Shown here piece after piece: positions 1-64,000 of a stretch of DNA of 64,000 nucleotides. The DNA comes from Candidatus Methylomirabilota bacterium (GTDB lineage: Bacteria > Methylomirabilota > Methylomirabilia > Rokubacteriales > CSP1-6). Both the position numbers and the translations under genes were made by a program. The stretch spans positions 32,001-96,000 of the forward strand of contig JBKPAK010000008.1 in assembly GCA_046726415.1 (NCBI GenBank). Reading direction: 5' to 3'. Every line of letters begins with the position of its first letter. Position 1 is the first letter of the stretch. Under the pieces are notes generated by a model. It had not been told where the DNA came from. It saw only the letters and a program-made list of their open reading frames with translations, and searched no databases.

Positions 1-284
1 GCGTGGGGCCGGGGCCCTTCTTCGTTCCGCCGTTTCTCCCTCCGGCCACGGTCAGGGACTTTATCGGGCGACTCGCCGACTCGGCCATCAATCCCATCGC
101 GTGGTTTCTGATCGACTTCTGGCCCGAAGGCATTTCCATCGGAGTGGGCGAGATGGTGAACGAGCGCGCGCTCAACTACGAATTGTTCCAGGGCGTCGAG
201 GAAACGACCCTCGATCTCTACACCGCGGTGCGGGACGGTTACCTGCGCAGGCGCGAGCGACAGCTCCGAGAAGACGTGGAGTAA
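1..284 (+). CDS. mlaA: MlaA/VacJ family lipoprotein, 3' part (truncated by window edge)
   Basis: GPGPFFVPPFLPPATVRD and LDLYTAVRDGYLRRR match the VacJ C-terminal pattern (GxGPYxVLPxxGPxTxRD...DxYxxxRDAYLQRR). Confidence 0.8.
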   Translation, partial: VGPGPFFVPPFLPPATVRDFIGRLADSAINPIAWFLIDFWPEGISIGVGEMVNERALNYELFQGVEETTLDLYTAVRDGYLRRRERQLREDVE

Positions 285-288
285 CACC

Positions 289-1206
289 GTGTGGAGGGTC
301 TCCGCGGTGCTCGGCGCCGCGGTCATCGCCGGCGCCACGGCGCTCCTGGGTCTACGCGGGCTGGCCGCTACGCCCGCTCCTGCCACTGCGCCCGGGCCCG
401 GGCAGGCGCTGTACACCATGTACTGCGCCGTGTGCCACGGCGAGTCCGGCCGAGGTGATGGCCCCTCGGCGGCGAGCTTCGCCTCCAAGCCCTCGAACTT
501 GACCGATGGCCGGCGGTTCAACCAGCTTCCCGAAGAGTTTTTCGTCAACGTCGTCCTCAACGGAGGTCCCGCCGAAGGGCTCTCCCCCGGCATGCCGCCC
601 TTCCGGGGCAACTTGAACGAGGAACAGATCCGCCAGATCGTGGCTTACCTGCGCTCCATGGCCGATCCACCCTTCAAGCCGGACGATCCTCGACCGATCG
701 TCACCACGCCGGGAGCACCGCGACAGCCAATCTTCTTCAGTCACCTCATCCATGCCGGCTCCTATCGAATCGACTGCCAGTACTGCCACGCGGAGGCACG
801 ACGCTCTCCGTCCGCAGGCGTGCCGTCCGTGGATCGCTGCATGGGATGCCACAAGATCATCGGGGCTCAGGACAACCCCGAGATCCGCAAGATCCACCAG
901 TACTGGGAGAAGCGCGAGCCGATCCCCTGGATCCGGGTCTTCAAGATTCCCGAGTTCACCTACTTCACGCACAAGCCCCACATGCAGGCCGGGCTCCCCT
1001 GTCAGGGCTGCCACGGCCCCATCCAGCAGATGCGGGTCGTCGGTGCGCGGACGGGACCTTCGCTCGTCAACGATCTCCAGAACCTGGTCGGGCTGCGTCC
1101 CGCGGCCCCTCCGTTCACGATGGGCTGGTGCATCGACTGCCATCGCGAACAGAACAAGACGAAGGGACGGCAGGCGCCGCTCGACTGCGTGGCGTGTCAC
1201 CATTGA
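289..1206 (+). CDS. Hexaheme c-type cytochrome: N-terminal class I monoheme domain plus ActA-like (cytochrome c3/c7 family) pentaheme domain
   Basis: Hydrophobic N-terminus; six CxxCH motifs (CAVCH, CQYCH, CMGCH, CQGCH, CIDCH, CVACH); QPIFFSHLIHAG, PIPWIRV, YFTHKPH and TMGWCIDCH are ActA-like. Confidence 0.85.
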   Translation: MWRVSAVLGAAVIAGATALLGLRGLAATPAPATAPGPGQALYTMYCAVCHGESGRGDGPSAASFASKPSNLTDGRRFNQLPEEFFVNVVLNGGPAEGLSPGMPPFRGNLNEEQIRQIVAYLRSMADPPFKPDDPRPIVTTPGAPRQPIFFSHLIHAGSYRIDCQYCHAEARRSPSAGVPSVDRCMGCHKIIGAQDNPEIRKIHQYWEKREPIPWIRVFKIPEFTYFTHKPHMQAGLPCQGCHGPIQQMRVVGARTGPSLVNDLQNLVGLRPAAPPFTMGWCIDCHREQNKTKGRQAPLDCVACHH

Positions 1207-1406
1207 GCTGGCCGCCTTGCTCGGCATGAGTAACTGGGTTTAGAAATGGTAGGATCCCGCGGGGACATGGGATGCCGGTACCGTTGCCGATGCGGATGCT
1301 CTCCTCCGCCACCCCGAGGTTGATCGCATACCTGAGCCAGTGAGGACGGGGTGGCCCACCGCGTGCGACGCGCTGAGCCGCCGCCGCTCTTCACCGAGGA
1401 GGTTCG

Positions 1407-1553
1407 ATGGCGCTCGCCATGCTCGATCGACGGCCGCACACCGTGGACGCCTTGGCAACCGAGCGCTGCGTCGTTGTGCCGGAACAGCACATGCAGCGGG
1501 CCTCGCGGTTCGCGCCACGGTGCGATTGCCCGCCTCCCCGGAGGGGGCGATGA
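1407..1553 (+). CDS. Possible 48-aa small ORF coupled to the CoA-transferase
   Basis: GAGGAGG 4 nt upstream of ATG 1407; stop overlaps the next start (ATGA at 1550-1553); no recognisable homology. Confidence 0.25.
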   Translation: MALAMLDRRPHTVDALATERCVVVPEQHMQRASRFAPRCDCPPPRRGR

Positions 1554-2740
1554 GACTCGCCCTGGAGGGCATTCGCGTTGTCGATCTCTCCCGCGTGCTG
1601 GCCGGGCCCTTCTGCTGCGCGCTGCTCGGTGACATGGGGGCGGACGTTGTCAAGATCGAGGACACGGCCAGCGGCGACGAGTCGCGTACGTGGCCCCCGC
1701 ACAAGGACGGCGAGTCGGCAGGCTTCATCGTCAACAATCGGAACAAGCGCGGCATCGCCGTCGACCTCAAGACCCCTGAGGGCGTCGAGCTCGTCAAGCG
1801 CCTGGTGAGCCGGGCCGACGTGCTGGTGGAGAACTTCCGGACGGGGACGATGGAGCAGTTCGGTCTGGGCTATGAGACCCTGGCCGCTCTCAACCCCCAA
1901 CTCGTGTATTGCTCCGTCTCCGCCTTCGGCCGCACGGGCCCGCGCGCGCACGAGGCCGGGTACGAGGCCCTCATGCAGGCCTTCAGCGGGATCATGAGCA
2001 TCACCGGGGAGCCGGACGGGCCGCCTGTTCGCTGCGGGGTGTCCTTTCTCGACCTGACCACCGGCATTCTCTGCGCCTTCGGGGTGGTGAACGCGCTGTT
2101 GCTGCGCGCGCACAGCGGCCAGGGGGTGCGGGTGGACGGCTCGCTGCTGGAGACGGCCCTCGGGCTGCTCAATTTCCAGGCCGAGGGCAATCTCCTCACG
2201 GGCAGTATCCCGAGGGCGCTGGGCTCCGCCCATCCGTCGCTCTCGCCCTATCGCAACTTCCGCTGCCGAGATGGTCAGTGGATCTTCATCGCGGGCGCCA
2301 ACGACCGGCTGTTCCGGCGTCTGGTCACCGCCCTGGGGCGGCCCGCGTTGGCCGAAGAGCCGAGATTTGCCACCAACGTGGAGCGCGTGAAGCACCGGAC
2401 GGAGCTGGAGTCGACCCTCGGCGAGGCCATCGGCAAGCACGATCGGGCTCCGCTCATCGAGTTGCTTCACGCGCACGACGTACCGGCCACGCCGGTCAAT
2501 ACCGTGCCCCAGGTGCTCCAGGACGAGCAGACGCAGGCGCGCGGCATCGTGCAGCGGGTGCGGCATCCACGCCTGGGGGACATTCCCATCGTCAGCATAC
2601 CCCTGACGTTCGCCGGCATGCGGCCGCCGGTGCGTCGGCCAGCGCCGGCGCGCGGCGAGCACACCGAGGCCGTGCTGACCGAGTACGGGTACTCGCCCGC
2701 CGACATCGCGACCTTGCGGGACAAGAAAGTGATTCTGTGA
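1550..2740 (+). CDS. CaiB/BaiF family (class III) CoA-transferase
   Basis: LEGIRVVDLSRVLAGPFC...LGDMGADVVKIE, NRNKRGIAVDLK, DVLVENFR; SD GGAGGG before ATG 1550. Confidence 0.92.
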   Translation: MRLALEGIRVVDLSRVLAGPFCCALLGDMGADVVKIEDTASGDESRTWPPHKDGESAGFIVNNRNKRGIAVDLKTPEGVELVKRLVSRADVLVENFRTGTMEQFGLGYETLAALNPQLVYCSVSAFGRTGPRAHEAGYEALMQAFSGIMSITGEPDGPPVRCGVSFLDLTTGILCAFGVVNALLLRAHSGQGVRVDGSLLETALGLLNFQAEGNLLTGSIPRALGSAHPSLSPYRNFRCRDGQWIFIAGANDRLFRRLVTALGRPALAEEPRFATNVERVKHRTELESTLGEAIGKHDRAPLIELLHAHDVPATPVNTVPQVLQDEQTQARGIVQRVRHPRLGDIPIVSIPLTFAGMRPPVRRPAPARGEHTEAVLTEYGYSPADIATLRDKKVIL

Positions 2741-2818
2741 GGGGGTGCGGTTGCCAGACAGGGCCGTGAGCCTTCGGCGACGTCGTGGGATCGGTGAGCG
2801 GACCGGTCGAGGTGTGAC

Positions 2819-3397
2819 GTGAGAGCAATCGCCACCGGCGCTTTCGCCATCATCCTGGTCAGCGGGGCGCCGGCGGCCGCACAGGTCTATCGCTGGACCG
2901 ATGCCACCGGGGTGGTGCATCTCACGACCAACCCCGAGAATATCCCCGAGCAACACCGCGACGACGTGCATGTCATCGACGCCTGGCGCCCTCCCAGTGA
3001 CTCGCCCGCTCCCCCCGTGCCCTCGCCGGCGACGATTCCGCTCTCCGGGGGCGAACCCATCATGGTGACCGCCCAACTGAACGGGGTGCCACTGACCTTG
3101 ATGCTCGACACCGGCGCGGACCGGACGATGCTGGCGCCGGCGGCGGTCGCGCGGGCCGGGCTGGACGCCAGCCGCGGGCGGCCCGTGCGCGTGATCGGCG
3201 TCACCGGGGCGAGTCACGCGTTCGAGGTCACCGTGCCCCGCCTCGACATCGCCGGCGCTCGCCTCGGCCCGGTGGCGGTGGTGGTGCACGACGTGCCGGC
3301 GCCCGACGTCGACGGCTTGCTTGGCCGTGATCTGCTGAACGCCTTCACGTTGACCATCGATCCCACGAGCGGCCACGCCACGCTCACCCCGCGTTGA
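2819..3397 (+). CDS. Exported DUF4124 plus retropepsin-like aspartyl protease
   Basis: Signal peptide, VYRWTDATGVVHLT (DUF4124), LDTGA catalytic motif, DGLLGRDLL. Confidence 0.85.
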   Translation: MRAIATGAFAIILVSGAPAAAQVYRWTDATGVVHLTTNPENIPEQHRDDVHVIDAWRPPSDSPAPPVPSPATIPLSGGEPIMVTAQLNGVPLTLMLDTGADRTMLAPAAVARAGLDASRGRPVRVIGVTGASHAFEVTVPRLDIAGARLGPVAVVVHDVPAPDVDGLLGRDLLNAFTLTIDPTSGHATLTPR

Positions 3398-3399
3398 CG

Positions 3400-3444
3400 A
3401 TGGGGCACCGACATCGCCCCCCATCCCCCCACGCTCGGAGCGCG
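3400..3444 (+). repeat. Degenerate REP-like palindromic element
   Basis: ATGGGGCACCGACATCGCCCCCCATCCCCCCACGCTCGGAGCGCG resembles the elements at 33216 and 42470; lies between convergent genes. Confidence 0.5.
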
Positions 3445-3445
3445 G

Positions 3446-4342
3446 TCAGCGAGGCTTGATGCTCGGAGCCAGACCCCCCATTGCGGCTAGGACGTCGAAG
3501 ACCACGGCAAAGTCGAAGTGTCCCACCCCGAGACCGCGGGCGGCGGTGAGCATCTCTTGGGTCACGCCCGTGGTGGGAAGCGGAACGCCGAGCGTTCGCC
3601 CCATCTCGAGGGCGAGGCCCAGATCTTTCTGCATCATGGGCACGTCGAAGAGCGCCTCCCTCGGCATCTGGAGAACAAAAGGTCCTCGGTACCTCACCAT
3701 GGGTGAGGCGATCACCGACCGGAGAAGTGCCTCGACCGCGCGTTCGCGCGCGATGCCGGCCTTCTCGGCGAGGGCGACCGCTTCCGAGAAGGCGAGCATC
3801 TGCACGGCCAACCCCAGATTGGTGGCGATCTTCATCGCGCTGGCCAGGCCGACCTCGCCGACGTGCGTGATGGTCGGGCCGATGGCGCTGAGATAGGGCC
3901 GCACCCGGTCGAGGACGGCAGAATCGCCCCCCACCATGAACGAGAGCTGGCCGGCATCGAGCGTGATCGGGCTGCCGGAGACGGGGGCGGCGAGCATGGC
4001 CGCGCGGCGCTCCGTCACCTTCGCGGCCAGGGCGCGCGAGGCCTGGGGGCTCACCGTGCTCATGTCGATGATGACGGCGTTGGGCCGCAGGCCGGCGAGG
4101 AGACCGTCCGGCCCCTCGCTGACCGCCTCGAGCGCGGCGGGATCGGTGACCATGATAAAGATCACCTCGGCCGCGGTCCCGACCTCCTTGGGCGAGCTCG
4201 CCAGTCGCAGGCCGGCATCGACCAGCCAGCGAGCCTTGCTGGCCGTGCGGTTGTAGCCGACCAGCGCGTGCCCGGCGGCGAGCAGACGCTTGGCCATTCG
4301 CCCGCCCATGGCGCCCAATCCGACGAAGCCGAGCGTTCCCAC
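3446..4342 (-). CDS. NAD(P)-dependent oxidoreductase, 3-hydroxyisobutyrate dehydrogenase family
   Basis: GFVGLGAMG, IDMSTVSP, APVSGS, MQKDLGLA. Confidence 0.9.
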   Translation of the reverse strand: MGTLGFVGLGAMGGRMAKRLLAAGHALVGYNRTASKARWLVDAGLRLASSPKEVGTAAEVIFIMVTDPAALEAVSEGPDGLLAGLRPNAVIIDMSTVSPQASRALAAKVTERRAAMLAAPVSGSPITLDAGQLSFMVGGDSAVLDRVRPYLSAIGPTITHVGEVGLASAMKIATNLGLAVQMLAFSEAVALAEKAGIARERAVEALLRSVIASPMVRYRGPFVLQMPREALFDVPMMQKDLGLALEMGRTLGVPLPTTGVTQEMLTAARGLGVGHFDFAVVFDVLAAMGGLAPSIKPR

Positions 4343-4349
4343 CGCCAGC

Positions 4350-4838
4350 TCAGCGCGACCGTCGCCCGCGTGCTCGCGCGCGGCGCGAGGCGCCAGGCCG
4401 CACGGGGCGTCGCGCGGGAACGACGGCGATGGCGCTGATCTCGAGTTTGCAGCGCGCGTGGGTAGCCAGCCGTGACACCTCGACCGTCGTCGTCGTGGGG
4501 AGGTGACCGCCGAGGTAGGAGCCCCATACCCGATTCAGGTCGTCCTGTTCTCTCACGTCGGTGAGGTAACGCGTGGCGGACACGAGGTCGTTGAGGCTTC
4601 CGCCCGCGGCCTCGATGGTCTTCTTGAGATTCTCCATGGTCAGCACCGCTTGCTCGCGCATGCTCTCGGGGAGGTCGAACTCCTCGTCGCGGTGCGGGTG
4701 GCTGTGGTAGACGGGGGCCGCGGTGACCCCGGACAGGAACACGACGCGACCCCCATGGACGAGGATGGCGGGCGCGTAGGGCATCAGTACGTCGGTCCGC
4801 CGATCGGCGTGATGAACGATCTCGAGGTGCTTGGGCAT
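4350..4838 (-). CDS. RidA/YjgF family protein
   Basis: VFLSGVT, ENLKKTIEAAGGSLNDLV, PTTTTVEVSRL...LEISAIAV; GAGGAGG SD before ATG 4838. Confidence 0.85.
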   Translation of the reverse strand: MPKHLEIVHHADRRTDVLMPYAPAILVHGGRVVFLSGVTAAPVYHSHPHRDEEFDLPESMREQAVLTMENLKKTIEAAGGSLNDLVSATRYLTDVREQDDLNRVWGSYLGGHLPTTTTVEVSRLATHARCKLEISAIAVVPARRPVRPGASRRARARGRRSR

Positions 4839-5026
4839 CGAGACGCCTCCTCTTGGCCGTGCGAGCCGCGGCACGGACCGAAACTGAAGGCCCGGGGTGC
4901 GAGGCGAACCCACAGCCCCCAGCGTGGCATCGTAGCATGCGGACATTGACCCCGCGGGGGAGGGCGGCTACCCTCAGAAGGGTTCGCCGCCCGCATTCCC
5001 CATTCACCCTGAGGAGGATCACGCGC

Positions 5027-5833
5027 ATGGAGTCGATTCGCGACCGCGTGGCCGTCGTCACCGGTGCCGGCTCGGGCATCGGCCGCGCCCTCGCCCAGGC
5101 GTTGGCCCGTGAAGGGGCGCGGGTCGTCGTGGCCGACATCGACGAGGCGGCGGCGGCCGCTGTGGTGGCGGACATTGGCGGGCGAGGTGGTGACGCCCTC
5201 GCCGTGCGTGCCGACGTCAGCGACCTGGCCCAGGTGCAGGCGATGGCCGATCGCGCCTTCGCGCACTTCGGCGCCGTCCACGTCCTCTGCAACAACGCGG
5301 GGGTGGCTCTTCACGGGTCGCTGCAGGACGCCACCCACCAGGATTGGCAGTGGGTGCTCGCGGTGAACCTGTGGGGCGTCATCCACGGACTGGAAGCCTT
5401 CCTGCCGCGGATGATCGCGCAGGGCCAACCCGGCCACATCGTCAACACCGCCTCCATGGCGGGCCTCATCGCATCGCAAGGGCTCGGTGTCTACAACGCC
5501 TCCAAGTACGCCGTGGTGGGAATCTCGGAGACCCTGGTCAAGGATCTGCGACCACACCACATCGGAGTCAGCGTCCTCTGCCCGATGGGCGTGAGCACGC
5601 AGATCCTCCACAGCGGCCGCAATCGGCCCGCGCATCTTCGCAACGATCGACAGCGGACCGAATCCGCCCCGGAGTTGATCGGCAAGTATCTGGATCCGGA
5701 GGCGGTGGCGGATATGGTCCTGGCCGCAATCCGGGCCAACCGCCTTTATGTCATCACCCACGACGAGAGCCTCGAGCCGCTCCGGCGGCGGTTCCAGCGC
5801 CTCGAGCAGGCGATCCTCGATCGACCCCGTTAG
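5027..5833 (+). CDS. Short-chain dehydrogenase/reductase
   Basis: TGAGSGIG, NNAG, YNASK; GAGGAGG SD. Confidence 0.92.
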   Translation: MESIRDRVAVVTGAGSGIGRALAQALAREGARVVVADIDEAAAAAVVADIGGRGGDALAVRADVSDLAQVQAMADRAFAHFGAVHVLCNNAGVALHGSLQDATHQDWQWVLAVNLWGVIHGLEAFLPRMIAQGQPGHIVNTASMAGLIASQGLGVYNASKYAVVGISETLVKDLRPHHIGVSVLCPMGVSTQILHSGRNRPAHLRNDRQRTESAPELIGKYLDPEAVADMVLAAIRANRLYVITHDESLEPLRRRFQRLEQAILDRPR

Positions 5834-7010
5834 CGCGATCTCCGAGGCGCCCGCGTGGACGTGGGTCGGGACACGAGGCACCCTCGAGGGCCTCGCTCGG
5901 GAGCTGGCCCCACGCCGCGAAGTTGCTCTCGACACCGAGGGCGACAGCTTGCATCACTACCCGGCGCGCGTGGCTCTCGTCCAGCTCGCCCTCGATGCCG
6001 GCCCGGCGTGGCTGGTGGACCCGCTGGCGTTGCCCGATCTCACCCCGCTCGCTCCGGTCTTCGCCGATCCGGCCATCGTCACCGTCGTCCACGCCGGCGA
6101 CAACGACCTGGTCCACCTCAAGCGCCGTTACGGATTCCGCTTCGCGCATCTGTTCGACACCTCGATCGCGGCGCGCTTCCTCGGCAGCCGGGCCCTCGGG
6201 CTGGACGTCCTGCTCGCCGAGCATCTCGGCGTCGAGCTGCCGCCCTCGCGCCAGAAAGACGACTGGTCGGCCCGCCCGCTCTCGCCTGCGCAGGAGCGCT
6301 ACGCCGCAGCCGACGTGCAGTACCTGATTGCCCTCAAGGGCCGCCTCGTCGAGGCGCTCGAGCGCGCCGGCCGCCTGGCGTGGGTCGAGGAGGAGTGTGC
6401 CGCGCTGGCTGCTGATCCGGCGGTGGAGACTCCGCCCGATCCCGACGCGTACGCGAGCCTGAAGGGGGCCCGCGAGCTGTCGGCCCGCTCCCTCGCCGCG
6501 CTGCGCGAGCTGTACGAGGCGCGCGAGCAACTCGCGCTCCAAACGCGGCGGCCGCCCTTCAAGATCATGGCGAACGAGGCGCTCGTCGCCGTGGCCGCGG
6601 CGCTGCCCCGCGACGAGGTCGGGCTGACGGCCATCCCGGGATTCACGCCCCGCGCCGTGCAGCGCTGGGCGACCGCCGTGCTCGCCGCAGTCAGCCGGGC
6701 CCTCGATCTGCCCGAGTCGGCCTTGCCGATCCTGACCCGGCCGGCACGCCTGCACGTCGACGGGCCGACGCGTCGGAGGATCGAGGCCCTCCGCGTCTGG
6801 CGGACACCCGCCGCGACCCGCTTCGGTCTGGATTCCGGTGTGCTCTTGCCCAATCGGCTCATCGGGGAGGTTGCTCGCGCCGCGCCGCGCGACCGCGATC
6901 AGCTCGCGCAGGTGGACGGGCTCCGGCGGTGGCGCGTCGAGGTTGTGGGCGATGAGATCCTGAATGTGCTGGCCCCCACGGCGTCTCGCGTGAGTCGCGA
7001 ATCTCGGTAG
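5748..7010 (+). CDS. rnd: Ribonuclease D (DEDDy exonuclease plus HRDC domains); true start uncertain, probably near 5830
   Basis: ALDTEGDS, LFDTSIAARFLG, DWSARPLS...YAAADV; HRDC-like C-terminal repeats. Confidence 0.85.
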   Translation: MSSPTTRASSRSGGGSSASSRRSSIDPVSAISEAPAWTWVGTRGTLEGLARELAPRREVALDTEGDSLHHYPARVALVQLALDAGPAWLVDPLALPDLTPLAPVFADPAIVTVVHAGDNDLVHLKRRYGFRFAHLFDTSIAARFLGSRALGLDVLLAEHLGVELPPSRQKDDWSARPLSPAQERYAAADVQYLIALKGRLVEALERAGRLAWVEEECAALAADPAVETPPDPDAYASLKGARELSARSLAALRELYEAREQLALQTRRPPFKIMANEALVAVAAALPRDEVGLTAIPGFTPRAVQRWATAVLAAVSRALDLPESALPILTRPARLHVDGPTRRRIEALRVWRTPAATRFGLDSGVLLPNRLIGEVARAAPRDRDQLAQVDGLRRWRVEVVGDEILNVLAPTASRVSRESR

Positions 7011-7020
7011 GATGGAAGAT

Positions 7021-7464
7021 ATGAGTGACTGGCGGGAGAACCTGATCGACGATGACCCAGGGCTGTCGCGGATTCTCACCGAGGCCAAGCGGATCGCCGT
7101 GCTCGGCGCCAAGGTGGGGCGCGGCGAGCCGGCGTTTTACGTGCCGGCTTATCTGAAGGCGCAGGGTTACGAACTCGCGCTGGTCAATCCCACGCTCGCC
7201 GGCCAGAAGGTGCTCGGCGTGCCGGTAGTCCCAAGCCTCGCGGATCTCGAGGGCGCCGACGTGATCGACATCTTCCGGCGGCCGGAGTTCTTGCCGGGGC
7301 ATGCCGCGCAAATCCTGGCACTTCCGTGGCGGCCGGCGGCCGTGTGGCTCCAGCTCGGCATCCGTCATGCCGGGGCCGCCGAGCAACTCGCCCGGGCGGG
7401 CATCCGCGTCGTGCAGGACCGCTGCATGATGCCCGAGCACCGCCGCCTGGTGCGCCCGCGGTAG
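7021..7464 (+). CDS. CoA-binding protein (YccU-like)
   Basis: [36 protein letters not shown]. Confidence 0.88.
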
Positions 7465-7472
7465 GAGCGAGC

Positions 7473-9152
<1,680 letters not shown>

Positions 9153-9194
9153 ACGTTTGGGCGCAGGCCGCGCCCCGGCGAGCGAGGCGGGGAC

Positions 9195-10052
9195 ATGCTC
9201 ATCGGGCAGATCAGCGACACGCACATCAGCACGGCGGGGAGTCGCAACGATCGCTTCTTCCACACGGCTGAGCTCCTGGCCCGCGCGGTCGCCCACCTCA
9301 ATGGCCTCGAGACTCGGCCGGATCTCGTCGTCATCACCGGCGACCTCGTCGAGCATGGCCAGGTCGAGGAGTACGAGCGACTGCGCGAGATCCTGGGGCC
9401 GCTGGCCATGCCCACGTTCCTGATCCCCGGCAATCACGACGACCGGGGCAACCTTCGGAAAGTCTTCGCCCATCACGCATATCTGTTCAGCGACGGACGC
9501 TTCGTCCAGTACGCCGTCGAGGACTGGCCGGTGCGCCTCCTCGCCCTCGACACACTGGTCCCGGGACAGAGCGGTGGCCGACTGTGCGGGCAACGCCTGG
9601 CCTGGCTGGAGGCCCGACTGGCCGAGGCGCCGCGGCGCCCGACGGTCGTGATCATGCATCACCCACCGTTCGTGACCGGGATCGCCGCGATGGACGACAT
9701 GGGCCTCGACGGTACCGAGGCCATGGCTGATGTGATCCAGCGCCATCCTCAGGTCGAGCGAGTCCTGTGCGGGCATCTGCACCGTACGATCGTGCGCCGC
9801 TTCGGCGGAACCGTGGCCTGCACCTGTCCCTCCACGGGGCATCAGATCGCGTTGGATCTCCCGCCCGCGCAGGGCCTGGCCGCGGTCATGGAACCTCCGG
9901 CCTGCATGCTGCACCTCTGGCTCGGCGATGCCGGCGGCCTCGTGAGCCACGTCAGTCTGATCGGCGACGGGCATCCGCGGTTCACCGTTTACGATGGTCA
10001 GCGCTGGTTCAGTGACGCCGTTCCGCCCCCGGGATTCTTCCGGGGTCCATGA
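9195..10052 (+). CDS. Calcineurin-like metallophosphoesterase (CpdA/GpdQ-like phosphodiesterase)
   Basis: QISDTH, TGDL, PGNHD, MHHPP, CGHLH motifs. Confidence 0.9.
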   Translation: MLIGQISDTHISTAGSRNDRFFHTAELLARAVAHLNGLETRPDLVVITGDLVEHGQVEEYERLREILGPLAMPTFLIPGNHDDRGNLRKVFAHHAYLFSDGRFVQYAVEDWPVRLLALDTLVPGQSGGRLCGQRLAWLEARLAEAPRRPTVVIMHHPPFVTGIAAMDDMGLDGTEAMADVIQRHPQVERVLCGHLHRTIVRRFGGTVACTCPSTGHQIALDLPPAQGLAAVMEPPACMLHLWLGDAGGLVSHVSLIGDGHPRFTVYDGQRWFSDAVPPPGFFRGP

Positions 10053-10714
10053 GAATTCCCGGCGCGGTCTGACCGGATCGGCGACGTGCCGCAGACGAGG
10101 ATATTGTCGGCTTCGCGCCGGATGCGCCGAAGGCGGATCTCGGCGAAGTAGGGCCCCAGCGCCGCTGCGGTTTCCCGCGCGTGCGGGCGCCGGTGGCGGT
10201 TGACGATGAGGGCGCCGCGGTGGCTCACCAGCTGGGCCAGGCTCACCGCGAGCGGGATCGAGCGCGCGGCCGTCTCGTCGTACGTGCAGTCCTCCATGAT
10301 GAAATCGAAGCGGCGACGGGCCCGCTGCAGGGAGGCCACCGCCCATTCGGCCTCCGCGCACAGGAACTCCAGGCGCGGCACCGCGCCCAGCCCGAACCAC
10401 CGCGTGGCCACGCGGACAATGACGGGATCGCGCTCGATGGCGGTGACGTGGCGCGGGGTGAGCCGCGTGCGCAGCAGGTGCAGCTGCGTCCCGCCCCCGA
10501 GTCCCACGAACAGGACCGAAGGGCGGAGCGGGAGATCCACCATGGCGAGCGCCTCGCCCCAGTACTCCTTGAGGGCGCGGGTCCAATCGCCATCACGCGC
10601 GAAGATCGACAGCACGGCGCCATCGAGCATGAGCCGCCGATCGACCCCCACGTCGACGACCTTGACGAGGCCGGAGAGCGGCGACCGCGTCTGGTAGACG
10701 ACGCGCCGGCTCAC
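9998..10714 (-). CDS. Spermidine-synthase-like SAM-dependent methyltransferase fold protein
   Basis: VLFVGLGGG, VTAIERDPVIVRVA.RWFG, FDFIMED; GTG start inferred at 10714. Confidence 0.75.
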   Translation of the reverse strand: MSRRVVYQTRSPLSGLVKVVDVGVDRRLMLDGAVLSIFARDGDWTRALKEYWGEALAMVDLPLRPSVLFVGLGGGTQLHLLRTRLTPRHVTAIERDPVIVRVATRWFGLGAVPRLEFLCAEAEWAVASLQRARRRFDFIMEDCTYDETAARSIPLAVSLAQLVSHRGALIVNRHRRPHARETAAALGPYFAEIRLRRIRREADNILVCGTSPIRSDRAGNSHGPRKNPGGGTASLNQR

Positions 10715-10733
10715 TCCCGCGGCGACCGCCGTT

Positions 10734-11501
10734 TCAGCGGGGGGCCATGCGGATGGCGCCATCGAGCCGGATCGTTTCCGCATTGAGCATGGTGTTCTCG
10801 ATGATGTGCGCGGCGAGGAACGCATACTCCTCAGGCCGTCCCAGCCGCTGGGGGAACGGCACCTGCTTGCCCAGCGAAATGCGCGCGGGCTCGGGCAGGG
10901 TGGCGAGCATGGGCGTCTCGAAGATGCCGGGCGCGATGGTGACCACGCGAATCCCCAACTCGGCGAGGTCGCGGGCGATCGGCAAGGTCATGCCCACCAC
11001 GCCGCCCTTGGAAGCCGAATACGCGGCCTGGCCGATCTGCCCGTCAAAGGCCGCCACCGACGCCGTGTTGATGACGACCCCTCGCTCGCCGTCCGCCGTC
11101 GGCGTGTTCTTGGCCATGAGCGCCGCGGCCAGCCGAATGCAGTTGAAGGTGCCGATGAGATTGATCTGGATGACGCGCGCAAAGTCCTCCAGCTTGGCCG
11201 GCCCCGATCGCCCGAAGGTCTTCATGGCGGTGCCGACGCCCGCACAGTTCACCAACACGTTGACGGCGCCCAGGCGTTCGTGGGCCGCCTTGAGCGCGGT
11301 GTCGACCTCGTCGCTGCTCGTCACATCGGCCGGGGTGAAGACGGCCGATGTGCCCAGCGAGCGCGCCACCTCGGCCCCCGGGGAAGCGGGCCGGTCGAGG
11401 ATGGCGACCCGTCCCCCGGCGGCGATCAGGTGCGCGGCGGTGGCGCGGCCGAGGCCCGAGGCCCCGCCGGTGACGACGGCATTCACGGACTTGATCTCCA
11501 T
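10734..11501 (-). CDS. SDR, type II 3-hydroxyacyl-CoA dehydrogenase (HSD17B10-like)
   Basis: [47 protein letters not shown]. Confidence 0.92.
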
Positions 11502-11638
11502 GGAGTCCTCCCGGGTGCCGGATGAGCCGCTCTCTATGTAGCACGTTCAGCAGCCCGGGGCGATTGCGCCGGCGAACGCTGACGCGAAGGCCGGTCACCA
11601 AGACGGCGACCGCCCTTGAGATCGGCGGGGTGTTCCAG

Positions 11639-12211
11639 CTAGGTCCCGGTGCCCGGAGTGGCGGCGGATGTCTCGGCGTCTGCGGTGACCTCCGCGCTCT
11701 CCAGCGCAACCGCGGCGGCATTGATGGTGGCGGCAATCCGGACGGCGTCGTTGACGTGGTCGGCAGTGAGGCCGCCGTCCATCACCACCTTCTCGTGGGC
11801 GCGGATGCACATCTCGCAGCCGTTGATGGCGCTGACGGCGAGCGAGAACAGCTCGAAGTCCGTCCTGTTCGTAGCGGGCTGCACCAGGCGGTTCATGCGC
11901 AGTCCGGCCGCCTTCTCGGCGTAGACGGGCTTGCCCACCATGTGGCGGAATCGGTAGTAGACGTTGTTCATGGCCATGAGCGCGGCGGCGGCCGTGGCAT
12001 CTTCCAGGACGGCAGCATCCACGACCCGCGCGGCATCGGCGGTGATCGCGGCCCGCAGCCGGCGGTTGCGGGCGGCGATGGCCGACGCCACCGCCACCCC
12101 CCAGCGCTGAGGCTCGGAGAGCGCGCCGCCCTTCAACACGGTCGGCAGATTGAGCCGGATGTCCTTGGCGGCCTCGGGGAGGGCCGCCCGGAGTGCGTCG
12201 ATCGCGTGCAT
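11639..12211 (-). CDS. ahpD: Alkyl hydroperoxide reductase AhpD
   Basis: AKDIRLNL, MAMNNVYYRF, SAINGCEMCIRAH (CxxC); directly follows ahpC. Confidence 0.93.
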   Translation of the reverse strand: MHAIDALRAALPEAAKDIRLNLPTVLKGGALSEPQRWGVAVASAIAARNRRLRAAITADAARVVDAAVLEDATAAAALMAMNNVYYRFRHMVGKPVYAEKAAGLRMNRLVQPATNRTDFELFSLAVSAINGCEMCIRAHEKVVMDGGLTADHVNDAVRIAATINAAAVALESAEVTADAETSAATPGTGT

Positions 12212-12213
12212 GA

Positions 12214-12756
12214 CTACGCCACCTGAAGGGTCGGCTCTCCCGCCTTCCAGTTGCAGGGGCACAGCTCACCGGTCTGCAGAGCTTCGAGGACCCGCAGCAC
12301 CTCGTCGACGTTGCGGCCAACGGACAGGTCATTGGCGGTGGCGAAGCGAATGATGCTCTCGGGATCGGCGATGAAGGTGGCGCGAAGCGGGACTCCTTCG
12401 CCTCGGTGCAGGATTCCGAGCGCTGCCGACAGCTCGCGCTTGGTATCGGCCAGCATGGGGAAGGGCAAATTCTTGAGCTCGGCATGGTCGCGCCGCCACG
12501 CGAGATGGACGAAGTGCGTGTCGGTGCTCATGCCGAGCACCTGCGCATCGCGGTCGACGAAGTCGCCGTGGCGCTTGCCGAACTCCGCGATCTCGGTCCG
12601 GCAGACGAACGTGAAGTCCATGGGCCAGGCGAAGAGCACGAGCCATTTGCCGGGATAGCTCCCCTTCGTGATCCGGCGGAACTCCTGGCCACGGTCGAGA
12701 CTCACCACGGCCTGCAGGTCGAAATCGGGCAGACGATCCCCAACGGTCAGCATCAC
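12214..12756 (-). CDS. ahpC: 2-Cys peroxiredoxin AhpC
   Basis: WPMDFTFVC(R)TEI peroxidatic motif, GRNVDEVLRVL, LCPCNW. Confidence 0.93.
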   Translation of the reverse strand: MMLTVGDRLPDFDLQAVVSLDRGQEFRRITKGSYPGKWLVLFAWPMDFTFVCRTEIAEFGKRHGDFVDRDAQVLGMSTDTHFVHLAWRRDHAELKNLPFPMLADTKRELSAALGILHRGEGVPLRATFIADPESIIRFATANDLSVGRNVDEVLRVLEALQTGELCPCNWKAGEPTLQVA

Positions 12757-12788
12757 GAGCGGTCTCCTTTCGAGGTTGAGTGAGCCTT

Positions 12789-12820
12789 ACTTTCAGTATT
12801 AGGAAACCTTAATTATACGC
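12789..12820 (-). promoter_or_regulatory. AT-rich ahpC promoter/operator region with TATAAT -10
   Basis: Minus strand reads GCGTATAATTAAGGTTTCCTAATACTGAAAGT, which is strikingly AT-rich for this genome, about 55 nt upstream of ahpC. Confidence 0.5.
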
Positions 12821-12951
12821 ATGCATCAACCGGAACGGTCGATGCTCGGGTCGCCGACACCGATGCCCGCGCCATCTCCAGACCGGTCGAGAGAGCGCCG
12901 GGGACACCGCCTGTCGTGTGCCGCAGAGTCTCGACCCCCATATCTCCCGGC

Positions 12952-12981
12952 TTGCCAGCATCCTAAACATGAGATGAGTAT
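12952..12981 (+). promoter_or_regulatory. Candidate imuA promoter with possible LexA (SOS) box
   Basis: TTGCCA at 12952-12957 followed by CTAAACATGAGATGAG (12963-12978), just upstream of the imuA ATG. Confidence 0.3.
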
Positions 12982-12987
12982 TTCGAT

Positions 12988-13563
12988 ATGAGTGACCCAG
13001 AGGCGAGACCGGATGCACTCACTGCGCGGGTGGTGCGCCCTGGGGCGATCACCGAGGTGGTCGGTGGTCTCTCCTCAGGGCGTACCAGTGTCCTGATGGC
13101 GTGCCTGCGGGATCTCACCCTGGCGGCGGCCGTGGTCGCGCTGGTGGACACTGATCACGCGTTCGATCCCGGCTCCGCCAGGCGGGCGGGGCTCGATCTT
13201 CGACGTCTCCTCTGGGTGCGCTGCGGAGGCCGTCGCGATGTGGCGCTGCGCGCGACCGATCTCCTCGTACGCTGCCCAGGCTTTGCCCTGATCGGGCTCG
13301 ATGTCGGCGAGTCGCCGCCCCGCCTGCCGCTCACCGCGGCCTTCCGGCTGAAGCTCGCCGTGCGCCGCTCGGGGGCGGCCCTGCTCGTCGTCGGCGCTCG
13401 GCGCATCACCGGCGCGGGAGCGTCGCTGGCACTGGAAAGCGCGCGGGAGGCGCTCGCCTGGTCTGGTCCCGGCCCCACTCCAACGCGACTCGTGAGCATG
13501 CGCTCGCGCCTCTCGGTATTGCGTGGCCTGGGCGACGGACTCGCCATGGAGTGGACGGCATGA
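12988..13563 (+). CDS. imuA: ImuA-like RecA-fold accessory protein
   Basis: GAITEVVGGLSSGRTS degenerate Walker A, ALVDTDHAFDPGSARRAGLDLRRLLWVR; first gene of the imuB-dnaE2 cassette. Confidence 0.85.
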   Translation: MSDPEARPDALTARVVRPGAITEVVGGLSSGRTSVLMACLRDLTLAAAVVALVDTDHAFDPGSARRAGLDLRRLLWVRCGGRRDVALRATDLLVRCPGFALIGLDVGESPPRLPLTAAFRLKLAVRRSGAALLVVGARRITGAGASLALESAREALAWSGPGPTPTRLVSMRSRLSVLRGLGDGLAMEWTA

Positions 13564-15065
13564 GCCGCTGGGCCTGCGTGCTGGTTCCTCACTTCGCGGC
13601 GGCGGCGGCCGAGCGTGTCGAGCCGGGGCTATGCGAGCGTCCTCTGGCGATCGTGACGGGCGCGCCGCCTGTCACGCGTATCGTCGAAGCCAACATGTCC
13701 GCCCGCGAGCAGGGCGCGGCACCGGGAATGACCGAGGCCGAGGGGCGCACGCGCTGCCCCGCGCTCGCCTCGCGTCCCGCCACCCCGGAGCTCGTGGAGT
13801 GCGCCTCACAGGCGCTGCTCCAGGCGTGTCTCGGCGTATCCCCACGGATTGAGGACGCCGCCCCCGGTGTCGTCCATCTCGAGATCGACGGGCTCGAGCG
13901 CCTGATCGGCGACGACGGCGCGATTGGTCACCGACTGGCGCGATTGGCGACGCGCGTGGGACTGCCCGCGCGCATCGGCATCGCGGATAGCCGCGTGGCG
14001 GCGCGGGTCGCGGCGCGGCGGGCGACCGGACGCGTGACGGTCGTTCCGCCTGGTGCCGACGTGACCACGCTCGCCGCTACACCGCTCGAAGTGTTGGAGC
14101 TGGGGGACGATCTTCGGGGGACGCTCGCGCGCTGGGGAGTGACCACGCTCGGCGACCTGGCCGCACTGTCGCCCGCGGGGCTTGGTGACCGGCTCGGCGC
14201 GGCAGGGTTGCGGGCACACGACCTCGCGCGGGGTCGGGACCTCGGGCCGTTCCGGCCCTACGTGCCACCGCCGTTCTGGGAGGAGGCGCTCGGGCTCGAC
14301 TGGGAAATCGACACGGTGCCTGCACTCGCCGTGGCGCTGGAGATGGTGCTCGGGCGGCTCACCGCCCGACTCGCCGCCGCGCGTCTGGCCGCCGATGCGC
14401 TCTGCCTCCGCATGGGGCTGGCCACTGGGGGACACGACGAGCGGCAGATGCCGCTGGCCTATCCCCTGCGCGAGCCGGCACCGATGTTGACCTTGCTCCG
14501 ACTCTCGCTCGAAGCCCACCCGCCGGCGGCGCCAGTCACCCGCATCGTGGTGAGCGCCAGCAGTGTGGCCGCGCGCCCGGCCCCGCGCGAGCTATGGGAG
14601 CCGGCGGGGCCCCCCACGCGCGACCTGGGAGCGGTGCTCGCGCGGCTGGTCGCCCTGGCCGGTCCCCAGAACGTGGGCTCGCCGGTGGTGAGCGACTCGC
14701 ACCGGCCTGACGCCTTCACGATGGTGCCTTTCGTGCCGCCGGCCGGAGGGCGACCGGAGCTCCCCACCTCCCTGTTCCTCACTCCGCTGGTTCTTCGGCG
14801 CCTTCGCCCTCCGCGGCGCATCGAGGTGGAGACGGACGGGACGGGGCGAGCCAGCGGACGGCTTCCGGCGCGGGTGACCCTCGGCGGTCGTGCGCCCGTG
14901 CGCGTCGCCACCTGCGCGGGCCCGTGGCGGGTCAGCGGGGAGTGGTGGGACGCACGCCCGTGGGCGCGAGACGAGTGGGACGTGGAACTCGCCGACGGCG
15001 TGGTCTGTCGCCTCGCCCGCGATCGCATCTCCCACGCCTGGTATCTCGACGGGGTCTACGACTGA
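13560..15065 (+). CDS. imuB: ImuB, Y-family polymerase-like accessory protein
   Basis: GAAPGMTEAE, SPRIED, C-terminal GPWRVSGEWW...ARDEWDV...WYLDGVYD; ATGA overlap with imuA. Confidence 0.88.
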   Translation: MSRWACVLVPHFAAAAAERVEPGLCERPLAIVTGAPPVTRIVEANMSAREQGAAPGMTEAEGRTRCPALASRPATPELVECASQALLQACLGVSPRIEDAAPGVVHLEIDGLERLIGDDGAIGHRLARLATRVGLPARIGIADSRVAARVAARRATGRVTVVPPGADVTTLAATPLEVLELGDDLRGTLARWGVTTLGDLAALSPAGLGDRLGAAGLRAHDLARGRDLGPFRPYVPPPFWEEALGLDWEIDTVPALAVALEMVLGRLTARLAAARLAADALCLRMGLATGGHDERQMPLAYPLREPAPMLTLLRLSLEAHPPAAPVTRIVVSASSVAARPAPRELWEPAGPPTRDLGAVLARLVALAGPQNVGSPVVSDSHRPDAFTMVPFVPPAGGRPELPTSLFLTPLVLRRLRPPRRIEVETDGTGRASGRLPARVTLGGRAPVRVATCAGPWRVSGEWWDARPWARDEWDVELADGVVCRLARDRISHAWYLDGVYD

Positions 15066-15070
15066 GTCCC

Positions 15071-18000
15071 ATGTTCGGCGAGCTCCACGCCCAGTCGGCG
15101 TTTTCGTTTCTCGAAGGCGCGGAGCAGCCAGAAGCGCTGGTGGCCGAAGCCGCCCGCCTGGACATGGGCGTGCTGGCCCTCGTCGACCGCGACAGCCTCG
15201 CGGGGGCTCCCCGCTTCTACCAAGCCGCCCTGCGCGCGGGGATCCGCCCGCTCATCGGCAGCGAGCTCACCCTTCGCGACGGCACTCGGCTGCCGCTGCT
15301 CGTCGAGGACCGCGAGGGCTACCAGAACCTCTCGCGGCTGATCACCCTGATGAAGCTCCGTGCCCCCAAGGGGGAGGGGGCGCTCGATCTGGACGAGATC
15401 GCACCCTACTCGACCGGGCTCGTGTGCCTCACGGGGGGAACTCACGGTCCCCTCGCACGCCTGGTGGCCGCCGGCGATGCTCGCGCCGCGCGCGCGGCGC
15501 TCGATCGCCTGGTGGGGATCTTCGGTGCCGACAATTGCTGGGTCGAGGTTCAGCGTCATCTCGACCGAGGCCAAGAACGCGTGCTCCAGCGGCTCGTCCG
15601 CCTTGCCCGCGACGCTCGTCTGTCCTTCGTGGGAACCAACCAGCCCCTCTACTGTGGCGAGCGCGGGGCGATCGTCGACGACGGCGCCCCATGGTCGAGC
15701 GGACGGGCTCTGGCTGACGTGCTGACGTGTATCCGCGAGAAGACCACACTCGATGCTGCCGGCCACCTCCTCGCGGTGAATGACGAACGCCGCCTCAAGC
15801 CCGGCGTCGAGATGGCCCGTCTCTTTGCCGATCTCCCGGAGGTGGTCACGAATACCGGCGAGCTGGCCCTGCGCCTGGCCTTCACGCTCAAGGACGTGGG
15901 CTATCGCTTTCCTGACTTTCCCCTGCCCCCCGGCCAGACCCCCCACGAGTATCTGCGGGCGCTGGCCGAGCGAGGCGCGCGGCAGCGCTACGGCCAGGGA
16001 TCGCTCGCCGGCAAGGCGCGCCGCCAGATCGCCCACGAGCTGGAGATCATCGGGCGCCTCGACCTGGCCGGCTACTTCCTCATCGTGTGGGACATCGTCG
16101 AGTACTGCCATCGCCAGAACATCCTGGTGCAGGGGCGGGGCTCGGCCGCCAACAGCGCGGTCTGCTACGCGCTCGGCATCACCGCCGTCGATCCGGTGAA
16201 GATGGAGCTGCTCTTCGAACGCTTCCTCTCCGAGGCGCGCGGCGAGTGGCCGGATATCGACCTCGATCTGCCCAGCGGCGACCGCCGCGAGGAGGTCATT
16301 CAGCACGTGTACCGGCAGTACGGCCGCCTCGGCGCGGCCATGACCGCAAACGTCATCACCTATCGGGGCCGGAGTGCTGCGCGCGAGGTCGGTAAAGCCC
16401 TGGGCTTGCCGGAGGATCTCCGCGAGCGGCTGTCCAAGCTCGTGCCCAACTGGGGCTATCGCGACCCTGCCGACGTGCTGACCCGCCACCTCGCCGCCGC
16501 CGGCTGCGATCCCGCGCATCCTCGGATCCGGGCCTTCGCCGCCCTGTGGACGCGCATCCAGGACCTGCCCCGCCACCTCGGCCAGCACTCGGGGGGTATG
16601 GTCATCGCGGCCGGCCGCCTCGACGACATCGTGCCGCTCGAGCCGGCCACCATGCCGGGGCGCGTGGTGATCCAGTGGGACAAGGAGGACTGCGCCGCCC
16701 TCGGCATCATCAAGGTCGATCTCCTGGGATTGCGGATGATGTCGGTGATCCAGGAGGCCATCCAGATCGTGGGGGAGACGGGCGGGGAGATCGATCTCGC
16801 GCATTTGCCTGCCGACGACGAAACGGTGTACGGCATGCTGCGCGAGGCCGACACCATCGGGGTCTTCCAGGTGGAGAGCCGCGCCCAGATGGCCACGCTG
16901 CCGCGCATCCAGCCCGAGCGCTTCTACGACCTGGTGGTACAGGTAGCCATCATCCGCCCCGGCCCCATCGTGGGCGACATGGTGCATCCGTACATCAATC
17001 GCCGCCGTGGGCGTGAGCCCATCACCTATCCGCATCCCAGTCTGAAGCCGATTCTCGAGCGGACGCTCGGCGTCCCACTGTTCCAGGAGCAACTGCTGAG
17101 GATGGCCATGGCCACGGCCGGCTTTACCGGAACCCAAGCCGAGGAGCTCCGCCGTGCCTTCGGCTTCAAGCGCAGCGAGGCGCGCATGAAGGAGGTGGAG
17201 GCCAAGCTGCGCACGGGGATGGCCCGTCAAGGCATCGAAGGTGATGCCGCCGAACAGATTGTCCACGCGATCACCGCCTTCGCGCTGTACGGGTTTCCCG
17301 AGTCGCATGCCTCGAGCTTCGCGCTGCTTGCCTATGCCAGCGCGTATCTCAAGGCACACCACCCGGCGGCGTTCTACGCGGCGCTGCTGAACAACCAGCC
17401 GATGGGGTTCTATCACCCGGCCACGATCGTGAAGGATGCGCAGCGCCACGGACAGCGCATCCTGCCGGTGGACGTCAGGCAGTCGGAGTGGCTCTGCACG
17501 GTGGAACCGTGGAGCCGCGACGCGGCGACCAGAGGTGAGGGCGAGAGGCCTCTTCGGCAACGCGACCTTGATCAGCGGGGCGTGCCGCCAACCGGCACGT
17601 TCGCCGTCCGCCTCGGCCTCCGCTATGTGAAGGGACTGCGGGAGAGCGCGGCCAAGGCCCTGGTGGCCGCCCGGGCCGAGCGACCCTTCGCCTCGCCGAT
17701 CGACGTGGCCCACCGGGTCCCGCTCGATCGTGCCGAGCGCGAGACCCTGGCGTCCATCGGCGCCTTCGCATCCCTGGGGGGGACGCGTCGACAAAACATG
17801 TGGGCGATGGCTCGGTTGCCGGGCGGTCCGCTCTTCGCGACGGTTGAAACTCGCGAGGGGATGTCTTGCCGAGGTGACGATGAGGCGGGGCAGGAGAGGC
17901 GCTCACGCTCCCCGGCAGGCTCGGCAGACGAGCGGTCGCCTTTGCGCGAGATGACCCAGATCGAGCGGCTGGAAGCTGACTATGGCGGCACCAGTGTCAC

Positions 18001-18367
18001 GGTCGGCCGTCATCCCATGGCCTTCAGGCGTGCGGATCTCGCTGCCCGTGGAGTGAGGCGTGCGTGCGATCTGGCTCGTGCATCCCCCGGCCAGCGCATC
18101 CGCGTGGCCGGCAGCGTCATCGTGCGCCAGCGGCCGGGGACCGCCAAGGGCTTCGTGTTCCTCAGCCTGGAGGACGAAACGGGCATCGCCAATGTGATCG
18201 TGACCCCTCAGTTGTTCGAGCGCCACCGCCTGGTGCTGGTCACCGAGCCCATCCTCATGGTGGAGGGTGTGCTCCAGAAGCAGGACGGCGTAGTATCGAT
18301 CAAGGCCGGCCGCGTGCAGGAGCTGCCGCGCCTGGCCCACAATGTCCCCTCCCACGACTTCGGATAA
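15071..18367 (+). CDS. dnaE2: Error-prone DNA polymerase DnaE2 (ImuC)
   Basis: PHP domain ELHAQSAFSFLEGA, GRGSAANS, PDIDLD, YGFPESH, OB-fold RQRPGTAKGFVFLSLEDETG, C-terminal SHDF. Confidence 0.96.
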   Translation: MFGELHAQSAFSFLEGAEQPEALVAEAARLDMGVLALVDRDSLAGAPRFYQAALRAGIRPLIGSELTLRDGTRLPLLVEDREGYQNLSRLITLMKLRAPKGEGALDLDEIAPYSTGLVCLTGGTHGPLARLVAAGDARAARAALDRLVGIFGADNCWVEVQRHLDRGQERVLQRLVRLARDARLSFVGTNQPLYCGERGAIVDDGAPWSSGRALADVLTCIREKTTLDAAGHLLAVNDERRLKPGVEMARLFADLPEVVTNTGELALRLAFTLKDVGYRFPDFPLPPGQTPHEYLRALAERGARQRYGQGSLAGKARRQIAHELEIIGRLDLAGYFLIVWDIVEYCHRQNILVQGRGSAANSAVCYALGITAVDPVKMELLFERFLSEARGEWPDIDLDLPSGDRREEVIQHVYRQYGRLGAAMTANVITYRGRSAAREVGKALGLPEDLRERLSKLVPNWGYRDPADVLTRHLAAAGCDPAHPRIRAFAALWTRIQDLPRHLGQHSGGMVIAAGRLDDIVPLEPATMPGRVVIQWDKEDCAALGIIKVDLLGLRMMSVIQEAIQIVGETGGEIDLAHLPADDETVYGMLREADTIGVFQVESRAQMATLPRIQPERFYDLVVQVAIIRPGPIVGDMVHPYINRRRGREPITYPHPSLKPILERTLGVPLFQEQLLRMAMATAGFTGTQAEELRRAFGFKRSEARMKEVEAKLRTGMARQGIEGDAAEQIVHAITAFALYGFPESHASSFALLAYASAYLKAHHPAAFYAALLNNQPMGFYHPATIVKDAQRHGQRILPVDVRQSEWLCTVEPWSRDAATRGEGERPLRQRDLDQRGVPPTGTFAVRLGLRYVKGLRESAAKALVAARAERPFASPIDVAHRVPLDRAERETLASIGAFASLGGTRRQNMWAMARLPGGPLFATVETREGMSCRGDDEAGQERRSRSPAGSADERSPLREMTQIERLEADYGGTSVTVGRHPMAFRRADLAARGVRRACDLARASPGQRIRVAGSVIVRQRPGTAKGFVFLSLEDETGIANVIVTPQLFERHRLVLVTEPILMVEGVLQKQDGVVSIKAGRVQELPRLAHNVPSHDFG

Positions 18368-18549
18368 CGATGCGGGGCGGATGGCGCGCTCTCGCGTGCC
18401 GCGCCTCCCCGGGATGCGGGGCGCTGCCGGCGCGCCTGGCCGAGGTCTCGTCACGAGCCCGGTGTCCGGCACGTCCAGCTCCACGCGTGGGCCGTGTTGG
18501 GTGGCCGCCTGCCGGCGCAGCGGCCGGACCCCTTCGCGAGGGGGCGACC

Positions 18550-18990
18550 ATGAGTATCGAAGATAGGCTGGCCATCCAGGAGATCATCGCTCAGTACTCG
18601 TATGCATACGACGGCAAGGACGTCGAAGGCTTTGCCCGGCTGTTCGTGGAGGACGGCGTGTTCGAGGTCTTCGTCCCGGGCAAGACCATCGCCTCGGTCC
18701 GACTCCAGTCGAGAACGGAGATTCGCCAGTGGGCCGCCCAACGACTGCAAGAACGTCACGGGCGATTCACCAGCCGTCACTACCAATCCGGTATTCTGTT
18801 TGAGAAGCTGACATCGGATTCGGCCGTCACGCGAACCATGGTGCTGGTAACCCACCAGGAGGTGGCTGAGGCTGCGCCGCGTCCGACCGTCTCGGGGGTC
18901 TATCACGATCACTGGCGCAAGACACGCGCAGGATGGCGGCTCGCGCGCCGGGCCGCCCATGTTGACCGAGATCCCGGCTTTTCGACGTAG
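18550..18990 (+). CDS. NTF2/SnoaL-like family protein
   Basis: EDRLAIQEIIAQYSYAYDGKD...FARLFVEDG, GVYHDHWRKTRAGWR. Confidence 0.85.
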   Translation: MSIEDRLAIQEIIAQYSYAYDGKDVEGFARLFVEDGVFEVFVPGKTIASVRLQSRTEIRQWAAQRLQERHGRFTSRHYQSGILFEKLTSDSAVTRTMVLVTHQEVAEAAPRPTVSGVYHDHWRKTRAGWRLARRAAHVDRDPGFST

Positions 18991-19072
18991 CGGCAGAGGA
19001 CGCCAACTGCCCTGCCGGACGTGGCGTCCCGCCGCGGACGACCCCGAGATGAGACCGAGTGGAGGATCGCTC

Positions 19073-19474
19073 ATGTGTCGAAGCATCAAGACGCTCTACA
19101 ACTTCACACCGCCGGCCACGGATGAGGAAATCCGGGCATCGTCCCTGCAGTTCGTCCGCAAACTGAGTGGCTTCACCAGGCCTTCCAAAGCCAACGAAGT
19201 CGCTTTCACTCGGGCCGTGGACCAGGTAGAGCAGGCCGGGCGGGAGCTATTGGCTTCGCTCGTCACGAGCGCCCCGCCTCGCGATCGCGCGGTCGAAGCT
19301 TCGAAAGCTCGCGCCAAGGCGGCCGGGCGTGTTCACGCCTCCGATGCGAGGCTCGCTACCCACCCCGGGATGAGCGCGGACGGGGACTCACCCGACTCGT
19401 CACGGCAGGGTGGCCGTGGCGCCGGCCGCTCAACGGCAGGTGGCGCGCGGCCCGAAGAAAGGAGGACTCCATGA
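19073..19474 (+). CDS. DUF2277 family protein with a low-complexity C-terminal extension
   Basis: MCRSIKTLYNFTPPATDEEIRASSLQFVRKLSGF; GGAGG SD. Confidence 0.8.
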   Translation: MCRSIKTLYNFTPPATDEEIRASSLQFVRKLSGFTRPSKANEVAFTRAVDQVEQAGRELLASLVTSAPPRDRAVEASKARAKAAGRVHASDARLATHPGMSADGDSPDSSRQGGRGAGRSTAGGARPEERRTP

Positions 19475-19644
19475 CGCTTCCATCGGCGGTCTTACTCCGC
19501 GGCGGGCTCGGCTTGCGCATCGAGTTCATCGATGGCCAGGCGACGTTCTACGCCGGGGGTGGGCGAGACGGCGTGATCAATGACCTTGGCGGCAACGACC
19601 TGTGCTTCGGGATGGAGTCGAAGCAGCCGCTCGCCACGCCGTGA
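19471..19644 (+). CDS. 57-aa small ORF or gene remnant with RTX-like GGxGxD segments
   Basis: AGGAGG SD; overlaps both neighbours by 4 nt (ATGA, GTGA); contains YAGGGRDGVINDLGGNDLCFG. Confidence 0.35.
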   Translation: MTLPSAVLLRGGLGLRIEFIDGQATFYAGGGRDGVINDLGGNDLCFGMESKQPLATP

Positions 19645-22043
19645 CGCGAACGGTGCAACCGGTGCGCGAGCGGATTCCGGGTTACTGCGCCCTATGTGTC
19701 TCGCGGTGCGGCTCGATCGCCGTCGTCGAGAACGGTCGCTTTGTCGCCCTGGAGCCGGATCCCTCCCACCCCACCGGCCAGGCGCTCTGCGCCAAAGGAC
19801 GGGCGGCCCCGGAGCTCGTCTACCACCCGGATCGACTGCTCCATCCGCTGAAGCGAACGCGGCCCAAGGGCGATCCGGACCCGGGCTGGCAGCGGATCAG
19901 CTGGGACGAGGCTCTCGATCTGACGGCCAGCAGGCTGCGACAGCTCGCCGCGCAGCACGGGCCGGAGAGCATCGTGTTCAGCATGGTCTCCGCGTCCACG
20001 TCGGCGATAGGGGATTCGGCGGTCTGGATCCAGCGCTTGATGCGAGCGTTCGGCAGCCCGAACTTCTGCGGGTCGATGGAGCTGTGCGGCTGGGGTCGAA
20101 TCTATGCCACCCGCTACACCTACGGCATTGGTATGGGGTTCGCGGGGACCCCCATGCCGGATCTCGAGAACGCTGGGTGCATCCTGTTCTGGGGCTATAA
20201 CCCGAGCCTGGCCCGGCTTGCCCACGCGACCGCGGCCGTGGCGGCACTCCGACGTGGTGCTCGCCTCATCGTGGTCGATCCGCGCCGCGTCGGGCTCGCC
20301 AGCAAGGCCCACCTCTGGCTGCGGGTGCGACCCGGCAGCGACGGCGCGCTGGCCCTGGGGATCGCGAACATCATGATCGAGCGTGGCTGGTACGATCGCG
20401 CCTTCGTGCGGGACTGGACGAACGCCCCGCTGCTGGTCCGCTCGGACAACGGGCGATTGCTGACCGAGGGCGACGTTTTCCCTGAGGGGAGCCCACGGAA
20501 GTATGTCGCCTGGGACGCGGCGGCGGGGCGACCGCTCGTCTATGACCCGGCCCTCGGGCGCTACGCAGAGGGCGCCGAGCCGGCTCTCGTGGGCGAGTAC
20601 GCGATCGGCTCGCCGCGAGGCGAGATCGCCTGTCGGCCCGTCTTCGAACTCTGCGCCGAGGTCTGTCGGCGCTACTCTCCCGAGGCCGTCGAGGCGACCT
20701 GTGGCGTCGGGCGCGACCAGATCGAGAGCGCCGCCCGTTTGCTCTGGGAAGCGCGGCCCGTTGCCTACTACGCATGGAGCGGCCTCGAACAGCAGAGCAA
20801 CGCCACCCAGATCTTTCGGGCTATCTCGCTGCTCTACGCCGTGACCGGCAGCTTCGATGCCCCGGGCGGCAACGTGCTCTTCCCGGCGGTGCCGGCCGGG
20901 GACGTCGCTGGCGAGGAATTGTTGTCGGCGGAGCAGCTCGGCCACGCACTCGGTCTCCCAGAGCGGCCCCTGGGTCCGTCCCGCTGGGGTTGGGTCACCA
21001 CGGACGAGGTGTACCGCGCCATCCTGGAACAGCGACCCTACGCAGTGCGGGGATTGGTCGGGTTCGGAGCGAACTTGCTCCTCGCGCATGCCGATGTCCG
21101 GCGAGGGCGCCACGCGCTGGCCGCGCTCGAGTTTTACGTCCACGCCGACCTCTTCATGAATCCGACTGCCGAGCTGGCCGACGTCGTGCTGCCGGTCGCG
21201 ACCCCTTTCGAGAGGGAGGGCCTCAAGATCGGCTTCGACGTGAGCCCGGTGGCGCAGTCGCTGGTGCAACTGCGACGGCGCGTGGTGGAGTCTCGCGGCG
21301 AGGCCCGCTCGGATACCGACATCGTGTTCGACTTGGCGTGCCGTCTCGGTCTCGGCGCCCACTTCTGGGACGGTGATGGGGAGGCGGCGAACCGCTACCA
21401 ACTCAGCTCATCGGGCGTGTCGCTCGAAGCGCTCCGCGACAATCCAGGTGGGGTGCGGGTTCCCCTCCAGACGCGCTACCGCAAGTACGCCGAGAAGACG
21501 GATGGCGTACCGGCCGGGTTCGCCACTCCAACACGCAAGATTGAGCTCTACTGCGAGACGTTCCTGGAGCACGGCTACCCGCCGCTGCCAGAGCACGAGG
21601 AGCCGCTCATCAGCCCGCTCTCCCGACCGGACCTCGCCCAGCGCTACCCGCTGATCCTGACCTGCGCCAAGCACACGCAGTTTTGCGAGAGCCAACACCG
21701 CGGGCTTCCGAGCCTGCGCCGGCGAGCTCCGGATCCCGAGGTGGAGCTGCACCCCGCCGCCGCCGCTGCACGCGGCATCCGCGCCGGCCAGTGGGTGATC
21801 GTCGAGACTCCGGAGGGGTGCATCCGAGCCCGGGCCCGGCTGAACGAGAGTTTGGAGCCGAGTGTCGTCTGTGGTCAGCATGGTTGGTGGCAGGCCTGCC
21901 CGGAGATCGGCGCGCCTGGCTACGATCCCTTTGGCCCGGGCGGCGCCAACCTCAACCTCATCATCGGCAACGCGGCGATCGACCCGATCAGTGGTTCTGT
22001 CCCCCACCGCGCCTACCTGTGCCAAATCCGGCCGACTGAGTGA
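19641..22043 (+). CDS. Bis-MGD molybdopterin oxidoreductase (DMSO reductase superfamily), cytoplasmic, N-terminal [4Fe-4S]
   Basis: CALCVSRC...LCAKG, ELCGWG (candidate Cys ligand), ADVVLP, C-terminal VELHP..AAARGI; no Tat signal seen. Confidence 0.92.
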   Translation: MTRTVQPVRERIPGYCALCVSRCGSIAVVENGRFVALEPDPSHPTGQALCAKGRAAPELVYHPDRLLHPLKRTRPKGDPDPGWQRISWDEALDLTASRLRQLAAQHGPESIVFSMVSASTSAIGDSAVWIQRLMRAFGSPNFCGSMELCGWGRIYATRYTYGIGMGFAGTPMPDLENAGCILFWGYNPSLARLAHATAAVAALRRGARLIVVDPRRVGLASKAHLWLRVRPGSDGALALGIANIMIERGWYDRAFVRDWTNAPLLVRSDNGRLLTEGDVFPEGSPRKYVAWDAAAGRPLVYDPALGRYAEGAEPALVGEYAIGSPRGEIACRPVFELCAEVCRRYSPEAVEATCGVGRDQIESAARLLWEARPVAYYAWSGLEQQSNATQIFRAISLLYAVTGSFDAPGGNVLFPAVPAGDVAGEELLSAEQLGHALGLPERPLGPSRWGWVTTDEVYRAILEQRPYAVRGLVGFGANLLLAHADVRRGRHALAALEFYVHADLFMNPTAELADVVLPVATPFEREGLKIGFDVSPVAQSLVQLRRRVVESRGEARSDTDIVFDLACRLGLGAHFWDGDGEAANRYQLSSSGVSLEALRDNPGGVRVPLQTRYRKYAEKTDGVPAGFATPTRKIELYCETFLEHGYPPLPEHEEPLISPLSRPDLAQRYPLILTCAKHTQFCESQHRGLPSLRRRAPDPEVELHPAAAAARGIRAGQWVIVETPEGCIRARARLNESLEPSVVCGQHGWWQACPEIGAPGYDPFGPGGANLNLIIGNAAIDPISGSVPHRAYLCQIRPTE

Positions 22044-22169
22044 GTGTACTCGCGGCGAGCGATGGGCGGCGCCAGCGGACTTGAATGAGGTGGACTTGGG
22101 CATCCGGCCGCTTCGCCCCGAGGACGCGGCCTTCCTGATCTCGCGTCGTCGAGCAGCTTGGAGGGGAGC

Positions 22170-22532
22170 ATGAGCAGGGTATTAGTAAAGAGTGCGTGGG
22201 GTTCCGACGACCCCACCAAGGCAGCGTTCCCGTTTCTGCATGCGAACGCACTGGCGGAGGCCGGTCACGAGGTCCAGATCTTCCTGCTCGGGGAGGGCGT
22301 GTCGTTGATGCGCGATCCGGTGGCGACCGCCGTCGTGCCCGTCGGTTGGCCGCCGTTGGCGGAGACGCTGCGAGCGACGGTGGCTCTTGGCGTACCGATT
22401 CACGTATGAGGCGCATGCTCGAGGGCTCGTGGAGTCCTCGATGCAGACCTGGTGGGCAAGAAGGCTTCCTTCGCGAACCCGGCTATCCTCGTGCAGCTCA
22501 TTGAATGGGCGGACAAGCTCCTCACTGAGTGA
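22170..22532 (+). CDS. DsrE-like probable selenoprotein, 120 aa, Sec80 in a UxxC motif (readthrough of TGA 22407-22409)
   Basis: DsrE-type N-terminus (GSDDPTKAAFPF, IFLLGEGV); the frame continues past TGA as U-G-A-C-SRARGV...LVQLIEWADKLLTE, completing the fold; SECIS-like hairpin follows. Confidence 0.88.
22419..22441 (+). promoter_or_regulatory. Putative bacterial SECIS element
   Basis: TCGAGGGCTC-GTG-GAGTCCTCGA, a 10-bp stem with one G.U pair; loop G,T at positions 23,24 from the T of TGA. Confidence 0.78.
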
Positions 22533-22709
22533 CGGCGCCGGCGAGGACGGCGGCGGGTGGACCAGCGCTTGGCGGTCGGGGTGTTCGGCCGAATCCGCGT
22601 CAGTGAGGATCAGGGGCGGGAAGAGGGCGTTCTTCGAGGCCCCGGCGGTCGAACGGATGACCGGTAAGGCCACGTTGCTGCCGGCCATCCAGAAAGAGAG
22701 TGCACGTCG

Positions 22710-23249
22710 ATGAGCGTGGTGACGGCGGTGAGCCGCAGCGCGAGGCACTCACTGACCAAGCCCAATCAGGACAGCATCCGGCTTCTGGCCGGGCTGGGCG
22801 TCGAGGGCGACGCGCATCTAGGTGAGACGGTCAAGCATCGCTCGCGGGTTGCCCGCAACCCGAGCCAGCCCAACCTGCGGCAGGTGCACCTGATCCACGC
22901 CGAGCTGCATGACGAGCTGGGGGCCGGCGGCTTCGCCGTCTCGGCGGGACAGATGGGCGAAAACATCACCACGCGCGGCGTCGATCTGCTCGGGCTGCCC
23001 GCCGGCACGCGGCTGCACCTTGGCGACACGGCGGTGGTGGTGGTGACCGGCTTGCGCAATCCCTGCGCCCAGCTCGACCGGATCCAGCCGGGCCTGATGG
23101 CGGCAACCTTGGGGCGCGACGAGCGCGGCAATCTCATCCGCAAGGCCGGCGTCATGGGAATGGTTCTGACCGGCGGCGAGGTACGGCCCGGGGACGCGAT
23201 CCGGGTCGAGCTGCCGGCCGAGCCGCACCGATCGCTCGAGCCGGTCTGA
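22710..23249 (+). CDS. MOSC domain protein
   Basis: GLGVEGDAH, RQVHLI, GENITTRG, TGLRNPCAQL, GEVRPGD. Confidence 0.9.
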   Translation: MSVVTAVSRSARHSLTKPNQDSIRLLAGLGVEGDAHLGETVKHRSRVARNPSQPNLRQVHLIHAELHDELGAGGFAVSAGQMGENITTRGVDLLGLPAGTRLHLGDTAVVVVTGLRNPCAQLDRIQPGLMAATLGRDERGNLIRKAGVMGMVLTGGEVRPGDAIRVELPAEPHRSLEPV

Positions 23250-23473
23250 GTACGCTGCTCCCGGTTTCTGTCCTCGGGCTCGGTGAAAAAGACGATCCAG
23301 GACTATCTGACAGGGCGCTGGAGTGGGCGTGGAGCAGCCGAGGAAGGCGCCGGTGGAGAACCTCACCATCCGAGCGGCGCAAGAGTGCGACCTTCAGAGA
23401 AATTTTCTGAGGACCGAGGGGCGCCGGCCGCTCGACGGCGGCCAGACCGCTCGCTGAGGTCGACGAGACTCGA

Positions 23474-24481
23474 ATGCTTCACATCACGAACGGGGACAGC
23501 GCGGCCGAGGTGATCCGACGTGCCGGCGTTCAGGGCGACGTTCTTCCCTGGCGCGATGTGCTCCATGAGGGCCCGGTGCCCCAGGGACTGTCACTTGAGG
23601 AGCTGCGCGGTGTGCGCGCCCGCTTCATCGCCGCGGCGGGCTGGGCGTCGTTCGATGACGCGCTGGCCGATTTCGGCGAGCGCGACCGCGTTCTCAGGGA
23701 GTCGCTGGCCCAGGACGAAGTCGTGCTCTGGTTCGAGCACGACTTATACGACCAGCTCCAGTTATTTCAGGTGCTGGACTGGTTTGCCGCGCAGGACGGC
23801 CGCGCATCGCGACTGAGCCTGATCTGCAACGCCGAGTACCTGGGTTCGTCGACGTCCGAGCAGCTTCGCCACCGTTTCCCGGACCGTCAAGCGGTCTCCG
23901 CGTCGCACTTGAATCTCGGCCGGCAGGCGTGGGCGGCCTTCCGGTCGCCGGACCCGACTGCGCTGATCGAGCTTCTCCATCAGGACACCTCGGCCCTGCC
24001 ATTCCTGGGCCCGGCGCTCCGCCGCCACCTCCAGCAATTTCCCTCGGTCACCAACGGGCTGTCGCGCTCCGAAGTTCAGGCGCTTGAGGTGATCGCCGGC
24101 GGGGTCACCCGGCTCCGAGATGTCTACCGCGCCTCCCATCACGAGCGGGAGGAAGCGATCTTTCTGGGAGACAGCATCTTCGGCCTCTACATGGAAGCGC
24201 TGAGCCGGGAACGGACGCCGCTCGTCGTCGGGCGCGACGATCGAGTTCTGGCGCTGCCCCGTGGCGCGGTGGATGCGGGGAGCTTCTGGAACAGTCATGC
24301 CAGGCTCACCGAGATGGGACGGGCGGTGGTGGAAGGCCGGGCAGACCGGGTGAACGTCAACGGGATCGACCGCTGGCTCGGCGGGGTGCATCTGCACGGG
24401 CCGGATGCGCGATGGCGCTGGAACGACGCCGCTCAGCGCCTGGAGGAGGGCCGCGTGGACTCGCGCAGCCTGGAGAGGTGA
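23474..24481 (+). CDS. DUF1835 domain protein
   Basis: LHITNGDSA, PWRDVLHEGPVP, VLWFEHDLYDQLQL, GIDRWLGGV. Confidence 0.8.
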   Translation: MLHITNGDSAAEVIRRAGVQGDVLPWRDVLHEGPVPQGLSLEELRGVRARFIAAAGWASFDDALADFGERDRVLRESLAQDEVVLWFEHDLYDQLQLFQVLDWFAAQDGRASRLSLICNAEYLGSSTSEQLRHRFPDRQAVSASHLNLGRQAWAAFRSPDPTALIELLHQDTSALPFLGPALRRHLQQFPSVTNGLSRSEVQALEVIAGGVTRLRDVYRASHHEREEAIFLGDSIFGLYMEALSRERTPLVVGRDDRVLALPRGAVDAGSFWNSHARLTEMGRAVVEGRADRVNVNGIDRWLGGVHLHGPDARWRWNDAAQRLEEGRVDSRSLER

Positions 24482-24486
24482 GCGAG

Positions 24487-25491
24487 ATGGGACGGCGCGA
24501 GCGCATCAGGGTGGCCGCCATCGGCGTCAGTCACTGGCACTCGCTCTACGACTCCGCATATCTGCGCCACCTCGCCGACATGCCTGACATGGCGCTGGTC
24601 GGGGTGCACGATACGAGCGCCGACGTCGCCGCCACCCGGGCGGCGGCGCTTGGCGAGCCGCCCGTCTTCACCGACTACCGCGAGATGCTGGTGCGAACCA
24701 GGCCGGACTTCGTCATCGCGCTGGGCCGGCACCGCAGCATGGCCGAGATCGCCCACTATCTGCTCGACCATCGCCATCCGTTTTTGATGGAGAAGCCGAT
24801 GGGCGTCAACGCGGCCGAAGTGCGCGGGATCGCCGAGAAGGCGGCGGCAACGAACGGCTTTGTCGCCGTGCCCCTGGGCCAGCGCTACCAGCCGTTCGTC
24901 ACGCCGGCGCGGCGCCTGCTCGCCGAGGGGCGGTTCGGTCCGCTCTCCCACATCTACTTCCGGCTGAACCGCCCCACCTCGGCCCGCTACACCGCCTGGG
25001 ATTCGCCATGGATGCTCGACCCGGTCGAGGCGGGCGGAGGCTGCCTGAGAAACCTCGGGCCGCATGGCCTGGACCTCTTCCTGTTCCTCACCGGCGAGGA
25101 CGCGGAGGTCACCGGGGCGCAGTTGAGCTGGCGCGCCCTGGGTCAACCGGTGGAAGACTATGCGTCGGTGCTGGTGCGCACCTCGACAGGTGTCCTGGGG
25201 ACGATCGAGGTCGGCAACACATTCCCGCGCGATGGCACCGATGGCCAGGTCAAGATCGCGGGTCGCGATGCCATTCTGGTGGCCACCGACGATACGGTGC
25301 GCCTTCAGACCAGGAGCGGTGAGGAAGCCATGCCAGGACGGCCCCCCGAGCCGCTCGCCCAGACCGCGCTTCGCGATGCCCTCGACCACTGGCGGCGCGG
25401 CGCACTCCCTCCGATCAGCGTCCACGACTGCGCCCGCGTCGTGGGCCTCATCGACCGAGCGTACGAGCTGGCTGGCCGCCCGTACGGCTGA
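24487..25491 (+). CDS. Gfo/Idh/MocA family oxidoreductase
   Basis: LMEKPMG, GGGCLRNLGPHGLD, VEDYA. Confidence 0.88.
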   Translation: MGRRERIRVAAIGVSHWHSLYDSAYLRHLADMPDMALVGVHDTSADVAATRAAALGEPPVFTDYREMLVRTRPDFVIALGRHRSMAEIAHYLLDHRHPFLMEKPMGVNAAEVRGIAEKAAATNGFVAVPLGQRYQPFVTPARRLLAEGRFGPLSHIYFRLNRPTSARYTAWDSPWMLDPVEAGGGCLRNLGPHGLDLFLFLTGEDAEVTGAQLSWRALGQPVEDYASVLVRTSTGVLGTIEVGNTFPRDGTDGQVKIAGRDAILVATDDTVRLQTRSGEEAMPGRPPEPLAQTALRDALDHWRRGALPPISVHDCARVVGLIDRAYELAGRPYG

Positions 25492-25705
25492 GCGAATTCC
25501 CGATCCCCAGGGGCCTGAGGGTCCGCAATCGGTGCGCGCGGCGCGCCCTTGATTCTCCCTCGGCGGCCGGCAACCTGGCAGGCTTCGCAACTTGTTGTTG
25601 ACATCAGAAGTCTGCTGTAAAGTACCCGCCAATCGTCGAAGGCAACGCTCGCCCGCTCCGCCCCGTTCGATCAAGGCTCGATCAGCAACAGGGAGGATAG
25701 ATGCT

Positions 25706-27316
25706 ATGCGCTCACGATACCTTCCGGCAAGCCTCATACTCGTCGCGGCGCTGATTGCCCCACTCGCCGCGCCCCCCGCCCCCGACGCCCAGACGCCGAA
25801 ACGCGGCGGCACCCTCCGCGTTTCCTACGGCAACGAGATTGCCAACCTCGATTTCCATACTGCGCCCGGATACGAAATGATGTGGGTGGCCATGAACGTC
25901 GGCTGCGGGCTCGTCAATATCACGGCCGACGGGAAGTTTGTGGGTGACGCCGCCGAGTCGTGGCAGGTCTCCCCCGACGGATTGAGCTACACCTTCAAGC
26001 TCAAGCCGAACGTCCTCTTCCACGACGGCACGAAGGTGGATGCCGCCGCGGTCAAATTCAGCATCGACCGCCTGATGGACCCGGCCACCAAGTCCGGGAT
26101 GCGGAGCTTCTACTCTGCCGTCCACAGCGTCGAAGTGCTCGACCCCCTCATCCTGCAGATCCGTCTCAAGCACCCCTACGCCTTCATGCTGCACATGCTG
26201 GCCGCCTACCGTACGGGCCTCGTCCTCTATTCGCCCACGGCCACCCAAAAGTACTCGCTGGAGGACCGCAAGGCGGGCAAGCCGGAGGCGGTGGTCGGCT
26301 GCGGGCCCTTCCGGCTGGTCGAGTGGGTCAAGGGCAGTCACCTAGTCATGGATCGGTTCGACAAGTACTTCGTGCCCGGCATCCCCTACCTCGATCGGGT
26401 GCAGATCCGCACCATCAAAGATCCGGTCACCGAGATGGCCGCCTTCAAAGCCGGTGAGGTTGACTTCATCGCCTCCTTCTCGCCCGAGCACGTCGACACC
26501 CTGAGGGCCCAGGTGTCGAATGCCCAGATCATGACGGGGAAGGAAACGACGCCGATGATGGCGACCATGAAGGTGACGATCCCCAAGGACGGCAAGCCCA
26601 TGTCCAAGGAACGAATGCCCCACCCGATCTTCGGCGACATCCGCGTGCGCAAGGCCGTTGGCTGCTACGGGATCGACCGGAAGGAGGTCGTGAAGATCGC
26701 GTTCAAGGGCCAGGCGTCGCCGTGGGTCGGCATGATCCCGCCCGGCACCCTCGACTCGGTGGACCTCAACGCCCTGTGCCCCTACGACCAGGCCAAGGCG
26801 AAGGCGCTCCTGGCCGAGGCCGGCTACGGGCCCCAGAAGCCCCTGACCTTCGAGCTGATGACTAACACCGAAAAGTCCGTCTTCAACGTGATCGCCACCG
26901 TCATCAAGGAGCAGATGGCCCGCATCGGCGTGACCGCCAACATCCGGCTCGTCGACAAGGTCACCTGGATGAACACGACCCTCCAGGACGCCCCGTGGGA
27001 CATGTACGTCGAGGATCTCCTGTCGCTCATCACCCTGGACAGCAACGCCTACCTGACCACGACGCCCTCGACGTGGAACACCTCGCGGCACACCGACCCC
27101 AAGGTCGACGAGTACTACGCCCGCTACGCCAAGGAGCTGGACGCCGCCAAGCGCAAGGTCATCGCCAAGGAGCTGGCGGAATACATGGCCGACAAGGTCT
27201 ACTGGAACGTCATCTCCGGCTCGCCCTTCTACATGGTCGCCCAGCCGTGGATGAAGAACTACGTCTACAACGCCGAGTTCGAAGTGCACTACCACAAGGT
27301 CTGGCTCGACAAGTAA
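25706..27316 (+). CDS. ABC transporter substrate-binding protein, family 5 (peptide/nickel)
   Basis: Signal peptide, PKRGGTLRV, AESWQVSPDGLSYTFKL..FHDGT, GCGPFRLVEW; GGGAGG SD. Confidence 0.92.
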   Translation: MRSRYLPASLILVAALIAPLAAPPAPDAQTPKRGGTLRVSYGNEIANLDFHTAPGYEMMWVAMNVGCGLVNITADGKFVGDAAESWQVSPDGLSYTFKLKPNVLFHDGTKVDAAAVKFSIDRLMDPATKSGMRSFYSAVHSVEVLDPLILQIRLKHPYAFMLHMLAAYRTGLVLYSPTATQKYSLEDRKAGKPEAVVGCGPFRLVEWVKGSHLVMDRFDKYFVPGIPYLDRVQIRTIKDPVTEMAAFKAGEVDFIASFSPEHVDTLRAQVSNAQIMTGKETTPMMATMKVTIPKDGKPMSKERMPHPIFGDIRVRKAVGCYGIDRKEVVKIAFKGQASPWVGMIPPGTLDSVDLNALCPYDQAKAKALLAEAGYGPQKPLTFELMTNTEKSVFNVIATVIKEQMARIGVTANIRLVDKVTWMNTTLQDAPWDMYVEDLLSLITLDSNAYLTTTPSTWNTSRHTDPKVDEYYARYAKELDAAKRKVIAKELAEYMADKVYWNVISGSPFYMVAQPWMKNYVYNAEFEVHYHKVWLDK

Positions 27317-27319
27317 CAG

Positions 27320-28297
27320 ATGCGGATCTACATCCTGCGGCGGCTACTCGGGATCGTGCCCACGGTCCTCATGATCACCCTCGTGGTGTTCGTGATGATG
27401 CGCTCGATCCCGGGCGATCCCGTGGTGTCCCTCCTCGGCGACGCCTATACCGAGGAGGACGCCGTCAAGGTGCGCGAGGAGTACGGGCTGAACAAGCCGA
27501 TCCTGATCCAGTACGTGATCTGGCTCGGCCGGCTGGCCCAGGGAGACTGGGGCCACTCAGTCCTCAGCGGGCGCCCGGTCCTTCAAGACGTGGTGTTCCG
27601 CCTCCCCGTGACCCTGGAGCTGGTCGTGCTCTCCATGTTGGTGGCGCTGATGATCGCGATTCCCGCCGCGATCATCGGCGCCAAGCGCCAAAACACCTGG
27701 GCCGACTACTCGGCCACGTCGATCGCCATGATCGGCGTGTCGATCCCGGAGTTCTTCCTCGGAGTGCTCCTCCTGCTCGCCTTCTCGGTGGGGCTGCGGG
27801 GCGCGCTGCCCAGCTCCGGCTGGGTGTACCTTCCCGGCACCTGCACGAGCGTGGTGTGCGCGGCTGGTCTCTGGGGCAACCTGCAGCACGTGCTGATGCC
27901 CGCGGTGGCGCTGGGCGTCGGCCGGGCGGCCATCCTCACGCGCCTGCTCCGTTCGAACCTGCTGGAAGTCATCCGCACCGAGTACGTGACCACCGCGCGC
28001 GCCAAAGGGCTGGGGGAGCGGAAGGTCGTGTTGAAGCATTCACTCAAGAACGCGCTCATCCCCACGGTCACCGTGATGGGGCTGCAGGTCGGCTTTCTGA
28101 TTGGCGGCGCCATTGTGGTGGAGACCCTGTTCGCCATGCCTGGGCTGGGCACCTACGGTATCGACGCCATCATCGCGCGCGACTATCAGCAGGTGCAGGG
28201 CTTCGCGCTGGTGACGGCGTTCGCCTTCGTGGTGATCAATCTGCTGGTGGACCTCACGTACTCATTCCTCGATCCACGGATCCGTTATGGTTCCTGA
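27320..28297 (+). CDS. ABC transporter permease (DppB/OppB-like)
   Basis: IPGDPV, EYVTTARAKGL EAA loop, RDYQQVQG, DPRIRY. Confidence 0.93.
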   Translation: MRIYILRRLLGIVPTVLMITLVVFVMMRSIPGDPVVSLLGDAYTEEDAVKVREEYGLNKPILIQYVIWLGRLAQGDWGHSVLSGRPVLQDVVFRLPVTLELVVLSMLVALMIAIPAAIIGAKRQNTWADYSATSIAMIGVSIPEFFLGVLLLLAFSVGLRGALPSSGWVYLPGTCTSVVCAAGLWGNLQHVLMPAVALGVGRAAILTRLLRSNLLEVIRTEYVTTARAKGLGERKVVLKHSLKNALIPTVTVMGLQVGFLIGGAIVVETLFAMPGLGTYGIDAIIARDYQQVQGFALVTAFAFVVINLLVDLTYSFLDPRIRYGS

Positions 28298-28339
28298 CAT
28301 ACGCGTCGGCGGTGCATCCCCGCGACGAGGGAGGCGGTC

Positions 28340-29266
28340 ATGAGCGCGATGCGCGAGGTCGATCTTGGCGCCGCCGGAGAGCTCGTCCTCGAGCGCCCCG
28401 CGGTCACGCGCTCGGAAAGCCCGCTGGCCCAGGGGCTCCGGCGGCTCCGGCGCAGCACGACGGCCCTGGTCGGCATGGCGATCGTCATCGCCCTCGTCGT
28501 GGTCGCCCTCTTTGCAGACGTGCTGGCCCCCCAGAGCCCGATCGCCAGCGACCAGACCAAGACATTCCAGCGGCCGAGCTGGGACTATCCGCTCGGCACC
28601 GATCAGCTCGGCCGAGACATGCTGAGCCGCCTCGTTCATGGCAGTCGCATCTCGCTGGCCGTGGGGGTGTCGTCGGTGTTGCTCGCGCTCTTCGCGGGTG
28701 TGCCGCTCGGGCTGATCGCGGGGTACTACGGAGGGCGGGTCGACACCGGTGTGATGCGGGTGATGGACCTGATCCTGGCGTTCCCCATCTATCTGCTGGC
28801 CATCATCCTGATGGTCATCTTCAGCCCGACGGCGGGGCTGATCGGCACCATGAAGGTCACCGGGGCTATCGCCATCGTGCGGATTCCCATCTACGCGCGG
28901 TTGGTTCGGGGCAGCGTCCTCTCGGTCAAGGAGAAGGAATACATCGAAGCATGCCGCGCGCTCGGCGTCCGAGACCCGTGGATCCTCGTGCGTCACGTGC
29001 TGCCGAACTGCCTGGCCCCGATCATCGTGACCACGACGCTCGGCATCGCCACCTCCATCATCGTGGAGGCCACGCTCTCCTTCCTGGGCCTGGGCACCCA
29101 ACCGCCGACGCCGAGCTGGGGCTGGGACCTCAAGGCCAACGTCGCCTTCATCCACGACTACCCGTGGCTCTCGCTCTTCCCGGGCATCGCCATCTTCGTC
29201 ACCGTGCTCGGCTTCAACCTCTTCGGCGACGGCCTCCGCGACGCCCTCGACCCGCGACTCAAGTAG
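28340..29266 (+). CDS. ABC transporter permease (DppC/OppC-like)
   Basis: LGTDQLGRDMLSRLVHGSRISL, EYIEACRALG, FNLFGDGLRDALDPR. Confidence 0.93.
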   Translation: MSAMREVDLGAAGELVLERPAVTRSESPLAQGLRRLRRSTTALVGMAIVIALVVVALFADVLAPQSPIASDQTKTFQRPSWDYPLGTDQLGRDMLSRLVHGSRISLAVGVSSVLLALFAGVPLGLIAGYYGGRVDTGVMRVMDLILAFPIYLLAIILMVIFSPTAGLIGTMKVTGAIAIVRIPIYARLVRGSVLSVKEKEYIEACRALGVRDPWILVRHVLPNCLAPIIVTTTLGIATSIIVEATLSFLGLGTQPPTPSWGWDLKANVAFIHDYPWLSLFPGIAIFVTVLGFNLFGDGLRDALDPRLK

Positions 29267-29322
29267 CCAGCGATGCGGACTTCGTGACCGGCGTGACCAT
29301 CGACGTCACTGGCGGGGTCTGA
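29266..29322 (+). pseudogene. Orphan 3' end of an SDR gene (18 codons plus stop)
   Basis: ASDADFVTGVTIDVTGGV* matches the SDR C-terminal consensus (compare APASDFVTGTAIPLDGG in the SDR at 30866). Confidence 0.65.
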
Positions 29323-29346
29323 TATCAGGGGGCGCCGCGCTGCCCC

Positions 29347-30654
29347 CTAGTACCGGTTGGCGATGGGAAGCTCCTCGGCCGGGAAGAGCGTGATGATCAG
29401 CGCGCCACTGGGCGCCACGATAACTTCTTCCTCGATGCGGGCGGCCGAGGTGCCGTCGGTGGCCGGGCAGTAGGTCTCCACGGCGAACATCATGCCGGCC
29501 TCCAGCTCCATCGGATCGTCGAAGGAGTTCAGGCGGCTGATGATCGGCCGCTCGTGCAGGCCGAGCCCGATGCCGTGACAGAAGTTTAGCCCGAAGGCCG
29601 CCATCTCGCTCTCGAAGCCGATCTCCGGGGCCTTCGGGAAGGCGCGCGCGATCTTGTCCGTCGTGATCCCCGGCTTGATGAGGGCGATAGCTTCGTCCAT
29701 CCACTCACGGGCCTTCCGGTAGGCCGCCACCTGGGCGCGGGTGGCTCGGCCGACGTTGAAGGTGCGGTAGTAGCACGTCCGGTAGCCGACGTACGACATG
29801 ATGATGTCGAAGAAGGCCTGGTCGCCGGGCCGGATGAGGCGGTCGGTGAAGTTGTGGGGATGCGGGCTGCACCGCTCGCCGGAAATCGCGTTGATGGCCT
29901 CCACGCAGTCCGAGCCCATCTCGTAGAGGCGCTTGGTGGCCAGCGCCACGATCTCGTTCTCGCGCACACCTGGCTTCAGCGCCTCGAAGATGTCCTGGTA
30001 GGCGCCGTCCACCATGGCCGCCGCCATGTTGAGCAACATCAGCTCGTCCTGGCTCTTGATCATTCTCGCTTCCAGCATGACCTGCTGACCATCGCGGACC
30101 TCGACCCCCGCCTCTTGCAGGGCGAAGAGGAATGGCGGCTCCACGAGGTCGATGCCCAGCGGCATGCTCCCCACACCCTCCGCGCGCAAGATGTCACGGA
30201 TCTCCTGAGCCGCCTTCTTGAAGAGTCCGGCCTTCGGTGAGACGGCCCCGCGCATGCCCACCATGCCGGCGAGCGACTGCCGCTCGGGGATCCACGGCGC
30301 GTACAGGCGATGATGGCGGGCGGCGGAGCCGAAGTCCCACACCCAGGGCTCGCCGTTGCCGGTGAGCAAGGACCAGCGCGTGAGCTTGTCGCGCGCCCAC
30401 TCTCCGATGACGGTTCCCGAGAGATAGCGGATGTTGTGCTGGTCGAAGACGAGCACGGCGCCCAGCCCCGACCTGGCCAGCGCCTGCCGCGCGCGACCGA
30501 GGCGATAAGCGTGCAGGCGGCGGAAGTCCACGCGCTCCTCGAAGTCCACCTGCATGTGGCCCGGCGCCTGGAGCGGCCGCTCCCAGCGGTGGCGTGGGCT
30601 CACCTCATCGGATGTCAGGGGCCGGGGCGGCGTTGCCTCCTGCCGTCGAGCCAT
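29347..30654 (-). CDS. M24 family (Xaa-Pro peptidase/creatinase-like) protein
   Basis: ARMIKSQDEL, KPGVRENE, CHGIGLGLHERP, FAVETY, RIEEEV; AGGAGG SD. Confidence 0.9.
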   Translation of the reverse strand: MARRQEATPPRPLTSDEVSPRHRWERPLQAPGHMQVDFEERVDFRRLHAYRLGRARQALARSGLGAVLVFDQHNIRYLSGTVIGEWARDKLTRWSLLTGNGEPWVWDFGSAARHHRLYAPWIPERQSLAGMVGMRGAVSPKAGLFKKAAQEIRDILRAEGVGSMPLGIDLVEPPFLFALQEAGVEVRDGQQVMLEARMIKSQDELMLLNMAAAMVDGAYQDIFEALKPGVRENEIVALATKRLYEMGSDCVEAINAISGERCSPHPHNFTDRLIRPGDQAFFDIIMSYVGYRTCYYRTFNVGRATRAQVAAYRKAREWMDEAIALIKPGITTDKIARAFPKAPEIGFESEMAAFGLNFCHGIGLGLHERPIISRLNSFDDPMELEAGMMFAVETYCPATDGTSAARIEEEVIVAPSGALIITLFPAEELPIANRY

Positions 30655-30865
30655 CGCTGCCTCCTGGGCGGGAGATTCGTCCGCTACTGTACTGCAAGTC
30701 GCCGGGACTCGCCCTCCGGGCGCGCCCCATCGGCGGGGGGTGAAGATTCCCGACTCTGCATGGGCCGGCGGCAGCGAGGCGGGCACGACCCGGGTACACC
30801 GCGTACACTAATGCGGTCGGGCGCTCGGCGGGCGCCCCGATCACTCCAACGGCAGGGGGAACAAC

Positions 30866-31624
30866 GTGTTCGATCTCAAGGGCAAGGTGGCGGTGGTGAC
30901 GGGCGGCAATGGCGGGATTGGGCTCGGCATGGCCCGCGGTCTCGCCTCGGCGGGCGCCCAGGTGGTCGTGGTCGGGCGCAACGAGGCAAAGTCGCGCGAC
31001 GCCGTGAAGGATCTCGAGGGACGCGGGGGGCAGGCCTTCGCCCTGAGCCTGGACGTGAGCGACGAGGCCGCGGTGGCGCGCCTGGTCGGCGAGGTAGACC
31101 GGCGCTGCGGCCGGCTGGACGTCCTGGTCAACAACGCGGGGACCAATATCCGAAAGCCTCCGCACGAGGTCTCGCTGGCCGAGTGGAGCTTCGTCCTCAA
31201 TACGAACCTCACCAGTGCCTTCCTGTGCTCGAAGGCCGCCTATCCCGTGATGAAGCGAGCGGGCGGCGGAAAGATCATCAACATCGGCTCCATGATGTCG
31301 ATCTTCGGGGCCTCCTTCGCCCCGGCTTACTCGGCCAGCAAAGGCGGCATCGTCCAGCTCACCAAGTCCATGGCGGTGGCGTGGGCCAAGGACAACATCC
31401 AGGTGAATGCGGTCCTGCCGGGCTGGATCGATACCGAGCTGACGCGGAAGGCGCGGGCCGAGGTCCCCGGGCTCAACGAGAACGTCCTGCGGCGCACCCC
31501 AGTGGGGCGGTGGGGCACGTGGGACGACTGCGCGGGGATCGCCGTGTTCCTCGCGGCGCCTGCTTCGGACTTCGTCACGGGCACGGCCATCCCGCTCGAC
31601 GGGGGTTTCTCGATCCAAGGCTGA
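30866..31624 (+). CDS. SDR, KduD/gluconate 5-dehydrogenase-like
   Basis: MFDLKGKVAVVTGGNGGIG, GGGKIINIGS, YSASKGG. Confidence 0.9.
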   Translation: MFDLKGKVAVVTGGNGGIGLGMARGLASAGAQVVVVGRNEAKSRDAVKDLEGRGGQAFALSLDVSDEAAVARLVGEVDRRCGRLDVLVNNAGTNIRKPPHEVSLAEWSFVLNTNLTSAFLCSKAAYPVMKRAGGGKIINIGSMMSIFGASFAPAYSASKGGIVQLTKSMAVAWAKDNIQVNAVLPGWIDTELTRKARAEVPGLNENVLRRTPVGRWGTWDDCAGIAVFLAAPASDFVTGTAIPLDGGFSIQG

Positions 31625-31628
31625 TGGC

Positions 31629-33212
31629 ATGCGGGCGCTTGTCACCGACGCCATCGCCGAGGAGGGACTGGCATACCTTCGCGACCACGGCGTCGAAGTC
31701 GACCAGCTTCTGAAGGCGCCGCTCGGCACCCTGTACCGGCGCCTGGCCGACTACGACGCGCTCATCACGCGCTCCGGCACGACGGTGACGGCCGACCTGC
31801 TCGACCACGCCCCGCGCCTGCGCTTCGTGGGGCGGGCCGGCGTGGGGGTGGACAATATCGACGTGGAGGCGTGCTCGCGACGTGGCATTGTCGTCGCCAA
31901 CGCGCCGTATGGCAACGTCGTCTCCGCGGCCGAGCACACCCTGGCCATGCTCCTCGCGCTCGTCCGGCGCATCCCCGAGGCGCACGCGCACCTCAAGCGG
32001 CTCGACTGGAACCGCGGCCTCTACGGGAGCGAGCTCTCGCGCAAGACCGTCGGCGTGGTGGGGCTGGGCAAGGTCGGCTCGCGGGTGGCCGCGCGGCTGC
32101 GCGCCTTCGAAACGACGGTGCTCGTCTACGACCCGTACATTCCCGAGTCCCGAGCCCGCGAGGTGGGAGCCCAGCTGAGCGACTTCGAGACGTTGCTGCG
32201 CGAGTCTGACATCATCACCTTCCACGTGCCCCTCACGCCGGAGACGGAAGATATGGTGGCGGCCGCGGAGCTGGCTCGCACCAAGCCGGGGATACGGCTG
32301 GTGAACTGCGCGCGCGGGGGCATCATCAACGAACGCGATCTGCTGGCGGCGCTCGAGTCGGGACATGTGGCCGGGGCCGCCATCGACGTGTGGAGCGAGG
32401 AGCCTCCCGCCCACCCTCCAGTCACCGCGCTGATCCAGCATCCGCGCGTGGTGGTCACGCCTCACCTGGGGGCGAACTCCACGGAGGCGCAGGTCAACGT
32501 GGCCGTGGACGTCGCGCGCCAGCTCGTGGCTTTTCGCGATGGCGAGTTGGTGGAGTACGCCGTGAACATCCCGGTAGGAGAGCCGGCCCTGGTGAGCGAG
32601 CTGCGTCCCTTCGTGGCCCTCGCCGAGCGCCTGGGGCGATTCATCGTGCAGCTCGATCCCGAGAACGTGGCCAGCGTGGAGGTCACGGTGGCCGGGGTAC
32701 TGGCCGACCGCGATCCCGAGATCCTGGCCCGCGCGGTGCTCGCCGGCCTGCTCGATCCCGTCACCGCGGAGCGGGTAAATCTCGTGAATGCGCGCCTGGT
32801 GGCCGCGGAGCGGGGCATCCACGTCAGCGTGTCCAAGGAAGAGGAAACGTCCGGCTACAAAAGCCTCCTCACCGTGGCCATCGAGGCGCGTGGGGGGCGC
32901 AAGGTGCTGGCGGGCACCGTCTTCGATGGCCAGCCGCGCATCGTCCGCATGCGCGACCTCAAGATCGAGTTCACGCCCGAGGGCTACATCCTGGTCCTTT
33001 CCTACGAGGACCGGCCGGGCGTGGTGGGTGCGATCGGAACGCTGCTGGGCCGGCGGAACATCAACATCGCGGCCATGCATGTGGGACGCCGGGTCCGGCG
33101 GGGACGGGCCATCGTCGTTCTCATCCTCGACGAGGACCTGAGCCAGGAGCTGCTCGACGAGGTGACCGCTACCATCGGTGCGGACTTCGCCCGCCTGATC
33201 CGATTGCCGTGA
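31629..33212 (+). CDS. serA: D-3-phosphoglycerate dehydrogenase (long form with ASB and ACT domains)
   Basis: GRAGVGVDNID, AAEHT, GLGKVG, NCARGG, TPHLGA; C-terminal DRPGVVG ACT domain. Confidence 0.93.
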   Translation: MRALVTDAIAEEGLAYLRDHGVEVDQLLKAPLGTLYRRLADYDALITRSGTTVTADLLDHAPRLRFVGRAGVGVDNIDVEACSRRGIVVANAPYGNVVSAAEHTLAMLLALVRRIPEAHAHLKRLDWNRGLYGSELSRKTVGVVGLGKVGSRVAARLRAFETTVLVYDPYIPESRAREVGAQLSDFETLLRESDIITFHVPLTPETEDMVAAAELARTKPGIRLVNCARGGIINERDLLAALESGHVAGAAIDVWSEEPPAHPPVTALIQHPRVVVTPHLGANSTEAQVNVAVDVARQLVAFRDGELVEYAVNIPVGEPALVSELRPFVALAERLGRFIVQLDPENVASVEVTVAGVLADRDPEILARAVLAGLLDPVTAERVNLVNARLVAAERGIHVSVSKEEETSGYKSLLTVAIEARGGRKVLAGTVFDGQPRIVRMRDLKIEFTPEGYILVLSYEDRPGVVGAIGTLLGRRNINIAAMHVGRRVRRGRAIVVLILDEDLSQELLDEVTATIGADFARLIRLP

Positions 33213-33215
33213 AAC

Positions 33216-33277
33216 ATGGGAGGCCTCGACATCCCCGCAAGCCCCGGGGGCCTCGGTCCCCGCCGGGGCCGGCGCGC
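33216..33277 (+). repeat. Degenerate REP-like palindromic element
   Basis: ATGGGAGGCCTCGACATCCCCGCAAGCCCCGG... 3 nt after the serA stop, between convergent genes. Confidence 0.45.
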
Positions 33278-33314
33278 GACAACCGTCAGACGCCGACGCG
33301 ATTCCCCACGACCG

Positions 33315-34385
33315 TCACGCTCGGGCGCCGAGTCGATTCTCGACGAAGCGCTTGGCGTCGAACTCTTCGGCGACGCGGTTGTCCTTCTCCAGCAGGGCCT
33401 CGGCATCGACCTCCGCGAAGTCCAGCACCCCCATGTCGGCATAGGCCTTGCGCACGCGAGAGCCCCACAGCCCGATGTCCTTCACGGTGGGGACGATTCG
33501 GGTGAAGAGCCGCGTCCGGAACTGGCGCATCTGGTCAGACTGGAGCGTGACCCGGACGCATTCCTCGACGGGCAGGCCGAGGTTGTCCCACACCTCGCGC
33601 TGGTTGAAGCGGTCGCGCATATGATGGCAGGCGTCGACGACGAATTCCTCGCGCTCGTCGCGCTCGGCTTCGGTGAGCCGGGGGTAGTAGTCGCGCAGGG
33701 CCAGCCGGCCGAAGGCCACGTGGCGCGCCTCATCCTGCATCACGTAGGCGTTGACGGCCGCGGCCAGCGGGTTCTTGGCCGTGTCCCGAATGCGCTGGAA
33801 GGCGGCCAGGGCCAGCCCCTCGATGAGAATCTGCATGCCGAGGTAGGTCATGTCCCAGCGCCGGTCGGTGAGGGTGTTTTCCAGCAGCGCCTTGAGGCCG
33901 GGCGTGATCGGGTAGACGATCTCGAACTTCTGGTGGAGCAAGCGCGCGTAGGCTTCAACGTGCCGGGCCTCGTCCATCACCTGGGTGGCGGCGTAGAACT
34001 TCGACTCGGTGTCCGGCACGGTCTGGACGATCTTTGCCGTCGCGATGAGGGCGCCCTGCTCGCCGTGCATGAACTGGGAGATGGACTGGGCCTGTAGATG
34101 GTGGCGGACGCAGCCCCTTTCCTTGTCGGTGAGCCGGTTCCAGATATCCGAGCCGTGGATCTGCACGGTCCGGTCGTCCAGCCCCATCGGGTTCTCGGGG
34201 TCCAGAGCGACCGACCAGTCGATGCGCTCGGCCGCGTCCCACTGTTGCTTCTTTCCCTTGTCGTACAGGCTCAGCAGCTTGTCACGGCCGTCCTCGTATT
34301 CCCAGGAGAAGCGGGTGTCGGTCGTGCCCTCCACCGTCCACCCTGTCTGCTCGACGGGAACCGTATAGCGAAATCTCGTGGCCAT
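33315..34385 (-). CDS. Ferritin-like diiron protein (AurF-like)
   Basis: [34 protein letters not shown] (paired ExxH motifs). Confidence 0.85.
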
Positions 34386-34518
34386 CCAACACCTCCCGGG
34401 CCCACCGTACCAGAACTGGGGGTCCCATCGTCGAACTTCCCCCGGAGTGGTGGCCGTTGGGCGGCCGTCAGAGCTTCTCGCCGTCAGGCCTGGCCACGCC
34501 GGCTATACTGAGCTGACC

Positions 34519-35865
34519 GTGAGCTACAACGCATGGTTCCAGTGCATCAACGGCTGCCCGGGCCAGTACAGCCTCCTGGAGGTCATCTATCGCTGCCCCA
34601 CCTGCGGGGACCTGCTGGAGGTTCAGCACGATACCGACGCCCTGCGGAGCCGCTCGGCCGCCGCGTGGATGCAGCTCTTCGATGACCGCTACCGCCGCAA
34701 CACCTATCCCTACGGCTCCGGCGTGTGGGGCAAGAAGGAGTGGGTGGTGCCCTTCATCGACAACGAGAGCATCGTGTCGATGTACGAGGGCAACTCGAAT
34801 CTGCTCTGGGCCGACCGATACGGCAAGCAGCTCCACGTCGAGGACCTGTGGGTCAAACAGTGCGGCAACTCACACACCGGCTCGTTCAAGGATCTCGGCA
34901 TGACCGTGCTGGTGTCGATCGTCAAGCAGATGAAGGGGGACGGCGTCCCCATCGACGCGGTGGCCTGCGCGTCGACCGGCGACACCTCGGCCGCGCTCGG
35001 GGCGTACTGCGCGGCGGCGGCGATCCCGGCGGTGGTGCTGCTGCCGCGAAACAAGATCTCGATCGCCCAGCTCGTCCAGCCGCTGGCCAACGGCGCCCTG
35101 GTACTCTCGCTCGACACCGACTTCGATGGATGCATGGCGGTGGTGCAGAAGATCACCCGGGACCGTCGCATCTACCTGGCCAACTCCATGAACAGCCTGC
35201 GCATCGAGGGTCAGAAGACGGTGGCCATCGAGATCGTGCAGCAGTTCGACTGGGAAGTGCCCGATTGGATCGTCATCCCTGGGGGCAATCTCGGCAACGT
35301 GCACGCCCTCGGCCAGGGGTTCACCATGATGCGCGAGCTCGGGCTCATCCAGCGCCTCCCGCGCATCTGTCTGGCTCAAGCCGAGCGGGCCAACCCGCTC
35401 TACCGCTCCTATCTCGAGGAGTTCAAGCGCTTCGAACCCATCGAGGCCCAGTCCACCCTGGCCACGGCGGTTCAGATCGGCAATCCGGTGTCAGTCAAGC
35501 GCGCCATCCGCACGCTGCAGCGCTTCAACGGCGTGGTGGAGCAGGCGACGGAGCAGGAGCTGGCCGACGAGGCGGCCCGCGCCGACCGCACGGGGATGTT
35601 CAACTGCCCGCACACTGGGGTGGCGCTGGCCGCCCTGCGCAAACTCGTCGAACGCAAGATCGTCCGTTCGCACGAGCGGGTGGTGGTGATCTCGACCGCG
35701 AACGGGCTCAAGTTCGCCGATCAGAAGGCGGCCTATCACATGGGTGCCCTCGAGGGAATCCGGCCGTCACAGCGCAACACGCCAGTGGAACTGCCCCCCG
35801 ATCCGACGCAGGTAACCCGGGCCATCGCCCGCCACGTCGAGAAGGCGCGCCTGCTCGTGTCATGA
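34519..35865 (+). CDS. thrC: Threonine synthase, plant-type
   Basis: [13 protein letters not shown] lysine, [25 protein letters not shown]-terminal [13 protein letters not shown]. Confidence 0.93.
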
Positions 35866-37088
35866 CGTCCCGGCGATCGAGCCCAGGCGACCCGGTGACC
35901 CCCCCGCACAAGCCGCAGGGGCCGAGCACCATGGCCGTTCACGCAGGCGAGCCGCGGCCCAAGGCCGGTCACTCGCTGGCCACACCCATCATGCAGACGG
36001 CCACCTTTACGTTCGCGAATTCTCAGGAAATCCGGGATCACTTCGACGGGAAGATCGACCGCGTCGAGTACGGGCGCTACGGCAATCCCACCCAGCGCAT
36101 CGCCGAGGCCAAGCTCGCGGCCCTGGAGGGGGCGGAGGACTGCCTGCTTTTCTCGAGCGGCATGGCCGCGGTGACGACGGCCCTCTTCGCCATGCTCTCG
36201 CGGGGCACGCACGTGGTGGTCACCGACGACAGCTATCGCCGCACGCGCCAGTTCCTCAACCAGACGCTGCACCGCTACGGCATCGAGGTCTCGACCGTGC
36301 CCCCCGGGGACTACGAGGCGCTCGAGGACGCCATTCGCCCGACCACTCGGGTGCTGGTGAGCGAGTCGCCGACCAACCCGTACAACCGCATCGTCGACCT
36401 CGAGCGCTTCGCCGCCGTCGGCCGGCGCCACCGGGTGAAGACCCTCATCGATGCGACCTTCGCGACGCCGTACAACCAGCGGCCCCTCGAGTGGGGGGTG
36501 GACGTGGTCATCCATTCGGCCACCAAGTACCTCGGGGGACACAACGATCTTCTCGCTGGCGCGGCGCTCGGCTCCCGCGACGTCGTGGATGCTCTTCGAG
36601 GGCTCCAGGGCGTCACCGGCGCGGTCGTCGATCCGTTCGTGGCCTACCTACTCGTGCGAGGGCTCAAGACTTTCGCGCTCCGCATTGAGCGGCAGAACGC
36701 CAACGCGCAGGCCCTGGCCGAGTTCCTGGCCGGGCACCCGCGGGTGGTCGCGGTCCACTACGCTGGGCTGCCGAGCCACCCCGAACACGACATCGCCCGC
36801 CGGCAAATGCGCGGCTTCGGCGGCGTGGTATCGTTCGAGGTGCGCGGTGACCTCGATGCGGCCTCGCGCGTGGTCGACGCCTGCGGCATTCCCTACATCG
36901 CCGTCTCGCTGGGCGGCGTCGAAAGCCTCATCGAGCAGCCGGCCCTCATGAGCTTCTACGAACTGACCACGGAGGAGCGGCTGCAGATCGGCATCAAGGA
37001 CACGCTCATCCGATATTCGGTCGGCATCGAAGACATCGACGACCTGATCGCGGACCTCGGACAGGCGCTGGACCGCGCGGACGCCTGA
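35862..37088 (+). CDS. metB: Cystathionine gamma-synthase, plant-like (Cys/Met PLP family)
   Basis: [62 protein letters not shown] overlap with thrC. Confidence 0.85.
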
Positions 37089-37102
37089 CGGGGGGCGGTT
37101 AC

Positions 37103-37729
37103 GTGAGCGAGCGCGCGCCAATGAACCCACTTCGCGAGGAGACGGTCGCCCCTCGGGCGCACTTCGCCGCTGAGCTGCGCGCCGGTCAGGTGCTTCGTAT
37201 TGTCGACATCGAGGGCCAGCAGGTGGCTGACCTCGTCTGCTTCGCCCTGGCCGATCTGGCCGAGCGGCTCTCGATCGTCAACACGATCAGTCTCAACCGG
37301 CAGGTCTATCCGCGCGTGGGCACGGTCCTGTGGTCCGAGCAGGCCCGGCCGATGCTGACCATCATCGCCGACACGTGTGGCGTCCACGATTTCCTGGCCG
37401 GTGCCTGCAGCCGATTCATGAACGAACGCCGCTACGGCGTGAAGGACACCCGCAACTGCCGCGATAACCTGGCCGAGGCCGTCAAGCCGTGGGGCATCGC
37501 GGGCAAGGATGTCCCGTTCAATATGAACGTCTTCATGAATTGCCCGATTGGTCCCGATGGGACCTGGTCCATCCAGGTGCCCCGGAGCAAGGCCGGCGAC
37601 GCCTTCGACCTCCGCGCCGAGATGGACGTCCTGGTGGCCTTCTCCAACTGCCCTCAGATCTACAACGCCTGCAACGCGTTCAGACTCAAGCCGCTGAAGG
37701 CACTCATCTACCAGTACAGCCCTTCCTGA
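37103..37729 (+). CDS. DUF1989 / urea carboxylase-associated family protein
   Basis: GQVLRIVDIEGQQVADL, HDFLAGAC, NCRDNL, LRAEMDVLVAFSNCPQ. Confidence 0.88.
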   Translation: MSERAPMNPLREETVAPRAHFAAELRAGQVLRIVDIEGQQVADLVCFALADLAERLSIVNTISLNRQVYPRVGTVLWSEQARPMLTIIADTCGVHDFLAGACSRFMNERRYGVKDTRNCRDNLAEAVKPWGIAGKDVPFNMNVFMNCPIGPDGTWSIQVPRSKAGDAFDLRAEMDVLVAFSNCPQIYNACNAFRLKPLKALIYQYSPS

Positions 37730-37818
37730 GGGGCACGGCCGAGGCGGCCGCCCCACCGGTCACCCGGGACGGGCAATTTTCTTGGGAGCGGCGCGGGCTT
37801 CTTGCTAGGCTGCGAAGC

Positions 37819-38334
37819 ATGAAGACACCTCAGCGCACTGTCGCCGCGTTCGCTCTGCTCCTGTCCGCCGGGTGTGCGTCCTCGCAGGTGAAGCCGCCGT
37901 ACACCGCGTTCGAATCCATCCCGGTCCCGAAGGGGCTCGAGTACCGTCCCGATGACTCGACGATCATCGAGACGCCGGAAGTGAAGGCTGGCCGGGTGAT
38001 CTACCGGGGCCGGCTCGAGCCTGAGAGCCTCGCCCTTGGCCTGCGGTCGAATCTCGAGGCGGCCGGCTGGCGCATGGTGGGGAGCACCACCACCTCGCGC
38101 TACGGGACGACGCAAGTCTACGAGAAGGGCGGGACGTCGCTTCACGTGAGGATCTGGGAGGGCGGTCCCTTCTCCTGGTATACCTACGTGGAGCTGGCGG
38201 CCGTCGAGATGTCGCCTGGGCGGCCGGGCTCGAGCCAGGCGCCCGTTTCGAGGGCCGCGCCCGCCCCGACCGCGGCACCGATGCCCAGTGTGTCGGGGGT
38301 GCCGGTCGTGCCTGCCCCCGTCATTACGCGCTAG
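37819..38334 (+). CDS. Hypothetical lipoprotein
   Basis: Lipobox LSAGC after a hydrophobic stretch; Pro/Ala-rich tail. Confidence 0.7.
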   Translation: MKTPQRTVAAFALLLSAGCASSQVKPPYTAFESIPVPKGLEYRPDDSTIIETPEVKAGRVIYRGRLEPESLALGLRSNLEAAGWRMVGSTTTSRYGTTQVYEKGGTSLHVRIWEGGPFSWYTYVELAAVEMSPGRPGSSQAPVSRAAPAPTAAPMPSVSGVPVVPAPVITR

Positions 38335-38398
38335 GTCCCGGGGGTCCGACAGGAACGATCAGCCGATCTGGGGTGATTCCGGTCGCGTGAGACGGGAA

Positions 38399-39838
38399 TC
38401 ACAGCCTTGCGTCGAGCCGGCGTTGACGGTGGAGCGCGTCGCGATACCGCGCGTGGCGCGGGGGATCGGGCTCGATGGTCGTGCCCAAGGGAAGGTGCGC
38501 CGCGCGCAGGTCGGGCAGGCGACCCAGTGACTGAAGCGCCAGCAGCGCGCACCCGCGGCTGGTGGCCTCTTCCTCAGCGGATAACGCGAGGGGACGCCCG
38601 AGCGCATCAGCAATCATCTGCGCCCACGTCCGAGAGCGCAGCGCGCCACCTGAACCGATGATGGCGTGGCTCGGCCCCACGAGCGGGGCGAGGAGGCCAT
38701 AGACGAGGGCGAGGCGAAGGGCCACCGCCTCCAGCCCGGCCCGGACGAGTTCGATTGCCGTCGTGTCCAGCGAGAGCCCGGCAATCGCCGCCCTCCGTTC
38801 GCTTCGCCAACCCGGCGACCGCTCTCCGGCCAGGAAGGGAAGGACGGTGAGGCCGTGCGCGTCGGCCTCTTCGCGCCCCAGAGCCGCCTCCAGCTCGTCA
38901 TCGCCAGGAAGACGGAGCAGGCTCCGCAGCCACGCGTACACGTTGCCACCCTCAGAGGTGGCCCCGCCGACGAGGGCACGCATCCGATCGATGCGATAGC
39001 TCCAAAGGCCGCGGGGAGGGGCCAGGAAGTCCTCGGCCACGAAGCGCAGGGCTGCCGATGTCCCCAGGTTGAGCGCGATGCGGGTCCGGTCGATGCAGTC
39101 GGATCCAATGGTGCCGGTGGCCCCGTCGCCGATGGCGGGAAACCACATCGCGCGCGCCAGGGCGGGCCAGCGGCGCGCCCACGGCGATCGGAGACCCCGC
39201 CGCCCGGCATCGCGGTCGCGCAGGGCGAAGAGCTGACCCTCGTCGATCCCCGCGGCGGCCAGGGTCTCGGGGTCCCAGGTGAGCGCACGCTGGTCGAAAA
39301 GGCCGGTGGCTGAGGCCATCGAGATGCTGGTGGTTGCCTCTCCGAGAAAGGTCAGCTCCAGGTATTCGCCGATGGACCCCCAACGGGTCACGCGGCGAAT
39401 CGCCACTGGGCGGTCATGGGCCAGCCAGTGGAGCTTGGCGGGCCAGTAGCACGCATGAATGTGGCAGCCCGTACGCGCGTGGACCGGATCGTCCCCCAAG
39501 GCGTCGCGCAGCAGGGCTGCATCGCGAGCGGCCCGACTGTCAGCCCAGGTGAAGATGGGCGTGGCCGGTCGCCCTGCCGTGTCAAACCCCAGCAGGCCGT
39601 GCCAGAAAGACGTCACGCCGACAGCCAGGATCTCCGGTCGGTGGGGGCCAGCCAGCGCTCCATCGACACAGGCGATCACGGCGCGAAGCAGGCGGTCGGC
39701 ATCGTGCTCCACGCCACCGTCCGCCGTCGTGGTGGGGTGGTAGCGCTCCTGATGGGCATGACCCTCGATAGGCACCCCCCGTTCGCCGTAGATCCGGGCG
39801 CGTGCCGAGGAGGTACCGACGTCGAGGGTGAGGATCAC
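38399..39838 (-). CDS. gntK: FGGY family carbohydrate kinase (gluconokinase-like)
   Basis: LDVGTSSARA, TWADSRA, SMASATGL, PFLAGERSPGW, EATSRG. Confidence 0.85.
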   Translation of the reverse strand: MILTLDVGTSSARARIYGERGVPIEGHAHQERYHPTTTADGGVEHDADRLLRAVIACVDGALAGPHRPEILAVGVTSFWHGLLGFDTAGRPATPIFTWADSRAARDAALLRDALGDDPVHARTGCHIHACYWPAKLHWLAHDRPVAIRRVTRWGSIGEYLELTFLGEATTSISMASATGLFDQRALTWDPETLAAAGIDEGQLFALRDRDAGRRGLRSPWARRWPALARAMWFPAIGDGATGTIGSDCIDRTRIALNLGTSAALRFVAEDFLAPPRGLWSYRIDRMRALVGGATSEGGNVYAWLRSLLRLPGDDELEAALGREEADAHGLTVLPFLAGERSPGWRSERRAAIAGLSLDTTAIELVRAGLEAVALRLALVYGLLAPLVGPSHAIIGSGGALRSRTWAQMIADALGRPLALSAEEEATSRGCALLALQSLGRLPDLRAAHLPLGTTIEPDPPRHARYRDALHRQRRLDARL

Positions 39839-39950
39839 CGGGCCATCGTCGGGGAAGTTGCGCGTTAGGGCAAGAGTCGACCCATTCGGGGTGTGAGGTA
39901 AGATGGCGGCCAGAGCAGAGGCTCCGCCGGCCGCTGGACAAGGAGAAATC

Positions 39951-40517
39951 ATGGCACGCATCCGAGTGATGAGCCCCGTCGGAGAGGTCACGCAGGAGCG
40001 AATCGCCGTTCCGCCCGTGCCGGAGGACCTGGCGGGCCGGGTCGTCGGCTTCATCGACAACACCAAGCACAACTTCGACCGGTTGGCCGAGGGGCTAGGG
40101 ACGCTCCTGCAGCAGCGCTACGGCGTCCGCGCCGTCGTCCATCGGCGCAAAGCCAATGCGTCCACGCCAGCCGGGCCCGAGCTGATCGCGGAGCTGTCGA
40201 AGGAGTGCGATGTCGTCTTTGCCGGCTCAGGCGACTGAGGGTCGTGCACGTCGTGGAGTCTCCACGACGCCATCGAGGTCGCGAGGATGGGTACGCCCGC
40301 CGGTCTGATCGCAACCACGGCGTTCCAGGGGCTTGCCGTGAGCGAGCTGACCTCGCTGGGCGTGGCGGGACTGCCGCTCCTCGTCGTTCAACATCCACTC
40401 GGCGGGGAGCGCCCCGAATCTGTCGCTCGCCGAGCACAGCAGGCGCTCGAGCAGCTGGCCAGTCTCATCGGGGGACGTCGTGAGCATCGCGGCGGGGGGC
40501 CCGGCGACGGGCGCTGA
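39951..40517 (+). CDS. UGSC-family probable selenoprotein, 188 aa, Sec96 (readthrough of TGA 40236-40238)
   Basis: ORFs 39903-40238 and 40287-40517 are in one frame separated by a single TGA, giving GSGD-U-GSCTSWSLHD; AAGGAG SD before ATG 39951; SECIS-like hairpin follows. Confidence 0.9.
40249..40269 (+). promoter_or_regulatory. Putative bacterial SECIS element
   Basis: CGTCGTGGA-GTC-TCCACGACG, a perfect 9-bp stem; loop G,T at positions 23,24 from the T of TGA. Confidence 0.8.
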
Positions 40518-41535
40518 GAGCGAGCGGTTCATCGAGGTCGACGACGATCCGCAGGCGCTCCTCGCCGCCTTCTGCGAGCGTCGCTGGTGCGATGGACTTC
40601 CCATCGTGGCACCCACCGAGGCGCGCGTCGCCGCCATGCTGGCCGGCCGCACTCCCGATCGCGCGCTGGGAGCCGTGCCTCCGCTCTGGAGGCAGGCCAC
40701 CCTCGAGAAGCTCGCCGTCAACGCGGTCATGGCCGGCTGCGAGCCGGCCTATTTCCCGATCATCGTGGCCGCCGTCGAGGCGATGCTCGATCCCACGTTC
40801 AACCTCTACGGGGTGCAGGCCACGACCCATCCAGTCGCTCCGCTCGTTGTCGTACACGGCGAGTACGGGCGCTCAGTCGGTGTTCACGCCGGAAGTGGCT
40901 GCCTCGGCCCGGGCTTTCGCGCCAACGCCACCCTCGGTCGCGCCATCCGGCTCATCCTGCTGAACATCGGCGGCGCCTGGCCGGGACGGCACGACATGGC
41001 CACGCAGGGCAGCCCGGCCAAGTTTTCCTACTGCGTCGGCGAGAACGTCGAGGCCTCGCCGTGGGGCCCGCTCCACGTCGATGACGCCGTCACCGTGTTC
41101 GGCGGGGAGCCGCCGCACAACGTGAACGACCACGTGTCCACCACCGCGTCCGGCATTCTCACCACGGTGGCGGACACCGCGGTGTCCCTGGGGTCGAACG
41201 TCGGGTGGTTCATGGCCCAGAGTCAGCTCATGCTGATCCTCGGCCCCGAGCACGCGGCGACCATCGCCAGCGATGGTCTCTCTCGGCGCGACGTCCAGCA
41301 GTTCATCTTCGAGCACGCGCGGCTGCCCCTGCGCGTGCTCAAGCTCAGCGGCATGTGGGGGATGCACGATTGGCCGGCGTGGATGCTGGCCACGCGAGAC
41401 GACGACGCCCTCATGCCGCGGGTGCTGTCCGCCGACGAGGTGTTCGTGGTGGTCGCCGGAGGGCCGGGCAAGCACTCAGCCGTGGTGCCGAACTGCACCT
41501 TCAGCCGCGCGGTCACGCGCCCTATCCACCCCTGA
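40480..41535 (+). CDS. Conserved hypothetical protein, partner of the UGSC protein
   Basis: 351-aa ORF with genome-typical codon use and enzyme-like motifs (DGLPIVAPT, ATLEKLAVNAVMAGC, GVQATT, RANATLGRA, VAGGPGKHS); overlaps the UGSC gene by 38 nt. Confidence 0.85.
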   Translation: MSIAAGGPATGAESERFIEVDDDPQALLAAFCERRWCDGLPIVAPTEARVAAMLAGRTPDRALGAVPPLWRQATLEKLAVNAVMAGCEPAYFPIIVAAVEAMLDPTFNLYGVQATTHPVAPLVVVHGEYGRSVGVHAGSGCLGPGFRANATLGRAIRLILLNIGGAWPGRHDMATQGSPAKFSYCVGENVEASPWGPLHVDDAVTVFGGEPPHNVNDHVSTTASGILTTVADTAVSLGSNVGWFMAQSQLMLILGPEHAATIASDGLSRRDVQQFIFEHARLPLRVLKLSGMWGMHDWPAWMLATRDDDALMPRVLSADEVFVVVAGGPGKHSAVVPNCTFSRAVTRPIHP

Positions 41536-41565
41536 CGTCCACTCCATTGACATGGAGGCTCGGCC

Positions 41566-42468
41566 ATGAAGATCGCGTTCTTGGGCACCGGCACCATGGG
41601 TCGGCCGATGCTGGCCAATCTCGTGAAGAAGGGTCACGCGGTGCTCGCCCACGATATCGTTCCCGAGGCGCTCAGCGCCGCGGTGAAGCTCGGAGCCACC
41701 GCGGCGGGCTCGGCCGCGGAGGCCACCGTCCAGGCCGAGGTTGTCATCGCCATGCTGCCTTCGTCTTCGCACGTGGTCACCGCTTTCCTCGGCGACGGCG
41801 GCGTGCTCGCGGCGGTGCGCTCCGGTCAGCTCTGCATCGACATGTCGACCATCGATCCCAGCACCTCACGGATGGTGGCCGAGAAGGTCCGCGAGCGCGG
41901 TGCTCGCTTCATCGACGCGCCCGTCTCGGGTGGGGTCCCGCGCGCCGAGGATGGCACGCTGGCCATCATGGTGGGCGGCGACGTGAAAGATGTGGAGGGC
42001 GCGCGGCCCATCCTCGGCTGCATGGGGGCGAGCATCTTCCACGTCGGCCCGGTGGGCAGCGGTGAGGTGGCCAAGCTGTGTAACAACCTGATCGCCGGCG
42101 TGGCCGCGGTGGCGGTGAGCGAGGCGTTTCGCATCGCGGAGGGCTTCGGTGTCGATGCCAAGATCCTCACGGACGTCATCGCAAAATCGTCGGGGAACAC
42201 CTGGGTGATGGAGGCGATGCATCCGGTGCCGGGTCTCGTGGCGAAATCCGCATCGACTCGCGACTACGCCCCCGGCTTCATGACCGACCTCATGGCCAAG
42301 GATCTCGGCCTCGCCGTCAACGCCGCTCGCGAGCTGCGCGTGCCCGTCATGGTCGCTCCCGCCGCGCAACAAGCTCTGCGGTTGGCGTCCTCTCACGGCT
42401 GGGGTCGGAAGGACTTCACGTCGATCTACCAGTTCCTGAAGCCCTCGAGCGACCAGGCGCCTGTTTGA
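41566..42468 (+). CDS. mmsB: 3-hydroxyisobutyrate dehydrogenase
   Basis: FLGTGTMG, DAPVSGG, AKLCNN, HPVPG...DYAPGFMTDLMAKDLGLA. Confidence 0.85.
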   Translation: MKIAFLGTGTMGRPMLANLVKKGHAVLAHDIVPEALSAAVKLGATAAGSAAEATVQAEVVIAMLPSSSHVVTAFLGDGGVLAAVRSGQLCIDMSTIDPSTSRMVAEKVRERGARFIDAPVSGGVPRAEDGTLAIMVGGDVKDVEGARPILGCMGASIFHVGPVGSGEVAKLCNNLIAGVAAVAVSEAFRIAEGFGVDAKILTDVIAKSSGNTWVMEAMHPVPGLVAKSASTRDYAPGFMTDLMAKDLGLAVNAARELRVPVMVAPAAQQALRLASSHGWGRKDFTSIYQFLKPSSDQAPV

Positions 42469-42469
42469 G

Positions 42470-42636
42470 ATGGGGGGCCTCGAGCGGGCCCCCCAAACCC
42501 CCCGGCGCTCGTCGCGCCCCGGCGAAGCCGGGGCGCTCCTCCAAACCCCTGGGCGCCCGGCGCGCCCCGGCGAAGCCGGGACGCTCCTCGAAGTCAGCGC
42601 TCGGCGCGCCCCGGCGAAGCCGGGGCGCTCCTCGAA
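42470..42636. repeat. REP-like cluster: one GGGGGGCC...GGCCCCCC hairpin plus three copies of GCGCCCCGGC-GAA-GCCGGGGCGC-TCCTC
   Basis: Copies at 42514-42536, 42562-42584 (one mismatch) and 42606-42628. Confidence 0.9.
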
Positions 42637-42775
42637 GCGCGCGGCGGTTGGCGGGTGTGACATCGAGCCTCGAGCTGCCTCGAAACAGCCGGTGAGTTCC
42701 CGCGAGCTGATGACGTGTCGCGATCTTCTCCGGCGTGATTTCGTCCGTGGGCGCGCGGGAGGCTTGAGACCTGCG

Positions 42776-42784
42776 TGCTATACT
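42776..42784 (+). promoter_or_regulatory. Extended -10 promoter (TGnTATACT) for the GYD-AOR operon
   Basis: TGCTATACT about 45 nt upstream of AAGGAGG/GTG 42830. Confidence 0.5.
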
Positions 42785-42829
42785 GGCGAGCGTTTCGCCA
42801 GGTGAGTAGCGTTCCAAGGAGGCTTTGCG

Positions 42830-43153
42830 GTGAGTCTGTACGTGATGCTGAGTACTCTCTCGGAGTCGGGGCGCAAGGTTCTCCGGGAGCGCCCCGGCTG
42901 GATCCGCAAGGTCAATGCGGACGTCGAGCGCATGGGCGCCCGCGTGATCTCGCAGTACGCCGTGCTCGGCCCTTACGACTTCGTGACCGTCGTGGAGGCC
43001 CCCGACAACCCCACGATCTCTCGGATCTCCGTCGAGTTGGGGGCGCGCGGATCGGTACAGATGATGACCATGGCCGCCATTCCCCTCGACGAGTTCATCG
43101 GCCGCCTCGAGGGGCGAGGCAGTGCGGCCGGCAACGCTCGAAAGAAACGGTGA
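42830..43153 (+). CDS. GYD domain protein
   Basis: YAVLGPYDFVTVVEAPD, ELGARGSV..TM.A; AAGGAGG SD. Confidence 0.85.
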   Translation: MSLYVMLSTLSESGRKVLRERPGWIRKVNADVERMGARVISQYAVLGPYDFVTVVEAPDNPTISRISVELGARGSVQMMTMAAIPLDEFIGRLEGRGSAAGNARKKR

Positions 43154-43155
43154 GC

Positions 43156-43653
43156 ATGACGACCCTGGCTGTGCCTGCCATGCGAGTCCTGAAGATCATC
43201 CCCGAGCGGTGCACGGGCTGTCTGCGCTGCGAGCTAGCCTGCTCCTACATGCAGACTGGAGAGTACCAGCCGGCCAAGTCGGTGATCAGGGTGTCGCCCT
43301 TCGAGGGGCATACGTCCTACGCGCCGTACACGTGCACGCAGTGCGCTGAGGGCTGGTGCATGACGGCGTGTCCGGTGGGGGCCATCACCATCAACGCGGC
43401 CGGCGCCAAGGACGTGGTCGACGACATCTGCGTGGGCTGCAAGCTCTGCACGATCGCCTGCCCCTACGGGACGATGTTCTACGACACCGACACTCGTAAG
43501 GCCTTCAAGTGCAACCTGTGCAACGGCGCTCCCGCGTGCGCCGAGGCCTGTCCCACGGCGGCCATTCTCTACGAGGAGGTGGCGAACCAGGACTGGCTGG
43601 GGGATTTCGCGCGAGAGCGGTTCGAGCATGCGCTGACCCTGGAGGCCCGGTGA
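43156..43653 (+). CDS. Multi-[4Fe-4S] ferredoxin-like subunit (AorA-like)
   Basis: CTGCLRCELAC, CTQC....CMTACP, CVGCKLCTIACP, CNLC..PACAEACP. Confidence 0.92.
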   Translation: MTTLAVPAMRVLKIIPERCTGCLRCELACSYMQTGEYQPAKSVIRVSPFEGHTSYAPYTCTQCAEGWCMTACPVGAITINAAGAKDVVDDICVGCKLCTIACPYGTMFYDTDTRKAFKCNLCNGAPACAEACPTAAILYEEVANQDWLGDFARERFEHALTLEAR

Positions 43654-44975
43654 TGGTCCGCCATCTGATCATCGGGGGCGGCACCGTCGGCATGAACGCC
43701 ATGCGCACCATTCGGGAAGAGGAACCCGAGCGCTCGGACATCACCCTGGTCAGCGCCGAGAAGCCGTACTCGCGCATGGTGCTGCCGTACTATCTCGATC
43801 GCTCCATCGCGGAATCGCACGTGTACACGGCCACCGCGAAGGTCCTGGCCGGCTGGGGTGTCAAGACGCACGTCGGGCGCCGGGCCAGCGCTCTCGACAC
43901 CACGGCCAACGTCTGCACCCTCGACGACGGCACCCGGATCGAGTACGACGACTGCCTGGTCGCCACCGGATCCTCGGCGGTGCGAGCGCCGGTGCCGGGC
44001 GCGGATGGTCGGGGTGTGCACTCCTTCTGGACCCTCGACCAGGCCAAGGGGGTGTTGGCCGAGATCGGGCCGGGGAGCCACGTGGTGATGGTGGGGGCTG
44101 GCTTCATCTCGTTCACCATCCTGAATTCGATCCTCGCCCTCGGCGCCACGCTCACCATCGTCGAGATCGCGCCGCGGATCCTGCCGCGCATGGTGGATGC
44201 GGCAGGCGCGGAGCTGGTGGAGACGTGGCTGATCAAGAACGGGGTCAGCGTGCGGGCGGGCGCCGTGCTCAAAGCCATCGAGGACGCCAAGGCCAAAAAG
44301 CGGCTCCGCTTCGAGCAGGGTCCCGATCTTCTGGCCGACGTCGTGGTCATGGCCACCGGCATCAGGACCAATCTCGAGTGGCTGAAGGGATCCGGCGTCG
44401 CGATCGAGCAGGGCGTCGTCGTCGACGACCATCTCCGATCCAGTGTTCCGAATGTCTATGCCGGGGGCGATGTGGCCGAGGGGCGTGACCTCGTGACCGG
44501 CCGTCCCGCCGTGCACGCCATCGAGCCAACGGCGCAGGAGCACGGGCGCGTGGCCGGCGCCAACATGGCGGGCCAGAGCATCGCGTACAGGGGCAGCTTG
44601 CTCATGAATATCGTGGAAGTCTGTCATCTGGACATCGCCTCGTTCGGCGCCTGGGATGACGGCGAGGCCGAGGTGTTGACTGGGCTTCGATCGGACCGTC
44701 CGGCGTATCGCAAGCTCGTGTGGCGCGGCGACCGCTTGATCGGCGCCATCATCCTCGGGCCCTCGAGCGACATCTGGACCTCCAACGACATCGGAATGCT
44801 GAAGGGACTCGTGCAATCGGGATCCCCGATCGGGCGGTTCAAGGCTCACCTGGCTCGGAATCCCTTCGACATCAAGCCGGCGTACATTGCCTCGAGGACC
44901 ACTGCCATGCTGCTCCCCGAAACCGTGCTCGGGCGGCCGGCGAAGGCGCCCGCAGACACTCCGGTGGCCGTATGA
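43653..44975 (+). CDS. FAD/NAD-dependent oxidoreductase subunit (AorC/NirB-like)
   Basis: IIGGGTVG, PYSRMVL, VATGS, VGAGFI, VYAGGDVAE. Confidence 0.88.
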   Translation: MVRHLIIGGGTVGMNAMRTIREEEPERSDITLVSAEKPYSRMVLPYYLDRSIAESHVYTATAKVLAGWGVKTHVGRRASALDTTANVCTLDDGTRIEYDDCLVATGSSAVRAPVPGADGRGVHSFWTLDQAKGVLAEIGPGSHVVMVGAGFISFTILNSILALGATLTIVEIAPRILPRMVDAAGAELVETWLIKNGVSVRAGAVLKAIEDAKAKKRLRFEQGPDLLADVVVMATGIRTNLEWLKGSGVAIEQGVVVDDHLRSSVPNVYAGGDVAEGRDLVTGRPAVHAIEPTAQEHGRVAGANMAGQSIAYRGSLLMNIVEVCHLDIASFGAWDDGEAEVLTGLRSDRPAYRKLVWRGDRLIGAIILGPSSDIWTSNDIGMLKGLVQSGSPIGRFKAHLARNPFDIKPAYIASRTTAMLLPETVLGRPAKAPADTPVAV

Positions 44976-46945
44976 GTCCCACGACACGGACCGCGCGCGC
45001 GACGGCGAAGAAGCCCACGAGAACCAAGGCGGCGCCAGGCAAGGCGGCGAGGCCGCGGCCTGTCCTGCCCGGCGGCTACGCCGGGAAGATTCTCCGAGTC
45101 GACCTGGCATCCGGGCGCTGCTGGGCGGAGCCGTGGGGCCCGGCCGAGATGCGGGAACAGATCGGGGGGATCGGCCTGGGCGCCATGATCCTGTACCGCG
45201 AGACGGCCGCCAAGAATGGCAAGGGCAACGTGAGCTGGGACCATCCCGACAACCGATTGGTGCTCGCCACCGGCCCGCTGGCCGGGCTGCCCGTGTGGGG
45301 CACAGGCGGGCTCACCGTGGTCACCATCGGCGCCGGCACCAATGGGCCGACGTCGACGCAGGCCAACGGCTTCTTCGGCACGAACATCAAGTATTGCGGG
45401 TACGACGCCATCGTCTTCCAGGGTCAATCCGAGAAGTGGGTGTACCTCTACGTCCACGACGACGTGATCGAGCTGCGCGACGCGAGCGACCTGGTCGGGC
45501 TCGATACCTGGGAGACCCAGTACCGCCTCTCTCGGCTGCACGGGCTCTCGGGTCACCAGCTCTCGGTGTACTCGATCGGGCCGGCCGGCGAGAACCTCGC
45601 CCGCTTCGCGGCCATCCAGGGGGACTTCGGCCATGTCGCCTCCAAGAATGGCGTGGGCGCGGTCATGGGCAAGAAGAAGGTCAAGGCGGTCGCCATCGCC
45701 AAGGGCACCAAAAGCCTCCGCGCGGCCGATCCCAAGGGGGTCATCCAAGCGGCTGACGACATCGCCCACGACCTCCAGACGGACCCCTCGGCGCGCTCGC
45801 TGTACGAATACGGCACGCTGCCCGGCGTCTCGAACCTCTCCAAGATGGGCGCGCTGCCCGTCAAGAACTACACGACGAATCTCACCCTCGGGGTCGACAT
45901 GAGCGAGTGGGACGCCGCCAAGCTCCGCGAGGGCTTCGACCACCGCGGGCACCAGTGCAACGCCTGCGGCATGCACCACTGCCACATGTCGGTGATCCGG
46001 AGCGGCGAGAACAAGGGCAAGATCGTCGACGAGCCGGAGTACGAGGGTTGGTCGGGCGCGGGCTGGACCATCGGGCTCACCGATCGCGATTCGATCGCGT
46101 GGCTCAACACCGAACTGGACAAGGCCTGCCTGGACGTCAACGAGTTCGGGTGGGTGTGCGGCTGGGTGATGGAGTGCCAGGAGAAGGGCTACATCACCAA
46201 GGAGCAGCTGGGCTTCGAGCTGCCCTGGGGCGATGTCAAGGGCGCGGCCCGCTTGATCCAGATGATCTCGAAACGCGAGGGGCTCGGCGATCTCCTCGCC
46301 GAGGGTGTCAAGCGCGCCGCGGAGTCGCTCGGCAGTCCCGCCAAGGACTGTGCGATCTACATCGAGCGGGGGGCCGCGCCACGCGGCCACGACCACCGCG
46401 CCCGGTGGGAGGAGATGCTCGATACCTGCACCTCTGGCACCGCCACCATGGAAACCGGCAATCCCGTCCATCCCACGGAGCTCGGCCAGCCCGCTCGCAT
46501 CAATCCCTTCGACGGCGAGCAGGTGGCGAAGTACGTGGCGAATCTGCGCGGGCGGCGGAACTTCGAGGACTCGCTGGGGATCTGCATCTTCACCATCCGC
46601 ACGCGGCTCGAGAACGTCTGCCGAGCCCTCAGCGCCGCCACCGGGTGGAACTACACCGTCGAAGAAGCCATCCGCTTCGGCCGGCGCACCGCCGCCATCA
46701 ACCGCACGGTGCTCCTGCGCTGCGGAATCACCCCGGCATCCGAGTACCCCTCGGCACGCTACGGCTCCACGCCCGTCGACGGGCCCGCCCAGGGGCAAGC
46801 CATCCGCGATCAGTGGGAGAAAATGCTGGACACCTGGTACGAGGTCGTTGGCTATGATCGCAAGACCGGCAAGCCACTGCCGGCGACCCTGAAGGATCTC
46901 GGGCTCGACTGGCTCGTCGCCGAGCATTGGGGGAAGAGGGCCTAA
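44972..46945 (+). CDS. Aldehyde:ferredoxin oxidoreductase family tungstoenzyme
   Basis: GYAGKILRVDL, SIGPAGEN, GVGAVMGKK, CNACGMHHC, EPEYE, GDLLAEGV, DSLGIC. Confidence 0.92.
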   Translation: MSPTTRTARATAKKPTRTKAAPGKAARPRPVLPGGYAGKILRVDLASGRCWAEPWGPAEMREQIGGIGLGAMILYRETAAKNGKGNVSWDHPDNRLVLATGPLAGLPVWGTGGLTVVTIGAGTNGPTSTQANGFFGTNIKYCGYDAIVFQGQSEKWVYLYVHDDVIELRDASDLVGLDTWETQYRLSRLHGLSGHQLSVYSIGPAGENLARFAAIQGDFGHVASKNGVGAVMGKKKVKAVAIAKGTKSLRAADPKGVIQAADDIAHDLQTDPSARSLYEYGTLPGVSNLSKMGALPVKNYTTNLTLGVDMSEWDAAKLREGFDHRGHQCNACGMHHCHMSVIRSGENKGKIVDEPEYEGWSGAGWTIGLTDRDSIAWLNTELDKACLDVNEFGWVCGWVMECQEKGYITKEQLGFELPWGDVKGAARLIQMISKREGLGDLLAEGVKRAAESLGSPAKDCAIYIERGAAPRGHDHRARWEEMLDTCTSGTATMETGNPVHPTELGQPARINPFDGEQVAKYVANLRGRRNFEDSLGICIFTIRTRLENVCRALSAATGWNYTVEEAIRFGRRTAAINRTVLLRCGITPASEYPSARYGSTPVDGPAQGQAIRDQWEKMLDTWYEVVGYDRKTGKPLPATLKDLGLDWLVAEHWGKRA

Positions 46946-47042
46946 AGCCGCCCACCCACCGGGGCGCGAATCCCGCTTGACCCTCCGCTCAGCGGTGTGA
47001 TAAGTGTCTGCCGCGCCTCACAGTCACACACCCGGGGGGAGT

Positions 47043-47927
47043 ATGCCGCAAACAATTGGATTCATTGGCCTTGGCATCATGGGTCGCCCTATGGCCAAAA
47101 ACCTCCTCAAGGCTGGCTTTCCGCTGATCGTCCATAGCCGGAGCCGGGGACCCGTCGATGAACTGGTCGAGGCGGGCGCCAAGGCTGCGCAGGCCCCGCG
47201 GGAAGTGGCCGGCCAGTGCGATGTCCTCATCACTATGCTCCCGAACTCACCGGATGTGGAACTGGTCGCCCTCGGCAAGGACGGCATCATCGAGGGCGCC
47301 CGGTCTGGCCTGATTTTCATCGACATGTCCACGATCTCGCCCATCGTGTCGCAGAAGGTGGGCGCGGCGCTCGGGGCCAAGGGCGTTCGGATGCTGGACG
47401 CGCCGGTCTCCGGAGGCGAGAAGGGCGCGATCGAGGGGGCGCTCTCCATCATGGTGGGAGGCGACCAGGCGGTCTTCGACGCGGTGCTGCCCATCCTCAA
47501 GGCGATGGGGAAGACCATCACCCTGCTCGGTCCGCTCGGCTTCGGCGGATTCACCAAACTGGCCAACCAGATCATCGTGGCCATGAACCTCACGGCCCTG
47601 GGCGAGGCGCTGACCTTGGCCCGCAAGGCGGGACTTGATCGAGAGCTCACCCTCAAGGCGCTGGCCGGTGGGCTGGCCGGGTCGCGATGTCTCGACCAGA
47701 AGGCCGCCAACTACATCGCGGGGACCTACAATCCCGGCTTCAAGATCGATCTGCACTTCAAGGATCTCGGACTCATCATGGAGTCGGCCCGCGCCCTGGG
47801 GGTGCCGCTTCCCGCGACCGCCGTGGTGCAGGAGCTGTTCAACGCGCTGCGAGTCAAGGGGCGGGGTGGTCTCGACCATTCCGGCGTGATCACCCTCCTG
47901 GAAGATCTCGCGGGCCTGTCCGCGTGA
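47043..47927 (+). CDS. glxR: 2-hydroxy-3-oxopropionate (tartronate semialdehyde) reductase
   Basis: IGFIGLGIMGRPMAKNL, ITMLPNSPDV, KLANQIIVA, PGFKIDLHFKDL, LDHSG. Confidence 0.85.
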   Translation: MPQTIGFIGLGIMGRPMAKNLLKAGFPLIVHSRSRGPVDELVEAGAKAAQAPREVAGQCDVLITMLPNSPDVELVALGKDGIIEGARSGLIFIDMSTISPIVSQKVGAALGAKGVRMLDAPVSGGEKGAIEGALSIMVGGDQAVFDAVLPILKAMGKTITLLGPLGFGGFTKLANQIIVAMNLTALGEALTLARKAGLDRELTLKALAGGLAGSRCLDQKAANYIAGTYNPGFKIDLHFKDLGLIMESARALGVPLPATAVVQELFNALRVKGRGGLDHSGVITLLEDLAGLSA

Positions 47928-48967
47928 GGGCGACGGTCGACAGGCCAGGCCTCGACTCGCACGGCCGCTCCTCCAGGGTTCAAGTGCGCAGGATCCGCAA
48001 GGGAGATCTCTCGCGGACCCGCGACGTCCTCGAGCAGACATTCGCCGACTTCTTCGAGCGGCAACTCGGCACCCGCCCGCGCCAGGCGTTTGGCGGGGCG
48101 CAGTACGTCCACCATCGGTGGCTCATGGAGCCCTGGGGTTGCTTCGTGGCCGAGGAGGATGGCGGTCGCATCCTCGGCGTGGCCCTCGCTGTCACGTGGG
48201 GCACCGTGGGGCTGATCGGTCCTATCGCGGTCCTGAGCAATCACCAGAACCAAGGGATCGGAGGGCAGCTCATCGATGCGGTCGAAGGGTTCTTCCGGGA
48301 GAACAAGACCGCGCTCCAGGGCCTGGTGACCTATCCGACGAGCCCGAAGCATCTCGCCCTCTGCCACAAGTTCGGCTACAAACCGAAGTCCCTCATGGCG
48401 GTCATGAGCCGGACCGTCGATCGCGATCCCGCGCGGCCGCCCGTGGCCACCAAGCCGGCTCGCCCTCAGCTCACCGCGCGAAAATTCTCCACCCTCGAGG
48501 AGGCTCGCAAGAAGACGGCGCTGGCGCGGGTCAACCGCATCGCCGGTGGCATCTGCCGCGGCATGGATCTGTCCAAAGAGGTGGAGATCGTGGACGGGCT
48601 GGCCCTCGGCGACACGCTGCTCCTGGAACGCGAGCGCGATATCGTGGGCTTCGCCGTCTACCACGTGCCCGGCGTCAGCGAGGCACCGGGCGGCGCTCTC
48701 TACGTGAAGTTTCTGGCCATCGACCCGCCCGGGCGCCGCCCCGAGCACCCCGAGCAGCTCGAGCTGTTCGTGACCGCGCTGGAAGAGGTGGCGCTGGAAT
48801 TGGGACTCGCGCGGGTCATTCTTCCCGTCTATCTCGCGTACTGGCTTGCCTATAGTACGCTGGTGAGGTGCGGCTACCACGTCGACTTCACTATGCTGCG
48901 GATGCAGAAAGGCAAAAGCGAGGGGTACGAGGACGAGGCGCATCTCGTCCTCGACGACTGGCGCTGA
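47924..48967 (+). CDS. Tandem GNAT family N-acetyltransferase
   Basis: IGPIAVLSNHQNQGIGGQL acetyl-CoA motif; ends in DDWR; GTGA overlap with glxR. Confidence 0.8.
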   Translation: MRATVDRPGLDSHGRSSRVQVRRIRKGDLSRTRDVLEQTFADFFERQLGTRPRQAFGGAQYVHHRWLMEPWGCFVAEEDGGRILGVALAVTWGTVGLIGPIAVLSNHQNQGIGGQLIDAVEGFFRENKTALQGLVTYPTSPKHLALCHKFGYKPKSLMAVMSRTVDRDPARPPVATKPARPQLTARKFSTLEEARKKTALARVNRIAGGICRGMDLSKEVEIVDGLALGDTLLLERERDIVGFAVYHVPGVSEAPGGALYVKFLAIDPPGRRPEHPEQLELFVTALEEVALELGLARVILPVYLAYWLAYSTLVRCGYHVDFTMLRMQKGKSEGYEDEAHLVLDDWR

Positions 48968-49323
48968 TCCCCCGCGCGACGAGCGGCCTCCTGCTCGTCG
49001 CGATGGTGGTGGCTGGCGCGGGCGCCACCGCGCACTCGCTGCTGATCGATTCCACCCCGGCCGCCAATGCCATCGTCCCCGCGCCGCCGCGCGAACTGGT
49101 GCTTCGCTTCAACAATCGCATCGAGAAGAAGCTGTCGAAGGTGCGGCTGGTTGGCGGGAACGGCGAGCGGGTGGAGGTGCCCGTGGCGGTAACCGGACGC
49201 ACCGACACGATCACCGCCGTCATGCCCGCCGTGGCCGCCGGCCCCTGGCGCGTGGAATGGCAGGTGTTGTCGACCGACGGTCACGTGGTCACCGGGGCCT
49301 TCTCGTTTCGTCTCGGCCCCTGA
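48958..49323 (+). CDS. copC: Copper resistance protein CopC (start uncertain)
   Basis: Signal peptide ending A-HSLLIDSTPA (mature His1), WQVLSTDGHVVTGAFSF. Confidence 0.85.
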   Translation: MALIPRATSGLLLVAMVVAGAGATAHSLLIDSTPAANAIVPAPPRELVLRFNNRIEKKLSKVRLVGGNGERVEVPVAVTGRTDTITAVMPAVAAGPWRVEWQVLSTDGHVVTGAFSFRLGP

Positions 49324-49658
49324 GCACCGCGTCGGGGCGGTGCCCAGTGAGATGGGCGCTCCCGAAAGACCCACATCCCCCATTCACCCAGGGGTGCGCT
49401 TCCCGCTGGACGTGGTGGCGCGCACCCGCGATAATCGCAAGCCTGAGCAGACCACGCACCGCCCCCCAGGCGTTGTCGTGATTGCGCTCGAACGCGCGTG
49501 GGAGCGCGCTCTGGGTGTGCGCCAGAGTGCATCCGCGGTCACCTCCGACCGGCGCGGTCCACTCCTTCCTACCACGCTCCTTCCCAATCATCGCGTGCGC
49601 ATTCGCGACGCGACCGCCCGCCTGGCGGCGGCGTTCATCCGATAAAGGAGGGCTCACC

Positions 49659-50414
49659 GTGGTACGACGCATTCATCATGTCGGGATCGTGGTGAAACGG
49701 CTGTCCGACGCTTACCTGTTTTATCGGGACACGCTGGGGCTCCCGCTCATCAAGGAAGCTGAGATCGCCGACCAGGGCGTTCGCGCCGCGCTCTTGGCCG
49801 CCGGCGACAGCGAGATCGAGCTCCTCGAGCCCGCCAGTCCGCATACGGGAATCGGCCGCTTCCTGGCCAAGCGAGGCGAGGGACTCCATCACGTGTGCTT
49901 CGACGTGCCCGAATTGACCACGGCCCTTCGAGACCTGACCGCGCGGCAGGTGGCCCTGCTCGACACCGTGCCTCGGCGTGGGCTGGCCGGGCAGATCGCC
50001 TTCCTCCACCCGAAGGCCTGCGCGGGCGTGCTCGTGGAGTTGGCCACTCCCGATCCTTCCGAGCGCGAGTGGAACGGGGTGCCGCTGCGCCTGAAACGGC
50101 TGGTGATCGGCGGCCGTGAGCCCAAGCAGACGGCCGAGGTGTTCCAGGCCCTCTTTGGCCTGTCGGAGATCGCCATGAACGGCGGGCTTCGCACCATGCT
50201 GGCGGTGGGGCGCGGCGCCCTTCTCGTCGTCCCCGCGGACGAGGTCGGGGGAACCGAGGGCATGGTCGCTCTCTCGCTGGTCGCCGAGGATTTCGCGGCC
50301 CTCACCGCCGCCTTCGACCAGAAGAAAGTGCGCTTCATCCGCGGCACCGGCGAGGTCACCGTCGAACCGGCCTCCAGCCACGGCGTCCACTTGCACATCT
50401 CGCGCTACGAGTAG
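49659..50414 (+). CDS. mce: Methylmalonyl-CoA epimerase-like VOC protein with a second degenerate VOC domain
   Basis: IHHVGIVV, EIELLEP, GEGLHHVCF, AFLHPK..GVLVEL; AAGGAGG SD. Confidence 0.75.
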   Translation: MVRRIHHVGIVVKRLSDAYLFYRDTLGLPLIKEAEIADQGVRAALLAAGDSEIELLEPASPHTGIGRFLAKRGEGLHHVCFDVPELTTALRDLTARQVALLDTVPRRGLAGQIAFLHPKACAGVLVELATPDPSEREWNGVPLRLKRLVIGGREPKQTAEVFQALFGLSEIAMNGGLRTMLAVGRGALLVVPADEVGGTEGMVALSLVAEDFAALTAAFDQKKVRFIRGTGEVTVEPASSHGVHLHISRYE

Positions 50415-50577
50415 TCAGTTCAAAGGCGATCCCCGGCGGTCCGTGGTGGTCCGGCAGGGCAGAGTGCCCTTGTCAGACCTCCCCGTGTGCGCGAGCCCAA
50501 CGCCGTGGCCGCCCTCCGCATAGCGCGGGACCGGCCTCAGCAGCATTCGGGGTGCGTATCCGGGCTGGCCGCATTCA

Positions 50578-52308
50578 TCAGAACGCATCGGAGGCGCCGG
50601 CGATGCGGTCGAGATCGAGACGGGTGTAGGAGCCGAGGCTTCGGAAGTCGAGTTCTGCGTAGTTCTTGATCCACCGCAGGGCGATCTTGACGGCGCTCCG
50701 ATAGCGTTCGGCCGTTTCCTCGAAGGCGCGGCGCCCGCGCTCGTCTCTCAGGCTCGCGCGGGCGAGAGCCAGAATGTCCTCACACTCCTCCTGGAGGAGC
50801 CGTCTGACCAAGGGGAAGTCGTGCACCGCGTCCGGGCCCGCAGTTGTCTTTGCGTGATGCCGGATGCGCTGGGCGATCTGCGCCACTGACATACGCCCCG
50901 TCGCGAGGTCTTCCATGAGCGCCGGGTGGATGCCCGGCTTGCCGGCGAGGCTGTCGATGCCCTTGGCCCCACGGCCGTTCAGCCATCCCTCCAGATACTC
51001 GACGAGCATGCGGGCGTTGCGCCGCGTCCCCTCCAGCGTGATGGGTCCCGCTGGCACCTGGATCTCGACGGGGTAGTTGTCGGGATTGGCCATGGCCGCC
51101 GTGGGCCTCCAGCCGGAGGCCTGCCGGCGCTTGAAGGGCTCAGCCGCCGTCTTCATGTGGAAGATGTGGGCGACCCAGGCGCGGATGAATCCCTGCTCGG
51201 CCTCCCACTCCTTGTCCTGGCGGATGGCCTCGGCCGCGACGCGATTGACCTCGGGATCGGGATTCGGTAACGCGGTGGCCATGCCGCCGATGGGCACGGC
51301 GCCACGCTTCAGACAAATGGCGACCAGCCGCCGGAAGATGTTGGCGAGGAATGGCGTCGTCTTGATGTCGACTCCAAAACGGTCGGGCCACACAGACATC
51401 GGGTCGGCCATGACGAACTCAAATATGCTGGCCTTGAGGTCCCATCGCGCCGCGTTGAGGCCGGCCGCATACGGACCCAGCTCGTACAGCATTTCCTCCA
51501 TCGCGTACACCGCGGGCAGCGACTCGACCAGATGGATCCCGCGGATGGTGGCATTCCGCAGCACGGGCAGAGCTTCACGGCTGGCGTCGAAGAGGTCGCG
51601 ATACCAGCGCGCCTCCGCCGCCGACTCCAGCTTGGGGAGATAAAAGTAGATGCCCTGACCGCGATCGGCCTGCGCCCGTCCCGCATAGAAGAGGGTCAGG
51701 GCGCTGCCGAGAATGGCCGCCGGCACCGGGTGGCCGTCGATGGTCACGTCGGGCTCGTCGAGGTGGAGCCCGCGCTCGCGGTGCATGAAGAACGGCAGCT
51801 CGCCCTCGGCGATCCGGTACTCGCGATTGCGCTCCCGGTCGGTGTAGGTCAGCTCGCGGTTCACCGCGGCCAGCCGATAGTGCGCGGCGCGCACGGTGTC
51901 GATGAGGCGGTGACCCCCGGAGTCCTCGTCGTCGTCCAGATCGCCTTCCGCGCGCTCGCCCTCCGGGCCGGGGTTGAGCGCGTTGATGAACATGTTCGGG
52001 ATCGAGCAGGGCCCGGAGATCTCGATGCCGGCCTTGCGCAGCTCAGCCGGGACGTCCGGAACCCTCCAGCCGCCGGTGTTGATCTCGCTCATGGGAGGAT
52101 GAGCAGGCGGCGCGCCCTGGTGGAGCGCGCGCTGGAGCGCCTCCGCGCGCTGGCCGCGCAGGGCACGAGCGCGCGGGGTCAGCCGCTCGTGCAGGCCCAC
52201 GAGATAGTCGCAGAAGGCTGATGTGAAGAGCTGGGCCGCGCCCTCTACGGGCGCGAGCTGCACGCGGGCCACGGCCGACGTTCCGGAAGGCTGGGACACC
52301 GGGGTCAT
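50578..52308 (-). CDS. Malate synthase A-like protein (divergent)
   Basis: EISGP, INALN, RERGLHL, YFYLPKLES, GLNAARWD, GGMAT, WVAH, LMEDLAT. Confidence 0.8.
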   Translation of the reverse strand: MTPVSQPSGTSAVARVQLAPVEGAAQLFTSAFCDYLVGLHERLTPRARALRGQRAEALQRALHQGAPPAHPPMSEINTGGWRVPDVPAELRKAGIEISGPCSIPNMFINALNPGPEGERAEGDLDDDEDSGGHRLIDTVRAAHYRLAAVNRELTYTDRERNREYRIAEGELPFFMHRERGLHLDEPDVTIDGHPVPAAILGSALTLFYAGRAQADRGQGIYFYLPKLESAAEARWYRDLFDASREALPVLRNATIRGIHLVESLPAVYAMEEMLYELGPYAAGLNAARWDLKASIFEFVMADPMSVWPDRFGVDIKTTPFLANIFRRLVAICLKRGAVPIGGMATALPNPDPEVNRVAAEAIRQDKEWEAEQGFIRAWVAHIFHMKTAAEPFKRRQASGWRPTAAMANPDNYPVEIQVPAGPITLEGTRRNARMLVEYLEGWLNGRGAKGIDSLAGKPGIHPALMEDLATGRMSVAQIAQRIRHHAKTTAGPDAVHDFPLVRRLLQEECEDILALARASLRDERGRRAFEETAERYRSAVKIALRWIKNYAELDFRSLGSYTRLDLDRIAGASDAF

Positions 52309-52421
52309 CCTCCGATCGTATCGAGGTCGACGGATGCGCCGCGAGTGCGGCGACGGGGGAACGCTGTCTTTTCGCATGGCGATCGAGAGGCTGTCAATGG
52401 CAGAATGCGCCAGGCGAGGCC

Positions 52422-52877
52422 ATGGTCGATCGACGCTCCGATGCCAGGCGTCGCGGCGCCGCGATTCGCCGCCTGCGTGGGATGGCCCGCGGCCGGGCCA
52501 CCCGGCGGGCACTGGCTCGCGGAGGCACCGGCCCCGCGCGCCGACTCAACGATGCGCTCGCCGGGTGGAGCGACGTCCGCATCACTCCCATGTTCGGTCG
52601 GTGGGGCTACTTCGTGCGGGGGCAGCTCTTCGCGTGCTTTCCCCTCCGGCCCCAGGAACGCGACCTGTGGGTGCGTCTACCCCTCGCCCAACAGTCTCGG
52701 GCCTTGGCCGAGGCGGGCGTGCGCCCGCATCGCCGCTTCGGGCGCCAGGGCTGGATCGAGATGGAGATCGAGACCGAGCGCGACGTGGACCGCGCCCTGC
52801 GCTGGCTTCGCCAGGCGCACAGCGCCGCGCTTGCCCAAGCGGCGCGCGCCTCCGACGAGGAGGACCACTTCGCGTGA
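52422..52877 (+). CDS. TfoX-N/luciferase-like small protein (start uncertain)
   Basis: PMFGRWGYFVRGQLFA...GWIE...ALRWLRQAH. Confidence 0.6.
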   Translation: MVDRRSDARRRGAAIRRLRGMARGRATRRALARGGTGPARRLNDALAGWSDVRITPMFGRWGYFVRGQLFACFPLRPQERDLWVRLPLAQQSRALAEAGVRPHRRFGRQGWIEMEIETERDVDRALRWLRQAHSAALAQAARASDEEDHFA

Positions 52878-52974
52878 GCGACCGTCAACGCCGACTGAGC
52901 GGTGAGGCGACCCGCGGCCGTCGGCCAGTGATCCAGGCCAGGGGTGCAGACGGACGTCGAGTTCGACTGATCGC

Positions 52975-54231
52975 TCACGTTCTCGAGGTCGGGGCGGCGC
53001 CGGCGCGAGCCGCGGCTTCGATCCGGTCGATGTTCACCAGCGGTACGAGAAGCCACGCCAGCGCGGTCGTCCCCGCCGAGATGAAGATGAGGGGGGTATA
53101 GCCCACCCAGTCGTAGAGGCGGCCGCCGACGTTCTGGGAGAGCTGCGTGCCGCCGTTGAACACCGACATCAGGAGCGCGAAGAAGGTGCCCTCCACCCGC
53201 CGGGGACAAGCCTTGGCGGCCAGGTCGAGGAAGGCGAGCTGGGTGATCATGGCGGCCACCCCGGTCGCGAAGTCGATGATGACCGCCGACGTCGGTCCAC
53301 GGTAGCCGAGGTAGGCCAGCATGCTCAGGACGCCGGCGCCGATCGTCCACACGATCACCCGCCGGAGGGGATAGCGGCGCGACAGGGGCGCGTAGATCAG
53401 CGCGCCCAGCATCGCCCCGACCGAGGTGAGAGAGGCGAGGACGCCGATGAACTCCTGGCTGAATCCCAGGACGTCGGTCTGATAGTAAAGGAAGGCCGGA
53501 CCGAACGACGGGCTGAAGTTGAAGAAGAAGATGAAGCCGGCCACCACCCAGACCTCGCGTTCGGTGGCGGCCTCCCGGATGGCCCGGGCGGTGACGCGCA
53601 GCGCCTCCCAGTCGGACCGCACCCGAGGCTCGCGGATGAAAAGCAGGGCCATGAGCAGCGAGACGAGCGGGAAGGCGCCGGCCAGCGCGAAGGCGATGTC
53701 GAGCCGGCGGGCTCCCGCCAGGTAGCCGCCGCCGATGCCGACCGCGATGGAGGCGGCGTAAATCGCCGCCCACTGCACGGCCTGGAATGCGCCGGTGAGC
53801 CCGAGGGGCTTCCCGTTCTCGACCATGAGGGCATCGGTGAGCACATCGGTGAAGGCGAGGCCGAGGCCCATGAGGGTGAAGAGAATCGCCGTAGGCCAGT
53901 AGGGATATCCCGCGAGCAGCGCGAGGGTGAAGCCCGTGCCCGGGGCCAACGCGGTGGCGAGCACGAAGTAGCTCTTGCGGCGCCGGCCGAACAGCGGCAC
54001 GAAATCCGACAGCAGGCCGTAGACGGGCTTCATCAGCCACGGGATGGTCACGAGCAAGAAGAAATCGGCCACGTGGGCGGCTGAGAGCCCCCGGTCCTTC
54101 AACAGGACGGTGAGCGCTTGGTTGGGCAGGTACCACAAGCCCTGGGCGAAGTAGACGACGCCGAAGAAGACTGCGAGGCGGCGGGCGGCGGGAGTGGTGA
54201 AGGGATTGAGCCGGTCGAGGGTCGCGGGCAC
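52975..54231 (-). CDS. MFS transporter, folate-biopterin (BT1) family
   Basis: PWLMKPVYGLLSDFVPLFGRRRKSY, DVLTDALMVE, ACPRRVEGTFFALLMS. Confidence 0.85.
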   Translation of the reverse strand: MPATLDRLNPFTTPAARRLAVFFGVVYFAQGLWYLPNQALTVLLKDRGLSAAHVADFFLLVTIPWLMKPVYGLLSDFVPLFGRRRKSYFVLATALAPGTGFTLALLAGYPYWPTAILFTLMGLGLAFTDVLTDALMVENGKPLGLTGAFQAVQWAAIYAASIAVGIGGGYLAGARRLDIAFALAGAFPLVSLLMALLFIREPRVRSDWEALRVTARAIREAATEREVWVVAGFIFFFNFSPSFGPAFLYYQTDVLGFSQEFIGVLASLTSVGAMLGALIYAPLSRRYPLRRVIVWTIGAGVLSMLAYLGYRGPTSAVIIDFATGVAAMITQLAFLDLAAKACPRRVEGTFFALLMSVFNGGTQLSQNVGGRLYDWVGYTPLIFISAGTTALAWLLVPLVNIDRIEAAARAGAAPTSRT

Positions 54232-54259
54232 TGGGCGGCATGATACCGTAGACCCGGTC

Positions 54260-56302
54260 ATGCGTTCGGTTTGTCCGCACGACTGTCCCTCGGCGTGTAG
54301 CCTCCTCGTCTCGATCAAGGACGGACGGCTCGCCGAGGTCACAGGAGATCCCGCCCAACCCTTCACTCAGGGCGTGATCTGCGGCAAGGTCCGCGCCTAC
54401 GCCGAGCGCGTCCACTCGCCGCTGCGGGTTCTCACGCCGCTCAGACGCACGGGCGCCAAGGGCAGCGGTCGCTTCGAGCGGATCTCGTGGGACGAGGCCA
54501 TCGGCGAAGTGGCCACCCGCTGGCGAGCGATCATCGGGCACGAAGGCGCCGAGGCGATCCTGCCCTTCTCGTACGCCGGGACCATGGGCCAGGTGCAATA
54601 CTACGCGGGTCATCCCCTCTTCCACGCGCTCGGCGCCAGCCTGCTCGATCGGACCATCTGCGTCTCCACCGCCTATGCCGGTTGGCGCGCCACGCTGGGG
54701 GCGGTAACCGGCAACGACTCGGAGCAGATGGTGGGCGCCGATCTGGTCGTGCTCTGGGGGATCAACGCGGCATACTCGTCGGTCAACGTGATGACCCTGG
54801 TCCAGCAGGCCCGGGCGCGAGGCGCAAGGATCGTGACCATCGACCCCTACCGCACTTCGACCGCCGGGCAGGCGGACGAGCATCTGATGGTGCGTCCGGG
54901 GACCGACGCCGCACTGGCCCTCGCCCTCATGCACGTCCTCATCGACGAGGGGCTCGTCGATCGCGCGTACATCGGCCGCGCCACGCTCGGCTTCGAGCAG
55001 CTGGCCGAGCATGTGAAGGCTTATGCCCCGGCCGCGGTGGCGGGCATCGTGGGCGTTCCGGCGGCCCGCATCATTGCCCTGGCCCGCGCCTACGGAGCAA
55101 GTTCGCGTTCCTTCATCCGCATCGGCATCGGACTCTCGCGGCACGAGAACGGCGGCATGACGTGCCGGACGCTGGCCTGCCTCCCTGCGCTGACCGGAGC
55201 CTACGCGGATGCCCACGGCGGTGCCCTGCTCTCATCGGGCCAGGCCTTTGACTTCGGCTTGAAGGTCCTGCAGCGCCCCGATCTCCTCCCGCGGCCAGCC
55301 CCCCGCGTCATCAACATGATTCACCTGGGGCGCGTCCTCACGGATCGCACCCTGGCGCCCCCCGTGCGCGCCCTGTATGTGTACAACTCCAACCCCGCCG
55401 CCGTCTGCCCCAACCAGTCGCTGGTGATGCGGGGCCTGAGGCGCGAGGACCTCTTCACGGTCGTCCACGAGCAGGTGATGACCGACACCGCCCGCCACGC
55501 GGACATCGTGCTCCCGGCGACGACATCGATGGAGCACCTGGATCTCTACGGCTCTTACGGGCACCTGTACGTGCAGCTGGCCTCGCCGGTTCTCTCAGCT
55601 CCCGGCGAGGTGCGTTCCAACTGGGAGGTGTTCCGCGCGCTGAGCGCCGCCCTCGGCGTGGCCGAGGCCCACTACGCGAAGGGCGAGGCGCAACTCATCC
55701 GGGAGACGCTGGCCGCCGGCGGCCCGGCCTCGCGGGCAATCACCTATGAGCGCCTGGAGCAGGAACGTTTCGTCCGCCTGCAGTTGCCGCGCCCGTACCG
55801 GCCGTTCGCCGATGGGGCGCCCACCCCATCGGGAAAGGTGGAATTCTATTCCGAGCAGATGGCGCGAGCGGGTCTGCCACCCTTGCCCAGCTACGTTCCC
55901 CTGAAGGAAGGCCCTGACGACCCGGGACTCCGCGCGCAGTACCCACTGCAGTGCATCGTCCCGCCGAACCGCTTCTTCCTGAACTCATCGTTTAGCCAGT
56001 CGGAATTGTTGCGGCGGCGCCAGCAGACCGCGACCGTGCTGTTGTCGCCGGCGGATGCGGCCGCCCGCGGCGTTCGCGACGGAGATGAGGTGCGGGTCAC
56101 CAGCGGGCGCGGGGAAGCCCGCTTTCGGGCCCTGGTCGACGGCGGAATGCGGCCGGGCGTGGTGGTCATCGAGGGACTCTGGTGGCATCGCTTCCAGTCC
56201 GGGGGACACAACGTCAACGCACTCACCAGCGATCGGACGGCCGACATGGGCGGCGGTCCGACCTTTCACTCCAATCTCGTCGAGGTCGGGAAGGTGCCAT
56301 GA
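54260..56302 (+). CDS. Bis-MGD molybdopterin oxidoreductase (CPHDCP-type)
   Basis: CPHDCPSAC...CGK, PFSYAGTMG, RTICVS, ADIVLPAT, TPSGKVEF, FLNSSF. Confidence 0.92.
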   Translation: MRSVCPHDCPSACSLLVSIKDGRLAEVTGDPAQPFTQGVICGKVRAYAERVHSPLRVLTPLRRTGAKGSGRFERISWDEAIGEVATRWRAIIGHEGAEAILPFSYAGTMGQVQYYAGHPLFHALGASLLDRTICVSTAYAGWRATLGAVTGNDSEQMVGADLVVLWGINAAYSSVNVMTLVQQARARGARIVTIDPYRTSTAGQADEHLMVRPGTDAALALALMHVLIDEGLVDRAYIGRATLGFEQLAEHVKAYAPAAVAGIVGVPAARIIALARAYGASSRSFIRIGIGLSRHENGGMTCRTLACLPALTGAYADAHGGALLSSGQAFDFGLKVLQRPDLLPRPAPRVINMIHLGRVLTDRTLAPPVRALYVYNSNPAAVCPNQSLVMRGLRREDLFTVVHEQVMTDTARHADIVLPATTSMEHLDLYGSYGHLYVQLASPVLSAPGEVRSNWEVFRALSAALGVAEAHYAKGEAQLIRETLAAGGPASRAITYERLEQERFVRLQLPRPYRPFADGAPTPSGKVEFYSEQMARAGLPPLPSYVPLKEGPDDPGLRAQYPLQCIVPPNRFFLNSSFSQSELLRRRQQTATVLLSPADAAARGVRDGDEVRVTSGRGEARFRALVDGGMRPGVVVIEGLWWHRFQSGGHNVNALTSDRTADMGGGPTFHSNLVEVGKVP

Positions 56303-57093
56303 ACGCTCCGCTCATCCAGGTCGATGCATTCACGAACACGGCCTTCGCGGGCAATCCGGCCGCCGTCTGTCTGCTGAACGGACCGGCTGATGCCGGATGG
56401 ATGCAGAACGTGGCTCGCGAGATGAACCTCTCGGAGACCGCCTTTCTCCACCCGGACGGGAAGACCTATCACCTGCGCTGGTTCACGCCCACGGTCGAGG
56501 TCGATCTGTGCGGGCACGCCACCTTGGCCAGCGCCCACGTGCTCTGGGAGACGAAACGCGTTGCTCCCGGTGTGCGGATCGAATTCCTCACCCGCAGTGG
56601 CCTGCTCACTGCGGAACGCGCGGGCCAGTGGATCGAGCTGGACTTTCCCGCCAAGCAGGTGGAGCCGGTGACGCCGCCTCCCGACGTGCTGGGCGCGCTG
56701 GGGGCCGCGGCGCGCTACGTCGGGCGCAATCAGTTCGACTACCTGGTCGAGGTCGATGCGGAAACGACCGTGCGGGGTCTGGCGCCCGATTTCGCGCGCC
56801 TGGCCACCGTGCCGGTGCGCGGCGTCATCGTCACCAGCCGATCGTCGCATCCCGAGTGGGACTTCGTGTCGCGCTTCTTTGCTCCGGGCTCGGGTATTGC
56901 CGAGGATCCCGTCACCGGATCGGCGCATTGCGCCCTGGGGCCGTTCTGGATGGATCGCCTCGGTAAGCGCGAGCTGGTGGGCTACCAGGCCTCAGCGCGC
57001 GGAGGGGTGGTGCGGGTACGCGTGGTCGCAGATCGGGTGCGCCTGGGTGGCCAGGCGATCACGGTTCTGCGCGGGGAGCTGGTCTCCAGCTAG
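56299..57093 (+). CDS. PhzF family epimerase/isomerase
   Basis: QVDAFT..GNPAAV, NLSETAF, EVDLCGHATLA, EDPVTGSAHC. Confidence 0.93.
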   Translation: MNAPLIQVDAFTNTAFAGNPAAVCLLNGPADAGWMQNVAREMNLSETAFLHPDGKTYHLRWFTPTVEVDLCGHATLASAHVLWETKRVAPGVRIEFLTRSGLLTAERAGQWIELDFPAKQVEPVTPPPDVLGALGAAARYVGRNQFDYLVEVDAETTVRGLAPDFARLATVPVRGVIVTSRSSHPEWDFVSRFFAPGSGIAEDPVTGSAHCALGPFWMDRLGKRELVGYQASARGGVVRVRVVADRVRLGGQAITVLRGELVSS

Positions 57094-57167
57094 CTTAGCT
57101 AGGAAAGTCCGAGCACGATGGCGCCCGCCCCGGACAACTGTGCGAGGACGAGGTCCATCTGCTCAAT

Positions 57168-59933
57168 TCAATCGATACCCACCGGGGCTGGTGCCTCGGT
57201 GGCCATCACCGGCACTGGCCCCGGTCGAGGGCCTGGCCGAATCATCCGGAGGAGTACGGGCAGCACCACGAGAGAAGCGACCAGGCTGGCCAATGTGCCG
57301 AGCGTGAGGAGCAAGCCGAGGCCGAAGATGCCCCGGTGGTCAGCCAGCATCAGGCTTCCGAAGCCCACGATCGTGGTCAAGCCGGCCACCAGCACGCCCA
57401 TGACCGTGCTGCGCGCGATCAGCGGCGCACCCGCGTCGCGCCGCGTCTCTATGTAGCGCATCACGATGTTCAACCCGTACTCGGCGGCGGCGCCCAAGAT
57501 CAACGGGAGCCCGAAGATGTTCCCCATGTTGAAGTCGAGCCCAAAGAGCCACATCAATCCGCCCGTCCAGATCAGGCCGAGGGCCAAGGGGAGCAGGGCG
57601 AGCGCCGTCTCTCGCACACGGCGAAGCATCGCGAAGGTAAGCCCGCTCACCAGCAACACCGCGTAGATCGTCCCCTGCTTATAGGCCCGCTCCATGAGGG
57701 TGATGGCCTCATAGGTGATGATGGGCGTGCCCGTCACCTCGGGGTCGATGGCCCGCAACTCCTGAACGAAGCGGCTGGCACCTTCGCGCTCCCAGATGTC
57801 CACGGCCGGGTGGATCTGCAGGAGGAAGCCCCCGCGGTCGCTGATGAACTTGCGCTTCAGCTCGGGCGGAATGCTGGCCAGCCCGATCTCCCTCGGATTG
57901 AGATTGGCCTGCAGGCGCTGGAACTTCTGCAGGAAGTCCCGGTAGATCTGGCGCTGGAGGTTGTTGAGGATCGGCTCGCTCACCTCCGGCTCGGTCGTCT
58001 TGAGCTTGCTCATGAGCCGTTCCAGGTCCGCCACCGTGCGCGTGAGCTTCTGCTTCGCCTCTCCGGCCGGGGCCTCGCTGGCGGCAATGTCCAGGCGCCG
58101 CTTGAGCGATTCCAGTTCCGTGACCAGCCGGCTCACATCGACCGGCACCGGGCGCCCGATTCGCACCGGTCCCACCAGCTCCGCGAAATCGCGGATGATC
58201 TTCAGCTTCTGCGGCTGGTCGCTGGGGATGAGGAGAAGCGCGGAGTCGACCTCGGAGACGCTGGGCACCTTGACGAAGGCGTCGCGCTTCTTCTTCAGTT
58301 CCTCCAGCGACGAGGCGCTGGCGAGGGCGGCGAAGCCGGAGCGCCCGGACGAGGCCAGGATGCGGCGCTCCCACACCACGGACTCCGTGCCCGGCGCCTG
58401 GAGATTGAGCAGGTTGAAGTCGAAGTGCACGTAGCGTATGCCCCACAGCGAGAGCACGGTGACGAGGGCGGCGACGGCGAGCACGGTGCCGGGATGCCGG
58501 GTGAGCTGCTCGACGAAGGGGACGTGGATGCTCTCCAGTCGCATGGCGCGGGGGATCGGGGGCACCGCCCGCGCCAGATGCCGCCGGTCGACGACGACGA
58601 GCACGGCAGGGAACACCGTCATCATCGCTACCCACGCCAGCAGGATGGCCGTGCCGGCGATGAAGCCCAGTTCTTGAAGTCCGCGAAAGTCGGTGAGCAT
58701 GAGGACGTAGAACGTTCCGGCGGCAGTGATGGCCCCCAGCAGCACCCCGGGACCGCTGCGCTGCGCCGTGATCTCGATGGCCGCTCGCAGGTTCCGCCCG
58801 AGGAACAGCTCTTCCTCGTAGCGGAAGAGGAAGTAGATGCCGTAGTCGATGCCGATGCCGATGACGATCGAGATGAACATCACGGAAAACAGCGACAAAT
58901 GGCCGATGGCCAGGGTGGCCACACCGATCGACCAGCACAGACTGACGGCCAGCACGGTCAGCATGAGAATCGGCTTGCCGACTCGCATGAAGGCCAGCAC
59001 GAGCAGCCCCAGGGTAAGGCCGAAGGCCAGCAGGGTGGCTCGCTCGCTGTCGCGGAAGGCAGCCGTCATCTCGTCGTTGGAGAGCACGGGCTTCCCGGTG
59101 ACGCCGACCTGTACGTTGGGGAAGTCGCGCTTGAGCGAGGCCACCACCGCCCGGATGCCGTCGATGGCCTCGCGGTCGTCGGTGAAGCTCCCGGACTGAC
59201 TGACGGGCTCGGCCAGGATGAAGAGGAGTCGCTGGTCCTCGGAGAGGAAGTAGCCGGCCCCGCCTTCCTCGGTGTCCGGCACCGAGAAGAGGGAGCCGAA
59301 GGGCGATCGGTAGGCGATGGCCCGATCGAGACGCTCGGAGATCTGCGCAACCAGGTCCTGAATGAACCGGAGGTCCACGGCCCCTTTGGGGTCCGAGAGA
59401 CCCAAATCGAGAAAGCCCGAGGCGAAGCCGCTGGCCACGTGGGTGGAGATCCCGTTCACGAGCGTGTCCAAGGTGGGTCGGGAGGCGAAGGCCTCCATCA
59501 ATTCCTGGTTGTCATAGATCTTCTCCCGGATCTCGCTGAGGCGCTCCGGGGACAGGTAGAGCAACGCGCGTCCCTCGAACTGCTTCGGATCGATGCGGTA
59601 GGCGATGCGCTTGAGCGGCACCTGCCGGGCTCGCAGTTCGCGGACGAGGCGCGTGGCATACTCTTTCGCTTCGGTCAGCGAGGGGGCTTCCACCACGATG
59701 GCGATGTCGTCGAGGTCGCCGAAGTCCCGGCTGTACTCCACCCAGCGCAGGATGTAAGGACGATCCTGAGGGAGGAGATCTCGTGGAGACGTCTTGAGGG
59801 TGAGCGTCGTGAGGGCGTACACCACGCTCAGCGCGGCTAGCGCGAGGGCCGCCGTCAGCGTCCACCAGGGGCGCGCCGTGGAGACCCGGGCGAGCCGACC
59901 CAGGAACCGTCCGGTCGTGGAGACCCGCGCCAA
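57168..59933 (-). CDS. hpnN: MMPL/RND transporter, HpnN-like
   Basis: Two MMPL repeats (GVTGKPVL..DE, GIGIDYGI, TGTPII, TTIVGFGSL..ADHRGI); downstream of shc. Confidence 0.8.
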   Translation of the reverse strand: MARVSTTGRFLGRLARVSTARPWWTLTAALALAALSVVYALTTLTLKTSPRDLLPQDRPYILRWVEYSRDFGDLDDIAIVVEAPSLTEAKEYATRLVRELRARQVPLKRIAYRIDPKQFEGRALLYLSPERLSEIREKIYDNQELMEAFASRPTLDTLVNGISTHVASGFASGFLDLGLSDPKGAVDLRFIQDLVAQISERLDRAIAYRSPFGSLFSVPDTEEGGAGYFLSEDQRLLFILAEPVSQSGSFTDDREAIDGIRAVVASLKRDFPNVQVGVTGKPVLSNDEMTAAFRDSERATLLAFGLTLGLLVLAFMRVGKPILMLTVLAVSLCWSIGVATLAIGHLSLFSVMFISIVIGIGIDYGIYFLFRYEEELFLGRNLRAAIEITAQRSGPGVLLGAITAAGTFYVLMLTDFRGLQELGFIAGTAILLAWVAMMTVFPAVLVVVDRRHLARAVPPIPRAMRLESIHVPFVEQLTRHPGTVLAVAALVTVLSLWGIRYVHFDFNLLNLQAPGTESVVWERRILASSGRSGFAALASASSLEELKKKRDAFVKVPSVSEVDSALLLIPSDQPQKLKIIRDFAELVGPVRIGRPVPVDVSRLVTELESLKRRLDIAASEAPAGEAKQKLTRTVADLERLMSKLKTTEPEVSEPILNNLQRQIYRDFLQKFQRLQANLNPREIGLASIPPELKRKFISDRGGFLLQIHPAVDIWEREGASRFVQELRAIDPEVTGTPIITYEAITLMERAYKQGTIYAVLLVSGLTFAMLRRVRETALALLPLALGLIWTGGLMWLFGLDFNMGNIFGLPLILGAAAEYGLNIVMRYIETRRDAGAPLIARSTVMGVLVAGLTTIVGFGSLMLADHRGIFGLGLLLTLGTLASLVASLVVLPVLLRMIRPGPRPGPVPVMATEAPAPVGID

Positions 59934-59944
59934 CGACCTTTCGC

Positions 59945-61018
59945 CTACTCTTCGCCGGCGATGAACCTTTCGAGGCGCTGCCGGGCCGCGTCGTCAGGCC
60001 ACTGTTCGGGCGGTGACTTCATCAGGTAGGCGGACGGGGCCAGCAAGGCGCCCTTGATACCGCGATCGAGGGCGAGCTTGCAGGCCCGGAGGGCGTCGAT
60101 CACCACGCCCGCCGAGTTCGGTGAGTCCCACACCTCGAGCTTCAACTCGAGGTTGATGGGTTGGTCGCCAAAGCCGCGCCCCTCCAGCCGGATGTGAGCC
60201 CACTTGCGGTCGGCCAGCCACGGCACGTAGTCGCTGGGGCCGATGTGGATGGCCTCGGCCGGCAACTCGTGGCCGAGCTGGGAGCGCACGGCGTCCGTCT
60301 TGGAGATCTTCTTGGAGACGAGCCGCTCGCGCTCCAGCATGTTGTAGAAGTCGGTGTTGCCACCGAAGTTGAGCTGGCTGGTGCGGTCGAGGTGCACGCC
60401 GCGATCCATGAAGAGCTTGGTGAGCACGCGGTGGACAATGGTGGCGCCGACCTGGGACTTCACGTCGTCACCGACCAGGGGCAGGCCGCGCTCCTCGAAG
60501 CGGCGTCGCCAATAGGCCTCGCGCGCGATGAAGACGGGGATGCAGTTCACAAAGGCACAGCCCGCGTCGAGGACTTGCTCCACGTACCACTTGGTGGCCA
60601 TCTCGCTGCCCACCGGTAGGAAGTTGACCACCACGTGGGTGCCCGTGTCCCGGAGGATGCCCGCGATGTCGGCCGTCGAGCCGGGCGCCTTGCGGATCAT
60701 CTGGGCGAGATAGACGCCGAGGCCATCGTGCGTCATGCCTCGCTGGACGGTGACGCCCAGCGGGGGCACCTCGGCGAACTTCACGGTGTTGTTCGGCTCC
60801 TGAAAGATGGCGTCTCCAAGGTCGCGACCCACCTTGCGCTCGTCGATGTCGAAGGCCGCCGAGAACTCGATGTCGCCGACATGATAGCCCCCGAGGCGGG
60901 GATGCATCAGTCCGGGGATGAAGACGTCGTCGGCAGCGTGGCGATAGTACTGCACCCCTTGGACGAGCGACGAGGCACAGTTGCCGACGCCAATGAGGGC
61001 GACACGTAGGGAGCTCAC
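59945..61018 (-). CDS. ino1: myo-Inositol-1-phosphate synthase
   Basis: [51 protein letters not shown]. Confidence 0.95.
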
Positions 61019-61080
61019 GCGGTCCTCCTCGTGCGGCGTGAGCGGAACGTCACGCGCGGTGATCTCGACGGCAACGGCTT

Positions 61081-61089
61081 AGTCTAGCA
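61081..61089 (-). promoter_or_regulatory. Extended -10 (TGnTAGACT), possible internal promoter for ino1-hpnN
   Basis: Minus strand TGCTAGACT about 60 nt upstream of GAGGAGG/GTG 61018. Confidence 0.4.
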
Positions 61090-61122
61090 CAGCGACGGCG
61101 GCGGCCCCTCATTCGCCGGCGC

Positions 61123-61764
61123 CTAGGACTTCTTGGACTTGTCGGACTTATCGGAGTCGATCAGCTCGTTCTGCCTGGTCTTCATGCGGTCGACCAGGGA
61201 CTGATAGGACGAGGTCTGGATGATCTTGTTGAACTGGGTGCGGTAGTTGTTGATGAGGCTGACGCCCTCGATCACCACGTCGTAGACCAGCCACCGGTCG
61301 TTGCGCTTCACCATGCGGTAGTCGACCGGGACGTCGGTGCCCTGCTTGGTGATGATCTTGGTCTTGACCAGCGCGGCGTCGCCCTCGATGGTGTCGCCGT
61401 TGTAGGCGATTTTCTCGCCGCCGTAGTTCTCGATCTTGGACACGTAGGCGCGCTCCAAGAGGTCCGCGAAGAGCTTGACGAATTCCTCCCGCTCCGCCGG
61501 CGTCCGCGCCTGCCAGTGGCGCGCCAGCGCGCGCTTGGACATCTCCTCGAAGTCGAACGTCTCGAAGGCGATCTTCCGGACGGCGGCCCGCCGCTCGGTG
61601 GCCTTACCGTCTCTCTTGAGGTCCGGGTCGTCGACCGTCTTGATGACGCGGTCGATTTGGGCGCGAAGCTGGTCGGTGGGCACGCCCGCCCATGCCGCGG
61701 AGGCGAGGATGAGGCCGGCCACCAGGGTGAGGGCGAGAGCGATGTGTGGGGCACGTGACATCAT
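61123..61764 (-). CDS. mlaC: MlaC/HpnM (Ttg2D) periplasmic lipid-binding protein
   Basis: FDFEEMSKRALARHW, VDYRM, WLVYDVVIEGVSLINNYRTQF. Confidence 0.9.
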   Translation of the reverse strand: MMSRAPHIALALTLVAGLILASAAWAGVPTDQLRAQIDRVIKTVDDPDLKRDGKATERRAAVRKIAFETFDFEEMSKRALARHWQARTPAEREEFVKLFADLLERAYVSKIENYGGEKIAYNGDTIEGDAALVKTKIITKQGTDVPVDYRMVKRNDRWLVYDVVIEGVSLINNYRTQFNKIIQTSSYQSLVDRMKTRQNELIDSDKSDKSKKS

Positions 61765-61792
61765 GAGAGTCCTCCCTCCAGCGCTCGCATGC

Positions 61793-62233
61793 TCACACTT
61801 TGCCGAACACGTACTTCGAGATCAACTCTTCCAGGTCGACGGGAGGTTGAACCTCCGTGAGGCGTCCGTTCGGAGGGACCATCCGGTCAGAGCCGCCGGG
61901 GCTGATGTTCAGGTACTTCTCGCCGAGGAGGCCCTTGGTCTTGATGGCCACGATGGCGTCCTCGCTGATCTTCACCTGGGGTTGCATGCGCAGCACCAGG
62001 TGCGCCTGGTCGTTCTTCAAGCTGATCGACTCCACGCGGCCCACCGGTACCCCGGCGATCTCGACGTTGGCCCCGATCTTGAGGCCAGCCGACGACGGGA
62101 AGTCGGCGCTCACGAGATAGCCGCCGCCGCCGAACAGCGATACCCGGCCCAGCTTGATGGACAAGTAGCCCAGGGCGAGTATGCCCAGCACCAGAAAGAT
62201 TCCTACCGCCATGTTCACTCGCGTCCGCTCCAT
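61793..62233 (-). CDS. mlaD: MlaD (MCE domain) protein
   Basis: N-terminal TM, GLKIGANVEIAGVPVGRV, IKTKGLLGEKY..ISPGG. Confidence 0.93.
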   Translation of the reverse strand: MERTRVNMAVGIFLVLGILALGYLSIKLGRVSLFGGGGYLVSADFPSSAGLKIGANVEIAGVPVGRVESISLKNDQAHLVLRMQPQVKISEDAIVAIKTKGLLGEKYLNISPGGSDRMVPPNGRLTEVQPPVDLEELISKYVFGKV

Positions 62234-62269
62234 GTTCGACCTTCTCCTCTGAGGTCCGAGGCGACCGCC

Positions 62270-63007
62270 TCAGCTCTCCGGCTCGGGCTCGCCGCGAATG
62301 AAGCGGCGGACCACGGGGTTCGTGGTGGCCTGGATGACCGACGGCGGCCCTATCTCGATGATCTTACCCTCGTGCAGCATGGCCACCGTATCCGCCACCG
62401 CGAAGATCTCGGGGATCTCGTGGCTGACCATGACCGCGGTGAATCGGTGCCGTCGGTGGAGGTCGAGGATGAGGTGATGGATAGCGTTGACGAGGACGGG
62501 GTCGAGCCCGGTGGTCGGCTCGTCGAAGAAGACGATCTCGGGCTCGGTCACCAGCGCGCGGGCGATGGCCACGCGCTTGCGCATCCCCCCCGAGACCTCG
62601 GCGGGGTACTTGCGGCCGATCTCGGCGAGGCCGACTGCCCCGAGGGCGGCGTGCACGCGGCGGGCTATCTCTCGGCGCCGCAGTCTCATCTTCTCGCGCA
62701 GCGGGAAGGCGACGTTGGCCGCGCAGGTCATGGAGTCGAAGAGGGCGCCTCCTTGGAAGACGACGCCAAAGCGCTGGCGAATGGCATCCAGTTCGCGGGT
62801 GGGCAGCCGGGTGATGTCGATCCCGTCGATCAGAATGCTGCCGCCATCCGGGCGAACGAGACCGAGGAGATGGCGAAGGAGCACCGTCTTGCCCCCGCCG
62901 CTCCGCCCGATCACGATGGTAATCGAGCCGGTCTGCACCTCCAGGTCTACCCCCCGGAGCACGGCCTGACGCCGGAAAGACTTCCGCAGGCCTTGGATCT
63001 TGATCAC
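62270..63007 (-). CDS. mlaF: MlaF ABC ATPase
   Basis: GRSGGGKT, VSGGMRKRVAIARAL, DEPTTGLDP; GTG start at 63007. Confidence 0.92.
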   Translation of the reverse strand: MIKIQGLRKSFRRQAVLRGVDLEVQTGSITIVIGRSGGGKTVLLRHLLGLVRPDGGSILIDGIDITRLPTRELDAIRQRFGVVFQGGALFDSMTCAANVAFPLREKMRLRRREIARRVHAALGAVGLAEIGRKYPAEVSGGMRKRVAIARALVTEPEIVFFDEPTTGLDPVLVNAIHHLILDLHRRHRFTAVMVSHEIPEIFAVADTVAMLHEGKIIEIGPPSVIQATTNPVVRRFIRGEPEPES

Positions 63008-63798
63008 GGGAACACCGAGCCCATGACGTAGTCCCACAGGAGGATGAGCACGGAGGCGAGCACCACGGTCTGGGTGGTGGCGCGCGCCACGCCCTCGGCA
63101 CCGTGTCCGACGTAGAACCCCTTGTAGGTGGCCACCCAGGTGACGATCACGCCGAAGCAGAGGGACTTCCAGAAGCCAGTCAGGATGTCGTCGAGGTCGA
63201 CGAAGGTCTGCATCTCGCCGAAATACGTCCCGCTTGAGAGTCCCAACAGCTCGACCGCCACCAGGTGCCCGCCAAGGATGCCCACCGTGTCGAAGATGGC
63301 CGTGATCAGGGGGAACGTCACCACCCCGGCCAGAATGGACGGGGTGACGAGATAGCGCATGGGATTGAGGGCCATGACCATGAGGGCGTCGATCTGCTCG
63401 GTGATGCGCATGATCCCGATCTCGGCGGTCAGGGCCGAGCCCGCCCGTCCCGTCACCATGAGCGCGGCCAGGACGGGCCCCAGTTCCCGGAGCAGCGAGA
63501 TGGCCAGAGCAGGTCCCAGCCACGCTTCGGACCCGAAACGGCTCAAGGTGAGGTAGAGCTGCAGCGCGAGCACCATGCCCGTGAAGCCGCCCGTCAAGAC
63601 GATGACCAGGAGCGACCTGAACCCGATGAAGTGCACGCGGTGGAGGAAGGCATTGAACCTCGGCGGCGTCGTCACGGTGATCAGCAGGGCTTCGCCCATG
63701 AAGGTGCCGAAACGACCCAGAGCCAGGACGATGTCGATGGCCTTGCGCCCGAGCGCCTCCACCGGGCGCAAGGGAAGCGGAAGCGGCGCCTCCGTCAT
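63004..63798 (-). CDS. mlaE: MlaE ABC permease
   Basis: RELGPVLAALMVTGRAGSALTAEIGIMRITEQIDAL, GAEGVARATT. Confidence 0.94.
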   Translation of the reverse strand: MTEAPLPLPLRPVEALGRKAIDIVLALGRFGTFMGEALLITVTTPPRFNAFLHRVHFIGFRSLLVIVLTGGFTGMVLALQLYLTLSRFGSEAWLGPALAISLLRELGPVLAALMVTGRAGSALTAEIGIMRITEQIDALMVMALNPMRYLVTPSILAGVVTFPLITAIFDTVGILGGHLVAVELLGLSSGTYFGEMQTFVDLDDILTGFWKSLCFGVIVTWVATYKGFYVGHGAEGVARATTQTVVLASVLILLWDYVMGSVFP

Positions 63799-64000
63799 GC
63801 AGCGGTGCTTCGATACACGCCCAGAGCCCAGAGGGGGAAGTACTTTGCATAATAGTGGTACTTGAGGAAGAAGACGCGCGGGAAGCCCGTGCCGTTCCAC
63901 AACGGGTCGACCCAGGCGCCGTCGGGCCGCTGTGTCCGCAGGAGATACGCGACACCGCGCTCGACGGCGGCCCCCCCGCGCACGCCGGCGGCGAACAAGG
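63795..64000 (-). CDS. shc: Squalene-hopene cyclase, 3' end (truncated by window edge)
   Basis: QW repeat RGVAYLLRTQRPDGAW and GTGFPRVFFLKYHYYAKYFPLWALG. Confidence 0.9.
   Translation of the reverse strand, partial: LFAAGVRGGAAVERGVAYLLRTQRPDGAWVDPLWNGTGFPRVFFLKYHYYAKYFPLWALGVYRSTAA

What the first reader, a model, noticed from the sequence alone, without database searches (positions are those of the whole stretch)
39951..41535. Hidden UGSC selenoprotein with a glycine-reductase-B-like Sec segment, paired with an uncharacterised 351-aa protein: candidate novel Sec-dependent enzyme system
Seen: two ORF-track fragments join across one TGA into a 188-aa protein containing D-U-G-S-C-T-S-W-S-L-H-D-A-I-E-V-A-R-M-G-T-P...QHPLG. 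A SECIS-like hairpin follows, and the gene overlaps a 351-aa Cys/Gly-motif ORF by 38 nt. Established: 'UGSC-containing' selenoproteins are known from metagenomes, with no function known to me. Inference: the segment aligns without gaps to the GrdB/GrdF/GrdH active site as I recall it (U-G-T-C-T-R-C-G-A-T-M-V-K-E-I-E-R-A-G-I-P...PHPLG). U0, G1, C3, T4, E13, R16, G18, P20 and the later HPLG all coincide. This suggests a minimal GrdB/PrdB-like selenolate nucleophile subunit whose substrate-binding partner is the 351-aa protein rather than a pyruvoyl GrdE/PrdA. That would be a Stickland-reductase-like C-N or C-S cleavage chemistry outside clostridia.
Basis: partly seen in the sequence, partly recalled or inferred. 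Interest (0 to 1): 0.85.

Follow-up and report, generated by a model that had tools for sequence, protein, structure and literature searches.

The report
UGSC selenoprotein with its obligate partner
This is a real selenocysteine-encoding gene of the already catalogued but functionally unknown UGSC family, sitting next to the uncharacterised protein it always accompanies, and the pair probably forms one redox enzyme whose substrate is still unknown.

Summary
ORF 39951-40517 reads through one TGA (40236-40238) into a 188-aa protein with D-U-G-S-C. It matches Pfam PF24696 "UGSC family" (160.7 bits). All 81 related loci keep TGA at that column, and cultured relatives carry Cys there. The eight codons that encode a hairpin 10 nt after the TGA show almost no synonymous change.

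The 351-aa neighbour (40480-41535) matches no Pfam or NCBIfam model. It accompanies UGSC in 81 of 81 Rokubacteria-type loci: fused in frame in 34, with two more fused but frame-broken. It also does so in 18 of 19 distant bacterial and archaeal contexts. Fusions occur in both orders. A 2008 paper already printed this fusion as "UGSC/Unknown_1".

The glycine-reductase-B reading is only partly supported. No UGSC sequence hits the GrdB/PrdB model (0 of 64), and the partner is not a GrdE/PrdA relative (0 of 60). By eye, published PrdB-like reads share the same motif skeleton around Sec. Thioredoxin reductase genes lie beside the pair in 5 of 17 annotated distant contexts and are fused to the partner once, but in 0 of 81 Rokubacteria-type loci.

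Best reading: a two-part thiol/selenol reductase of unknown substrate.

The parts
39940..39945 (+). Shine-Dalgarno-like AAGGAG, 5 nt before the ATG of the UGSC gene
   Evidence: Read directly. It favours the start at 39951 over the ATG at 39903 listed. Homologues also begin M-A/S/T-R-I-R-V.
39951..40517 (+). UGSC-family selenoprotein gene: 188 codons, Sec at codon 96, stop TGA 40515-40517
   Evidence: translation. Pfam PF24696, 160.7 bits, cut-off 25. NCBIfam NF041046, 121.1 bits, cut-off 125; coding-type substitution pattern on both sides of the TGA.
40236..40238 (+). In-frame TGA read as selenocysteine (U96) in D-U-G-S-C; C99 is the paired cysteine
   Evidence: TGA in 81 of 81 aligned loci. 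Cys at the same column in 36 standalone Cys forms (A6) and in 5 cultured organisms. Sec forms also occur in Paracoccus and Acidovorax.
40249..40269 (+). SECIS-like hairpin: 9 bp here, 8-bp conserved core 40250-40268, loop GUC, starting 10 nt after the UGA
   Evidence: -14.6 kcal/mol. Near-absence of synonymous change in its codons. The same stem occurs in Acidovorax (loop GUG) and in Paracoccus, where a G-C to G-U change keeps the pair. No Rfam hit.
40480..41535 (+). Partner gene, 351 aa, GTG start, overlapping the UGSC gene by 38 nt. Uncharacterised family (the 'Unknown_1' of the 2008 paper) with near-invariant D38, C87 (in M-A-G-C), N149, R154, E188 and H258
   Evidence: conservation in 60 sequences; no Pfam or NCBIfam family; no solved-structure relative; 5029 clusters at E<=0.001; linkage and fusions.
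41566..42468 (+). 3-hydroxyisobutyrate dehydrogenase gene, 31 nt downstream, possibly co-transcribed. Context only, not shown to belong to the system
   Evidence: TIGR01692, 320.1 bits, cut-off 291.6; no terminator-like site on the + strand in 39600-42900; a homologue lies within the held flank in 58 of 80 loci; in the one relative checked (L003) unrelated genes (glycosyltransferases) lie between it and the partner.

Best explanation
The two genes encode the two parts of one thiol/selenol redox enzyme. The small UGSC protein carries a redox-active U96-x-x-C99 pair. The hairpin in its own coding sequence recodes the UGA as selenocysteine. The 351-aa partner is the larger, probably substrate-binding and catalytic part, with a near-invariant cysteine (C87) and conserved D38, N149, R154, E188 and H258.

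Inferred mechanism: C87 of the partner reacts with the substrate and ends up oxidised or covalently loaded. The selenolate of U96 attacks and resolves that state, forming a selenenylsulfide that passes to C99. The oxidised UGSC is then re-reduced by the thioredoxin system with NAD(P)H.

Shown: the gene is a conserved Sec gene of the UGSC family, and the two proteins are an obligate pair.
Inferred: the order of the relay, the role of C87, and the electron donor.
Unknown: the substrate. Neighbouring genes in other taxa point to small organic acids.
For: Sec gene. Cys at the same column in Cys forms.

Obligate pairing:
- The partner is present in 81 of 81 Rokubacteria-type loci: 41 adjacent or overlapping, 34 fused in one frame, 2 fused with a frame break, 4 lying 0.2-3 kb away.
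- A UGSC domain is adjacent or fused in 17 of 18 plasmid/chromid contexts from Actinomycetota, Alpha-, Beta- and Gammaproteobacteria, Negativicutes and haloarchaea, plus Paracoccus versutus.
- Among the 150 best cluster representatives of the partner family, 21 carry a full UGSC domain in front, 28 carry the post-Sec half (cut at the TGA by gene callers), and 4 have the reverse order, partner then UGSC, ending exactly before the TGA.
- Haloarchaea have partner-UGSC-partner triads.

Redox character:
- C-G-S-C is invariant in 51 of 51 standalone UGSC sequences, with Sec read as C.
- C87 of the partner is present in at least 90% of 60 sequences and in 23 of 25 fusions.

Thioredoxin link:
- trxB-trxA-partner-UGSC in Arthrobacter; partner-UGSC-trxB in Roseovarius; trxB upstream in Variovorax SRS16.
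- TrxB-like genes in Haloterrigena and V. boronicumulans: TIGR01292 at 231 and 159.5 bits. Together this is 5 of 17 annotated contexts.
- One natural partner-TrxB fusion, P0213: TIGR01292 at 331.4 bits, cut-off 343.45.
- UGSC-NifU-domain fusions in Actinomycetota.

Sec machinery: selB lies about 3.3 kb from the Sec-form pair in two Paracoccus species.
Against: - No TrxB-like gene lies within the held flanks of any of the 81 Rokubacteria-type loci, the window included. The electron donor for this organism is therefore inferred from distant relatives only.
- In 13 of 25 natural fusions the UGSC-like domain has no Cys at the Sec column. Five of those have a Cys two residues earlier and the others none. 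A redox-active residue there is common but not universal.
- Gene neighbourhoods are heterogeneous: CoA transferases and lyases, SDRs, TRAP/TTT/MFS transporters, aconitase X, DUF6282. They name no substrate.
- No structure, complex model or experiment supports the relay.
- Sec machinery could not be looked for in this genome. The window and 60 flanks hold no tRNA-Sec. No SelB homologue lies in the window or the 80 Rokubacteria-type loci.
Confidence: 0.55

Rival explanations
1. One reading: UGSC is a minimal GrdB/PrdB-type subunit. Its selenolate attacks a carbon of a substrate held by the partner, giving Stickland-type reductive C-N or C-S cleavage. The partner replaces the pyruvoyl subunit GrdE/PrdA.
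For: - GrdB/F/H carry UxxCxxC and PrdB carries UxxC. UGSC has UxxC, and the Arthrobacter and Roseovarius Cys forms have CxxCxxC.
- I compared the first ten GOS reads of supplement part 22 that extend at least 50 residues past U. The authors assign these to pfam07355. By eye, 9 of 10 have C at +3, 9 of 10 have G at +18, and 10 of 10 have x-(L/M/F)-G at +45 to +47, with P at +45 in 6. UGSC has C+3, G+18 and P-L-G at +53 to +55. Some of these reads even begin U-G-x-C with E at +13 and +15.
- PrdB has Sec at 151 of about 26 kDa, a similar distance from the C-terminus as in UGSC.
- trxB-trxA beside the pair in Arthrobacter recalls grd operons (own knowledge).
- Three fused homologues lie near proline/hydroxyproline-type genes: aconitase X with DUF126 in Sporomusa and Vibrio, and ornithine cyclodeaminase-family and DHDPS-family genes in V. 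boronicumulans.
Against: - 0 of 39 (E<=1) and 0 of 25 (E<=10) UGSC-family sequences hit Pfam GRDB.
- A profile search of solved structures finds nothing.
- The partner has no GrdE/PrdA or any other family hit (0 of 60). It keeps G-C, not the T-C cleavage site reported for PrdA.
- No GrdA, GrdC/D or PrdH-like genes were seen in the window.
- The by-eye match needs an 8-residue shift and was not scored.
- 13 of 25 fusions lack Cys or Sec at the column. That is hard to reconcile with an indispensable nucleophile.
Confidence: 0.17
2. The partner is a non-redox enzyme, for example a Cys/His-dependent isomerase, hydratase or hydrolase of organic-acid catabolism. UGSC only keeps its catalytic cysteine reduced or regulates it by reversible oxidation.
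For: - Conserved C87, H258, D38/E188 and R154 in the partner.
- Catabolic neighbourhoods with CoA transferase, CoA-ester lyase, SDR and carboxylate transporters.
- 88 of the 150 partner representatives show no UGSC domain on the same chain, and Haladaptatus has a partner with no UGSC within 6 kb.
- Many fused UGSC-like domains have lost the Cys.
Against: - A dedicated selenoprotein kept at 81 of 81 loci, fusions in both orders, and dedicated trxB genes are a heavy investment for mere maintenance.
- The 88 'alone' cases include fragments and split genes whose UGSC gene is separate, as in the window.
Confidence: 0.15
3. The cysteines and selenocysteine of UGSC, with C87 of the partner, bind a metal or an iron-sulfur cluster. 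The pair is then a metalloenzyme or cluster carrier, not a dithiol/selenol relay.
For: - UGSC fused to a NifU-like domain in Actinomycetota. In one search, 9 of 25 scanned proteins match PF01106: 5 at E below 1e-5 and 4 only weakly (E 5e-4 to 9e-3, all below the 27-bit cut-off).
- CxxCxxC(C) variants in Arthrobacter and Roseovarius.
Against: - Only two residues (C/U96 and C99) are invariant in UGSC.
- TrxB/TrxA neighbours and the TrxB fusion point to disulfide exchange.
- No Fe-S or metal-binding family is hit.
Confidence: 0.08
4. The TGA is a plain stop. The region holds a 95-aa gene, a remnant and the 351-aa gene, that is, a pseudogene or an annotation artefact.
For: Gene callers end the protein at the TGA in most database entries. 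The window holds no Rfam hit and no tRNA-Sec. One metagenomic homologue has GGA (Gly) at the column (P0003).
Against: - TGA at 81 of 81 loci with Cys homologues at the same column.
- Purifying selection continues in the same frame after the TGA, and H-P-L-G-G lies exactly 51 codons later in 81 of 81.
- Frozen hairpin codons.
- The same TGA and hairpin occur in Alpha- and Betaproteobacteria.
Confidence: 0.02

Closest known systems
UGSC family (seleno)protein (Pfam PF24696; NCBIfam NF041046; 'UGSC-containing protein' of Zhang and Gladyshev)
   Same: Full-length HMM match, U-G-S-C motif, Sec/Cys alternation, SECIS-like hairpin. The literature lists it as a predicted selenoprotein of unknown function. 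It was first noted in Hyphomonas neptunium and in metagenomes, and is among the most abundant selenoproteins in ocean samples (passages read).
   Different: Nothing in kind. This is a typical member of a large Rokubacteria/Methylomirabilota clade. The NCBIfam score is 121.1, just under the curated 125.
'UGSC/Unknown_1' fusion proteins of the Global Ocean Sampling data (PLoS Genet 2008, PMC2398784)
   Same: Reads in that paper's sequence file continue from U-G-S-C-T-P... into W-T-D-G-L-P-I-V-P-P-T and N-G-V-M-A-G-C-R-P-E-Y-M-P. By eye these are the two strongest motifs of the window's partner (W-C-D-G-L-P-I-V-A-P-T and N-A-V-M-A-G-C-E-P-A-Y-F-P). Unknown_1 is therefore this partner family.
   Different: Here the two are separate, overlapping genes. 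The paper gives no function. [quoted passage not shown] Its Figure S1 is a PDF that I could not read.
Selenoprotein B of glycine/sarcosine/betaine reductase (GrdB/F/H) and PrdB of D-proline reductase (Pfam PF07355)
   Same: Sec in UxxC(xxC) directly after a hydrophobic strand. By eye, the same order of motifs follows it. It works with a second, larger substrate-binding subunit. Thioredoxin-system genes are nearby (own knowledge for grd operons; for UGSC).
   Different: No HMM-level similarity. UGSC lacks the 150-350 residues that precede Sec in PrdB/GrdB-like proteins. The partner is unrelated at HMM level to the pyruvoyl proenzymes GrdE/PrdA. No GrdA, GrdC or GrdD is present. Hosts are aerobes, soil Rokubacteria and haloarchaea.
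Thioredoxin-dependent thiol reductases with a catalytic and a resolving Cys/Sec, such as methionine sulfoxide reductases, ArsC and peroxiredoxins (own knowledge)
   Same: The logic proposed here: a catalytic Cys on one part, a resolving Sec/Cys-x-x-Cys on another, and recycling by thioredoxin reductase.
   Different: No sequence relation to any of them. The resolving pair sits on a separate, dedicated protein.

Membership tests
UGSC family (PF24696 / NF041046) | Full-length match to the family model above its cut-off | tested here: met
   Pfam: 160.7 bits against cut-off 25, residues 6-173 on profile positions 2-170 of 172. NCBIfam equivalog: 121.1 bits against cut-off 125, just under.
UGSC family (PF24696 / NF041046) | U/C-G-S-C motif at the conserved column | tested here: met
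   U96-G-S-C99. C, G, S and C are invariant in 51 of 51 aligned members, with Sec read as C.
Bacterial selenoprotein gene | Conserved in-frame TGA with Cys-containing homologues at the same column and coding conservation downstream | tested here: met
   (81/81 TGA).
Bacterial selenoprotein gene | SECIS stem-loop shortly after the UGA, with G/U in a small apical loop (criterion recalled from the bSECISearch and fdhF literature) | tested here: met
   A hairpin of 8-9 bp starts 10-11 nt after the UGA, with loop GUC or GUG. Its codons are frozen at synonymous sites. A G-C to G-U change in Paracoccus keeps the pair. There is no compensatory double change, because the stem hardly varies. No Rfam model matched.
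Bacterial selenoprotein gene | selA, selB, selC and selD in the same genome | not testable with these tools
   Only 64 kb is given, and none is seen in it. No tRNA-Sec in 60 related flanks. No SelB homologue in the window or the 80 Rokubacteria-type loci. selB lies 3.3 kb from the Sec-form pair in two Paracoccus species.
GrdB/PrdB selenoprotein B (PF07355) | Match to the GRDB family model | tested here: not met
   0 of 39 at E<=1. 0 of 25 natural UGSC proteins at E<=10. HMMER's filters may hide very weak matches.
GrdB/PrdB selenoprotein B (PF07355) | Sec in UxxC (PrdB) or UxxCxxC (GrdB/F/H) | tested here: inconclusive
   UxxC is present. The third Cys is absent in the window (U-G-S-C-T-S-W) but present in the Arthrobacter and Roseovarius Cys forms.
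GrdB/PrdB selenoprotein B (PF07355) | Same fold around the Sec loop (profile-profile or structure comparison) | not testable with these tools
No GrdB/PrdB sequence could be handed to a tool. Only a by-eye comparison with published reads was possible.
Glycine/proline reductase system | Pyruvoyl proenzyme partner (GrdE/PrdA), cleaved at a Cys | tested here: not met
   The partner and 59 relatives hit no Pfam or NCBIfam family. No relative among solved structures.
Glycine/proline reductase system | GrdA, GrdC/GrdD (or PrdC, PrdH) encoded nearby | tested here: not met
   Pfam scan of 49 ORFs of the window shows none. None is annotated in the 17 annotated distant contexts.
Thioredoxin-fold oxidoreductase (suggested for UGSC in PMC2398784) | Thioredoxin-like fold with the CxxC at a helix start | not testable with these tools
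   No thioredoxin-type family is hit by sequence. No model could be made.

The most novel reading that the evidence does not exclude
UGSC plus its partner is a new class of thioredoxin-driven, selenol/thiol-dependent reductase found in soil Rokubacteria, proteobacteria, actinomycetes and haloarchaea. Its Sec-bearing module is a distant, minimal relative of the GrdB/PrdB module. Its catalytic subunit is a new, non-pyruvoyl fold. It carries out a reductive cleavage of a small organic or amino acid outside anaerobic Stickland fermenters.
Probability: 0.2. Interest if true: 0.85.

Novelty: new member of a known kind. Interest (0 to 1): 0.5.

Why it matters
UGSC is one of the most abundant predicted selenoproteins in environmental data: 255 genes in the GOS data and 8.2% of marine selenoprotein genes in a later survey. 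The 2026 review passages I read still group it among selenoproteins whose functions remain largely uncharacterised.

This analysis shows three things:
- UGSC never works alone. It belongs to a two-part enzyme whose larger part has thousands of members and no family model.
- Distant relatives tie the pair to thioredoxin reductase.
- Cultured, tractable hosts carry it: Paracoccus versutus has the Sec form with selB nearby, and Arthrobacter has a trxB-trxA-partner-UGSC operon.

Together these turn an orphan family into a directly testable one. They also flag a systematic annotation error: the gene is split or truncated at the TGA in most database entries.

Tried and rejected
- **Structure prediction.** I asked for the partner (A3) five times, each after the stated wait. 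No model and no Foldseek search exist.
- **Complex prediction.** A second, with a natural Cys-form fusion cut into its two domains (A7), was answered 'not available'. There is no verdict of any kind.
- **Protein Atlas for UGSC.** Natural homologues were not held or the machine was busy. For the partner, the Atlas returned only unnamed clusters.
- **Getting a real GrdB/PrdB sequence into a tool.** tblastn of a Cys-form UGSC against plasmids at E<=10 found only 7 UGSC genes. The first 100 kb of the 131-kb Sporomusa termitida plasmid carry no grd genes; a further 13 kb had been seen. The third homologue search listed only UGSC members among its best 120 of 590. Sequences printed in a paper's supplement were read by eye only and not handed to tools.
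- **Solved structures.** Profile searches with UGSC and with the partner gave only chance-level hits: ArsA at E 0.0049 and DnaB at E 0.16.
- **Rfam.** No match in the window.
- **Single-sequence folding of the hairpin region.** Not significant.
- **Window neighbours as functional clues.** The FGGY kinase (62 of 80 loci) and HIBADH (58 of 80) are syntenic within the phylum. Outside it no FGGY kinase or HIBADH gene is annotated in the 17 annotated contexts. In L003, unrelated genes lie between the partner and the HIBADH gene, and in L037 between UGSC and the partner. I rejected them as evidence of function.
- **Internal repeat in the partner, or partner-UGSC similarity.** hhalign probabilities were below 1%.
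- **Literature.** 9 papers hold 'UGSC', and I read the passages in 7 of them (and the supplement of PMC2398784). None gives a function. 5 papers hold 'UGSC', 'fusion' and 'thioredoxin reductase' together, all among those 9. I read the UGSC passages of 3 of them, and those do not mention thioredoxin reductase. I did not open PMC7539508, PMC5330540 or PMC7435645.
Full report
**What is in the window**

The window has 68% G+C. Two same-frame ORF fragments, 39903..40238 and 40287..40517, are separated by one TGA at 40236-40238. Read from the ATG at 39951, which has AAGGAG 5 nt upstream, the frame gives 188 residues. Selenocysteine sits at position 96 in ...F-A-G-S-G-D-U-G-S-C-T-S-W-S-L-H-D..., and H-P-L-G-G follows 51 codons later. 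The frame ends at TGA 40515-40517. A 351-aa ORF starts at GTG 40480, overlaps by 38 nt and ends at 41535.

**Is it a selenoprotein gene?**

The read-through protein matches Pfam PF24696 'UGSC family' over its whole length: 160.7 bits, E = 4.8e-47. It also matches NCBIfam NF041046 'UGSC family (seleno)protein' at 121.1 bits, just under the curated 125.

A scan of one genome per species found 225 loci that encode a relative. The best 80 were kept, and nearly all come from Rokubacteria/Methylomirabilota genomes assembled from metagenomes. All 80, plus the window, have TGA at the same column; the motif is U-G-S-C in 80 and U-G-A-C in one.

Substitutions downstream of the TGA fall mainly on third codon positions (0.21/0.12/0.45), as they do upstream (0.19/0.16/0.40). 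Translation therefore continues in frame. Database proteins mostly stop at ...G-S-[AG]-D, which shows that gene callers truncate the gene.

Cys forms exist at exactly this column. C-G-S-C is invariant in 36 standalone Cys forms and in five cultured bacteria and archaea. Sec forms also occur outside the phylum, in two Paracoccus species and in Acidovorax sp. T1. In Paracoccus, selB lies about 3.3 kb away.

**The recoding signal**

A 9-bp hairpin (40249-40269, loop GUC) starts 10 nt after the UGA. On its own it is unremarkable. The fold of the region has z = -1.2, and RNAfold prefers a different structure by 0.4 kcal/mol.

The comparative signal is strong. The eight codons that encode the hairpin (C-T-S-W-S-L-H-D) are almost invariant at synonymous sites. 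One example is the serine codon AGT, present in 81 of 81. Flanking codons vary freely. Third-position divergence is 0.015 inside the hairpin against 0.45 outside it.

Acidovorax and Paracoccus keep the same stem. Both have a changed loop base, and Paracoccus has a G-C to G-U change that preserves pairing. The 45 nt after the codon fold to -17.5 to -25.9 kcal/mol in six Sec forms and to -8.9 to -17.5 in twelve Cys forms, so the ranges touch. No Rfam family matched. No tRNA-Sec or SelB gene lies in the window or the fetched flanks. The Sec machinery of this genome therefore stays unchecked.

**The partner**

The 351-aa protein hits nothing in Pfam or NCBIfam. Neither do 59 diverse relatives, even at E<=10. 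A profile of the family finds no solved structure. The Atlas shows only unnamed clusters.

The family is nevertheless very large. It has at least 5885 clusters at 90% identity, and 5029 clusters at 50% identity with E<=0.001. Near-invariant residues include D38 (in W-x-D-G-L-P-x-x-P-P-T), C87 (in M-A-G-C), N149 and R154 (in R-A-N-A-T-I-G-R-A), E188 and H258. It has no internal repeat and no similarity to UGSC.

**The two belong together**

In the 81 Rokubacteria-type loci the partner always follows UGSC:

| Arrangement | Loci |
|---|---|
| Adjacent or overlapping genes (the window is one) | 41 |
| Fused in one reading frame | 34 |
| Fused, with a frame break | 2 |
| 0.2-3 kb away | 4 |

I examined 19 contexts on plasmids and chromids of distant organisms. 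They came from Arthrobacter, Embleya, Roseovarius, two Paracoccus, Neorhizobium, two Variovorax, Acidovorax, Vibrio, Sporomusa and eight haloarchaea. A UGSC domain is adjacent or fused in 18 of them. Haladaptatus is the exception.

Gene order varies: UGSC then partner, partner then UGSC, or partner-UGSC-partner in four haloarchaea. The 150 best partner representatives divide as follows:

| Architecture | Count |
|---|---|
| No UGSC domain on the same chain (alone or fragment) | 88 |
| Only the post-Sec half of UGSC in front (cut at the TGA by gene callers) | 28 |
| Full UGSC domain in front | 21 |
| Reverse fusion (partner then UGSC), ending just before the TGA | 4 |
| Tandem partner domains | 3 |
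| Long unassigned N-terminal region | 3 |
| Long C-terminal extension, one of them a thioredoxin reductase (P0213) | 2 |
| N-terminally incomplete UGSC domain in front (P0315) | 1 |

Fusion in both orders is strong evidence that the two parts act as one protein. The fusion itself is not new. The 2008 GOS paper reports a 'UGSC/Unknown_1' fusion. Reads in its sequence file run from U-G-S-C into W-T-D-G-L-P-I-V-P-P-T and N-G-V-M-A-G-C-R-P, which are the partner's motifs.

**What it may do**

The literature passages I read give no function. One paper suggests a thioredoxin-like fold.

The most consistent clue is the thioredoxin system:
- trxB-trxA-partner-UGSC in Arthrobacter.
- trxB next to the pair in Roseovarius and in Variovorax SRS16.
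- TrxB-like genes in Haloterrigena and in V. boronicumulans.
- A partner-TrxB fusion protein (P0213).

Together this is 5 of 17 annotated contexts plus one fusion. UGSC is also found fused to a NifU-like CxxC domain.

With the invariant U/C-x-x-C and the conserved C87, this suggests a relay: NAD(P)H to TrxB, then thioredoxin, then UGSC, then the partner, then the substrate. Other neighbours are carboxylate transporters, LysR-type regulators, family III CoA transferases, CoA-ester lyases, SDRs, DUF6282 and aconitase X. They suggest small organic acids but do not agree on one pathway.

Several facts count against this reading or limit it:
- None of the 81 Rokubacteria-type loci has a TrxB-like gene in its flanks.
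- 13 of 25 fusions lack a Cys at the Sec column.
- The window's own neighbours are a divergent FGGY kinase and a 3-hydroxyisobutyrate dehydrogenase 31 nt downstream. They are syntenic within the phylum only.

**The glycine-reductase idea**

HMM tests are negative. No UGSC-family sequence hits PF07355 (0 of 39 at E<=1, 0 of 25 at E<=10). The partner is no GrdE/PrdA relative. No GrdA, GrdC or GrdD genes are nearby.

Papers confirm that GrdB/F/H carry UxxCxxC and PrdB carries UxxC. PrdB has Sec at residue 151 of a 25.7-kDa chain. Its partner PrdA is cleaved at T420/C421 with the help of PrdH.

I could compare real sequences only by eye, using the GOS reads that the authors assign to pfam07355. 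Among the first ten reads of supplement part 22 that extend at least 50 residues past U:
- 9 have C at +3.
- 9 have G at +18.
- All 10 have x-(L/M/F)-G at +45 to +47.
- Some begin U-G-x-C with E at +13 and +15.

UGSC has G+1, C+3, E+13, G+18 and P+20, with P-L-G at +53 to +55. The motif order is the same, but it needs an 8-residue shift and I did not score it. The Cys forms of Arthrobacter and Roseovarius even have CxxCxxC. A distant relation of the Sec-bearing strand-helix-strand unit is therefore plausible but unproven. The rest of the Stickland model is unsupported.

**What could not be done**

The Atlas could not be used for UGSC. Figure S1 of the 2008 paper is a PDF and could not be read.

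**Verdict**

This is a genuine, typical member of a known but functionally orphan selenoprotein family, together with its obligate and still un-modelled partner. The linkage prediction is confirmed, though it was already in print in fused form. The GrdB-like mechanism remains a lead.

Noticed in passing
window 40245-40268: The hairpin is encoded by the protein motif T-S-W-S-L-H-D, so the RNA signal and the residues right after U-G-S-C constrain each other. Some Cys-form genes with T-S-W-x-x-H-D still fold into a weaker version of the stem (L089 -17.5, L090 -14.4 kcal/mol).
   Followed up: partly
protein P0003 (metagenomic homologue, 69% identical): This full-length homologue has Gly (D-G-G-S-C) at the Sec column, one base away from TGA. 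It may be a sequencing error or a natural loss of Sec. It is a single sequence on one contig.
   Followed up: no
L071, L080 (labelled Verrucomicrobiia), L076 (Nitrosocosmicus, an archaeon), L056 (Binatia), L024 (Acidoferrum), L068 (Deferrimicrobiaceae): These contigs carry loci 64-74% identical to the window's UGSC, with the same TGA and hairpin. The four of them included in the tree (L068, L071, L076, L078-type neighbours) nest inside the Rokubacteria clade. Binning errors in the metagenome-assembled genomes seem more likely than gene transfer.
   Followed up: partly
L092 5356-7917 (Acidovorax sp. T1 plasmid p2-T1); L093 and L101 5414-7071 (Paracoccus ferrooxidans, P. versutus): Sec-form genes in cultured proteobacteria are unannotated or split into two 'hypothetical proteins' in the public records. 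In a quick tree all 17 Sec forms fall on one side of a branch (SH-aLRT 88, with long branches). A single origin of the Sec form is possible but not shown.
   Followed up: partly
L087, L090, L098, L099 (haloarchaeal plasmids): Three-gene modules, partner - UGSC-like - partner, with two diverged partner paralogues. Single chains with two tandem partner domains also exist (P0240, P0307, P0312). This suggests a heteromeric or pseudo-dimeric catalytic part.
   Followed up: partly
L081 7069-7884 (Arthrobacter) and proteins P0335, P0345, P0348, P0355, P0376: UGSC fused to a C-terminal NifU-like domain in Actinomycetota. This is an extra CxxC module that might act as the built-in electron donor or bind a cluster.
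   Followed up: no
L081 3740-4528 and L089 2868-3335: A phosphosulfolactate synthase gene lies near the pair in both an actinomycete and a haloarchaeon. In Vibrio an enolase paralogue follows the fused gene (L086 7062-8339). This may hint at sulfonate or phosphoenolpyruvate-related chemistry.
   Followed up: no
window 42830-46945: Cluster of a GYD-domain protein, a 4Fe-4S ferredoxin, a flavoprotein and a tungsten/molybdenum aldehyde:ferredoxin oxidoreductase. The flavoprotein's best match is phenylglyoxylate dehydrogenase subunit epsilon (239 bits, below cut-off). Each member has a homologue in 26-35 of the 80 related loci.
   Followed up: partly
window 13551-18367: ImuB-like (IMS family) gene followed by an error-prone DnaE2-type polymerase III alpha subunit: a mutagenesis cassette.
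   Followed up: no
window 19602-22043 and 54194-56302: Two molybdopterin oxidoreductases with N-terminal 4Fe-4S domains. Neither contains a coding-like in-frame TGA, so they are not Sec forms.
   Followed up: partly
window 34378-37729: A PLP-dependent enzyme (PALP), a Cys/Met-metabolism PLP enzyme and a DUF1989 protein in a row. The DUF1989 protein resembles urea-amidolyase-associated proteins (189 bits, below cut-off). Of the 80 related loci only L001 has homologues of the two PLP enzymes, and none has a DUF1989 homologue.
   Followed up: no
window 61123-63900 (- strand): MlaC, MlaD and MlaE genes of a phospholipid-transport (Mla) system, which points to a diderm envelope.
   Followed up: no
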